From the NCBI GenBank assembly GCA_964016885.1, contig OZ024748.1, positions 21,700,001 to 21,764,000 on the forward strand: 64,000 nt of DNA, given 5' to 3'. This stretch comes from Eledone cirrhosa. Lineage: Eukaryota. A program made the translations under genes and the position numbers. The notes below the pieces were generated by a model. It made no database searches. It saw nothing but the letters and a program-made list of their open reading frames with translations, and was not told the origin of the DNA. Shown here in pieces: positions 1-64,000 of the stretch; positions within the stretch are counted from its first letter, which is position 1; every line of letters begins with the position of its first letter.

Positions 1-43
1 ATCCAGTGATGATATTTTAAACAATGTATGTTTTCTTTTTTAG

Positions 44-156
44 AGTATTACTAAGAGAAAAATGCTAATGAGATTGCATGTTATGGATAAGGATTGCCAA
101 CACAATTATCTTCCAAATGACGTTGATATGCCACTCTATATGCCTGTTATAGATAA
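44..156 (+). CDS. USP31/43-like exon ([17 protein letters not shown]...PVID)
   Basis: tttag acceptor, AA/gtaagt donor; phase 2 matches next exon. Confidence 0.75.
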
Positions 157-3100
157 GTAAGTTTTAATTCTACAGCTTTCAATTTTTGCTTTCTTGCCAA
201 AATGTAGTAATATATTACATTTTAGGTGGTAAGTTGGCAGAGTCATTGAGGCGTTGGATAGAATGCTTTGCAGTATTTTTTTACACTCTCTCTCTCGGCT
301 GCTTTTGCTGTTTATTCTTTTGGGGTCAATAAATAAAGTTCCTGTCCAATACTGACGTCAACTCTTCTTCATTCTCTCTCTTCTTTCTCTCCATTTTCTA
401 CTCTCTCTCCTCTCTTTCTCTCCCTGCCTATCACTGCAAGAAATCAACTGAGATTAAACATGGTGAGGGATGAGTGCCATCAGGTTTAAGATGCCCAAGA
501 CATTTTAATAATGGTGCCCCTACAACTCCATTAGGAGTTAAGGGATCAATGAGTGAGTCTTTAATTAATTTATGTTAACTATTTCTATATTTTCAGAAAT
601 GCTAGAGACTCACAAGAAATACCCTTTGGTATTGATTCTATTTCTTTGCATTCGGAATTCAAAACTTTCATCCTTTTGAGGTTGATAAAGAACCAATCAA
701 GTGGCAGGAATGATTCTCTCTCTTTCTTTCTATCTATCTCTCTCTCTATATATATATATAGGGAGAGAGAGAAGTAGATACATCAGGATTTTACCAGTTT
801 AAAACTAGTTAGTTCATTATTCAGCAGAATACTCAATACTTGGGATAATAGAGTATAAAAATATTAGAAAGTCAGGGCCCGACAGCTTGCCATTTTGACA
901 GCAAATTCTAGAATTTGTTGATGAAACAAATATATATATATATCAGGGTTCTGTGATAAAATATATTTAAGGACATCTGGGCTAAAGTGTTATAATGAAA
1001 GATTGAAGGATAGGTGGAAAATAAGAACTATTTGAGGTTATTGGTCACTTTATATTGCAATGTGGAAATGAAAACATAATAGGTAGGGTTTGTTTTTGTT
1101 TTTTATCTAGAGTGCTGCAGATAGTTTTAGGCGGTGGGGTCTATTGTTGCTGGTGTCAGTTATCCATTTAACTATCTCTAATGAATCAGTGCACATTTTA
1201 TTGGCAATAGTGAGCAAAGACCTAGTGAAGGTCTAACCAGTTAGTTGACATGAATTACAAGAGGGCTGAGGGTTATAGGTTTTTTTTATACAGTATGTGA
1301 AGATCTAGCCAGTTAGTTAGAGGGCTGAAAGTTACAGGTTTTTTTATACAGCAGGAATATGTGAGAAAGGTTGCCATAATCCTTTAGCATTTAAACTGGC
1401 CATATCCAGCCAGAATTCTCTCACCACTTTCTGTTCAAACCAGCTGTAACCAGCCACTCATACTAATGTTAAGGTATTGTTCTCAAAATAAATAATATCA
1501 AAATCTCATAGATTTGATATTATGAGATAATTATGTGAGATAAAGCATTTAACACGAAAATATAACAGTAAATATAGAGTAATGTAAATGCTAAAGGGTT
1601 AATCAATAAGTGATCAAACTGATGGATCAAGAAGTGAAGCCAGCAAATGGTTAAAAAAACAAAACAATTTCCACCCCAGAAAATAAATATGCTTTATAGC
1701 AATTAACCTGTGTCTGGGGATATTTTTATTGATGATGATGATGATTTAATGTTGTTTTAAATTTATTTTATTTTATTTTGTGTTTTTTAGGGTTCTGGGT
1801 GTTCAAGATAGAAACTTTGAACAGTTACCTTTAAGAATACTTGTGGAATGGGATTCTTATTTATGGGAAATGTAAGTCATTTTAATTAAGGATTATTAAC
1901 CCTTTAGCATTTAAACCGGCCATATCTGGCCAGAATTCTCTCATCCCGTTCTGTTCAAACCTGCTGTAACTCAAAATAAATAATATCAAAATCTCATAGA
2001 TTCGATATTATGTGAGATAAAGTGTTTATCATGAAAATATAATAGTAAATATAGAGTAATGTGAATGCTAAAGGGTTAAATGATTTTAAAGTAAAAGTAT
2101 GTGACTTATAGTGGTTAGAGTGTGGGTCTCACTCACGGTGATGTATTGTGTCTTTGAGCAAGTCATTTCATATTGCTCCAGTTCACTCAATTGAAAATAA
2201 GTACTAGTGGCAACTGGGAGTTAGCCCTGTGATAGACTGGTGTTCTATCCAGGGGAAGGTTTTATACTCTCAATCACTTAATGCCTATGAACCTGGAATA
2301 AGTTCTAGGCTGGTTGACTTAAGAAACATTGTGAATTCATAAATTCATAAATTTATATAAATTATTATTATCATCATTTCTATGTCTTATTTAGGGCAGG
2401 GGATTTGGCTGGATCGGTAGAGCATTGGACACTTGCTTTTGTTCTGACTCTTTACAATCTGAGTTCAAATTCTGCTAAGATCAACATTGCCTTTCATCCT
2501 TGCAGGGTCAATAAAATAAAGTGCCACTCAAGTACTTGAGGTCAATCTTGAAGAGCCAATAAAATAAAGTACCACTGAAATACTTGAGGTCAAGACACTA
2601 AAGTACCAGTGAAATACTTGAGGTCAATAAACTAAAGTAGCACTGAAATACTTGAGGTCAAGAAACTAAAGTACCAGTGAAGTACTTGAGGTCAAGACAC
2701 TAAAGTACCAGTGAAGTACTTGAGGTCAATAAAATTAAGTAGCACTGAAATACTTGAGGTCAATAAAATAAGTAGCACTGAAGTACTTGAGGTCAATAAA
2801 CTAAAGTACCAGTGAAGTACTTGGGGTCAAGAAACTAAAGTACCAGTGAAGTACTTGAGGTCAAGACACTAAAGTACCAGTGAAGTACTTGAGGTCAATA
2901 AAATAAAGTAGCACTGAAATACTTGAGGTCAATAAAATAAGTAGCACTGAAGTACTTGAGGTCAATAAACTAAAGTACCAGTGAAGTACTTGGGGTCAAG
3001 AAACTAAAGTACCAGTGAAGTACTTGAGGTCAAGACACTAAAGTACCAGTGAAGTATTTGAGGTCAATCTTGTGTGTGTGTGTGGTGGGGTGGGTGGGGG

Positions 3101-6100
3101 GTTTAATAAAATGAAGTACCACTCGAGTACTTGTGGTCAGTGTTGCTGGGTCAATAAACTAAAGTACCACTGAAGTACTTGAGGTCAATGTAAATCCACT
3201 CCCCCCCCCTCCCCTCTATTGCTGTCCTTGTGCCTAAATTAGAAACCATTATTAATATTTCCATGTTTTGTTTACAGGATTGTTAATCAGACAGCTCATC
3301 GTGTGGAAGAACATTGCAGTGTTGCTAATGTACAAACTATGCAACATAAAATGGGCCACACCACTTTAAAAGATTGTTTTTATCTGTATACACAAGAAGA
3401 AGAGGTAATGACAAATATTGTATTTTAAATTTCTTTTTCTTTTTATATTTTCTGTGTCTCTATGATTCAGAATAAATACCTGAGTTGACTAAAAGGATTC
3501 ATGTGTATCTAGTTTAGAATAGGTACACCATATCACAGTGTATTGTAAGTGTTGGTGTGTCTCTGGTTTAGAATAGGTACACCATATCACAGTGTATTGT
3601 AAGTGTTGGTGTGTATCTAGTTTAGAATAGGTACACCATATCACAGTGTATTGTAAGTGTTGACTAAAGAGTTGCTGTGTATCTAGTTTAGAATAGGTAC
3701 ACCATATCACAGTGTATTGTAAGTGTTGACTAAAGAGTTGCTGTGTATCTAGTTTAGAATAGGTACACCATATCACAGTGTATTGTAAGTGTTGACTAAA
3801 GAGTTGCTGTGTATCTGGTTTAGAATAGGTACACCATATCACAGTGTATTGTAAGTGTTGACTAAAGAGTTGCTGTGTATCTGGTTTAGAATAGGTACAC
3901 CATATCACAGTGTATTGTAAGTGTTGACTAAAGAATTGCTGTGTATCTGGTTTAGAATAGGTACACCATATCACAGTGTATTGTAAGTGTTGGTGTGTTT
4001 CTGGTTTAGAATAGATACACTATATCACAGTGTATTGTAAGTGTTGACTAAAGAGTTGCTATGTATCTGGTTTAGAATAGGTACACCATATCACAGTGTA
4101 TTGTAAGTGTTGGTGTGTATCTAGTTTAGAATAGGTACACCATATCACAGTGTATTGTAAGTGTTGACTAAAGAGTTGCTGTGTATCTGGTTTAGAATAG
4201 GTACACCATATCACAGTGTATTGTAAGTGTTGACTAAAGAGTTGCTGTGTATCTGGTTTAGAATAGGTACACCATATCACAGTGTATTGTAAGTGTTGAC
4301 TAAAGAGTTGCTGTGTATCTGGTTTAGTATAGGTACACCATATCACAGTGTATTGTAAGTGTTGGTGTGTCTCTAGTTTAGAATAGGTACACCATATCAC
4401 AGTGTATTGTAAGTGTTGACTAAAGAGTTGCTGTGTATCTGGTTTAGAATAGGTACACCATATCACAGTGTATTGTAAGTGTTGGTTTGGTGTGTTTCTG
4501 GTTTAGAATAGATACACTATATCACAGTGTATTGTAAGTGTTGGTGTGTTTCTGGTTTAGAATAGATACACTATATCACAGTGTATTGTAAGTGTTGTCT
4601 AAAAGAGTTAGTGTGTCTCTGGTTTAGAATAGGTACACCATATCACAGTGTATTGTAAGTGTTGGTGTGTCTCTGGTTTAGAATAAGTACACCATATCAC
4701 AGTGTATTGTAAGTGTTGGTGTGTCTCTGGTTTAGAATAGGTACACCATATCACAGTGTATTGTAAGTGTTGGTGTGTTTCTGGTTTAGAATAGGTACAC
4801 TATATCACAGTGTATTGTAAGTGTTGTCTAAAAGAGTTGGTGTGTATCTGGTTTAGAATAGGTACACCATATCACAGTGTATTGTAAGTGTTGGTGTGTC
4901 TCTGGTTTAGAATAGGTACACCATATCACAGTGTATTGTAAGAGTTGGTGTGTCTCTGGTTTAGAATAGGTACGCCATATCACAGTGTATTGTAAGTGTT
5001 GGTGTGTTTCTGGTTTAGAATAGATACACTATATCACAGTGTATTGTAAGTGTTGTCTAAAAGAGTTGGTGTGTATCTAGTTTAGAATAGGTACACCATA
5101 TCACAGTGTATTGTAAGTGTTGGTGTGTTTCTGGTTTAGAATAGATACACTATATCACAGTGTATTGTAAGTGTTGTCTAAAAGAGTTGGTGTGTATCTG
5201 GTTTAGAATAGGTACACCATATCACAGTGTATTGTAAGAGTTGGTGTGTCTCTGGTTTAGAATAGGTACGCCATATCACAGTGTATTGTAAGTGTTGGTG
5301 TGTTTCTGGTTTAAAATAGATACACTATATCACAGTGTATTGTAAGTGTTGTCTAAAAGAGTTGGTGTGTATCTAGTTTAGAATAGGTACACCATATCAC
5401 AGTGTATTGTAAGTGTTGGTGTGTTTCTGGTTTAGAATAGATACACTATATCACAGTGTATTGTAAGTGTTGTCTAAAAGAGTTGGTGTGTATCTGGTTT
5501 AGAATAGGTACACCATATCACAGTGTATTGTAAGTGTTGGTGTGTCTCTGGTTTAGAATAGGTACGCCATATCACAGTGTATTGTAAGTGTTGGTGTGTT
5601 TCTGGTTTAGAATAGATACACTATATCACAGTGTATTGTAAGTGTTGTCTAAAAGAGTTGGTGTGTATCTAGTTTAGAATAGGTACACCATATCACAGTG
5701 TATTGTAAGTGTTGACTGAAAGATTTGGTGTCTCTGGTTTAGAATAGGTACACCATATCACAGTGTATTGTAAGCGTTGACTGAAAGATTTGGTGTCTCT
5801 GGTTTAGAATAGGTACACCATATCACAGTGTATTTTAAGTGTTGACTGAAAGATTTGGTGTCTCTGGTTTAGAATAGGTACACCATATCACAGTGTATTG
5901 TAAGTGTTGACTGAAAGATTTGGTGTCTCTGGTTTAGAATAGGTACACCATATCACAGTGTATTGTAAGTGTTGACTGAAAGATTTGGTGTCTCTGGTTT
6001 AGAATAGGTACACCATATTGCTGCTGTGTATTGTAAGTGTTGACTGAAAGATTTGGTGTCTCTGGTTTAGAATAGGTACACCATATTGCTGCTGTGTATT

Positions 6101-9100
6101 GTAAGGGGTGACTAAAAAGGTTGATTCTAGAAATGGTATTTGGCAGTGAAACATTTCCTCAGTCATGAGGAATTATGATGCTAATCCCTGATTTAGTAGG
6201 GAAAATGGTTTGGAAACACATGTTGATATTTTTCTTTTGGGTGTGTGATGCATTTCTTCTTCGCCCACTTATTCTTGAGAGGGTCTTGGGGGCAGAGTCC
6301 TCAAACATTCCTTCCAGCGGGTCCTGTCAGAAGCAACCATCTCCAACTGATCCGGCTGGATCCCCAAGCGAGACCAGCCAAACTCATGGATGTTATCCAA
6401 CCAACTTGCTCGGCATCTACACTTGGGTCTCCTGCCTGTTGATTTAGCCAATAAAATCTGTCCAGCGATTCTTTCCTGAGACATTCTAACCACATGCCCA
6501 TAGTATTGCAGCTGTGATCTCAGTTCGGATTAGTGACTCTCTGATACCTGGAGTGACTCTCTGATCTCCGAGCTATGCACTCTATCAAGTAACATTATTC
6601 CAAAGACAAGGGCGGTGAATTGGCAGTATCGGTAGAGGGTCAGACGCCATGCTTTCTAGCATAGTTATGTCCCTTTATGATCTGAGTTCAAATCCCGCCG
6701 AGGTTAACTTTGCCTTTCATCCCTACGGGGTCGATAAAATAAAGTACCAGTAATGTACTGGGTAATTGCTGGCCTTGTGCCAAAAAGTAGAAACAATTAT
6801 TCCAAAGACCTTTCAGAGAAACCCCATTTTGGCCGCTTATATTTGCGATTGTATTCTTTCAGTCATTACCCAAGATTCATGACCATATGTAAAGGTTGGC
6901 ACGAATACTGAATTGAAGATTGCGAGTTTGGCTTTTACGCCTACTCCCTTCTTCTGATTATTGAATGCTGAAGCTGGCACATTACTGCACCAGCTCTTTG
7001 AACATTTCTTCATAACTATTCTATAATTCTGCAGCTTAGTGGTGATGCCTGGAGATGCCCACATTGTCGCTATGAACAGCAGGGAGCAATAAAGAATTTA
7101 CGGCTATGGACCTTGCCTGGAATTCTTGTTATTCACTTAAAACGTTTTAAACAGGTTTGTTTGTTTGTTTTTAATATAGTTTCACTTCTGTTTTTGAAGG
7201 AAATTATTTAAAGGGAAAAAAAATGTTACATTAAAGTAAACCCTTGGGTATATCTTTTTTATTACCAACCCAACCAAAGTTGGCTTTGGTTCTATGAAAC
7301 AAAATCATCCATTTTAAAGGGTTCCTATTTAAATTTAAATCTTCCAACAATTTTATAAAAGAACCGTGTGTTAAGTTACTGAGTAATGAAAAAAAAAATG
7401 TCAGTAGATCACTCAAAATTCTTTTATAATTAATTAAAACAGTGTATTTTTAATCTTTCAACATAATTTAATTAAGAACCATATGTTAAGTTACCATCTT
7501 AGTATTGATAAAATCAATGTTGAAACATGTAAACATGTATACATGAACTATCATTGGATAAATATAAAATTGATTTGCCATTTGATTATTTGTTTCTTTG
7601 TTTTGTAGCTCATTTGTGTGTATAGTGATGGTGGGTCAAATTTATTGTGTGAAATTTCATAAAGAAATAGATTATTAGAAAAATAGATTATTGTGAATAA
7701 AAGAACTGAATAATGGACCCAGATGTATGTAGAACAGTTCAGATGGAAAGTTATTGGCAGCCATCTTAGAACAATGAAATAGATTAAGGATGAAGATAAA
7801 AATTTCATTTCTCTGTTAGACTATATATGTTAACTTTTTAGCATTTAAACCAGCCAGAACTCTCTCACCTTTTTCAGTTCGAACCGGCCGATCATACCTA
7901 CATTAAGGTATTGTTCTGAAAATAAATAACATCAAAATCTCATAGATTCGATATTATGTGAAATAATTATGTACGGTAAAGCTTTTACTGTGAAAATACA
8001 ATAGTAAATATAGAATAATGTAAATGCTAAAGAGTTAAAATGTTATTGTCTCATTAACATTGAATAATTTCCTCTGAATAAATTCATTGTCTCTTTTATA
8101 TCCATTTTGTGTTTTTACTGCTTCAGAAATTATCTTTTACCTTTTATTTCAGGTGAAAATGCAACGAAATAAACTCGATATTTTGGTTGATTTCCCGATG
8201 TGGAGTTTAGATCTCAGCCAATATTTAGTAAATTCTAATGAGTGGAATCAACGAATGCATGATGGTTATTCTACAACTTCTGATGAAAGCCTAAAAGATG
8301 TTTATGATTTGTTTGCTGTGTGTAACCACTATGGAAATATGATAGGAGGTCATTATACTGGTAAGTTGCTTCCATTAACCCTTTAGCATATCCAGCCGTA
8401 TCCAGCCAGAATTCTCTCACCTCTTTCTATTCAAACTGACCACTCATATTTATGTTAAGGTATTGCTCTCAAAATAAATAATATCAACATCTCGTAGATT
8501 CGATATTATCTGAAATAATTACGTGAGATAAAGTGTTTACTGTGAAAATACAATAGTATATATAGAGTAATGTAAATGGTAAAGGGTTAATACCAACACA
8601 GCTGAAATCTCCACCGGTTTTATAATACAATACAAAGCATCTAATTTAAGGTGTTTATATTCAGATTTCACCTTTCTATCATAATTTCAAGTAATAACCT
8701 TTCCTTGTGTTATATTTCAAACACCGAAAGAATGTAATTACAAATATAAGTAACTGAAATGGGGTTCTTCTGAAGGGTCTCTAGAGTGCATAGCTCAGAG
8801 ATCAACGTTCCACTCCAAGTAGAACTGCTACTTGTCAGCATTGAGAGGTCACATCTACAGTACTATAGACATGTGGTGAAAATGTCCTAAAAAAAGGGGG
8901 AAAGATATAATCAATACATAGTTCTAGATACATTAAGCCAGATAAAAAGATGAAGCATTCATGTCCCTAATACTAGTTGAATGATGAAACGTGTTGAATA
9001 TTCTTGAGAAAAATTTGAAACATTCTCAAGTAAATTTAGTATTTAAATTCACTAAATATTTCACATTTAGTGTATTTTTGTTCAATAAATAAAAACGTGT

Positions 9101-11104
9101 TTAAATATCAAAGTAAATGCTTTTTGCTATAGAGCAAAGAATCACAGCACATGGATTTACTCTATAAAACAGTTGTAACCCTTTCAGGTGTAAAATCGTG
9201 GATTATCAGCCATGATAATTCATGTCGTGGTTTTTTACTCAATAGCAAAAACTTTACTTTGAAATTTCTATCTCCCAGACTTTAACCCTTTAGCATTTAA
9301 ACCAGCCGTATCTGGCCAGAATTCTCTCACCTCTTTCTGTTCAAACAGGCTGTAACCAGCTCCTCATAATGATGTTATGGTATTATTCTCAAAATAAATA
9401 ATATCAAAATATCATAGATTCGATATTATGTGAGGTAAAACCTTTACTGTGAAAATATAATTGTATGTATAGAGTAATGTAAATGCTTAAAGGGTTAATG
9501 TATTTCTGGATTTTTTTCTTATCTTCAGCATTCTGCAAAAATCCTGTAGATGGTTCTTGGTATCAGTTTGACGACACTCTAGTGAAACCAATTTCAAAGA
9601 AAGATGTTGTAACAAAGGCAGCCTATTTATTGTTTTATCAGCATCGCAGACTATCTAAACATCAGAAGGAGGAATTACAAAGTGGAACCCATTGGATATA
9701 TTCCTTACATGGAGCATCTTCAAATGTAGAAGATAGTGTACCAAAACCTCCGCCAAGAACAACCAGTTGCTTAGAATACCAAAGTTCGGCATCATATTTT
9801 GATCAAACATCTTCCTATCTGCCAGAGTCTACTGTAAGAATAAATTATCGCCATCCACATTATTCTCCTCCTGTAAATTCTTTAAATGGTACAGAATTTC
9901 AAAGGAGTCTTGGAAGTCAAGAAGATTATAGTAGTAGCAGCAACAGCAGTAACTATAACCAACAGTCTTATAGAACGTATGAGGAGGATCGTTATTTTCA
10001 AAGATCTGTAGGAGGACAGCATTATCAAAGACACAGTAAGATTTTGTTTCAGTCTAACTTTAAATGTTTTAAATCGATGATCATGAGACCAACATCCTAA
10101 CCACCTGCTCTCACACTGTGATATTGGTTATAAATATGAACAGTCCTCCCACCACACACTATCACGTGTTCCAGCTGACAGGCTGAGGCATCGCTATTGA
10201 TAAATTACACTATAAATCATAAAAATATAATCAAAAACCTAAAAGTTTCATTAATTTTTAATCTTTTTGATACCATTTAAATTTAAATATTCCAGCCTAA
10301 TTTTATATAAGGACCCCTTGTTAAATTACTATCTTAGTAATGAAATCATTGATAATTTTAATAAATCCCTCAAAATTTTTCATTACTTAATACAACTCTT
10401 TCTGTTCAAACCAGCCGTAACTAGCCACTCATACTGACGTTAAGGTATTGTTCTCAATATTATGTGAGATAATTATTAAGATAAAGCCTTTACTGTGAAA
10501 ATATAATAGTATAAAGTACTGTAAATGCTAAAGGGTTAAAGATAGAATTGAATTTGTTGAAATAAATTTACCTTCTCTTTTATTTGCAGGTGGACAAACA
10601 GCAGGTTTTAGAGCCAATACGAAAATTAACAAATTTGCTACTATTGCCCGAACTGAAAATCCAAATCAATATAAACAATTTGATAATAATAGACCAGTAT
10701 TTATTTCAAGATCTAAAACCTATGATGATATTAAAGTCCCTTCTCAAATTTCCTCCAAAATTAATCCCCATGTATTAGAAACCAAAATTTCTAGCATGGG
10801 CCAGACTGTGAACCATAGTTCAATGAATAACACACATTTTTGTTCCAGTAATCCTTGTATAATAGATAAAACACAATCAAAATACTCATTAAGTTCACAT
10901 AACCCACAACAACATCATTCTAGCAATGATGCTCACTCAGTAAGTTCTTGTAAGTTGAACATTTCTCAGGGATCAAGTATACAATCCATAATTGAACCAG
11001 CTCGATACCAACCACAGCTTCACTTACACAAGTATAGAAAACAACCATCAGCTTTTCATAAGAAGAAATTAGATGCTCCTTGTTTAAAAGAATCCTCAGT
11101 ATGA
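44..11104 (+). CDS. USP31/USP43: Ubiquitin-specific protease USP31/USP43-like, 3' part (7 coding exons; 5' end outside window)
   Basis: Exons 44-156, 1791-1871, 3278-3404, 7035-7154, 8153-8360, 9529-10035, 10590-11104; all GT-AG and phase-compatible. USP motifs: [57 protein letters not shown] (His box), WYQFDD, AYLLFY. Confidence 0.9.
1380..1598 (+). mobile_element. piggyBac-type MITE
   Basis: CCTTTAGCATT...AATGCTAAAGGG-TTAA. Confidence 0.8.
1791..1871 (+). CDS. USP31/43-like exon ([26 protein letters not shown])
   Basis: ttttag / gtaagt; LVEWD motif. Confidence 0.8.
1900..2075 (+). mobile_element. piggyBac-type MITE
   Basis: TTAA-CCCTTTAGCATT...AATGCTAAAGGG-TTAA. Confidence 0.88.
2510..3190. 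repeat. About 30-bp minisatellite derived from a SINE tail
   Basis: aaagtaccagtgaagtacttgaggtcaat(a/g)... repeated about 18 times. Confidence 0.9.
3278..3404 (+). CDS. USP31/43-like exon (...[15 protein letters not shown])
   Basis: tacag / gtaatg; USP TLxxCF..YT.EE motif. Confidence 0.88.
3500..6115. repeat. 48/60-bp minisatellite, about 2.6 kb
   Basis: gtgtatctggtttagaataggtacaccatatcacagtgtattgtaagtgttg(actaaagagttg). Confidence 0.95.
6245..6945 (-). mobile_element. RTE-clade LINE 3' fragment, interrupted by a SINE
   Basis: [24 protein letters not shown]...W; (GAA)n tail; second copy at 21215-21545. Confidence 0.8.
6608..6795 (+). mobile_element. tRNA-derived SINE (Meta-domain-like) with 14-bp TSD
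   Basis: A box TGGCAGTATCGG, B box GAGTTCAAATC, GCCTTTCATCC..GGGGTCGATAAAATAAAGTACC; TSD attattccaaagac. Relatives near 225, 2395, 13355, 14920, 35658, 45815, 47362, 47560 and 51665. Confidence 0.85.
7035..7154 (+). CDS. USP31/43-like exon ([11 protein letters not shown]...VIHLKRFKQ)
   Basis: tgcag / gtttgt; zinc-finger CPHC and LKRF box. Confidence 0.92.
7834..8034 (+). mobile_element. piggyBac-type MITE
   Basis: same family, TTAA flanks. Confidence 0.8.
8153..8360 (+). CDS. USP31/43-like exon with catalytic His box
   Basis: ttcag / gtaagt; [19 protein letters not shown]. Confidence 0.93.
8379..8586 (+). mobile_element. piggyBac-type MITE
   Basis: same family, TTAA flanks. Confidence 0.85.
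9286..9494 (+). mobile_element. piggyBac-type MITE
   Basis: same family, TTAA flanks. Confidence 0.85.
9529..10035 (+). CDS. USP31/43-like exon with catalytic Asp box and start of Ser-rich tail
   Basis: ttcag / gtaaga; [22 protein letters not shown]. Confidence 0.92.
10396..10535 (+). mobile_element. piggyBac-type MITE, 5'-truncated
   Basis: right TIR plus TTAA and family body. Confidence 0.75.
10590..11104 (+). CDS. USP31/43-like terminal coding exon ending LKESSV*
   Basis: tgcag acceptor, phase 1; open frame continues into ORF 10796..11104. Confidence 0.8.
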
Positions 11105-11206
11105 TCTTCAGTATTCTAAAGTAAATACTTTAATGATGCACAGACCTTATTTTATCTGTTGTTAATATATATATATATATATATGAAAATATCAGAGATA
11201 TTCTAC

Positions 11207-11282
11207 AATAAATATCCCAGATAATCCCTCCAATAGATTATTTCTTATGCAGTTTCGTTTGTTTTAATTTTTTTTAAATAAA
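11207..11282 (+). terminator. Candidate poly(A) signals of the USP gene
   Basis: AATAAA at about 11207 and 11277, 100-180 nt after the stop codon. Confidence 0.45.
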
Positions 11283-12440
11283 AATTTCTATTATTTATTC
11301 TATTCTATGTCTCTTCTGGCCCCCTTTGACGGTGGATTTGTATCTGAATTCTAGGCTTTGGGGGTTGTATTTTTGTTTGATTGGAGCAGTGCCACTTATG
11401 CAAGTCTCTATACATGTTCATTGGTCTGTTGGCACTGCAAAAAATGTACCTGGTACACTCTGTAAAGTGGTGGGAATTAGGAGAGCTTCCAAACAAAGAG
11501 TTGGGAGGACCCTTTAGTTGTGTCAAAGAAATATATAACTGAATTTGTCATCTCTTTCAAATTAAATCTTATCAGTCAGTCAAACCTCTAGATGGTACTT
11601 TTTGTGTGAGGAATGATGGAATTTAAGAGCAATACTGATAGAACAATCATCATCATTTAACTTCTCTTTTCCCTGCTAGCAAGGGTTGAATGGGCCTACA
11701 CAGGCCAAGGAGATCTTTATCAAGTGTAAAGTTGTTATATCTTTTGACACAAACTAACCCCATGTTTGGCAAGCTTTCTAAAGCTAGATGCCCTTCCTAA
11801 CACCAACCACTTTACAGTGTGTACTGGATGCTTTTGTGTAGATTATAATAAGAATGAAAACTATAACTAAAGAATGTTTTGTTTTTTTTTCTTTTTTAAT
11901 GAATAAAAATGTTAAATTTGTCTTCCATTTAAATTCTTACTTTGGCCTACACTGAAGTGCTGAACAGAGTAAGAGCAACATTTAAAACATATATGAATTA
12001 AAAATATAGAGAAAATGATAATACTGAAAATAATTAACTGTCCATTGATGATAAAATATTTCCTAATGATTAAATAATTTATGTGTCACAAATGTTTACT
12101 CCGAACAGAGACACAAATGTAAATCAACAATTAAAAAGGTGCATACACCTTGTATAAAAATTAGTCAGTATTATATAAAAACGTTGAAGCTATTGTATGT
12201 TTTACATTCAGTGTGTTAAATAGCATCAATGTGTCTGAATTGTAATGTAACATCTAAAAATTCAGGTGAATGATTATGTACTGAAGTATGTTTATTTGTT
12301 TCTACATATATGAATGAATATATGTACATCAATGTGTTTGTGTGCATGCGTATGTATGTATGTATGTATGTATGTATATATATATATGAGAGATGGTACA
12401 GTTAACATTCATGATGTCATGTGAATATATATATATAGTT

Positions 12441-12952
12441 TTAAATAATGAGACAGAGATGAATCTTTTTTTGCTTAATGTGTAAGGCCAGATTCTCAAT
12501 CTTCAGAAGTTGGACATTATTGCTGTTACCGGCATTAAACACTCTGTACACATGATAACTGGCCAGTTTTTTATTAGCAAATTCTATCTCCTTGTTGGAT
12601 ATTTCAAAAATTGATTTTTTTTCTGAACGTGTACTTTTCACTTCAATATATTCCTCATGAAAAGACTGGCCTCCATTTTGATCTCTCTGTTTCAGCACAA
12701 CTTTTATATCATAGGGTTGTCCAGTTTCTTGTAATTCATTCTCCCAGTTGATACTGTAGATAAAACTTTCAGCTTTGGTCTTCTGCTGCAACAAATAATT
12801 AAACACCAAATGTTCACCCCACCGAGCTGTCATGACATTGCAGTCTGTTGAACTAGGGTCAAGAGTGTATTGCTCTGGTATGACCAACTCGTCTCCTCTT
12901 GCTAGTTCCTTGTATTCGAGATCTTTACAGCCTTCTAACCAAATTGGGAAAT
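12441..12952 (-). CDS. NOV-like terminal exon, DUF3883 (NOV_C) PD-(D/E)xK nuclease-like domain
   Basis: [38 protein letters not shown]; TAA at 12441. Confidence 0.92.
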
Positions 12953-15900
12953 CTAAAAAAGAAAAAAATTCATAGAAACAATAACAGCCTATTCTTAATA
13001 CAGTTGAAATCTTCAGAAATGGAAATACTGGCTTTCACAGAGAAGAACCTGTGTTAGTATATTGTGTAGTTCTAGGTCAAATAGACTAGGTGATTTTAAG
13101 ATGCGATGTTTGTGCATATATATAGTGTAGTCGGTTTAGATGTAAACAATACTGAAACAGAGGAGAGATACTATTAATAGTATCCAGAGAATAACATGCT
13201 CTTGTAACTTTTCAAACCTGACTTGAATGCTTACAAACAGGGGCTCTGCCAAGGGGTGTTAAACTAGGTGACAGATTACATCTACCACCCAAATAGGCCA
13301 CAACTGATATCTTATCTGACACTTAACAATTCCACCAGTCTAACACCCTCAACTGCTAGTTTATTTTATCAATCCCGACAGGATGAAAGGCAAAGTTGAC
13401 TTTGGCTGGATTTGAACTCTGATCCAGAACAAATACCAGAAGGTATTGTATCTTATGCTCTAATGACTCAATTCAACTGATAATAATATCAAGTACAATT
13501 TCCCAGTTTCTGTATTATGGTGATTGTAAAGAGACCAATGAAAATATACAAGAAATAAGTGGGTTAGTTTGTGATCTAAGATTAGGCCTTTACAGATAAG
13601 TGGTTGTATTTTTAAATATTTCTTTGTTATAATATGTTTTGGTTCATCATTACCGTTTAACGTCCATTTTTCCACGCTAGCAACATAACCATGTCAGTCA
13701 GAAAATTATACAATATAAGAAGAAATTCCAAGCATGGACTAGAAAGAAGGGGCCTCAGAGTCAACTTGACAAAGACTAAGGTCCTCGTAAGTAAGACGAG
13801 AAAACAGAACCCAGATCCCTCAGGGAAATGGCCTTGTTCAATATGCAGGAAAGGTGTGGGTAGAAATTCCATCCTCTGCCCCAAATGCAAACTATGGGTG
13901 CACAAGAGATGTAGTGGGATCTCAGGAAGTCTAGATAAGAATGTAGGCTTTACATGTAGCAGTTGCACCGGGACAGTAAGTAGCAAACAGCCACAAATTC
14001 TGGGAGGGCTCTGTAGAAACAGTAGACAGCTTCTATCTAGGTGACCAAATTAGCAGTGGAGGGGGGGTGTTCTGAAAGTACAGTAACCAGAGTAAAAACG
14101 GGATGGAAGAAATTCAAGGAGCTACTACCACTGATAGCTACAAAAAGCTTTTCTCTCAAACTGAAAGGCAGACTATGATGCGTGCATACGAACAGCAATG
14201 TTACATGGAAGTGAGACCCGAGTGTTGTGTGCAGAAGACTTGTGTAGATTAGAAAGAAACGAAGCTTGCGTAATAGTAATATATGCGAACAGCAAAGCAT
14301 AAACGAATTAAGAGAGAGAGACAAAGCATAAGAGAAATCAAATGTGTGCAGGAGAGGAGATTGCATTGGTATGGACATGTGATGTGTATGAAGGATGACA
14401 ATTGCATAAAAAGGTACACAGCACTAAAAGTCGATGGAAGCCTTGGAGTGGGGAGACCCAAGACCTGGAATGAGGTGATAAAAACTGACCTTGCCCAATT
14501 GCACATCTCAAAGGCGATGACACAGGACCGAGACTTCTGGCGTTACGCGGTAATACAGAAGACCAGAGTTCTCATGGGTACAGAGCGAAGCTGAAGCATA
14601 TAGACAATATGCCCCCACGCCCCTCCTGCTGTAAAGTGGTCATGTAGGTGTCACGACAAAAAGCACCCAGTACTCACTGGTTGGTGTTAGGAAGGGCATC
14701 CAACTGTAGAAACCAAGCCAAAATCAGTCCTGTATGAGCAAGATACAATCACCTGACCTGGCATTGCCCACAACAGGACAATCCGTCTCACCCATGCTAG
14801 CATGGAGTTATTGACGTAAAGGGATGATGATGAAAGTATTTATTTATTGTAATTAATTGGAGGATGTAAATAAAATTTTATATATTAATAGGTTCAAGGT
14901 TAATAATTAATATAATTGTTTCTACTATAGATACAAGGATAGCAATTTGAAGGGAAGGGGAAAGTCAATTAAATCAACCCCAGTGCATTACTAGTGCTTT
15001 ATTTTAACGACCCTGTAAGAATGAAAGGCAAAGCTACCCTCGGCGGGATGTGAACCCAGAACGTAGATTCATGTAACTCTATGCTGTGAAGCATGGTGTC
15101 TGATGCTCTACCGATACAGCCAATCTAAATGTGCACAGCTGATGCATCACTGTTTATAATGGATCATTTAGGAAATGTTGGATCTTACCGAAACTAGGCT
15201 GAGGGTATCTTTTAGCCTTTGGTTCCTCAAGGTCTTCATTAGATCGTTTCCGTCTAAGTGAAGTCTTCTGACCCACAAATTCAGGATTAGTTTGAGAGTG
15301 TTCCCGTGAACTGCTGCTACTTCTAGGTGGTTCAGAACCTGCAAAAAACTCCATCCTCGGACCCTGTGTTGACGAGGTATCTACAAAAGAGAAATTGATT
15401 GTATTTATAATTATAATCATCATGTAACGTCAGTTTTCCTAGCTAGCAAGGGTTGGACAGTTCTTAATTTGAGTCACTGGGGCCCACATCTCGCTTACAT
15501 ATGTACCTACACTTTACAGAGTGCCCTGAGTGTATGTAATTGTGGCAGCAGTACTAGGGAAATTGCCATGTGTTTGACATAGCTGGTGCTACCCATGTTA
15601 GCGTGGAAGATGGACGTTAAACAATGATGATGGACAGTCCTCCTGACCCTTTGTTTGGCAGGTTTTCTATAGCTGGATGCCCTTCTTATCACCAACCACT
15701 TTACAGAGTGCATTTACCATGTAGATCACCAACACTAGAGAGGTTGTGTCCTTGTTACAAATAAAATGTCCTCTCATTGAAGAAAGATATTGACAATGAA
15801 AGACAAAACAAAGAAAACCAGAGATAGGAGGAAAAGGAAAGGCAATGACCACAAACATTTTGTAGCAGAGTTGGGTCTCAAACTGTTTGGTAAAAAATGA

Positions 15901-17364
15901 AACTTGACATAACATCTAAATATTTAGTTATTCTCACACCTGACACTTGATCTAAATATTTGTAACATCTAGTTAAGATAACGAATAACCAGCAGCAGCA
16001 ACTGGTGGTGGTGGAGATAGTGTTGGTGGTAGTGAGGGAGAATTGTTGGTGGTGGTGGTGGAAGTAGTGTCGTTGGTGGTAGTGAGGGAGAATTGTTGGT
16101 GGAGTGTTGTTAGTGGTGGTGGTGGTAGAAGTAGTGTCGTTGGTGGTTGAGGTAGTGAGGGAGAATTGTTGGTGGAGTGTTGTTACTGGTGGTGGTGGTA
16201 GAGGTAGTGAGGGAGAATTGTTGGAGTGTTGTTAATTGTGGTGGTGGTAGAGGTAGTGAGGGAGAATTGTTGGAGTGTTGTTAGTGGTGGTAGAGGTAGT
16301 GCTGGTGATGGGGGTGGTGGCAGATGTAGTGTTGTTGGTGATGGAGTGGTGGTGGGAGGAGAGATGGTGGGGATTGTGGTTTACATACCGGTAATGAGCT
16401 GGACAGGCAAGAACAAAAACAGACATGTATACATACTGAACACACTTATTCACAGACACAAAAACTCAAGACATTGATATACGCATATATCCACACTACA
16501 TGTACTTAAAAATAATAATAATGAAATTATTGTGTACAGTGCTCAGGTGCACTACAACTCATCAAAGGTGCATGTAGAATACTGTACAAATGTCAGGAAA
16601 GTGAACAGTGTATGAGTCATGATATACATGTGTGTGTGGTGGGGTGATATCAGATGTAGTGTTGGTGAATTTCAGGAAGCATGGAGGTTTTAAAGGATGC
16701 AGTGTCTCGGCAGCTAACAACTGATGCAGGTAGTTTGTTCCATGCTTCAGCAACTCTGAGCATGAAAAAATGTTTTCGAAAGTCATGGGAACTGTGCTGA
16801 TTTCTGACTTTGTAGGCATTTACATTTAGATACGAACACCATCTTGGGTCTCGATTATTTTTACATGATTAATACGACCCTTAATAAATCCTCAAACTCA
16901 CCCTTATTGGTTGCTGTATGGATGTTGGCAGATGATTGACCAGATGGTTGATCAGACCGCTCACGTTGGCCTTTCTCTTCGTCAGTTGGGGCTGAAACAA
17001 AAACAGGAGTCTATAATAAATATGTTTATATCTAATTAATCTGACATTATTCAACACTGAGAAGACAGCTGGTGAGTTTGCCTGTGTGAATATTTCCTGA
17101 TGATTTCTTTTTAATGAAACAGTTCTAGTCCTGTAGAAGCCATTTCTACATTAAACATGATGTTTACACTCTACTAATGTATTGAGTACCTTACTAACTG
17201 AGGCTACCCTCGATTGAACCCAGGACTCATACATATATATATTTATATATATCATCATCACCATTTAACATCTATTTTCCATAGTGACAATGGCTGGATC
17301 GGACTTCTTATGGCATGCAGGGATATGGTGTACCAAGTCACCTCTAAGGGTAAACATAGATATG

Positions 17365-17405
<41 letters not shown>

Positions 17406-17412
17406 GATATAT

Positions 17413-17465
<53 letters not shown>

Positions 17466-17480
17466 TAGATAGATATATAG

Positions 17481-17513
<33 letters not shown>

Positions 17514-20154
17514 CATTAGTGAGCCTATGCCATTGAATTTGACAGTGGTACACATACATCATCATCATCATCATTTTACGTCCGCTTTTCCCTGCTTGCA
17601 AGGGTGGAGACATATTATATATATATAAAGTTATTCTTATGCATGATATATGTAAAGGAGTGGGAAAAAGTCCTGACAATGAATGAATTGAAGTAGAAGA
17701 GGTGAGGTTTCTTAGATGGGTGGATAACTGGCCTTTGGGAACCTTCTAAATATATGTCGCTAGCAAATTAGAAACCAACATTGTATTAACATCTTAGTAT
17801 ATCACTTACATTTGGTGTAAATATATAAAACTTACTACAAAAGAAAATTGAGTGTCACAATTAATGTTATGCTGGTTCAAATCTTAAATAAATCACATTT
17901 TTATTTTTCAACTTTACTCTCTTATGATCAGTAATGTGAGGGAATATATATATAAGCTAACTCATACCAGCAGAGTAAGAAAGATGTTGGTCTTATAATG
18001 ATGATTATCATCATTGAATGTCTAATTTCCCAGCTAGCAAGAGTTGGATGGGTCTACATATTCCAAGTCAGTACTGAAGCAGGGCTACTGACTTCCAAGC
18101 AAGGCAAAGGAGTCTGCATCCTACTTACGTAGGGTCATATGTTCAATCAAGTTGTCATGTCTTTTGTCACAAACTGAAGGGTAATGATAATTATGTACAA
18201 ACATAGTGTATAAAGAAGAATCCATAGAAAAAACCCCATTAGAAATGAGAAATAGTTTAGGTAAATGTACCATGAGGGACAATGTTTCTGTCTTGTGTTG
18301 ATGACACAGGTTTCCCAGTTTGTTGTACAGCTTTCCCAGTTTGTTGTACAGCTTTCCCAGTTTGTTGCACAGCTTTCCCAGTTTCTTGTACAGGCTTTTC
18401 TGAATCACTTGGTTGTTTATCAGCAGATTCTGAGATTGTAAATTTGGTTGATTGAGCAGGTTTGTAATAGCCAGGAGCCTCAGGCAATGGCCAACTGCAG
18501 GTCTTACCATAATTACCACTTCCTAAATTTAAAAAAAATAAAATTAAAAAAAAAAAAAAAAATCAAGAAAAATTATTTGAAAAAACAAAATAAATTTACA
18601 ATTTAAATTGTCAAAAACATTTTTCCAACAATGGGAGAGCAATCAACATGTCATGAGGATAAAAGAGAGAGTTGCATTTGGCAGAATATTGAGACAAACA
18701 CACACAAATGTAAATATGTAAATAGATAGCTCTCTCTCTCTCACACCGGGTGATGTGTTGTTTCCTTGAGCAAGACACTTTATTTCACATTGCTCCAGTT
18801 TACTCAGCTGTAGAAATGAGATGATAGGAACTGGGGTCCATATCATTCCACTGCTAAGTGGTCGTGGAGGTGCCAGCAAAAAAGCACCCAGCACTCACTG
18901 TAAATGAGGTTGGTGTTAGGGAGGGCATCCAGCTGTAGAAATCAAGCCAGAATCAATTCCTGTCCCACCCTTGCAAGCAGGGAAAAGCGGACGTAAAATG
19001 ATGATGATGATGATGATATATATATACACACACACACACATACACTGTATCGAACTAACTTATGACTTAGGTATCCCTGCTGATGAGTGTAACAGCCCGG
19101 TTACTTAAATATCTGCACATATTACGTGATTTTCTGAACATATCTGCTTTGTGAAGATATGTTGCACAGAAACGATTTCAACCAGGGGATGAGAATGTTA
19201 CCTTTCTCTCTATCTAAACACTGCCACCATATCTGCTATTAACTAAATGAGTGCACTCAGAACGGCTAACTGCATTACTGCAATTCGGCAGATTCATTGA
19301 GTGAGGTAGATGCTAGTCGGGGACCGTTGAATTAATCTTCGTTAATTTTATATGTATATATATATATAAGAATAACATTAAGAAAGATGATGTGATTACA
19401 TAAATCGTTTATTCATTGTAAGTATTTCAATGGTTCCCTTATGCAATCCAAGATGTAGTATATGCATTTGTTGTTGGTATGGGAACAATATCTTCAGATG
19501 AAATATCCATTTATGTGATATGCTGCAGGTGAAAAACAACATGTTCTTTTTGCGTGCCTGGCATATCGTTCCCATACCAACAACAAATGCATATACTACA
19601 TCTTGGATTGCATAAGGGAATCACTGAAATAATTATAATGAATGAACGATTTATGTAATCTCAACATCTTTCTTAATGTTATTCTTATGCTGAATCTCCA
19701 TTGTAACACACTACGAATGTAGAGAGCTTTCTCTTTTTTACCAAAACTTTATTTTTATATATGTATATATCATCATCATCATTTTACATCCACTTTTCCC
19801 TGCTTGCAAGGGTGGGACGGGAACTGATTCTGGATGCCCTTCCTAACACCAACCTCATTTACAGTGAGTGGTGGGTGCTTTTTTGCCGTGGCACCTCCAC
19901 GACCACTTTGCAGTGGAATGATATGGACCCCAGTCCCTATCATCTCATTTCTACAGCTAAGTAAACTGAGTATGTATATATATATATATATATATGTCCA
20001 TTATTTATGCCTAAATAATGAGTCTTGTTACTCTGGAGTTCCACCTGTTTATCACTCCCGAGTAACAAGACTCACTATTTAGCCTTAATAAAATGCATAT
20101 TTAAACTATGTCGGTACTCAGTACTCTTTTCTCTCAGTCATCAACCATATACGG

Positions 20155-20189
<35 letters not shown>

Positions 20190-20728
20190 TATATATATAG
20201 ATATATGTGTGTGTGTAAAATAATAATAATGAGAATTATTGTGTACAGTGCTCAGGTGCACTACAACTCATCAAAGGTACATGTAGAGTACATAGAATAA
20301 GGTACAAATGTCAGAAAAGTGAACAGTGTAGGAGTCGTGATATACGCAGAGACGTGCGTGTGTATGGAGGTGGAATATCAGGTCAAGTGTTAGTGAATTT
20401 CGGGAAGCACGCAAGTTTTGAAGGATGCAGTGTCTTGACAGCTAACAACTGATGCAGGTACTTTGTTCCAAGCTTCAGCAACTCTGAGCGTGAAAAAATG
20501 GAAAGATGGTTAAAAATCTTGTCAGTTGCCAGATGTTGGAGCTTTAATGTATCCGTGCCTAGGAAAGCAAAGCACTCAAAGTATGGTAGATGCCTGATGG
20601 AGAGTATTCATTTAGTAGCACATCCCTGAACAATATTCTGAGCAAGATAGGGGGTTCCAGGCAGGTGATGCAAATTTTAAGTGTGGACGCACCATAGCTA
20701 TATACAACTTTAAAGAGGGAGAGAGAAA

Positions 20729-20800
<72 letters not shown>

Positions 20801-23800
20801 TCCAAGTTACTTTAATGATGTTATACTAACTTTTAGCATCTGGATTTTCTTTTGTCACTGCAGGAGATGCTGGTGGCCAAGAATGTATGGCACCAGATGT
20901 GCTGCCCTTTGGGATTTGCTCTGGATTTTCTTCGGGTGCAATTGCTAGGAAGATAATAATATTGATAATAATAATGATGATTGGTGGTAATAATTTCTTA
21001 CAAAGGAAAAATGGTTTAGATGTTTATTTTGGAAAAAATAGGAAGCTGTAATGTTCATGCTATCACAGTAATAATAGTTTTTATCATATAAGGAGGACTA
21101 GAGGAGAGAGTGATAGTGAGATGGTAGTTAGTAAGGTAGAAGTTGAGTTGGAAATATCGTAAGTCTAAAAAAGGAGTTGATAGTAACAGAAAATAACTTC
21201 TTTTTCTTTGCCCATTTATTCCTGTCAGAAGCAACCATCTCCAACTGATCTGTCTGGATCCCCAAGCGAGACCAGCCAAGCTTATGGATCTTATCCAGCC
21301 ATCTTGCACGGGATCTACCCATGGGTCTCCTGCCAGTTGGTTTTGACTTAAAAATCTGTCCAGCGATTCTTTCATGAGACACTCTAATCACATGACCATA
21401 GTATCGGAGCTGTGATCTCTCAATTTGGAGAAGTAGTGGCTCTACCTGGAGTAACTCTCTGATCTCTGAGATACACTCTCTATCGAGTAAAGTTACTCAA
21501 AAACTCTTCGGAGGAATCCCATTTCAGCTGCTTGTATTCGCAATCTTTCGGTCATTATGTAAATAACAACTTACGGTAGTTCATTACTGGAGATATTTCA
21601 GCTACAGGAGGAGGAGCAGGTTGAAGAGCCCAAGGTGGTGGTGCTTGAATCTCCCATGGTATTTCATCACTGGGGAGGTCAGACGTAGTTGATAAAAAGA
21701 TTTCAAATTTTGTAGGGTTATCTAACATTTCCCCAATGTTAACGAGAAAGTCCCTGAAAGATAAGAACAAGAGTTTTAAAATTCAAGAACATTTATTTGT
21801 GATAGAATTTATAGAATATGATGTAAATATAAGTAAAACTTACTTCAAACTTAAAAAGCAAAATTGATCACAGCTACTGAAATAGCGAGCTATATGATTG
21901 TTCAAATTCTTGAAATCTAAATAATTTTCCTGAACATAGAACATATTGTCATATATGAGGCAGGTTTCATGTTGAAGAACAAGAATTTCTGTGTTTGGAA
22001 TAAAAGTATACCACACCTCAAGTTCTTGAACCTACAAAAATAAATATAATAATAAAATAAAAATTAGTCAATTAGATAAACAAACACAGTTGAAAGTAGC
22101 TATATACACCCTGGATATACACCAACAAACTGTTTGTAGGCACTGACAAAGCTATATAAGATACTGTAAAATTTTAGTTTTTGAGCATGCAGGTATGCTT
22201 GAATATACACACATTTATGTCAATATTTGCATACATTTAACAGACACACATATACACACAACACAAACACACTCAAATAACACACACACACATGATAGTT
22301 GAAGTGAAGCAGTTGAACTAACCTTAACAAATGTCCAATGTACAACTGTATCATGAAACCTCATTTGTTTCCATTTATCATAAATTTCTGGGAAAGAATT
22401 GTACAGGTAACACTGAATTGGATATATAATTTGATGCATGTAGTTTTGGAGTTCATAGCAAGGCTTGAACATTTCCGTTTTGATGTCTTCTTTAATGCAA
22501 TTACTCAGAAAACCAATCTTAAACAAATCATAAAAATATCGGATATGTTTTCTCTTCTCATCTAAAAAAAATATGAAAAGGAAAAAAAGATATTAGATGT
22601 AATAATGTGAACATATATATAAACATATTTTAGTCATATAGTCAAAGGTAAACATATATAAATGTATTTTAGTCATACTGTCAAAGGTGAACATATATAT
22701 AAACATATTTTAGTCATATAGTCAAAGGTAAACATATATAAATGTATTTTAGTCATACTGTCAAAGGTGAACATATATATAAATGTATTTTAGTCATATA
22801 GTCAAAGGTAAACATATATATAAACATATTTTAGTCATATAGTCAAAGGTGAACATATATATATAAATGTATTTTAGTCATATAGTCAAAGGTGAACATA
22901 TATATAAATGTATTTTAGTCATATAGTCAAAGGTGAACATATATATAAATGTATTTTAGTCATATAGTCAAAGGTGAACATATATATAAATGTATTTTAG
23001 TCATATAGTCAAAGGTAAACATATATATAAATGTATTTTAGTCAAACTGTGAAAGAATCATTATAAGACACAGTACAACAGAAGAGGACCTGGTAGCTAT
23101 AGAATTGACATAAACTGGTTTTGTGATCTTACTGACCATATAACAACGTTTGGTGGTCATATTTAAAAAATAATACAAATATTGACCTTACATTAATAGA
23201 CTGTGTGGAGTCTTTTTTTATTTTAATTACAATCATTTAAATAGAATATTAATGCACTCACCAAGTTATTCTCTACAATTCTAACAGACTATGGACATCA
23301 GCATAGTTAAGCATACAATTATAGTTGTTTCAGTTTTTAGATAATGATTGGTGCAACCAAGAAAAACCATTGGTCAACAAATACAGTATATAAGATATTG
23401 TAAGGGTGTGTATCCAGTTTAGAATACGTACACTGTATCCCTGTGTGGTGTAAGAAGTGACTAAAAGGGTTGATATCAGGAAGGGCATCTGACTGTGAAA
23501 CATTACCTTAAAAAGTGCTGTCCAACACATTCCAGCATAGAAAAATCAACAGAAAAAATGTTGCTGCTGATGATGATAGCAATGAAATGTGTCTCCCCAT
23601 GGACCTTAATTTATAGCAAGATAAACTGAATAGAATCGTAAAAACATTTGCCAAACTCAATAAAATCCCATTATCTACTACCTGAAAACTTACCTGTAAT
23701 TTTTCTCTTTTTCTTGTTGATCGTTTCATATTCCAAGTCAATGAAGTTGAGTTTGTCCTTAAACATTTTCTCATACTCCTTGTTGTCTGCAATAACTGGA

Positions 23801-26800
23801 ATGTCTTGTAAGCTAACCAATTTATTTCTCTTGGTTGGAAATATATTCTCACTCTGAAGTATTTCAACAAGTTTTCTTTTCTGTTGTTCCATAACCTCCA
23901 AGAGTTCTGGTTTCTTTGACATATTACATATGTGTATCTTTTCCCCTATCAGAAAATAAAGTTCCATCATGCTCTGCAAGCCATCTTCCTCTAAGTATGA
24001 TAAAACTTGGATAAGCTCTCCATAATCTTGCAGGAGGGGAAACCTAGCTATTCGAACTGTCTCAAAGAAAAAATCTTCTGCGTCAGAGTAGAAATTTTGA
24101 ACTCCGCTCTTCAGACTACAATTTTTCTTATACTTCTTCAGTGAATCCTTATGTTTTTCAATCAATCCTGTGCTGTCATTCCACCAGATTTCTTCTCGTT
24201 TGTACATTTGGCCAATCACATAATCACGGCGAAAGCCGTCAGAACTATTTGGCACAAAAATCACAGGTTTATATAGGAAAATATTCTTTACTTCATCATT
24301 GGTAAGATGTTTTGACAAATATATATAAACAGATTTCATATGCTTCAGTGAACCACATAATTCCATTTTTTCAACATCATTGGTACGTTCTCCCCACTTG
24401 ATGAGAAGATTGCTAATGTCTTTGGGATTAATACTAGTCTTAATATTGAGGAATTCACAGAAAGCAGCATTAGACAACTGATTCCTTGTATAGGAAGCAG
24501 CATGACCAAGCAAGTGCTTCAAATTTTCTGAGTTCATGTACAAACTGTTTGACACTTGTTCAGAAAACTTCTTGTTAACATTCACAGTACCATTAATGTT
24601 CTCAAGTTTTATTTCTTCTGCTGGGAACCAAGGCAATGTCTGTAAATTTATAGCAAAGGAAGTAGGTATTTCTTTGAGAATGTGGCCATCACTTGTCTTC
24701 ACAGTTGTCATGATATATCTATCATATCCTCCTTTCCAAAGCCCATCAATTTTCATGCAGAGAACATCCATCTGTTTGGAGAATGAATCTATATTTCTAT
24801 TTTGCTTTACTAAAGATTCAAATTCCTGGCATGTTTGATCAACAATCACATAATCACCAGAACAGGCTGGCCAAGTTTCATACAATGGTTTCCATGGTAA
24901 CTGATCCTAAAAGATAAATATTTAATAAACAATTATTGCAATACTGAGAAGTTATAAATACTGAACACTCTTCTAATATTGTGCAAGTTTCTGGTTTGTG
25001 AACATTATAATTCAATAATAAAATATATAATTTCATACAGAAATTATTAAAATAGTTTTATAAGGATGTGGTTAAAATATAGTTTTATAATAAAGTAGTT
25101 GAAATATAGTTTTATAATAAAGTGGTTAAAATATAGTTTTATAATAAAGTAATTAAAATATAGTTTTATAATAAAGTGGTTAAAATATAGTTTTATAATA
25201 AAGTAGTTGAAATATAGTTTTATAATAAAGTGGTTAAAATATAGTTTTATAATAAAGTGGTTAAAATATAGTTTTATAATAAAGTAATTAAAATATAGTT
25301 TTATAATAAAGTGGTTGAAATATAGTTTTATAATAAAGTAGTTGAAATATAGTTTTATAATAAAGTGGTTAAAATATAGTTTTATAATAAAGTAATTAAA
25401 ATATAGTTTTATAATAAAGTGGTTGAAATATAGTTTTATAATAAAGTAGTTGAAATATAGTTTTATAATAAAGTGGTTAAAATATAGTTTTATAATAAAG
25501 TAATTAAAATATAGTTTTATAATAAAGTGGTTGAAATATAGTTTTATAATAAAGTAGTTGAAATATAGTTTTATAATAAAGTGGTTAAAATATAGTTTTA
25601 TAATAAAGTAATTAAAATATAGTTTTATAATAAAGTGGTTGAAATATAGTTTTATAATAAAGTGGTCAAAATATAGTTTTATAATAAAGTAATCAAAATA
25701 TAGTTTTATAATAAAGTAGTCAAAATATAGTTTTATAATAAAGTGGTCAAAATATAGTTTTATAATAAAGTGGTCAAAATATAGTTTTATAATAAAGTGG
25801 TCAAAATATAGTTTTATAATAAAGTGGTCAAAATATAGTTTTATAATAAAGTGGTCAAAATATAGTTTTATAATAAAGTGGTCAAAATATAGTTTTATAA
25901 TAAAGTGGTCAAAATATAGTTTTATAATAAAGTGGTTAAAATATAGTTTTATAATAAAGTGGTTAAAATATAGTTTTATAATAAAGTGGTTAAAATATAG
26001 TTTTATAATAAAGTGGTTAAAATATAGTTTTATAATAAAGTGGTTAAAATATAGTTTTATAATAAAGTGGTCAAAATATAGTTTTATAATAAAGTGGTCA
26101 AAATATAGTTTTATAATAAAGTGGTTAAAATATAGTTTTATAATAAAGTGGTCAAAATATAGTTTTATAATAAAGTGGTTAAAATATAGTTTTATAATAA
26201 AGTGGTTAAAATATAGTTTTATAATAAAGTGGTTAAAATATAGTTTTATAATAAAGTGGTCAAAATATAGTTTTATAATATAAAGTGGTCAAAATATAGT
26301 TTTATAATAAAGTGGTCAAAATATAGTTTTATAATAAAGTGGTCAAAATAAAGTTTTATAATAAAGTGGTCAAAATATAGTTTTATAATAAAGTGGTCAA
26401 AATATAGTTTTATAATAAAGTGGTCAAAATATAGTTTTATAATAAAGTGGTCAAAATATAGTTTTATAATAAAGTGGTCAAAATATAGTTTTATTATAAA
26501 GTGGTCAAAATATAGTTTTATAATAAAGTGATTAAAATATAGTTTTATAATAAAGTGGTCATATGTAATAACAGATAAAAGAAAATTGATTTTAATCTCA
26601 GTATCATAATTGTTGTTGTTGTTGAGGTGATATAGTGTTACAGCGGCAGCAGTGTTGTTATTGAGGTGATATAGTGTTGGTGTTGCTGTTGTTGAAGTGA
26701 TGTAGTGCTGGTGGCATTGCTGTGGAGATGTAGTATTGGTGGTGGTGTTGAGGCGATATGGTGTTGATGTTGTTGAGGTGGTGGTGCAGCGTCGGTAGTG

Positions 26801-28269
26801 GTTCTGTAGTGAGTGTTGTTGTAGTGGTGGTGGTTCTGTAGTGGTGATGATGTAGTTGTAGAAGTGGTTGTAGTTCTGTGGTGATGTAATGTTGTGATAA
26901 ACAAATAAAGAGAAATAAGAAATGCTACTTACTATATTGTCTTTATTCACCTTTACAGTGGACTCTGTGATACTGAGGAAGTCAGTGACTTTCAGTTTGG
27001 AGAAAAATTCATGCCAACTAAGTCTGGCAGAAATTTCTGAGACCCCTTGCAGGTAAACATCACTGAGAAGGATCCAATCATAACCTAGAAAAAATATATA
27101 TTTATATTCAGGGACAAAACTATCTATATTGAGTGCTCTGGCATAATATGAATATATATATAGAGAGAAGTATATAGATGATGATGGTGATGATGATGAT
27201 GGTAATGGTGATGATGATCATCATCACCACCATCGTTTTTATGTCCACTTTTTCATATTTGCATGGACTGGGCAAGTCCATTCCAGCACACTGCTCTCCT
27301 AGACAGGTTGCCTTCCCTGTTATTTACAGACTCTGTATCTAGTAGTACAATTTTTATTTATTTGGAGTTACTACTCTCCTAGATGGGTTGCCTTACCTGT
27401 GGCTTATTGAACCTACATCAACCCAACAAAAGATATATTAGTTAATTCTGTGGTCAGCAGTGGGGAAAATATTATATAATGTGGTTATGATTCTGATATT
27501 TAGTCCAGTAAGTGACTGTCATTTAGGGTATGTAATATGAGCAGGTGTGGTAGGAGGTAGTGAGGGACATCTGGCCACCAAAAGGGAGTCCTGTAAGTAG
27601 TCTCCATTAGAGTACCTGTGGTTGCAAAATAAACTTCTTAATTAAACAGCTACGACATTGTCCCCAGTAAGTTAGTACCAACATTATCACTAAGCAGTTA
27701 CGACATTGTCCCCAGTAAGTTAGTACCAACATTATCACTAAGCAGTTACAACACTGTCTCTAGAGTAAGTTGGTACCAACATTACCACTAAGCAGTTACG
27801 ACACTGTCCCTAGAGTAAGTTGGTACCAACATTATCACTAGATATATGCTGGTGATATAACTGTGCTGTAAACCTTCAGGTTGGGTAAAATGATATTGAA
27901 AGTTGGTAGAGAAAGGTACTGATTATAATGCCAAACCAACATCTTGAAAAGAAGCAATCAAGATAGTCTATGGGAAAACATACTGTATGGCAGGTTTTCC
28001 ATAATAGGTAAACAAACGTGAAACTAATGATGATGAAAAATCAGTTCTTACCTTGTAGGTCTTTACTCAAGTTGATCTTATTGCCATAAGATGGAGTAAA
28101 ATGAATCGCAGCCTCATCTGGGCAGAGCAAACCTTTGTTGGTCTTCAAGTAAACAATAGAAGACAAACCAGAAAAGACAAAGGAATTTGGATTTTTATCA
28201 TTTTGGTATTTCATGAACATAACATAGTTCACCAGAACTGCTTCATTCTTCAGCTGAATATATAAAGAA

Positions 28270-28303
<34 letters not shown>

Positions 28304-29162
28304 CATCCACTTTTCTAAAAAAATATATCATACACAAAAATGCCAGCACCAACAGTTTTCTAAGAGATGTCAACATGGACCTGTTATTTTTATCTAAAGA
28401 CATTTTTTTCCAATTCCACCCTGCCCGTCCCTTCAATCAATCTTATTTCTCATTCTTTCTTCTGATGAAGAACTAACGTCCAAAATGTTAAGACCCTCTT
28501 CCTACTATTTCAGGCATTAACTTAATATATTCCTTCCATATACTGTACCGATTGTGTTGTTATTTCTGTTTACCTTTTACATACATATATATATATATAT
28601 ATACACACATAATTGTATATATATATATACATATATATATATACAATTATGTGTGTATATATATATATGTATGTAAAAGGTAAACAGAAATAACACAATC
28701 GGTACAGTATATGGAAGGAATAAGTCCTAATGTGTCCTGTCTAAAATTATGTATATATAATGCCTGTATATATTAATCCATTTGTATCTCCTTTAAGTAT
28801 CGACAGTCGATCAACACGATACCAGACGTTAACGAGTGAAGTGCAGCTTGTCAAATCAGACCGAGGAAACAATGTTTCTAACAGTATTTCCAATTGCTAA
28901 TACTATCTGTTGGTCGCAAATCCAGGTAGGAAGAGCAACGTGAAATAAAGTGTCTTGCTCAAGGACATAATGCACTGCCTGGTCTGGTAATCAAAATCAC
29001 AACCGCACAAGCATGCCTGTGCGGTTAAGTTTTTTACACAAACATGTGATTTTCAGTTCAATCCCACAGCATGGCATCTTGCACAAGTGTCTTCTACGAC
29101 AGGCAAAGACTGACCAATGTCTTGTAGGTGATATTGGTGGATGCAAACTCTGTACAAGTCCT

Positions 29163-29215
<53 letters not shown>

Positions 29216-32200
29216 TTAATAAAAGATTGGAGACTATATTCAGTTAGTTCAGGTTTATTTAAAACTCCGTTATACATATTTCACTGAGGACTATCAGTTA
29301 AGATAGCCTAAGCTCTTCAGACGGCAAAACCTAAAATAAACATTGAAAGTTCTTAATAAACTATAAATTTGGATTTTCAAAATTTAGATACCGACCATGC
29401 TGGGGCACTACCTTGAAGTGATTTAGTTGATCATAGCAACCCCATTATTACCTTTTTTTTTTAAAGTTTGGGACTTATTTCATAAGCCACTTTTGTCAAA
29501 CCACTAAGTTATAAGACATGAACATAAACATACACACACACATACATATATATATATATACACACACAAATATACATATATATATATATATATATACATA
29601 GACACACATATACATACACACACACATATATATATACATATATACAGACACACACAGAGATTGTTGATAAGAATATTAAGTATAAGCTGACCTTCCAATC
29701 ATCAGATTGTAAAATTGGTAAAATATGATGATTAATAATATTGTCTGAGAGTAGAGGTTGCACTCCAATCTGAAGGATGAGTTTATGTACTTGTATATTG
29801 ATTTCAGGATCATCTGTAGAGAACAATCCTGCATGAAGAGTTCTCAAGTCATTCCAGAGCGGCAGGAATTTATCTAAAGAAGTAGAGTTAGTGCGAAAAT
29901 TCAAATTACATAAACAAACATTTCTCAACCAAGAACTTAAAAGAAAAATACTGTTAAAAACTCCAATAAGATTGGTTGATTGAAATATTTGGACAATTTA
30001 GAACATGCAATATGGAAGTGGATCTGGTCTTTAAAGACATCTGGTGAAATATATAATAGAACATGTTGATTGCTACTTAGATCTGGTCTTTAAAGACACC
30101 TGGTATTGATATATAATAGTACATGTTGATAGCTACATACATCTTGTCTTTAAAGACATCTGGTGAAATATATAATAGTATATGTTCATAGTTACTTAGA
30201 TCTGGTATTGATATATAATAGTACATGTTGATAGCTACATACATCTGGTCTTTAAAGACATCTGTTGAAATATATAATAGTATATGTTGATAGTTACTTA
30301 CCATTTTGTTTTTGTAAAGGATTTTTCTTGGAATCCATTGGAAGAAATACAGTTGCAGTGTTAAGTGTTGTTAGAACGGAAGAACTCAAAGGAATTATCC
30401 GTATCTCAGAGAGTTTTGCAAAAATATCTTCATTGTTTCCCATTTCATCCAAGCTACGGTAGACACAGGCTAACCACTGGGCAATTTTTGTTATTTGTTC
30501 ACTGTCCACTAAACACAAAATATTTTCAATTATTAAACAAAATAAACAAGTCAGACAGTTGTTCTCTCATAGTGTTGTCTATTTAATGTTTTATACCTAG
30601 CTGCATGCTAGCTTAGGATAATCTGGATGGAGGCGATGTGAGCTGATCCTAAATCACTGAAGATCACAGAGGAGATGACGAAGGACTGTGGTAAATGGAG
30701 GGATGTTGTGCTGGAAAAGACCTGTCCAACCCATGCAAGCATTTTTAGAGGAAGCAATGTCATGGTAGATGTCTTCAGTGCTGGACTTACCTATAAACTA
30801 AATAAGCTATAATTTAGCCACACCACCACCACCGGAGCCTCATATTTTAAAATATATCTTTATTTTACCATTAGTTTTTATTCTTTAACACTAAATCATC
30901 AAAGATTATATATATTATTAATATTGTATCATTAATATTAATATAAACAAATAATAATCATGTTTACTTATTTTAAGTTTTTTTACCCAAATTCTTTTAG
31001 AGAATTTCATATAATTTATGGCCTCAACAGGTGAAAGTTCAGCCCTGGAAGTCTTTCCTACTACCCAGCAATGAAATAGGAATGGGATCCGTTCTCAGTG
31101 AAGTAGAATGTTGTAAGAGCAATATAATTTACTACAATGATGTAATAATATTTCAATTCCAACTCAACCTGTCTTCCAGTTTAGTGGCACAATTAAACTA
31201 TAGGGCAACTTTATGAAATTTTCCTGGCTTATCACCATCTAATTTTTTTAACAGATGTATCAAGATATGTGTAATATTTTCTCACAAAATAGCACTCTTT
31301 ATATATATGTTAATGGGGAATAAATATTAAAATGGTTTAAAATAAAGTTTTTCTCAGACATTTGCAGGTTATTTGTTTGTTGTAACCAGCAGACAACAAA
31401 AGGTCGTAATCCTAATAGAGGGTAAGCTAATATAGAAAGTGTTTCTCATCAGTGGATGAGTGTAATTTTACTAATTAATCGATTTACAAACTTCAAAATC
31501 TTAACCCTTTAGCATTTAAACCGGCTGTATCTGGCCAGAATTCTCTCACCTCCTCCTTTTCAAACCAGCCATAACCGGCTGCTGTTATGGTATTGTTCTC
31601 AAAATAAATAATATCAAAATCTCGGTGATTCAATATTATGTGAAATAAAGTGTTTACTATGAAAACACAATAGTAAATATAGAGTAATGTAAATGTAATG
31701 GGTTAAAGCAGAAATACTTGCCTGTTGTGTTACTAAAGCCATTTGCTAAACCTTCTCCAATCTTTAACAAATGAGCTGTTTTTATTTTCTCAATACCTAA
31801 GCTGTTAGTAATACTTGTGTTGAGAACACTAGCAAGATCTGCATGCAGATAATATAGGTTTAAAATTTCTTGAAGCTTTTGTGGAGGAGCAACTTTCATG
31901 GTCAGTGAGTCTTGTCCAAGCAGTGTCTGGGAAGGAATCTTCCACTGAATGCTGCCACCTAAAAAAAAAACATATATCAGTAGGGCACATGAGAAGAAGG
32001 ACATGGTTTTTGCCTGTGGCATAACACAAAATTAGATTTTCAACTGAAGATACCGTCCTCATATCAACAAATGCATTTGTTGATAAGGGAGGTGAATTTA
32101 TCTTTGTCATTGTGATTGCTCAGATTCTCCAACTCGGTAGTCCATTTATCATACCAAACAACCATATATATATGAATATGAAATTTTAAAATGTCAAATA

Positions 32201-35200
32201 AAAAATATATAATATTATCTACGTAATTGTCTTCACCAACATTATTATCTGTAATTCTACATTTTCAGGTATTTCAAGCATGTCATCACCCAACTTACCT
32301 TCTGTTAATGATTGACAGGGAATGCATGGTTTACTTCTCAGTTTTTTCAGAATGTGTGTTGCAATTGGTTTAAAGAAATCAAGAACTTCATCCTCCTCAG
32401 GGACAAATTGTAAATAAGAAGCAATTGCCATCACAGGTGAACTGAAATTTGGATGAGTCTAAAAACATACAAAAAAACAAAACAGTTAACATTTTAATAA
32501 TAATAATTGTGTGTGTGTGCGTGAGTGAATATATATATATATATATATATATTTACAAGGTTCGGCTGACCAAGATACTCTCATGGAATGACCAAATGAG
32601 GTTTACTTTTCAACATAGTCCCTGGAAAAAAATAATGCAGTTATTAATAAGAAGAGTTGAAATTAATGCAATCAAGATTTCACATCTCTAGTATCAATCC
32701 TTCATAGTCAGCCTATGAACTTTTCAACCAACCCTCGTGTGTGTGTGTGTATGTATGTCATCATCATATATTTTCCAAAGAATCTAAAACCTTACCTTGA
32801 ATTTTTCCAAAGCCTCTAAAAAGAGAGAAGGTATCTCACTATTGAGCCACTGGTTCCACAAGCTGTCAGAATCAACAGCTTCTCTGTTGGATGGCAAGTC
32901 AAAATCACCTACACAAGAAAAGAGAATTAAAATCATAATACAAGTAGCATGTGTGTGTGTGAGTGAGGTGGTCATGCAGACGCCACAACAAAAAGATTCC
33001 CAGTCTACAGTGAAATGTGCTTAGTGTAAGGAAGAGCCTCCAGTCATAGAAAAACAAGCCCAAAACAGACCATATGAGCATGACAGTCACCCAACCTGTC
33101 TAGCCTCATAAGATGTCAGTCCGTCTAACCCATGCAAGCATGAAAAATAGACATTAACCCTTTAGTGTTAGTGTTCAAACCAGCCCAAACTGGCCGCAAT
33201 TATTTCCCCTTCATTTGTTCAAACCGGCCATAACAGGCCAACACCCTCACTAAAATATTGTTCTAAAAATAAACAATACCGTCATCAAAATCTCGTCAAT
33301 TCGAGATTACTGCAAGATTAGGCCCTTACCATGAAAATTAACACTTAACATAATGAAACTACTTGAAACAACACGTGTTTTTTTTAACGTTGAAAGTAGA
33401 ATAGATTTTTTATGTGTATCAACATGACTTATGAAAGTAGCAATACTGACTTTGAAGCTTTTACACACGACGACATTCAAAATGAACAAGAAACAAAAGA
33501 TAATAATAGTGATTTATCTTCAAATGAATCAGATGTTTACATTTCTGAAATTTCATCCGACGATGATTGTTGTTTTGAAAGTGAAAACGAAGGAGATCTC
33601 CAGGACGCCATTGAAGATATTACAGCAACATGGTGAAAAAATACCACACCTATACATGTTCTTGATTTTATTGAAAATACTGGTCCACAACACACATTAC
33701 CTCCTGATGCTAAAGCACTGGATTATTTCTTTTTGTTTTTGCCACAAACTTTCTTCGAAGTTGTGGCAGAAGAGACTAATCGATATGCCCAACAACAGAT
33801 TTTAAATCGAAGAGAACCCGATCTGTTATGGCAACTGACAGATGCTGCAGAGATGCAAGCATTTTTTACCATAAATATTATGTTTGGTATAAAACAATTT
33901 CCAAGACAGGAATTACTGGAGCACTGATATAAGGTTTAGTGACCCTTATATATCAAGTATTATGGCAAAAACAAGGTATTTAAAATTAAGCCAGTATTTG
34001 CACCTGGTTGATACTTCAAATGTCCCCGGTAGAAATGAATTGAATTATGACCCTCTGTATAAAGTTTGACCATTTGACCATTAATTAAAATGCTATCTGA
34101 AAAATTTTAAACAGTATATATACCTGGGAAAAATCTTAGTGTTGATGAAGCTATGATTGGGTATAAGGGTAGAGTAAATTTCAGACAATATATGTCAGCT
34201 AAACCCACCAAATGGGGCATCAAGGTGTGGGAAATCTGTGAATCAGACAGGCTACTGTGCAAGCTTTGATGTTTACACAGGAAAGAAACACAATGGAGAG
34301 AGAAAAAATGGATTGGGGTATAATGGATGTTGTGTGGTCTCTGACTGAACCCTTCCACTCTCAACACAGACACACATATTTTGACCGTTTTTTTTTATTC
34401 AGTGCTACTAACAGAGGATCTTGCCCTCGTAAATACGTACAGCTGTGGTACAATAATGAGGAATCGCAAAGGGCTACCCCAAGAAATAAAAGTCACAAAA
34501 TTTAAAAAGCGAGGGGACATTCTCCAAGTGCAAAAAGGGAACATGTTAGCCACATTGTATAAAGACAAACGGCAAATTTTGTTCCTATCTTCTAACCAAC
34601 AACCACTCCTATAATAAATATATGGGCGGGGTTGACAAATCCGACCAATATTGTGAGTATTACCCAGTTGGACGCCCTGGAAAGAAAGGGTGAAGATTTA
34701 TCTTGTGGTTTTTAGTGAATTTAACCATTGTGAATTCTTTTATTGTATTCACTAAAAACCACAAGGATCCGCCACCACCAAAGGACTACAGCCACATGAA
34801 ATTTTGTGTGGACGTCACATCTCAGCTACGTGGAGGATATACTTAACGCAAACACAAAGCTGGGAGAAAGTCAAAATTATCTGAGGTGAACAAAGAAAAT
34901 ATTGATTTTCACAAAGTGGAGAAAATTGATGGAAGGAAGGTTTGCCGAATATGCTCTTTGCAAAAGAGAAAAACTGCTAAAGGTTATGGAATTGAAAACC
35001 TTGTTTATGTGTTCCTTTTGCAAAGTGCCATTATGTAACAGCTGTTTTGGCCAATATCATAATAGAAATATTGTCTGACAATATTGAAAAAAATATTAAA
35101 AAAATATATTGGAACACATTAGATACAAAAACACCTGCATTCACCTGTGTCACACCTGTTAATGAACTTATATATTGAGCACATTCTTTTTAAATCTACT

Positions 35201-38200
35201 CAGTACATTGCCAATATTATTTTGACTGGTGAAAGGGTTTTATACATTTTTTTCAATGAAAATATTTGCATGAAATGTAGAGACAGACTAAAACCGTGTA
35301 TTGATTATACCTGTATTTTAAATTAATTCACCTGTTCGGAAAAGTGCTAAAATTGTTGGAAGTCAACATCTAGGTCATTGTTGGATATTTTTTGTTACAA
35401 ATCTAACAAGTAAGTCAGATAAAGTTTAAATTTTTGAGTTTATCCATAAAGTCATTACTTTTACACCTGTTAATTAATTTCACCTGTCCATAAAAGTCAA
35501 ATTTAAGAAAAAAAAAAAATCAGTAAAAATATATAATTGTAAATTATTGATATTTTAATATCTACTGACAAAATTTCAAGTCTGCACATAGAAGATTAAG
35601 AAAATTACAAACAAATAAAATTGATAACCCTCTTGAGTATGATTAACTCAAAATAATTATTTCTACTTTTGGCATAAGGCCGGCAATTATCCCAGTGCAT
35701 TACTGGTACTTTATTTTATCGACCTCGTAAGGATGAAAGGCAAAGTTAACCTCAGCTGGATTTGAACTCAGACCATAAAGGGCCGTAACTCTTTGCTACA
35801 AAGCACAGCGTCCGACCCTCTACCGATATTGCCAATCCACTGGCCTTATCTCAAAATAATGTGAATAGATAAGCATGACATTTGAAAATGAATGTGAATG
35901 CTAAAAGGTTAAACGATGATGATGATATACTATTTTATAAGTATGTATATGAAACAAATTATTTTTTTAGCAAGGATTTTTCAAACTTATTAAATACAAA
36001 TGTGGAAACATGACGTGTAACATTCCCAATGAGGCACTCTGGTACATTTGACAATTATGTTACATGACACTTGGTTATTTTTCCACTCAACTGGAAGAAA
36101 TTAGTTGCAATAACACTGGTGCTATCAACCCCTGTCTTTCCTTTGAAAGAAAATATTTTGACAAGATACCACACATCTATAGTTTGGTGGTCAGTATAAA
36201 AGCTAAATATAGATGAGGTCAATTTAAACCATGCATCACACAGCAATAAGCAAAGTTAACATTAGTAATAAATTTAGTTACAGATAATTAAGTCAACAGT
36301 TATTACACATGAGTTAATGTGAACAAATAAAATGAGACAGATCTTCTGAATGTTAGTAGCATAAACTACATCACAAATATCTACCTTGAATGATGAAACG
36401 CAGACCATAAGAACGTAGTGGCAAGAAAGCAAACACAGGTTGCTTTTCTGGAAGTACCTGAAAATAGAAAAATTCAAGAGAATTACATTGAATGAATATG
36501 TTAAATTTGAAGAGGTAGACAAATCTGAAGCTATACAGAGATCTAACCCATGCTAGCATGGAAGATGGACATAAAACGAAGGTGATGATGATACAGAGAA
36601 TTTGGGTAATCTGAAGTGAAGTTGATGGTATTGTATTTTTTAAGTTGATAACACTAACATACAGTAATGTATTGAAAGTGACGTAACTGTATGAAACTGG
36701 GGGAGGTGGGAATAAGATTTCAGCAAAGCTAATACAAAAAAAACAGAACTCATGATTTCTACTAAAACAGGATGTGTGGGCAGAGATTGCTGACAGTTGA
36801 CACAAACAAAAGAATAAGATTTAACATACAGTTACCAGGTAAGTTGACAAATAAATTGTTTGTTTGTAGCATATTTAATGTGTAAACAATTACTTTAGAA
36901 GTTTTAAGATGAGCTACAAGTGTAAATTTATTATCAAAAAGGAACTTATTCTAAAAGTAATTATTATTTTTATCTATTTTATTTTCAATTAACATTCATT
37001 TCCAATATGTGTATTTGAAGTGTGTGTCCAATGTATATACATATATAAATACTTATCTACATATGCATATATACATACTTATCTACATACATATTCATGT
37101 AAATATTGGACAAGTCCTATAAATAGCTATAAAGTTGTGTTTTATACCCAATTTCATCACCATCACCTTTAATGTCCATTTTTCCATGCTAACATGGGTT
37201 AGATGGGTTGTCCCATGTTTTGCTCATACAGAATTGTTTCTGGCTTGGTTTCTACAGCTGGGTGCCCTTAACACGAACCACGGGTACATTATGATTATTA
37301 ATACAAGTGTATGTTTTGAGAGAGACAGAGATAGAAGTGCACACAAACCTGGGAGTTGAAAGACTTGTTTAACTTCATTGGGAAAGCTAAAGCAATCTCT
37401 GTTGATTCCACATCAATATCAGATTTCACCTGAGAAGAAAGAAATAAGAAACACATTTTAAACATTAGAAAAAGAAACACTTGAGAATTTCTTTACTTTC
37501 ATTTCATGTATAGTTGACTGGTTTCCTCAAATTTAAACATAATAAATATGGTGAGGAATTTAGTGTAAAAGTAGGTGTTCATCAAGGCTCTGTCCTTAGC
37601 CTCCTCCTGTTTATTATTGCCCTACAGACCGGCTGCTCGTGGGAACTTCTATATGCAGATAATCTAACCCTCATAGCTGAATCTATGGCACAACTAGAGA
37701 AAAAATTCCAAACATGGAAGCATGGCCTAGAATCAAAAGGCCTTAAAGTTAACTTGTCTAAGACTAAAGTTCTAGTATGTAGAAAGGAAAATAGGGAAAT
37801 GGCCATGCTCTGTGTAGGAAAGGAGTAGATAGAAATTCCATTCTATGCCCCAAATGCAAACTATGGATGGGTACATAAAAGATGTAGTGGGATCACAGGT
37901 AAGCTATCTAAGAATGTAGATTTTATATGTAGCTGAGACAGTGAGACATGGGCATTGTGTGCAGATTGGAAAGGAATGAAGCATGCATGCTCTGTTGGAT
38001 ATATAATAGTAATATACGTGAACGACAAAAAATAAACAAACTAAAAAATAGCAAAGTTTACAGATTTAGGGAAGTAGGGAAAATAGAACTGTTGTTATAT
38101 TCAAGCTTTATACAAATATATTAGTAATGAAATCAGATATAGTGTGCCAGAGAGAAGACTGCACTGGTATAGACATGTTTCTGGAGGATGTCAGTTGTAT

Positions 38201-41200
38201 AAAGAAATGTAGAACACTGAAAGTGGATTGAACCTGTGGAAGAGGGAGCCCTAGGAAGACATAGGAACAAAAAGATATTCCTTCATACCTGTGCAGAAAC
38301 TTTGGTAGCATCCAGCAGTTTCTTTACAACAAACCAAGTGTCAACATTTCCATTGTAAGTTATTTCAACAATATCATATGGTTCATCATACCGCTGCATC
38401 ACTGTTTCTATGTCTTGAACCTGAAATACAAATTTTATATTTCTTATATTTTTCAAACTAGATTCTCAGACAAAAATCACTCTAGTCACTTTGTTAAGTT
38501 ATACATTTCTGATTATGTTCAATTATTCTAGGACAGGATATAAGTATAATGGATGAAGACTTCCAATTTGTTATTGGTGAGTATCTTCTTATGTCTGTAT
38601 TAATCCAAAACCATCACAGAAAATATCAATTTTTATTTCATATAAAACAAGAAAGTTGATAATTATTTCCACTCAGTTGTTATGTATTAGATAAGAGTTT
38701 ATATCTAAACTATCTTTCTACAACTAACTTCTGCTATATTTGGTGTTGTTGGTATTAGATAGTGTGAAGCTGTTGTCTGCAATAGACAAAAATTAACTCA
38801 TGATCAAGTTTTATGAACTTTCATTCTATATATTTCAATAATACTTTCTAAAAATTACATTCTTAACTAAATCTCCAAGGAATATGACTACAACACAGCT
38901 GCCCACTAAAACAGAAAGGTAGTAACAATACTTAACAGATATTTAAAACATACTAGTTTAGGTTTATTGTTATGGAATTGTAACAATAATATAATATTGG
39001 TCTACTGCTTGAAGAGTTGACAGTAAGTGTATTTTTATGTGATTGTAAACTAAATACCATCATCATCAAATTTAAATCACCACTGGAAACAGTGGGAACA
39101 CTGCATTATTGATGACTGCTTCATTCATAGTTAGTGCAGAGTTGCAATAATTCCTTGAGTTATAGCTTGGAGAGATGTAATTCATTAGAATAGCATTAAA
39201 TAATACATGAAAAATCTTTGTATGTTGTCTCTCTGACCCAATGAGGTATGAAAGTTGGCTGAAAAGTTCATAGGCTGACTATGAAGGATCGATGCTAAAG
39301 CTGTGAAATCTTGTATGCATTAATTTCAACTTATTAACAACTGCATTGTTTCTGTCCAAGGACTACGTTAAAAAAGAAACCTAATTTGGACAATCCATGA
39401 GAGTATCTTGGTCAGCCTATGAACTTTTCCGCCAACCCTTGATTCACTAGAATTGTTACGACTTCATCTCATTAAACTGTAAACATTAATAAGTATAAAA
39501 TGACATGTTTACCTCATTCCATGAGGGTCAAGACATTTGTGAAATACTTACCTCATTCCTTAAAGTGATCTTTTTAAGTCGATGTAAAAAGAGTAGCAGA
39601 GATGGGTGGATGTCATTGAAACTAGCAGCAAGAGATTTAGACTGTTGTACCCCATCCTTTAAGGGTAGAATAATCTTTGTAACCCAACTATTAAGAGAGA
39701 AGAAAATAAAAAAGGATGCTAAGAAGATTCTAAGATGAAAATTAAGAAAAACAAATGATGGAATATTGAGAATAGAAATTAAAACATTGTTGTTGTTGAT
39801 GATGGTGATGGTGGTAGTAGTGATGGTAGTGGTGGTAGTAGTAGTTGTCTTGATGTGGTGATGGTGGTAGTGGTTGTTGTGGTAGTGATGGTAATGGTGG
39901 TAGTGGTGATGATGATGGTAGTGGTGGTGGTGGTAGTGTGGTGATGGTTGTGTTGATGATGTGGTGATGGTGGTAGTTGTGATGATGATGGAAGTGGTGG
40001 TGTGATGATGGTGGTAGTGGTAGTGGTGATGGTGGTAGTGTTGATGAGGATGATGGTGGTGGTGGTAGTAGTGGTGGTGGTTGTGTTGATGATGTGGTGA
40101 TAGTGGTAGTGGTGATGATGGTGGTGGTGGTGATGATGGTAGTGGTGGTTGTGTTGTTGATGACGGTGGTGGTGGTGGTAGTTCATTATAGTGCTCCAAG
40201 CCATAACAGAGGAGTTTAAGACTGGATGCCCATGGGAACTTCTCTATGCTGACGATCTGGTTCTTATAGCAGAATCAGTAGAGGAGCTAGAGAATGAATT
40301 CTGGCTATGGAAACAGCAGTTGGAATTAAGAGGACTGAGAGTGAACCTAGCTAAGACAAAAATGTTGCTAAGTAGAAAAGAGGACAAAACTCTGAGTCCA
40401 TTAGATTCTATAAAATGTACACAATGCAGATCTTGGGTACACAAGAGATGTAGTGGGATAGCAGGCAAACTAACAGGTAGGGAGAAATACGTATGCAGTA
40501 GATGTACAGGGAAATTTGACAGTAGAAGTTGCATTGATAGACACATTTTTCAAATGCAGGTGGGTTTTATAGAAGTGGTTGATAGCTTCCGGTACCTAGG
40601 TGATCAGATTAGCATAGGAAGGGGGTGTTCCGAGGCCATAGTATCTAGAACAGGGGCAGGTTGGAAGAAGTTTAGGGAGCTGCATCCTCTGCTGACAAAG
40701 AAGGGTTTCTCCCTGCGTACGAAAGGCCAGTTATATGATGACGGTGTGAGATGTGCGATTCTGCATGGTAGTGAAACATGGGCAGCAACTGCAGAGGATA
40801 TGCGACGGCTGAAGAGAAATGAAGCAAGCATGCTCCGTTGGATGTGTAATGCCAATGTACGTGAACGACCAAGCATGGATGGGTTGAGAGAGAAACTGTG
40901 TATAAGGGGGATAAGTTGTAGTGTGCGGGAGAGAAGACTGTGATGGTATGGTATGGACATGTGATGCGCATGGAGGATGACCGCTGGGTAAAGAAGTGCC
41001 AAAAATCCCAGTAGAAGGAAGACGCAGTTGAGGAAGACCACAAAAAACATGGGCGGAGGTGGTGAGAGCGGACCTCATCGCTGAAGCTCACGGAGGAGAT
41101 GACGAAGGACCGTGACAAGTGGAGAGATGCTGTGCTGAATAGGACCTGTCCCACCCTTGCAAGCAGGGAAAAGTGGACGTAAAATGATGATGATGATGTG

Positions 41201-44200
41201 GTGGTGGTAATAATGATGGTAATAGTAGTGACAACGATGAAGATGATGATAATGATGTTGACAATGGTGACAATGATGTTAAAAGAAAAATGAAAACAAA
41301 CCTATCTTCTGGATCAAAGCAATTATCACTCCAATGTGGGAGGATATAGCCAGTTGGACCACTGTTTACATCAAAGTAAATGTGGTACTTGTTGGAATGA
41401 ATCTCAGGACAATCTGTTATCCTGAACACAGACTTGAAACCAATTCCTTTTTGACCTAAACAGAAACCATTCAAAATAAACTGTAGTGGAAATATGACAT
41501 TTATAGAGAAACTTGGATATATTCAATTACTCTGTGGGAGAATTATTTTAGCCATTAAACTGTTAACTTTACTTTATCAGTATTATCATTTAATATTCTC
41601 CCTGCTAGCAAGGGTTGGATGGGGCTTCACAGACTCAGTATTCAAGTGGAGATTGGATGGGGACCAGCATCTCACTTACATATATACCTGTGCTCTACTG
41701 TGTGCATTTTATCATGGCACCAACACTAATGAGGCCGTCATGTCTTTGTCACAATTGAAAGGTCCTCCCAACCCTTTGTATTTATATGTCATTTATTTCC
41801 AGGTATATAAAAAGTTGTCACATTGTCTGTGACTTGGTCAGCTTGCCAGAGAAATACATCTCCAAAACTTGGATATATTGCTGTCACAATAAATCTGATC
41901 TACTCAACACAAACAGATCTAAGTCCTATACCAACTGATATGTAAGAAACAATCCACAGATTCAACATCTTGGACATACAGATATAAGATGTATGAGGAG
42001 TTAGTTTTATTTGAATATTATAATTTTAATTAGTATTAGGAAGGGTATCCAGCTGTAGAAACCAAGCCAAAATACAGATCTATATGATATAGGAAAGACA
42101 TCCAGCTGTAGAAACCAAGCCAAAATACAGATCTATATGATATAAGAAAGACATCCAGCTGTAGAAACCAAACTAAAATACAGATCTGTATGATATAGGA
42201 AAGACATCCAGCTGTAGAAACCAAACTAAAATACAGATCTGTATGATATAGGAAAGACATCCAGTTGTAGAAACCAAACCAAAATACAGATCTGTATGAT
42301 ATAAGAAAGACATCCAGTTGTAGAAACCAAGCCAAAATACAGATCTATATGATATAGGAAAGACATCCAGCTGTAGAAACCAAACTAAAATACAGATCTG
42401 TATGAACAAGATGTGGTCTCCTGACATGACATGTCTCATAACATGACAACTCATCTAATCCATGCAAGCGTGGAAAAATAGTCATTAAATAATAATGATG
42501 ATGATGATGATGAAGCAGTGTTTCCATACTGGCTTTACTGAGGCATATTCTATCTTATTTAGGATTTAATACAATATACATGTGGTATTCTCTCTTATTT
42601 AGGATTTAATACAATATACATGTGGTCTTCTATCTTATTTAAGATTTAATACAATATACATGTGGTCTTCTCTCTTATTTAGGATTTAAGACAATATACA
42701 TGTGGTCTTCTATTTAATGTTGGTAGAAAGTTTGTTGAAGTAGAAATGGCTTCTACAAATGTATATACACAAGTATATATACGGGTATGTTTATATACAC
42801 AAGTATATATACAGGTATGTCTCTGTACATACATACATTCTAAACTAAATAGGTTTGTAAAATAACCATTGTTTAGTATATGGCTGATATTTAGATATAT
42901 TTCCTGAACAATTTTATATTTAACTCTTTATCATTTAAACCGACAATATCCGGCCAGAATTCTCTCACCTCTTTCTGTTCAAGTTGCTCGTAACTTACTG
43001 CTCATACTGATGTTAAGGTATTGTTCTCAAAATAAATAACATCAAAATATCATAAATTCGATATTATGTGAGATAAAACCTTTACCCACCAAAATACAAT
43101 AGTATTTATAGAGTAATGTTAAAGGGTTAAACAACACTGCTTTTTGCAGCACTAATTACTTTAGATTAAGATATGAAATATCAAACTCACCAATATAACC
43201 AAATTTACGTTTTTCTTTGGTACTCTTGCCAACATCACAGATGGCTCGAATATTTTTTTCCTTAAAACCAACCTCATTGTTTAGAATAGTCACTGAACTA
43301 CTATTTATACAGAACTTCACTGAGGGGCTGTCTGTTGAATCTTTAGAAGAAAACTTCTCTGGGTAGGTGTTGTCATCAGCATTTTGAATTAATTCCAACA
43401 CAAAATGAGAATCTTTACTATACAAGTCTTTAGATAATCTATCTAAACTACGACCTAGACGTTCTTGTTGTCGATCAATCAACTTCTGGCCATCAGCATT
43501 GAGTTTAATGCCAAGACCAAATTCTTCACGACGGATTGTTTCAATCAAAGCCCTCTGTGGGCAGATTTCTTCTTCCTTTTTCTCTTCAGGTAAAATCTCA
43601 CACTGTGTATTATTAGCATCTTCTGTATCACTTTCTTCATTTTCTTCATCAATTACAATAACATCTGTAAGAAGAAAAAAGATTTTTTTTCAAAATGCTA
43701 CTCAATTTGAAGTTGAAAATCTTGAAATATAAAGATAAAGATTTATTAACATACAAATGTACCAAGATTAAGATATAACATAGAAAGAAACTCAACATTT
43801 ATACACACACACATATCTATAACATGTTTAATGATGCTACCCATCTAACCACGGAAAATAGATGTTAATGATGATGTGTCATGTTCTGAGACATTAACAA
43901 TAGAAATAACATAGAACTGTACAAATATCACAATATACAGAACTCAACATTTATACACACATATCTATGATAATATCATCATTAACATCGTCATATTAAC
44001 GTCCACTTTCCATGCTAACAAGGGTTGAACAGTGGGTCATGTTCTGAGACATTTACTCTAACTTTACAGTTGATAGATTAACAATAGAAATAACATAGAA
44101 CTGTACAAATATCACAATATACAGAACTTAACACATATATGATAGCATGGAAAAATAAAAAACACTAAATAGAGAAAACAAAAAAATGTAAATACAGATA

Positions 44201-44424
44201 AACTAAAATTGATTACCAGAATTTTTATCTGATATAGCTTCAGGTTGATCATCATCCAATACCTCTACAGTCTCTGTTTCTGGAACTATATTTGTTATAG
44301 CTACAGTCTCATCTTCAGAAAAGTATATACTGTCTTCAGTGTCAGATTCTATGTGCTCATCCTACAGAGGAAAATAAAGAAAACCTAATTGGTAGTAATA
44401 TGTTCTATACACAAACATTTAGTT

Positions 44425-44488
<64 letters not shown>

Positions 44489-47400
44489 CGTGTGTGTTTG
44501 TATATATATGTATGTGTTTGTATATATATGTATATATGTGTGTATATATATATATATATACGTGTGTGTGTGTATATGTATATATGTATATATATATATA
44601 TATACGTGTGTGTGTGTATATGTATCATCATCATCATCATCGTTTAACGTCCATGTTCCACGCTTGCATGGGTTTGGACGGGAGTTTTCCCACTTGAGGC
44701 AAGAGTGATTGTCTTGCTCGCATAGGACTGTCAGGCGGGTTTTCTACAGCTAGATGCCCTTCCTAACACCAACCACATTTACCGTGTTACCTACACGGCC
44801 ACATTACAGCATGGACTATGTGTTTTTTTGTCGTGACACCTACACGATCTCATTTGTTTCAGCCTGGATGTTGTGGCACCAACATAACTTTACATTGAAA
44901 GGGGCGGTGTGGATGGGGTGGTGGGACGGGGGTGTATTTTGTTAGAGATGCCTACTGACTGTAGTAGGTTTTACTTTGTATTTAGGTAAGGCGGGTCTTC
45001 TCTATTACTGAGTACAGCCAAAGATCTCGGTATATATGTGTATATGTATATATATATATATATATATATACGTGTGTGTGTGTATATGTATAGATGTGTG
45101 ATTATATATATATATATATATATATGTGTGTAAATATTTTCACATTCAGTTGGAAATATTTTGGAATCCAAATATTCATATACCATATATACTTGAATAT
45201 AAGCAGGCTCCACTATTTTATGCCTGAGAAATAGGCAAAAATCCAAAGCTTTTTTTACATAGAATTTGAAGTTGGTGAAAATCGTCAAAATATTGACCCC
45301 AAACATAAGCTGAACACCTTCTACCATTGATTTTTTTTGGTCACATATTCTTCAGCTTATATTCGAATATATAGGGTAATTACACACCACCAATGGTTGT
45401 TTGAGTGTTTAGGTACATGAATAGATGCCAAAGTCTGTTACAGTTCATAAAGGTATTATATGAATTGCAAAAGTATGACAAGGATGGCTAAATACTAATG
45501 TTGGTGTCAAGCATTTAGCATAACCAGGCAATTAGTTAATTAAATACACTGATATTCATTGCTCTTTCTGGTTATCCCCACCCAGGGTTGCCAGATAAAT
45601 TTTATAAAAAGTAACACAAAATTGTCAAAGTAAGTAGTCCAAAATAAAAATTTTGATAGTAAATAGAAAAATATATAAATAAGGATTACCTGTAGATGGA
45701 TTCTAATTTACTCAGTTGATAATTTAATATTATAGTCAACAGGATTCTTATGTTTAAAAATTATCTTGGGTATCTATCATTAAAACACTCAAGAAACCTC
45801 CTATGAGATGTAAACTTAACTGGTACTTTATTTTATTGACCACAGAAAGATGGAAGGCAGGATTTGAACTCAGAATGTAAAGAACCAGAACAAATACCTC
45901 AATGATATTTTATCCAATGATCTACCAATTCTGATAATCCATCCCCCTCCAGAATGGTAAAAATATTTATTGTTTAGAAGTTTCATTTTTAAACAAGGTG
46001 TCTTCATATCATAAACAATTTCTATAATAAAGGATTATTTCCTGAGAAGTTACTATAGAAATTAAGACCCACTAGGAACTGGGAGACAACTTTGAAATAT
46101 ATTAGCGCTCTAGTCTTTCTTGTTTATCTTTTCCATGCCAAAAGCAGCCCTGGAAACGCCTAACCCTAATATTGCCACGCTTACCATAAATATTAAATAT
46201 TTTATATCAGTCATCTAAGACCTAACAAGTACTAGTAAAAATATATATTAAATATGTTGCCATCCACTCTGACTATAACTTTTCATACAGAAGGCCACCC
46301 TGGTGATTTCCCTGCAGTAATTTCGCTTCAATGTTTTGAATATTCCAAGAATTTGTTCGGAAATTTCAACTTACCAACTCTAGGTCATATAATATATCAT
46401 CTTTTCTGTTGCAAATTAAATTCAAGAGAAGAAAATATCCCTGAAACCTACCTCAAATTCTTTATCTGATTGCTGATCATCTTCCATTTCAGCTATAGTT
46501 TCAATTTCAGATGTCACGAAAGAACCTTTCATTTTATTTAAATCACCTGTCCACTCAGCAATGCCAAGAAAACATCCCAAAGTTTCAAGACGATTGGTCT
46601 CCTGTATATTTTGACGGTTCTGCCACAGAACAAGCTTAGATTCTGTTAAGCCAAGAACTTTCCCAAGTGGCTCCAGGAACATCTTTCAAAACAGAAATAA
46701 AATAGAAATATTATTACAAATTCATTACTTCTCAAAATAGAATATATCTAAATTAGTATTTTTCATTATTATTCAATAACAAGTTCACAACCACAGAACA
46801 GAATTACTATTACATAGTCACCATTGTGGAATTATTAGAATTTTAAACCCCTGTTCCACAGCTAGACACCCTTCAGAATGTAAACACTATTATTAGAGTT
46901 TGAAACCACAGTTCCACAGCTAGACACTCTTCAGAACACAAACACTATTCATAATTCGTATAAACTGAAATTCCGACCAAAGGTAATGTTCTCAGCCAAA
47001 CTGGACTCTTTAGGTTATATAATAACCAACATCCATCATATTTACCCTTTAACAGTAAACAACAATACACCTTTATGAAGGATATATCTGACCATGAGCA
47101 TAACTCCTCAATACAACTTAAAGCAAGTTGTTAATTAATCTGGTGATATTTATTTGGTTCACAGATGAGCCCCTTTACATAAATGTTGTTTCCCTATTTG
47201 TCCTGGTGGAACAGATTTTAAAAATCCTAATCTTTTCCAGTCTATTTCTTCATGTTGCTAAGTTTTCAGACAACAACCATTATTTCCAAACACCACTTCA
47301 ATAAATAAAAATGTTATAGTTGAGTTACGAAACCAGCCTAAATTCAGAGTTATTATTTTCTTGGTGGATTGGCAGTATCGGTAGAGAGTCGGACACCATG

Positions 47401-48930
47401 CTTTAAAGCATAGAGTTACGTCCCTTTATGATCGGAGTTCAAATCCCACCGAGGGTAACTTTGCCTTTCATCCTTACGGGGTCGATAAAATAAAGTACCA
47501 GTAATGTACTGGGTAATTGCTGGCCTTGTGCCTAAAATAGAAACAATTATTTTCTTAAAGGACAGTGGATTGGCAGTATCGGTAGAGCGTTGGACAATAT
47601 GCTTTACATTGTGAGTTGAGACTCTGCTGAGGTTAGCTTCACCTTTCATCCCTACAGGGTCGATAAAATAAAGCACCATTAATGTACTGGGGTAAATTTA
47701 ATCTACTTTCCCCTTCCCCAAATATTGTTGGCCTTGTGCCTGGGTCAGAAACCATTAGTTTCTTAAACACAACAATTGATTATATAGCCAACTGATGTAT
47801 ATATATATATAAGTATCCATATATAAAAGAGTCTCACCTTATTTGCAACAGACACACAAATTTTAATGGGTAAACGTACTAAACAGTCCAATACAAACTT
47901 AGCAGGGTTGCCAATATATTTTTCATTATCTAGAAATATCAAAAGATAACAATGATCAGAAAGGTTATTCTTGTGGAAAAAAAGTATACAAGAGCCAAAA
48001 TATATATATTTAAATATAGACACAAATATCTATGAATAGATTATACACACCAACACTTTATATCTGAGATCATTCACATCTTTGCATTACTACTACCATA
48101 GCCCACATTTACATGAAAACCGTCTGATAGGTCCATAAACAAACCTTTATAAAAGTCTTCCAGTTCCAAACCTTCACTTTTCTATGTTCTCTCTCTTCCT
48201 TTGCTACACAGCTCTATGGTACTTGCCAGTTGTATCTCATCTACTCTTTCAATCTGATTCTCTTTAAATAGTCCTTCATTTTTAGGGTTTTCACGATGAA
48301 AACCTCCTTTGCCTTCTTATCTGTTACTATAGTACACATATTTCCAACTCATCAAGCATGTATAAATGGTCTCCTAGTTTTAATAATTTATTTTTCCTCC
48401 CAGGGAGGTTCATTGTTGAGCTGTACCAGTGATATGAACATGATGACATGATGGCTATTATAGATAAGGAGAAGAAAATCATCCATTCTTATCTTACATT
48501 GCAGCAATAAAAGAAAATATTTGAAAACAACTTACCTTGTTTGTTGTTAGTGTCATTATTTAATGTGAAGAGAAGTGTCAGTATGATATTGGAGAGGTAG
48601 GCAAATGGTGTCATAGCCAGACCTTTATTGTGGACAATGAGGGAAACAAGATGACCACAAATGTTGACCATATCAATCCTAGAACATGCAGAGGAGAACT
48701 TATCTACTGAAGTTTCACTGACAACTTTTAAATATTTTCCTGGTTCAGTCTCAAGGACCATAAAATCAGTACGTACTGACTTTCTACCACCTGTAACAAA
48801 TAATGATATATATAAGCAAGGAAAAGTGGACGTAAAATGACGATGATGATATATATATATGTATGTGTGTGTATATCTAAACCCATGCTAGCATGGAAGA
48901 TAGACGTTAAATGTTGATGATGATGATATA

Positions 48931-48962
<32 letters not shown>

Positions 48963-51900
48963 AAAACTTCCTAACAAACTGATATCATTGATAAACATGA
49001 GGGTACCTGAACTTTGAGCCCAAGTTGCACACCCAAAATGTATAATATCTCACCTGTTCGACAAATTTACTCAGGATCTTAAGTAAAAGAAGATCTCTTA
49101 AATATCTCCACATTTAGTGTCAAATTTATTTCTATTTCACCAAGTAAGCAATCTCTAAATTTCACTAATATTGTAAGAGTAATCTTAATATCACCTTTAG
49201 TAAGATATTTTACCTGTTTACAGCAATACTAAATATCAATCACAGGTATGAGATGTATATCAACAAGATTTAACTAATTTATGAAATATCACCTTTAGTA
49301 AGATATTTTACCTGTCTACAGCAATACAAAATATCAATCACAGGTATAAGATGTATATCAACAAGATTTAACTAATTTATGTAATAGATAACACACAAAT
49401 AGTAATGTTTGAAAAATTAACAAATGTAGATCGGATTTGATCAATATTACCATCACTTATACACATTACCAAACTAACCTAAACATACAACAATATCAAG
49501 CAGTCTTTAAAACCATTTCTGTATTAACTGAAATGAATAATGAACAAGAAAAATCAAAACATACCATCAAGTTCTATGTATTTCTCTCCACCATATTTGT
49601 GTACAAAGTCAAGCAGCTTTCCAAATTGTGGTTCAAATACTAAAGGCCAATGAGACCAAGCAGATATGTCTTCAAGTAATGGACAATTATGTAATGTTGC
49701 AAGAGCAGTTTCTTGACTCTGATGCCCTAATATTCCAACCTTGGCAAGGGTAATATTCATTGATCTGAAAACCATATGAAGTAGTGACAGTCATTCTTAG
49801 TCAATGGTAACATATGTGAAGTAGTGACATTTATTTTTAGTCAATGGTAACATAAAGAATGCCACAGTATTGAAATATGCAGGTCACATCAAGCTGTACC
49901 TTGAGATAAAAAGGACAAATCCTGAACACTATAGATCTTTCCTGCAATCAGACCTGGACACAATGCAACAAGGATCACCGACTAGCAACTCAAGCTGGCT
50001 GTGGACAAATGTACCACCATGCATTTTGGGAGGAAAAACACAGCGTACACATACTCCCTCGACAACACTGATATCAAGAAGTCTTCTTGTGAACGTGACC
50101 TGGGCATTACGGTCAGCAGCGATTTGCGTTGGACAAAGCACGTCTCTAAAATTGTCAAGAAGGCCGAGGGTGTTTTAGCATCACTCAGCAAGACCTTTGT
50201 CAGCCGCTCTCCAGCTATCTATTTAAAGCTGTATATAACTACGGTGCGGCCACACTTAGAATTTGCATCACCAGTCGGGAACCCCTATCTTGCTCAGAAC
50301 ATTGACCTCCTGGAAACTGTTCAGAGATGTGCAACCAAGCGAATACCCTCCATCAGGCATCTACCATACTCTGAACGCCTTGCTTCCCTGGGCATGGATA
50401 CATTGAAGCTCCGACGTCTGGCAACTGACTTGGTTAACACCCACAAAATTATTAACCATCTTGCCAACAACAACCCTGAGCACCTTTTTGATTTCCATGT
50501 GTCTAATACACGTGGACATGCCTACAAAGTCAGAAAATAGCCCAGCTCCCATGACTTTCGGAAACATTTTTTACATTCAGAGTTGCTGAAGCATGGAACA
50601 AACTACCTGCATCAGTTGTTAGCTGCCGAGACACTGCATCCTTTAAAACCATGCTTCCTGAAATTCGGCAGCACTATACCTGATATTTTCCTTCCATACA
50701 CACATGTATATCACAACTCATACACTGTTCATTTTCCTGACAATTGTACATTATTCTATGTACTATACATAGAGTTGTATTGCACCTGAGCACTGTACAC
50801 AATAATTTCATTATTATATGTAAAATGGTGACATTTATTATTAGTGAATGGTAACATATGTAAAATGGTGACATTTATACTCAGGCAAAGCTTTTTATTA
50901 AAGTGTGTGTGATTAAAATTATTGAAACAGGACAGTATTACAGCTGTTTCTATCATCATCCATTCCAAAAAGTGTACTGGAAGCCCTCAGTCGTTTCTGA
51001 CAATGAGTGCTCTAGTTGATTTAATCAACAGAATTACCAGCTCATGAAATTAATGTGTAAGTGGCTGAGCATTCCACAGGCATAAAGCTCATACAGTAAA
51101 GTACTTTTGTTGCTATAGTTTGAATTCTTTGATATATCAGTTCAAAATTTAGACCACCCCTTAAATATAAAATAGAGTCAGCCAGTCTCGACTGAATTTC
51201 TCAACCTGCTAGAAATGGCTGCCAAATTACACCTTACAAAGTTGAAGAAAATGTAAGAGAAAAATGTGAATAATGTTGGCCTAGATTCTAGGCCAGCATT
51301 ATCCAAATTTTTCTCTAGGCCCAAGATACACAAAGCCTAAATAAATATAGTTTAGTCAAGATTATAGGTACATTCAACCAGGAATGACTTGAGGTTAAAC
51401 ATAAATAATATCTAGATAAAATACAATAAGAGAGAACTTAAACAAATGATTATAAGAAGGACAGTAGAACTTTTACCTTTCTTGTGAACAGAGTGCAGCT
51501 TCATAAAAGACATGCGGTGCTGGATGTGGTTTTTTACTGGCTAAATCAACTATATGCTGGATAGTACCAAGACCAATTCCTTTTAAGTTATTCACAGTAT
51601 AATGATGGCAGAGAGCATTTTCAATCAAATTATTCTGGAAATATAACATAACTCAATGATTAAATTATAATTTAAGGGTGAAGTTGATTAAATAAACCCC
51701 AGTACTTGACTGGTACTTTGTTTTATTGACCATGGAATGATGAAAGACAAATTTGACCTAGGTAGGATTTGAACTCAGAACATAAAGAACCAGAAGAAAT
51801 ACTGCAAAACATTTTTTCCATGGTTTAACTGATTCTGCCAAACCACCATCTTCACAAGATAATACAAAACTACCTAAATGCAAGAAAATGTTTTAAAACA

Positions 51901-54900
51901 ACTTACTTGTGTTGTGCAGGAATCTTTACACTGAACTATAAAGTTACAAACATCTGCCAGTGAAGCTTTATATACACCAATTCCACTCTTGTCACTGTCA
52001 GAAGATGTTCCAGAGATTGTAAGACCAGCTTCATCCAAAATCTAGAAACAAGAAATGTTCCATAAACTCAAGAAAGGAATAGTGTATGTAAAAGGCTGAC
52101 TATAAAAACAAAAACAAAAACTAATGTTTATTTGTAATATCAACTAAACTACCTACTCCTTCATATTTTAATGATTTAACAGAACCTATTAGCTAATTAT
52201 GTTCTCATGTTTTTTAAAAATAAAAGTAGATTTTAATCAACTTTCTTTTCATAATTAGCCTACAATTTATGTATTGAAGTACCATATATATCCAAATATA
52301 AGCAAACCCCCGCTATTTTATGTCTGAGAAATGGGCAAAATTTCCAAACCCCATTTATAAGCCGAAGCAGCTAATCAACACATTGTTTAGATGGCACATA
52401 TAAGCCAACCCCCCTCCCATTTTACCAACAATTATTTGGTCACATATTCCTCAGTTTATATTTGAGTATATACGGTAACTGTAGTCGTCATAGCTACTAC
52501 AAATATCACCACTACTATTAATAGAGAAGCCACTTACTTTTTTTATCGACATATTATTCTGGAGGAATGAAAGAAATCGTCCATAACCCATATTGGAAAA
52601 GGTTGTCATGTTAAATTCTTCCAGTAACTTCTCTTCAATTTTGTTGAAATGATTCAAATTTAATGTCCCTGAAGACATGTATTTTTCCAGATATTTTTTC
52701 AAAGATTGAAGTACTTGTTCTGAAAAATAAAGGTAGAATATATATACAGTATACCCCTGGCATTCATGGTCCTGGTTATTCGCGGAATTTCCCTTAGAAC
52801 TTAATTAATAATTGTTCATGGAAACCACCGGATATTCACGGAATCGTAAATATCTTCCGCAATTTTTTTAATGCCTTTTTTTGAGGCAATATATATTTTT
52901 TTAACCCTAAATTATTAATAACAATACACCATATTTGCCAGCCTATTGGACGTCCCATTGCATAAGATGCTCCCTCTTTTTTTTATTATTATGTTTTGAC
53001 GTTTATAGGCATGTTTATGGATCACGTCCAATATACGTGGTTTTTCACTCTTTGCAGGTGCTCTAGGAATGTAATCCCTGCAAATACCAGGGGATAACTG
53101 TATGATTTTCTTATTCCTCCTAAAAACTTGATCCAATCACTAAATTATGATTTCTCATTAGGCACAAAACCAATTTTTCTGACATGTCCCTTAACTTTAT
53201 CTTCATAGGGTTTATGAAGGACAAATCATCATGGTGACTAAATTCTTTTCCAAGTTATACCCACAGACAAGCTGAACTAAATACCTGTCAATTATACAGT
53301 CCTTTTGTTAATTACATTTCTAGGTCACCTAGGTAACAAAAGCTATCCAAAAATTATAGATTGTTTCTGAAAATTGCTAAAATTGAAGCATTGGGATGTA
53401 TTTATTTTTCAAGAAATGTTTGTTAATAAATATTTTAAAAAGCTTGGCCACAAGATAGGAGACAACTCATTTTATCATGTGAGTTTGTGGAGTTGCAAAG
53501 ACAAATAAATCAGAGTCTTTGCAGTGGACACAATGCCAAGATACAATCTCTCACCTGGTTGTCTAGTATTCTTTCTACAGTCAACTCTCCTCAATTTTAG
53601 TAGAGAAATAGTAAACAGTTAATACATAGAAGTAGTATATAGTTGAATGAGGGCTATAGGCACCTAACAATAACAATAGTTAAAAATTTAGAGGTTGCCC
53701 TACTAAAGTATTTCAAAATCTTACCTTTTGGAGGAGGGGGCACTTCATTCTTGTTAGTTTCATTTACTGGGGACTGAGGACTTCGTTCTAGAAATTCCAG
53801 AGCAGTTGCTTGTAGTTCAGTACTACTAACACAAATAGCAACATGAAACACAGTCTTAGCTAGATCATGACTACTTATTTGCTGAAAGAAATTATTAGAA
53901 ATCTCTATAAATTTTCTTTTTTGTTTCTGTTCAAATATAGTTCTAGGTTCATAAATTTCAAGCAACAAGCATAGCCGTTCAAATATCTCTTTTAGAGCAG
54001 CATCAGCTGACATTTTAGCATAGTGCTCCTTCAAATATGTTTCATTTTGTTTTGTTGCAAGAATATAACCACGGAATTTATTGAAAGCGCTTTGTATTTC
54101 TTCAATTAATTTGAACTTCATATCATCAAAGACTTTCTTGGTAAGGGCTGAATCATCTTTCTGGGCACGTTTTATGACCTGTAACAGATGACATTGTATA
54201 AATGTATTTAAAATAGAAAGAATTAACACTGGAATAAAAATAGGTAAAACAATTCCAATATTTAAATAAACAAAGATATCCTTACCCCAATAGCAAGTGG
54301 GAGGCTTCTCAAGCGAATCCCAAGTTGAAATGGATCATTGTAATAAAAAGCTTTTGTCAAATAAGACATAACTTCAGGCATTTCGTGTTTCTTATACCAA
54401 TTATTCTCATTAAGGAAATTTCTTATATTATCTAAAATATCCATTGTAGTAAGGTCTGGGTAGCTTTCTTCACCAGGAGGAAATTTAAACAAATCAAAAA
54501 TAATTTGCATCTTATGAAAAGGACCCAGTTTTAAACTTTGAAAGGAATTGCTTTCGTTCACATAAAGTGTAACACATTCTTCTAGTTCTTTCAGTGTGCA
54601 TACAGACCGAACTGTCACAAAGGCTTGAATATAAGCATTTACTTTACATGCCATACGGTTATGCTCATGAACTGAAGGCAAATAATCTAAATTACGGATA
54701 CCAACTTCACGGATATTTCTCTTTCTAAGACGTTTAAGGAAAAGATTTTCAATAGCTTGAGCAGATACATATTCCTTATTATCAGCAAGTATTTCAATAC
54801 ATTCTTTGGCTATTTTATCAAGCTGTTCTTTAGACAGTGTCTCCCCAGGAGCAATATTTAAGGGAGGTATTACAATTTCTTTTTCATTTGTTTTTGGTGG

Positions 54901-57266
54901 AGGGAGTTTGGAAAAAGGAGCAAGATGAAAACTATCAGTAACATGTTGTAAATTAGGAACAGGTTGTTGCCTGAGGGGGAATGCTGGTTCACCCCATTTA
55001 GGAGCTTGCATTTGATTAACTAACGGAAACATATTTTGGGAAGAATTGTGTCCTTTTAAATAAACCATTATTGTATTGTTCTGTATTAAAACATTAAAAC
55101 ATCGAAATTCAGGCAACTTAAAAAGTTCTTCAAAATTACTGACATTATAATCTTGAAAGTTAAATGGGGACTTTTGATATTTTCTATTATAGAATTCCAT
55201 CAATTGATGCAGTGATAAACCCTGGGGTGAGTTCACAACAATGTCACAGAATCTTTGTCTAACTTCAACTAGAGATGGTTTTGATGGGTCACTTCGTATA
55301 GTTTCATTAAGTGATGGAAAATTATATATGTTGTCTCCTAAGTAGGATGAGCTTTTCTCAGCAGATGGTTCATTGGAATCACTTGAAGTTTTCTTTTTTA
55401 CATATAGTTCATTCTTTTCAGCCACCTCTATCACCACATCAGAAAGTTGTTTCAGGAATTCATATAAATTATTGAAACCATAATCTTTAGGGTTGATAAC
55501 ATGTCCTTGCCTCTCAGCCACTTTATCCCAAAAATGTTCACGTTTTATTTTACCCTTGTGTTTATCAAGAGCTTCACATATGACCTTTTTAAGATCTTCA
55601 AAACTGGGTTTATTTACCATTCTGGTTTTATTAACTGGAAAGAAAAAGAAAAATTCAATTCAATGAAAGGAAAAAAATATGTCAACTGGAAAAAAAAAAA
55701 AAAAAAAAGATTTAAAAGAACCAATTGTAGAAAGTTGACTTAACATTTCAGTAACTCATGAATAGCTGGTGATGAATTCACTGAAGTTGCTTAAGTTTCT
55801 ATACCAAACTTCTGCTATTAAAGTTAATTGGTGTTATTGATGTATGGGTGTGTTTAGATGATAATAAAGATTTGAGAACCGTGACCTCTGGCATCACGCA
55901 GTAATACAGAAGACCCGACTTCCCACGAGTACAAGCCGAAGCTGAAGCATAATAGAAAATATCCACCCCACCCCCCACGCAAAGTGATCATGGAGGTGTC
56001 ACAACAAAAAAAATCACCCAGTCCACACTATAAAGTGGTCGTGTAGGCGCCATGGTAAAAAGGCACCCAGTACTCACTATAAATGAAGTTGGTGTTAGGA
56101 AGGGCATCCAGCTGTAAAAATGAAGCCAAAATCAGTTCCCATATGAGCAAGACAAGGTCACCCGACCTGGCATTGCCCACAACAGGACAATCCATCTAAC
56201 CCACGCTAGCGTGGAAGAATGGACATAAATCGGTGATGATGATGATGAGGGTGGGATTGTTCTTCTATAGTTATTACTTGATATACATATTGATAGAAAT
56301 CATTTAGCTTCAAGCTTAAATATGCTGCTGCTGTTGTTTATTCCTCCTCATTGAATAATGCTTCTTACATAATTCCACTGACTGCTACAATTCTATGTTA
56401 TGTATTCATCTTTTCTAAGATATAATGTTCAACTACACTCTATAATTTTCATCTGTACAATTACAGAACATTCTCCTCAAAATTTTCTCATCATTCTGTG
56501 GCCTCAGCCCAAATACACTCAATGATAATTTCCAAGTAGGTCTGTCACTCAATGCATTGCCAAGATCCCAAACATCAATACCAGAGTCTCTGACTATGAT
56601 ATCTGGATAGGAAAGCTTGTGACCTCTTTGGTTTTTGACAGATGTTGGTTTCCTAAGCACCAAAGGAGACAGTTTCATTTCATATGATAATTTTCTAGTC
56701 TATACTGTTTATCTTTCGTATTAAAAAAAAGTTAAAAGTTTAAAACACTTTCACATGTTTCCACTCCTTTGCTGTCTTAATGTCTGCCTGTTTGACTACA
56801 ACAGATAAAATTTCATTTCAACATATGTATCCTGGTTTTTTTTAGAACAGGTATACTGTGTCTCTGCATAGACAAGTAAAAAATAAAGGCTATTGTTTGG
56901 AGAGTGAAATTGATAAGTAGTATGTATCATTAACACTTTCTTTTAAAAACTATAACATTTTGGTTGGAACTTCTCTTCTCACAAAAGTATCATATAGAAA
57001 GTAACAAATATTTACAAACCTGATTTTAACTTCACATATGAAATATTATTCTCTGAAACAATTTCAAGATTTTCATAAAAATCAAATAATTCATTCATAT
57101 TAGTCACACCATATCTGACTTTTGATCCAATTCCTTTTATATTACGGTTCACAATATCCCAAAAATGAGATTTTTCTACACCATGTGGATGCTGTTTCAG
57201 GAGATTTACAATCTCCTGATTCAGCCACATCCTTTTCTGTTCCATCAGAGATGATGCATTTTCCAT
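12441..57266 (-). CDS. NOV: NO VEIN-like / sacsin-like giant protein: LOTUS-like x3, GHKL ATPase, DUF3883 nuclease-like C-terminus (33 coding exons, about 2909 aa)
   Basis: Exons 5'->3': 57266-57020, 55634-54286, 54178-53725, 52719-52538, 52041-51907, 51634-51477, 49764-49565, 48790-48536, 47929-47838, 46682-46452, 44361-44217, 43664-43191, 41455-41302, 39687-39552, 38420-38289, 37429-37349, 36457-36385, 32908-32796, 32458-32299, 31958-31722, 30508-30302, 29873-29692, 28253-28052, 27084-26933, 24906-23694, 22561-22323, 22031-21844, 21753-21575, 20944-20831, 18522-18271, 16991-16902, 15380-15189, 12952-12441. All junctions are phase-compatible; total 8730 nt. Motifs: [59 protein letters not shown]...IEVKST. 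Confidence 0.9.
13691..14833 (+). mobile_element. RTE-clade LINE 3' fragment with 3'UTR and (GAT)n tail
   Basis: [15 protein letters not shown]-like CxxC...[21 protein letters not shown]; 3'UTR recurs at 55880-56250. Confidence 0.88.
15189..15380 (-). CDS. NOV-like exon 32 (bipartite NLS-like RRKR...KAKR)
   Basis: tag / gtaaga; phase 1-1. Confidence 0.75.
16510..16820 (-). mobile_element. CR1-type LINE 3' end
   Basis: reverse complement of 50520-50810; another copy at 20220-20710. Confidence 0.8.
16902..16991 (-). CDS. NOV-like exon 31
   Basis: cag / gtgagt; phase 1-1, open frame. Confidence 0.65.
18271..18522 (-). CDS. NOV-like exon 30 ([15 protein letters not shown] repeats)
   Basis: tag / gtacat (weak donor); phase 1-1. 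Confidence 0.7.
19366..19688. repeat. Imperfect inverted repeat, about 126-bp arms
   Basis: 19366-19491 vs 19563-19688. Confidence 0.88.
19412..19502 (-). ncRNA. Degenerate type I hammerhead motif with long stem II
   Basis: UUCAU-CUGAAGA-..GUUCCC...GGGAAC..-GAAA-uacuuaca-AUGAA; the opposite arm keeps GAAA-UAAUUA-UA|AUGAA. Confidence 0.5.
20220..20710 (-). mobile_element. CR1-type LINE 3' fragment
   Basis: homologous to 50220-50810. Confidence 0.75.
20831..20944 (-). CDS. NOV-like exon 29 (HSWPPASP)
   Basis: tag / gttagt; phase 1-1. Confidence 0.72.
21215..21545 (-). mobile_element. RTE-clade LINE 3' fragment
   Basis: near-identical to 6245-6600. Confidence 0.8.
21575..21753 (-). CDS. NOV-like exon 28 (LPSDEIPW)
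   Basis: cag / gtaagt. Confidence 0.83.
21844..22031 (-). CDS. NOV-like exon 27
   Basis: tag / gtaagt; open frame VQELEVWY...IARYF. Confidence 0.83.
22323..22561 (-). CDS. NOV-like exon 26
   Basis: tag / gttagt; within ORF 22215..22526. Confidence 0.85.
22605..23045. repeat. About 41-bp minisatellite, about 11 copies
   Basis: aaatgtattttagtcatatagtcaaaggtgaacatatatat. Confidence 0.9.
23694..24906 (-). CDS. NOV-like exon 25 (large)
   Basis: 404-aa ORF; tag / gtaagt. Confidence 0.92.
25050..26560. repeat. 27-bp minisatellite, about 55 copies
   Basis: aaaatatagttttataataaagtggt(c/t). Confidence 0.95.
26933..27084 (-). CDS. NOV-like exon 24
   Basis: tag / gtaagt; WILLSDVYL...[13 protein letters not shown]. 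Confidence 0.85.
27645..27842. repeat. 48-50-bp tandem repeat, 4 copies
   Basis: cagttacgacattgtccccagtaagttagtaccaacattatcactaag. Confidence 0.85.
28052..28253 (-). CDS. NOV-like exon 23
   Basis: cag / gtaaga; TNKG...IHFTPSYGN. Confidence 0.86.
28458..28493 (+). ncRNA. Degenerate paralogue of the 63379 hammerhead
   Basis: tcttctgatgaagaactaacgtccaaaatgttaaga within a ~250-bp homology to 63270-63510. Confidence 0.55.
28529..28722. repeat. Inverted repeat centred on (TA)n
   Basis: ttccttccatatactgtaccgattgtgtt... vs ...aacacaatcggtacagtatatggaaggaa. Confidence 0.85.
29267..29324 (-). ncRNA. Type I hammerhead ribozyme motif
   Basis: CCGU-CUGAAGA-GCUUAGG CUAUC uuaacu GAUAG u CCUCAGU-GAAA-UAUGUA-UA|ACGG. 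Confidence 0.7.
29692..29873 (-). CDS. NOV-like exon 22
   Basis: tag / gtcagc; IINHHILP. Confidence 0.83.
30020..30300. repeat. About 60-bp tandem repeat abutting the exon 21 donor
   Basis: atctggtctttaaagacatctggtgaaatatataatagtacatgttgatagctac. Confidence 0.8.
30302..30508 (-). CDS. NOV-like exon 21
   Basis: tag / gtaagt; [16 protein letters not shown]. Confidence 0.87.
31505..31702 (+). mobile_element. piggyBac-type MITE
   Basis: same family, TTAA flanks. Confidence 0.82.
31722..31958 (-). CDS. NOV-like exon 20 (ends at GC donor)
   Basis: tag acceptor; CAG/gcaagt donor gives the required phase 1. Confidence 0.82.
32299..32458 (-). CDS. NOV-like exon 19
   Basis: tag / gtaagt. Confidence 0.87.
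32796..32908 (-). CDS. NOV-like exon 18 (DFDLPSNRE...WNQWL)
   Basis: tag / gtaagg. Confidence 0.9.
33158..35908 (+). mobile_element. Full-length decayed piggyBac DNA transposon
   Basis: TTAA on both sides (33154-57, 35909-12); ends CCCTTTAG... and ...CTAAAAGG; splits a SINE tail (gacattaa|acgatgatgat). Confidence 0.9.
33424..35078 (+). pseudogene. piggyBac (PGBD4-like) transposase pseudogene
   Basis: [54 protein letters not shown] and a C-terminal Cys-rich knuckle; interrupted by stops and frameshifts. Confidence 0.9.
36385..36457 (-). CDS. NOV-like exon 17 ([19 protein letters not shown])
   Basis: cag / gtagat. Confidence 0.9.
37349..37429 (-). CDS. NOV-like exon 16 (STEIALAFP)
   Basis: cag / gtttgt. 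Confidence 0.85.
37535..38265 (+). mobile_element. RTE-clade LINE RT fragment (decayed)
   Basis: [27 protein letters not shown]. Confidence 0.85.
38289..38420 (-). CDS. NOV-like exon 15
   Basis: cag / gtatga; open frame. Confidence 0.82.
39247..39443. mobile_element. Mariner-type MITE (second copy at about 32555-32738)
   Basis: TIRs GTTGGCTGAAAAGTTCATAGGCTGAC / GTCAGCCTATGAACTTTTCCGCCAAC. Confidence 0.75.
39552..39687 (-). CDS. NOV-like exon 14 (WVTKIILPL...[11 protein letters not shown])
   Basis: tag / gtaagt; sacsin-type LLFL motif. Confidence 0.9.
40186..41197 (+). mobile_element. RTE-clade LINE 3' fragment
   Basis: [22 protein letters not shown]; tail ggacgtaaaatgatgatg. Confidence 0.9.
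41302..41455 (-). CDS. NOV-like exon 13 (GHKL G2 box [11 protein letters not shown])
   Basis: tag / gtttgt. Confidence 0.93.
42038..42405. repeat. 53-bp minisatellite derived from the SINE AGGAAGGGCATCC domain, about 7 copies
   Basis: aggaaagacatccagctgtagaaaccaagccaaaatacagatctatatgatat. Confidence 0.9.
42548..42715. repeat. 39-40-bp tandem repeat, 4 copies
   Basis: tctatcttatttaggatttaatacaatatacatgtggtc. Confidence 0.85.
42924..43126 (+). mobile_element. piggyBac-type MITE
   Basis: same family, TTAA flanks. Confidence 0.8.
43191..43664 (-). CDS. NOV-like exon 12 (GHKL N-box [19 protein letters not shown])
   Basis: cag / gtgagt; sacsin-type ATPase motifs. Confidence 0.93.
44217..44361 (-). 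CDS. NOV-like exon 11 (acidic)
   Basis: tag / gtaatc; phases fit both neighbours. Confidence 0.78.
45183..45376. mobile_element. pogo/Tc1-type MITE (second copy at 52282-52475)
   Basis: TA-CCATATATACTTGAATATAAGC...GCTTATATTCGAATATATAGG-TA. Confidence 0.75.
46452..46682 (-). CDS. NOV-like exon 10
   Basis: aag / gtaggt; [10 protein letters not shown]. Confidence 0.85.
47838..47929 (-). CDS. NOV-like exon 9
   Basis: tag / gtgaga; [10 protein letters not shown]. Confidence 0.83.
48536..48790 (-). CDS. NOV-like exon 8
   Basis: cag / gtaagt; within ORF 48489..48761. Confidence 0.85.
49565..49764 (-). CDS. NOV-like exon 7
   Basis: cag / gtatgt; [24 protein letters not shown]. Confidence 0.88.
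49870..50812 (+). mobile_element. CR1-clade LINE 3' fragment
   Basis: [40 protein letters not shown]. Confidence 0.9.
51477..51634 (-). CDS. NOV-like exon 6
   Basis: cag / gtaaaa; IENALCHHY...VFYEAAL. Confidence 0.8.
51907..52041 (-). CDS. NOV-like exon 5
   Basis: tag / gtaagt; open frame ILDEAG...SCTTQ. Confidence 0.8.
52538..52719 (-). CDS. NOV-like exon 4
   Basis: cag / gtaagt; [13 protein letters not shown]. Confidence 0.85.
52747..53100. mobile_element. Tigger/pogo-type MITE
   Basis: TA-CAGTATACCCCTGG...CCAGGGGATAACTG-TA. Confidence 0.72.
53725..54178 (-). CDS. NOV-like exon 3
   Basis: within ORF 53654..54229; cag / gtaaga. Confidence 0.88.
54286..55634 (-). CDS. NOV-like exon 2 (LOTUS-like domains 2-3, start of NOV N-terminal region)
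   Basis: 452-aa ORF; cag / gtaagg. Confidence 0.92.
57020..57266 (-). CDS. NOV-like exon 1 (start ATG; LOTUS-like domain 1)
   Basis: AAAATGG start 11 nt after a cag acceptor at 57277; G/gtttgt donor. Confidence 0.8.
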
Positions 57267-57598
57267 TTTTAATGTTACTGAAATATGAGAAATTATGGAT
57301 TAAAATTTAGAAGAGATTATACTTAGTGATGGAAGTCAAATAATTTAGTGCTTTTGGCCAGTATACAAGCTTTATATTGATAGAAGACAATGGTGAGATA
57401 AGTGGGAGTTACAAGCATATTAAAATACACAAATAATGTAATTTTCTAGAAAACAATTCAGAATTTCTATATGTAAAAAAAATGAATACTAGTGTAATGT
57501 AAAACTACAAACATTATACATGAGATGTGTCCTGATCCACCTGAAAGGTTGATTGCACTGATTTAGAACTGACTTGGTTGGTGAGGACCTACACAACT

Positions 57599-58227
57599 CA
57601 GTGTTTCACAACGTGGGCGGTGGGAGTTTTTATTTCATTGGGGGGGGGGGGGGTGAATATACTCAGGTGAGCAGTAGGCATTTATCCATTTTTTCCCTTC
57701 AAATCTTTTTCTTTCAAATTTTCAAAAATTAAAAAAACACTTTTTCCACTTTGGCGACACGAAGCGAATTCCTGGCACCGTGTGTAACTAGTGTCGCTAA
57801 AGTGAAACCCCCAAAACAAAAACAAAAAGCAGATAAATGGTGATACGACTAAAAAAAGAAAGAAAAAAAAACAATGAATAAAAGCGAAAAGCTGAATGTG
57901 AGTATTTATGTGTACATAAATATATAAGGAATGGTGGTCAAAATTTTGGATGAAACTGGCTTTTGAGAGTGGCTGTGTTTGTATGTATATGATTGCGTGT
58001 ATGTGAGTGTCTTGCCATTTTGAATTCCTTTCTGTGATTTAACTTAAATTGACCCCTTGCGATTAAAGGTCCAACCACACACGCACACACATTTGTTTTA
58101 GGGTTTGTACCCATTTGATGTAAGATGAATTCAGTATCTTATTTGAAATTTATTTTGACAGAGAGTCGTTGACAAAAAAGTTTGCGCCCAAAGGGGGCAC
58201 TGGCTGAAAAAGGGTTGGGTAACACTG
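57599..58227. mobile_element. hAT(Charlie)-like non-autonomous element
   Basis: CAGTGTTTCACAAC...GTTGGGTAACACTG ends; no TSD visible. Confidence 0.55.
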
Positions 58228-60628
58228 GGTTAGACAAGCTGTCATATTATGAGCTGTCATATTACAAGATGACGTCTTGTTCATCATACATTCTATTTTT
58301 GCCTTGGTTTTCTACTGCTGGATGAACGTGAAGCACTTTACAGTGTGTAGTCACTGCCACTACTACTCTTCAGAGTAGACTGGCTGTTATTTTTTCTTGT
58401 GGCACCAGTACAACCCCCTTTAGAGGGTGTAGTGGGTACTTTTTGTCATGGCACTAGCACGACCACCTAATCTCAATCAAATTGTAGATTTGTGTTTAAT
58501 GTCCATGACATCATTATTCAAAACTTTGTTTACATACACAGAATATTGAAAATATATAAAAATAGACAAAGAAAAGGCTCAAGATTTTTTTAAATAAATC
58601 ACAAATAAATCAGTTTTATTCTATTATCGGCCACATAAGACTTTGGTCTATACCAATGCCTTAGAATTTACGATTTTAACTAAACGGGAGTGGAGGGAAA
58701 TATGAACAGTGCAGGGGTAATTTGAAAGCATAATCAGGTTACCCAATGTAAGGTAATATGGAAGGGAGGTAACTTCGAGACCTTACAACGATTTACCTTT
58801 AATGAAGGTGATTATGAAGAGAACAAATACGAAGTAATTTATACGTAGTAAAATAGTAAACAAGTTATAACAGGATTTCAAAATAAATACAAATAAAGTG
58901 TGCGTGAATGCGCATGCACAAAAAAAAAAAAAAATAAACGAGGCAGTCAAATACCTGTTTTCTATAGTTACAGACGAAAGTGAAGCGCTAAATTCAAAGT
59001 TCAGTTCACTTTACCTCTCATAGAGAATCCATATATATATACAACTAATACTGCATTAGAAATAGGATTAAAAATCTTATTTTAGGGTACTATAAAGATG
59101 AAAGTGAACGAACGAAAGAAATTACTTTTTTCTAGCACGCTAAAACCAGAATATATTTCAACCCTTTGTCAACTGACTCCATTACAAGGTTCAATAAAGT
59201 CCTACTTTGAAATGCTGTTATACTGGTTAACAAGAGTCACATTGATTTAATGTTTATCAACCTAAACAATGACAGGATATCAAAAGCATAATCGAGAATG
59301 TGAATAATTTCATGATCGAATAAAAATTTAAACCTTTTCCTTACTTTCGTTATTTAATTTTTTTCCCTCTTTCTTTTTCTTATTGCAAACATTATATAGC
59401 CGAATTGAAATTTGTCGAATAAATATAAGGTGTTCACACTATATCATTTTAGATGGGTTCATGTAGGGTATATCTAAGGTGCACCTCGTGCACAAAATGA
59501 TGAAAGCAATGACAGAAAAACTCGCAACTCACAAGGCACCTTCCTTAGGCTGGATGCACTCCTCTCAATTATGCAGAAGAAAAAACGGCAATTCGGAAAC
59601 GGGGGGCACAAAGAGGTGCATTTGACATTTTTTTTTATGTATTCTAGAGATATACAAATTCACTTCTCGTATTTATTTATTTATTTTAATTTAATATTCA
59701 CGTTCAGTAATAAAAACATTTTTTGTCGTCTCTTAATTTTCACATTTCTATAATGAAAATATGTACATTCTCAAACTGATATCCTTACTATAGTGACTAA
59801 CATAAGGTTAGTGACGACAGTAAATTGTTTTGTGAGCGGTTTTGGTCAGTTAAGTGCTGTTTCTGTCGCTACACATACAACATTAATAAACCGGATTCAA
59901 ACTAAAACTACTTCAGTGAATTAATTAACCACAAAATCACAGACGCGCTGTCTCCTTAGATGAAACAGATTAACGGTTTACATCGATACGCGTGGGTTAG
60001 GAATATATTATATACTGAGCTATACAAGTTTTCTGTCTGTTTTAAGAAGAGAGGAAGAAATGGAGCGTGAGGCTGGCAACCTTACCTCCATTAATCAAAT
60101 TATAACAGAAACGACAAAGAGATACCTGGTTTGGGAGCAGGCCCCCGTGACAAGGCTTTGCAACCGTGGGGAATGGAGATCTCTCATCGCCTATTGCTAC
60201 ATGAGTAGTATACTAAACCATATACTAACTAGCAGCAACTATCTCTACATCAATCTTTCACTTTCTCTAACTGTTCACTCAACAATTCATCCAATCCTTC
60301 TCTTCTAAAAGTGCAATCAACTAGAACTCGTTCTTCACTCACTGAACATTAGCCGCATTAATTTGATTAACCTGCGTAGAGGCTGAAAGAGTTTCTTTGG
60401 GGGGGGGGGGGGATTAGGTGGAAAAGTCATGGCCACTGCCTGCATTCTACCTAATGAAAACAAAAAGTTATATATACATACATACATATGCGGTGTGCGT
60501 GTGTATATATGTGTGTACATATATATATATGTATATATATATTGTATATATATATATATTATATATGTATATATATATTATATATATATGTGTGTGTGCG
60601 TATGTATGCGTATATATATGTTTGCATG

Positions 60629-60666
<38 letters not shown>

Positions 60667-61119
60667 GATTAACTTACCCAGATGCAAAGAGATGCTGATT
60701 TACATTAGTGATATATCCAAGAACATTAAGATTCCCAGTAAATTTAGTAATATTACCACTGTGTATATTAACAGTTCTAATTTATTCCATAATTGTTACT
60801 CTCCTTTTAACTTGTTCAGTAATATTATTCAGGATAGCGGTGGAAATTTCAAAAAGAACTAAAGATAAACACAATTGCGAACTTGTTACTTCCGCTATAA
60901 GCATCAACTTCCGCTTTCAGAATCAATTTCGTAATTTCTATAGTATCTGTTTAACAAATAGCGTGCAGCACACACACTGTGTGTGTGTGTGTGTGTGTGT
61001 GCATTTATATATATATATATATATATATACATGTAAAGTTATATTTAAAATTGTTGGGTTACAACTAGTAAATATTTATAACTGATATAAAAGCACTCGA
61101 CAAATATTTGGAGTATATT

Positions 61120-61488
61120 TACAATATTAAATAAATGGAAAACTATATTTATAAAACCATATCTATTTCATTATATATATTTCGGGGATATCATATTAAC
61201 AATATGCTATGCCTTCATCAGACAAAATACAATATAAACAGTTTTATAGATAAATATATTCGACATACCGTAATAAACATCAACTTCATTTGGAGAGGTT
61301 TACGCTAGCAGTAAACCTCTCCAAATGAAGTTGATGTTTATTACGGTATGTCGAATATATTTATCTATAAAACTGTTTATATTGTATTTTGTCTGATGAA
61401 GGCATAGCATATTGTTAATATGATATCCCCGAAATATATATAATGAAATAGATATGGTTTTATAAATATAGTTTTCCATTTATTTAAT

Positions 61489-61494
<6 letters not shown>
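61120..61494. repeat. Perfect inverted repeat, 184-bp arms, 7-nt spacer
   Basis: 61120-61303 is the reverse complement of 61311-61494. Confidence 0.92.
61385..61450 (+). ncRNA. Type I hammerhead ribozyme motif (mirror copy at 61164-61229 on - strand)
   Basis: UAUUUUGU-CUGAUGA-14-bp stem II-GAAA-UAUAUA-UA|AUGAAAUA. Confidence 0.68.
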
Positions 61495-61524
<30 letters not shown>

Positions 61525-61933
61525 ATCAAAAGATGGTTAAAGGAGTTCCATGTATTTTATTATGCGCATTTCAAAAACAAACATCATCATGCAATAATAT
61601 TTGTGTTTTCATCAGATAAAACAGGAGAACATGATGTGAAGGTGAAGGCTAAAAAACACTTGTGGATAGTGCAGTTTTAAATCAACATATGAAAAGTAGT
61701 TTTAGATTGATGTGTGATATTGGGGAAAATATTTTATTTAGAGAGGGGGGGGATGAAAAAAGGGGAGGAGATGAGAGTGAAGGTGGAGAGGGAGAGATGG
61801 GTGATAGAGAGAAAGAGATAGTTTTTATAACTGATCTTATATATTATGTATACTCCAGTCCTACAAACTGTAGAGTGCTTCTTATCCGATATCTGCATTG
61901 CTTTATTGTACTACAATAAAACTCACCTCCTAC

Positions 61934-61934
<1 letters not shown>

Positions 61935-61973
<39 letters not shown>

Positions 61974-62642
61974 TATATATATATACACACACACATATAT
62001 ATATATACATACACACATATATATATACACACATATATATATATATATGTATACACACATACATATATATATATATAAATACATACACACATATATATAT
62101 ATGTATACACACATACATATATAAACACACACACGTTTATATATATGCACACACACATATATATATACACACACATACATATATATATATACACACATAC
62201 ATACACACACACATATATATATATACACATATATATATATATGTATACACACATACATATATATATATAAATACATACACATATATATATGTATACACAC
62301 ATACATATATAAACACACACACGTTTATATATATGCACACACACATATATACACACACATACATATATTTACACATACATATATATATATACACACACAC
62401 ATATATATATATATGTATACACACATATATATATATATAAATACATACACATATATATATATGTATACACACATACATATATAAACACACACACGTATAT
62501 ATATATATGCACACACACACATATATATACACACACATACATATATTTACACATACATATATATATTTATACACACATATTTACACACACATATATATAT
62601 ATATATTTACACATACACACATATATATATATATTATATACA
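61935..62642. repeat. Compound (TA)n/(CA)n microsatellite
   Basis: direct; similar tracts at about 17365, 20160, 29165, 29525, 44425, 60470, 63000 and 63570. Confidence 0.95.
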
Positions 62643-62644
62643 TC

Positions 62645-62689
62645 TCTTATCTGATGACCTTATACAGGCGAAACTCCAGAGTAACAATA
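62645..62689 (+). ncRNA. Type I hammerhead ribozyme motif
   Basis: ucuuau-CUGAUGA-CCU uauac AGGc-GAAA-CUC ca GAG-UA|acaaua. Confidence 0.62.
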
Positions 62690-62874
62690 TTCGCTATTTA
62701 GCCTTAGTAAAACGAATATTTAAATTACTGGTTGAGAGAAAAGTACATATATATATTGTTATACTTTGGGAGGGTCATGCTGTCAATAAAAAACATACGC
62801 ACCTGTGTTTTCACTTCAATTTATTACACATTTCAGGCTGGTTAGTTTAATAACCGGATGGTTGTTCATTTATT

Positions 62875-62919
62875 GTCAAAGCTCTCTTTCGTCACACAAT
62901 CTGTGACCTCCTCAGTGAC
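62875..62919 (-). ncRNA. Type I hammerhead ribozyme motif
   Basis: GUCA-CUGAGGAG-GUCACA gauug UGUGAC-GAAA-gagagc-UU|UGAC. Confidence 0.68.
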
Positions 62920-63025
62920 CAATTTATTTTGTGTCGCTCCTTTGTTCTGACTTAACATTGAAAAAAAAAAAGACGAAAAACTGCGAATTATATTATGTAT
63001 ACACACACACACACACACACACATT

Positions 63026-63151
<126 letters not shown>

Positions 63152-63378
63152 AGTTCCAACAACAAATTAGCAAATCATACTTCAGTTCTTGAGTATGGTT
63201 TACTAATTTGTTGTGGAACTAACTATACCGAACTCGTCCACTGGACTCTACTTACTACGGAAATAACCTCCAGTTTTATTTTTACCTAAAAGATGTCAAC
63301 ATCTGTTATTTTTATCTAAAGACATTTTTTCCAAATCCACCCCGTCCGTCCCTTCAGTCTGTCTTATTCCTCATTCTT

Positions 63379-63414
63379 TCTTCTGATGAAAGACTAGCGT
63401 CCGAAACGTCAAGA
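63379..63414 (+). ncRNA. Minimal type I hammerhead ribozyme motif (Penelope-like)
   Basis: UCUU-CUGAUGAA-aGAC UAGC GUCc-GAAA-CG-UC|AAGA; stem I UCUU/AAGA. Confidence 0.78.
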
Positions 63415-63565
63415 CCTTCTTCCTGCTATTTTAAGCGTTAACCTAATATATTCATTCCATATACTGTACCTATTGTGTTGTTATTTCTGTTTACCTTTTA
63501 CATATATATATTTCTTTGTATATATATATATACACACACACAACTTACCTGTCTTCTTCAAGATC

Positions 63566-63614
<49 letters not shown>

Positions 63615-63635
63615 CATCCCTCATATATTCATTTG

Positions 63636-63671
<36 letters not shown>

Positions 63672-63682
63672 AAAAAATATGA

Positions 63683-63776
63683 CCCCGACGGCAGAGCTCA
63701 AGCCGTTTCGACGGCTATTTCTGGACTAAATTAGAATGTTTAGCCTGGTGAATAAATAGCCGAACTTTTCAAGGGG
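63683..63776 (-). ncRNA. Degenerate type I hammerhead motif
   Basis: CCCC-uUGAAaA-..CGGCUAUUU...AAAUAGCCGuc-GAAA-CGGC uugagcucu GCCG-UC|GGGG; core has two substitutions. Confidence 0.5.
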
Positions 63777-64000
63777 GGGGGGGGGTACTTCCTTATATGG
63801 GAAAATTGTAGTTGTCAAGAGGATTGGTTAAAATTTGTTGTAAACACAAATAAGTTTATCATGGCATTTGATGGGAGGTAGGGGTGGCTGAACTTGCCTG
63901 TAGTGAGTGGAGCAGTCAAGCGTTGAAAGTGATATGTATACAGCAGAATAGTGTATGAAGTGGAGGAGGGAGGTTATAAAATAGGTAAATCGAATGAGAG

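Follow-up and report, generated by a model that had tools for sequence, protein, structure and literature searches.

An octopod NO VEIN/Tiamat gene encodes three N-terminal LOTUS domains ahead of a predicted ATPase-nuclease

The window that we analyzed, 64,000 nucleotides of the Eledone cirrhosa genome, contains on its minus strand (57266-12441) an intact NO VEIN/Tiamat (NOV) gene with 33 coding exons and a product of 2,909 amino acids. This is an octopus-like animal NO VEIN/Tiamat with three LOTUS domains at its N terminus. The best reading of the protein is a surveillance nuclease that is targeted to RNA and probably to the ribosome, with the binding being predicted. Its features are as follows:

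12441..57266, minus strand: whole NO VEIN/Tiamat gene; exon model from tblastn with Argonauta NOV-like P0001
57020..57266, minus strand: first coding exon, starting at the ATG that matches the Argonauta start
57024..57242, minus strand: LOTUS repeat 1 (aa 9-81); AlphaFold2 model, structural matches, and 88-domain profile
55390..55611, minus strand: LOTUS repeat 2 (aa 91-164); Pfam OST-HTH and 88-domain profile
55309..55320, minus strand: FPxL motif (aa 188-191) of the RACK1-interacting type, in the linker that joins repeats 2 and 3; binding predicted
55054..55281, minus strand: LOTUS repeat 3 (aa 201-276); sub-threshold Pfam match and 88-domain profile
54982..54996, minus strand: WGxPA motif (aa 296-300), within the linker that follows repeat 3; WG enrichment and pattern ranking
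54292..54837, minus strand: putative helical units U1-U3 (aa 349-530); part of the N-terminal region that plant NOV also has
51477..52719, minus strand: putative helical units, U4 at aa 684-739 in exon 4 and U5 at aa 772-821 in exons 5-6; profile-profile links
32299..43664, minus strand: sacsin-type GHKL ATPase (about aa 1185-1545, exons 12-19); Pfam SACS pieces and PADLOC TmtA (E = 3e-29)
12441..12952, minus strand: NOV_C/DUF3883 PD-(D/E)xK nuclease (last exon); Pfam NOV_C (71.5 bits) and TmtA (E = 2e-23)

The reading frame is open throughout, with no internal stops, and the introns comprise 31 GT-AG and one GC-AG. The protein is 65% identical to Argonauta NOV-like (1,837 of 2,840 aligned residues). 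It is colinear, from Met1 to the stop, with the NO VEIN-like protein of Argonauta hians (GAB1610178.1), which also has three LOTUS repeats and WGxPA; however, repeats 2 and 3 of the Argonauta protein are joined by a shorter linker that does not contain FPxL. A splice acceptor lies 11 nt upstream of the ATG of the first coding exon, which suggests an intron in the 5' UTR. In one sequencing run, contig ends coincide exactly with the donor sites predicted for exons 3 and 4, which is expected of spliced transcripts. The coverage of sequencing run X1 excludes exon 1 and the LOTUS part of exon 2.

The first-pass annotation had proposed that the three repeats are LOTUS/OST-HTH domains, and this was borne out by Pfam for repeat 2 and by an AlphaFold2 model with structural matches for repeat 1. 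Against the gathering cutoff of Pfam OST-HTH (PF12872), which is 23.8 bits, exon 2 scored 35.7 bits, in agreement with the OST-HTH search that had been suggested. The cutoff is passed by the protein and by one of the three repeats: repeat 2 alone scored 24.4 bits, repeat 3 alone was under the cutoff (17.8 bits, E = 0.003), and repeat 1 had no Pfam match. The model of repeat 1 (pLDDT of 87.6) is a winged helix-turn-helix whose nearest structures are solved LOTUS domains, with those of TDRD5, TDRD7, Tejas, and MARF1 as the best matches; it also matches DNA-binding winged helices, at lower Z. With Foldseek, the best TM-score for repeat 1 was 0.79 (TDRD5), and no match had E below 0.001. When repeats 2-3 were folded without an alignment, the result (pLDDT of 48) had no meaningful structural match, and a PDB sequence search with these repeats gave just one chance match. 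A LOTUS profile of 88 domains, built without the three seed proteins, scored repeats 1, 2, and 3 at 43, 43.7, and 23.1 bits (best shuffle, 7.3). With a smaller profile, made from 9 domains of four fish proteins that have Pfam matches, only repeat 3 was clear of the shuffles (14.8 bits); the score was 7.1 bits for repeat 1 and 6.4 for repeat 2, and the best shuffle reached 6.4. The net charge of the repeats is +1 to +3.

Within the protein, repeat 1 is one of the better conserved regions (67% identity to Argonauta, compared with 80% for the ATPase), and repeats 2 and 3 (43% and 54%) diverge faster than the remainder. It could be that just one LOTUS domain matters and that repeats 2 and 3 are duplicates that drift and could be dispensed with, so that the number three is without function. 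A single copy is indeed present in 47 of the 70 LOTUS-bearing homologues (the range across NOV homologues is 0 to 4). The sequencing runs also contain another version of exons 2-3, in which 14 codons of the repeat 2-3 stretch are different and 13 of these differences change the residue. That excess is compatible with drift under neutrality (P = 0.21) and incompatible with a dN/dS of at most 0.3 (P = 0.003). However, diversifying selection on a pathogen-facing surface would give the same excess of changes. Furthermore, each of the three repeats has its own counterpart in Argonauta (support of 0.92-1.0), and repeats 2 and 3 are also matched in a more distant homologue, P0002. Given these counterparts, the repeats have been retained for a long time with their fold pattern intact, and we consider drift of functionless copies very unlikely.

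The fusion of LOTUS domains to NOV had been put forward as a possible lineage-specific accretion, but it is not lineage-specific, nor is it new. LOTUS-NOV proteins account for 70 of 150 listed homologues, and many of the other 80 are fragments. The fusion is already described in two preprints from 2026, and it has been published for green algae, sponges, cnidarians, molluscs, echinoderms, and fishes (10.64898/2026.09.30.754977). One of the preprints reports LOTUS in 316 of 918 eukaryotic homologues, including molluscs but no land plants. Our finding has little novelty of its own, since the architecture was published in October 2026; judging from the sequences, only this set of three repeats, as in Argonauta, looks cephalopod-specific. 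The proposed absence of LOTUS from land-plant NOV was confirmed (none of six sequences from three species; also 10.64898/2026.09.30.754977). A comparison of N termini across NOV proteins, which had also been proposed, showed LOTUS in abalone, scallop, mussels, a crinoid, a shark, and bony fish and none in the plant sequences. LOTUS-bearing eukaryotic Tiamat proteins, such as zebrafish wu:fj29h11 (10.64898/2026.09.30.754977; 10.64898/2026.09.30.755639), have the same domain order as the Eledone protein: N-terminal LOTUS, plant-shared motifs, sacsin-type GHKL ATPase, solenoid core, and NOV_C nuclease. The zebrafish protein has four LOTUS copies and the Eledone protein has three. In Haliotis, Potamilus, Sinanodonta, and Anneissia, we found one or two LOTUS domains despite no Pfam OST-HTH match. 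Because Pfam misses repeat 1 and many molluscan copies, published LOTUS counts may be low, and the fusion is probably more common than has been counted.

The suggested parallel with MARF1 is a loose one. Both proteins combine LOTUS with a nuclease, but MARF1/Limkain has minimal LOTUS domains and an NYN RNase, whereas Eledone NOV has its LOTUS domains at the N terminus, a PD-(D/E)xK nuclease, and a GHKL ATPase in between. In Pfam, neither NYN nor RRM was found in the Argonauta protein (only OST-HTH, SACS, and NOV_C) or in nine exon-bearing frames of the Eledone gene in the window.

We also considered whether the LOTUS repeats might recruit the germline helicase Vasa/DDX4, which would place NOV in nuage or germ plasm and in piRNA-type silencing; Oskar, TDRD5, and TDRD7 are precedents for recruitment of this type. 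The structural matches of repeat 1 to TDRD5, TDRD7, and Tejas would fit, and testis is among the many tissues with high expression of the fish homologues (10.64898/2026.09.30.754977). However, those matches cover only the core that is common to all LOTUS domains. Vasa binding requires a conserved C-terminal helix (PMC5458760), which is the mark of an extended LOTUS, and none of the three repeats has such a helix in its sequence after the beta hairpin. Also, green algae have the fusion, and plants are named among the organisms without a Vasa orthologue (PMC5458760). The spacing between repeats 1 and 2 is just 9 residues, and the flanks after repeats 2 and 3 are Ser-rich or Pro-rich and unconserved and differ from those of Argonauta; proline is present in 82 of 112 LOTUS-domain flanks of the NOV family. 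Thus, by sequence, the repeats are very probably minimal, Vasa-independent LOTUS domains. Since they look minimal, Vasa binding is unlikely, and we give recruitment to nuage little credence. The modeling with Vasa that the first-pass annotation named would probably be negative, because there is no conserved C-terminal extension. The C-terminal extension of LOTUS is disordered until bound, so its absence from the sequence is not fully decisive against Vasa. Minimal LOTUS domains bind G-quadruplex RNA (PMC7498356), and it is reasonably probable that the octopod repeats bind G-rich or structured RNA, with the tandem arrangement giving avidity.

The LOTUS-NOV linkers are otherwise unalignable, but they carry two conserved motifs. 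Of 71 LOTUS-bearing NOV homologues, 28 have a linker FPxL (shuffle mean of 4.5, maximum of 13), including those of abalone, scallop, mussel, annelid, shark, gar, and Denticeps; it is absent from the other 43, including Argonauta, the closest relative. The narrower [DENS]FPxL occurs in 25 of 71 proteins versus a shuffle mean of 1.2, as a single copy per protein; downstream of the linkers, there are 4 in 40,740 residues. As for the second motif, WG is found in 24 of 71 linkers (shuffle mean of 7.6 proteins), while GW is at chance level. Of 33,490 patterns in LOTUS-NOV linkers, WG..A ranks first, and the six best all derive from FPxL or WGxPA. Because the 71 sequences are related, these counts reflect conservation by descent and not independent gains. 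We do not claim a GW/WG Argonaute hook: WG order alone is enriched, usually with one per protein.

Binding of FPxL to RACK1 is seen in structures of ZAK and SERBP1, and LARP4 has the motif too (PMC12823453). As in NOV, the RACK1-interacting FPxL of ZAK, SERBP1, LARP4, and RNF10 lies in a poorly conserved linker, with one per protein (PMC12823453; 10.64898/2026.08.26.747346). However, ZAK and LARP4 have another RACK1 motif (S-aromatic-A-x-hydrophobic), which was found in none of the 71 linkers and was not enriched. The presence of FPxL alone is weak evidence, since 4.5-6% of all ribosome-fraction proteins have a putative FPxL (10.64898/2026.08.26.747346). We tentatively suggest that the octopod FPxL might bind RACK1, at its blades 2-3, on 40S subunits. 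The main texts of both 2026 preprints are silent on FPxL, on WGxPA, and on the plant-shared motifs being repeats. Both preprints leave the role and location of animal NOV open; FPxL offers a two-residue handle on the proposed ribosome link, and WGxPA is a second bait for finding partners.

The octopod protein is likely to be a nucleic-acid-cutting enzyme. The ATPase has a catalytic glutamate (Glu1240) in ExxQNADD as well as the NNExG, DVG, and GxKGIGFKS boxes, and the nuclease retains Glu2786, Asp2821, Glu2843, and Lys2845, as assigned by motif order against the AtNOV residues named in 10.64898/2026.09.30.755639. The ATPase-to-nuclease half is common to animal NOV and bacterial Tiamat (TmtA; E = 5e-137 for the Argonauta orthologue), which lacks the N-terminal extension of about 1,150 amino acids with the LOTUS repeats, linker motifs, and U1-U5. 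Bacterial Tiamat is an ATPase and ssDNase (10.64898/2026.09.30.754977); the demonstrated activity is that of Bacillus cereus Tiamat, the evidence from Nicotiana is a knockdown phenotype, and the antiviral tests in the Tiamat preprint included no eukaryotic homologue. Cutting of ssDNA by the bacterial enzyme fits an mRNP site poorly, and the nuclear location of Arabidopsis NOV also counts against such a site. By analogy to the model for Tiamat, the ATPase is fairly likely to act as a dimeric clamp that gates a nuclease dimer.

On balance, we slightly favor a mechanism in which the three N-terminal LOTUS domains would bind RNA and the FPxL linker motif, as predicted, would dock on the ribosomal protein RACK1, together bringing the ATPase-nuclease to mRNPs in the cytoplasm, where it would survey nucleic acids. 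LOTUS is present in about half of the Tiamat homologues with a predicted P-body location (10.64898/2026.09.30.754977). The target could be viral or transposon nucleic acid that is met in RNA granules or on ribosomes, but we hold this less firmly. A rather unlikely alternative is that NOV, nuclear as in Arabidopsis, is a housekeeping or developmental regulator with no role in defense and that its LOTUS repeats are winged helices that bind protein or DNA. Arabidopsis NOV is nuclear and essential, the family was mostly inherited vertically in animals (10.64898/2026.09.30.754977), repeat 1 is relatively well conserved, and its model has the lower-Z matches to DNA-binding winged helices. Yet the number of LOTUS domains varies, tetrapods and ecdysozoans have lost NOV, repeats 2 and 3 change faster than the rest of the protein, and the linker motifs indicate cytoplasmic RNP partners. 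Returning to RNA-targeted surveillance, a more specific version, which we regard as doubtful, is a ribosome-docked descendant of an anti-phage enzyme: FPxL would clamp RACK1 in competition with SERBP1 and ZAK, LOTUS would read G-rich RNA, the nuclease would police translating viral or transposon RNPs, and U1-U5 would be older LOTUS-like units. If the ribosome link is true, an anti-phage ATPase-nuclease was rewired, in aquatic animals (farmed fish and molluscs among them), onto the hub of eukaryotic translation surveillance.

Finally, the N-terminal region shared with plants is present: U1-U3 can be aligned with lycophyte, fern, and Amborella NOV, and a search with exon 2 recovers NOV from Diphasiastrum, Amborella, and Ceratopteris. 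This region seems to comprise five mutually related helical units that weakly resemble LOTUS domains without the wing. With position-matched profiles, the probability was 97% for U4-U5, 92% for U1-U5, and 88% for U2-U5, versus under 9% when a control segment was part of the pair. Searches of PDB, Pfam, and Atlas with the U1-U5 region gave nothing usable. Our first test of kinship to LOTUS was inflated by cross-recruitment between units and was replaced by position-matched alignments. The pooled U1-U5 profile matched LOTUS at 4%, within the range of shuffles, and U2 and U4 had no profile match to the LOTUS three-helix core. It is conceivable, if speculative, that U1-U5 are older wingless LOTUS-like repeats and that the visible LOTUS domains are the newest in an array that predates the plant-animal split. 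In the same register, U1, U5, and U3 matched the three-helix core at 51%, 17%, and 7%, respectively, as did 0 of 40 shuffles for each.

The NO VEIN/Tiamat (NOV) gene (12441-57266, minus strand) is intact and retains its catalytic domains. Among 201 proteins that match exon 2, the top match is the 'protein NO VEIN-like' of Argonauta hians, which maps collinearly onto the window from 57266 to 12444. The exon model has 33 coding exons, separated by 31 introns of the GT-AG type and one of the GC-AG type, and predicts a product of 2,909 amino acids that has no internal stop and is 65% identical to the Argonauta protein, which makes an octopod the probable source. (The GC donor, at 31722, follows exon 20; a GT donor 4 nt away would disrupt the frame.) The ATPase exons and nuclease exons match models of the bacterial Tiamat protein TmtA, and the GHKL boxes, including Glu1240, and all four nuclease residues are present. 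Contigs from sequencing run X1 match 52538-52721 and 53725-53858; the matches end precisely at the donors that the model gives exons 4 and 3, and the contigs continue beyond them. Spliced RNA would give such ends, but X1 is not recorded as RNA. The linker before the nuclease is variable: at 18271-18522 (minus strand) it holds about four tandem copies of a 7-amino-acid peptide, and the corresponding linker of Argonauta carries another short duplication, unlike this one.

The first-pass annotation described three LOTUS-like repeats at the N terminus, and these are indeed present (repeats 1 to 3, at amino acids 9-81, 91-164, and 201-276). Repeats 1 and 2 are nine residues apart. Repeats 2 and 3 have flanks rich in Ser or Pro, which differ from the Argonauta flanks; across the family, 82 of 112 LOTUS flanks contain proline. 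Vasa binding is reported to require a conserved C-terminal helix, which MARF1-type minimal LOTUS domains lack (PMC5458760), while G-quadruplex RNA is a reported ligand of minimal LOTUS domains (PMC7498356). From their sequence, we read the window's repeats as the minimal type, and we think it very unlikely that they recruit Vasa.

The fusion had been thought to be perhaps lineage specific, but it is widespread. Using our own profile, we found LOTUS domains in 70 of the 150 listed homologues and none in the other 80, many of which are fragments. The carriers have one (47 proteins), two (18), three (4), or four (1) copies. When N termini were compared, as had been proposed, several molluscs and fish and the crinoid Anneissia had LOTUS domains, and six plant sequences and some animals (among them Owenia and Pomphorhynchus) did not.

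LOTUS copies in NOV homologues
Argonauta: three
Haliotis, Mizuhopecten, Potamilus, and Sinanodonta: two each
Anneissia: one
Heptranchias: four
Lepisosteus and Stigmatopora: two
Denticeps: one
Owenia, Pomphorhynchus, a partial Candidula protein, and one further record: none

The earlier statement that LOTUS is not part of plant NOV holds: none of six sequences from three plant species has it, and a preprint reports none in land plants (10.64898/2026.09.30.754977). Of 918 eukaryotic Tiamat proteins in the same preprint, 316 are reported to have N-terminal LOTUS domains, and the carriers include green algae, sponges, cnidarians, molluscs, echinoderms, and fishes; another describes animal NOV with LOTUS (10.64898/2026.09.30.755639). 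Both are dated 1 October 2026, and since they already describe LOTUS on NOV/Tiamat, the fusion is known.

With the architecture known, the interest lies in a putative, testable link to the ribosome. We analyzed 22,076 non-LOTUS N-terminal residues from 71 LOTUS-bearing proteins (the window's protein and the 70 homologues, leaving out six isoform duplicates). FPxL occurs in 28 of the 71, once per protein (mean of 4.5 and maximum of 13 in 300 shuffles), and in 25 of these the residue before it is D, E, N, or S (shuffle mean, 1.2). WG occurs in 24 (shuffle mean, 7.6); GW is not above chance in the same linkers. When 33,490 three-residue patterns were compared without preselection, WG..A, W..PA, DFP, FP.L, DF..L, and WG.P ranked at the top. 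FPxL is also found in 5 of 25 proteins without LOTUS. The window's protein carries both motifs, FPxL at amino acid 188 (between repeats 2 and 3) and WGxPA at 296 (after repeat 3); Argonauta has WGxPA only, without FPxL, and neither motif is in any of the six plant sequences.

FPxL is reported as a RACK1-binding motif in ZAK and SERBP1, and LARP4 has it too (PMC12823453); the RNF10 version is FPxF (10.64898/2026.08.26.747346). The main text of both NOV preprints mentions neither RACK1 nor FPxL, and none of the titles and abstracts searched, which covered few subscription papers, ties NOV/Tiamat-LOTUS to either. Three observations argue against RACK1 binding: 43 of the 71 proteins lack FPxL, the companion RACK1 motif was not found in this set, and such motifs are reportedly common in ribosome-fraction proteins (10.64898/2026.08.26.747346).

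In our working model, which we consider the most likely, the N terminus is a targeting head: the minimal LOTUS repeats would bind RNA, FPxL would bind RACK1, and WGxPA would bind a further partner. The head would be attached to a dimeric GHKL clamp controlling the PD-(D/E)xK nuclease, and NOV would serve to police foreign nucleic acid in the cytoplasm. The data establish the identity of the domains and the intact gene; we infer all of the binding steps and the defense role. The Bacillus cereus Tiamat protein reportedly has ATPase and ssDNase activity, and P-body localization is predicted for eukaryotic Tiamat (10.64898/2026.09.30.754977); knockdown in Nicotiana reportedly led to more virus (10.64898/2026.09.30.755639). 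NOV could instead have a nuclear developmental role, which seems unlikely.

Exons 2 and 3 also exist in a second version. In three DNA-like runs from one sample, a contig of 1,805 nt spans 53829-55633 and shows 28 differences when compared with the window; X1 also shows its letters. Its depth is about twice that of the window-type letters, but depth is not copy number, so it may be an allele or a paralogue. For 27 of the differences, 13 of 14 codons are amino-acid changing in the stretch from repeat 2 to repeat 3, versus 8 of 12 elsewhere, a contrast that is not significant (P = 0.15). Within the stretch, a dN/dS of 0.3 is rejected (P = 0.003), which excludes ordinary purifying selection; neutrality is compatible (P = 0.21). 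Repeats 2 and 3 might be dispensable duplicates, a reading to which we give little credence. Each of the window's three repeats clusters with the Argonauta repeat at the same position (support of 0.92 to 1.0), so the three-repeat set is common to at least these octopods.

Three unannotated N-terminal motifs are reported to be common to animal and plant NOV (10.64898/2026.09.30.755639). In the region that aligns to NOV of a lycophyte, a fern, and Amborella, we found five units of about 55 amino acids (U1 to U5), with the pattern helix, helix, Leu/Met-Gly, helix:

54292-54837, minus strand: U1 to U3
51477-52719, minus strand: U4 and U5

With position-matched profiles, U4-U5 matched at 97%, U1-U5 at 92%, U2-U5 at 88%, and U1-U4 at 80%; weaker pairs, such as U2-U3, reached just 3%, and every pair with either of two control segments stayed below 9%. 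We regard the units as probable repeats of each other. A LOTUS profile matched U1 (51%), U5 (17%), and U3 (7%) in the same register, each above all 40 shuffles, and the segment containing U1 ranked first of 61 along the protein. U2 and U4 did not match this profile, and a pooled unit profile matched LOTUS no better than shuffles. As a set, the units seem to bear a weak likeness to a LOTUS core lacking the beta hairpin; we treat kinship with LOTUS as a lead that is less likely than not to hold.

Other features of the window are as follows:

9483-11104, plus strand: exons from the 3' end of a gene for a ubiquitin-specific protease (a piece of Pfam UCH), converging tail to tail with NOV about 1.3 kb apart
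61114-61500, upstream of NOV: near-perfect palindrome with two 190-nt arms, 99% complementary, spaced by 7 nt; either a genuine hairpin element or an assembly artefact
55858-56200, first NOV intron: very-high-copy interspersed repeat, perhaps SINE-like (summed depth of about 800,000, versus 10-20 in the flanks)
40182-40943 and 49986-50540, plus strand, and 21131-21496 and 56436-56699, minus strand, in introns: frames that resemble decayed pieces of LINE reverse transcriptase
25052-26559, NOV intron: minisatellite, 27-nt unit
22607-23044, NOV intron: minisatellite, 41-nt unit
42047-42405, NOV intron: minisatellite, 53-nt unit
2557-6117: minisatellite, units of 34-175 nt
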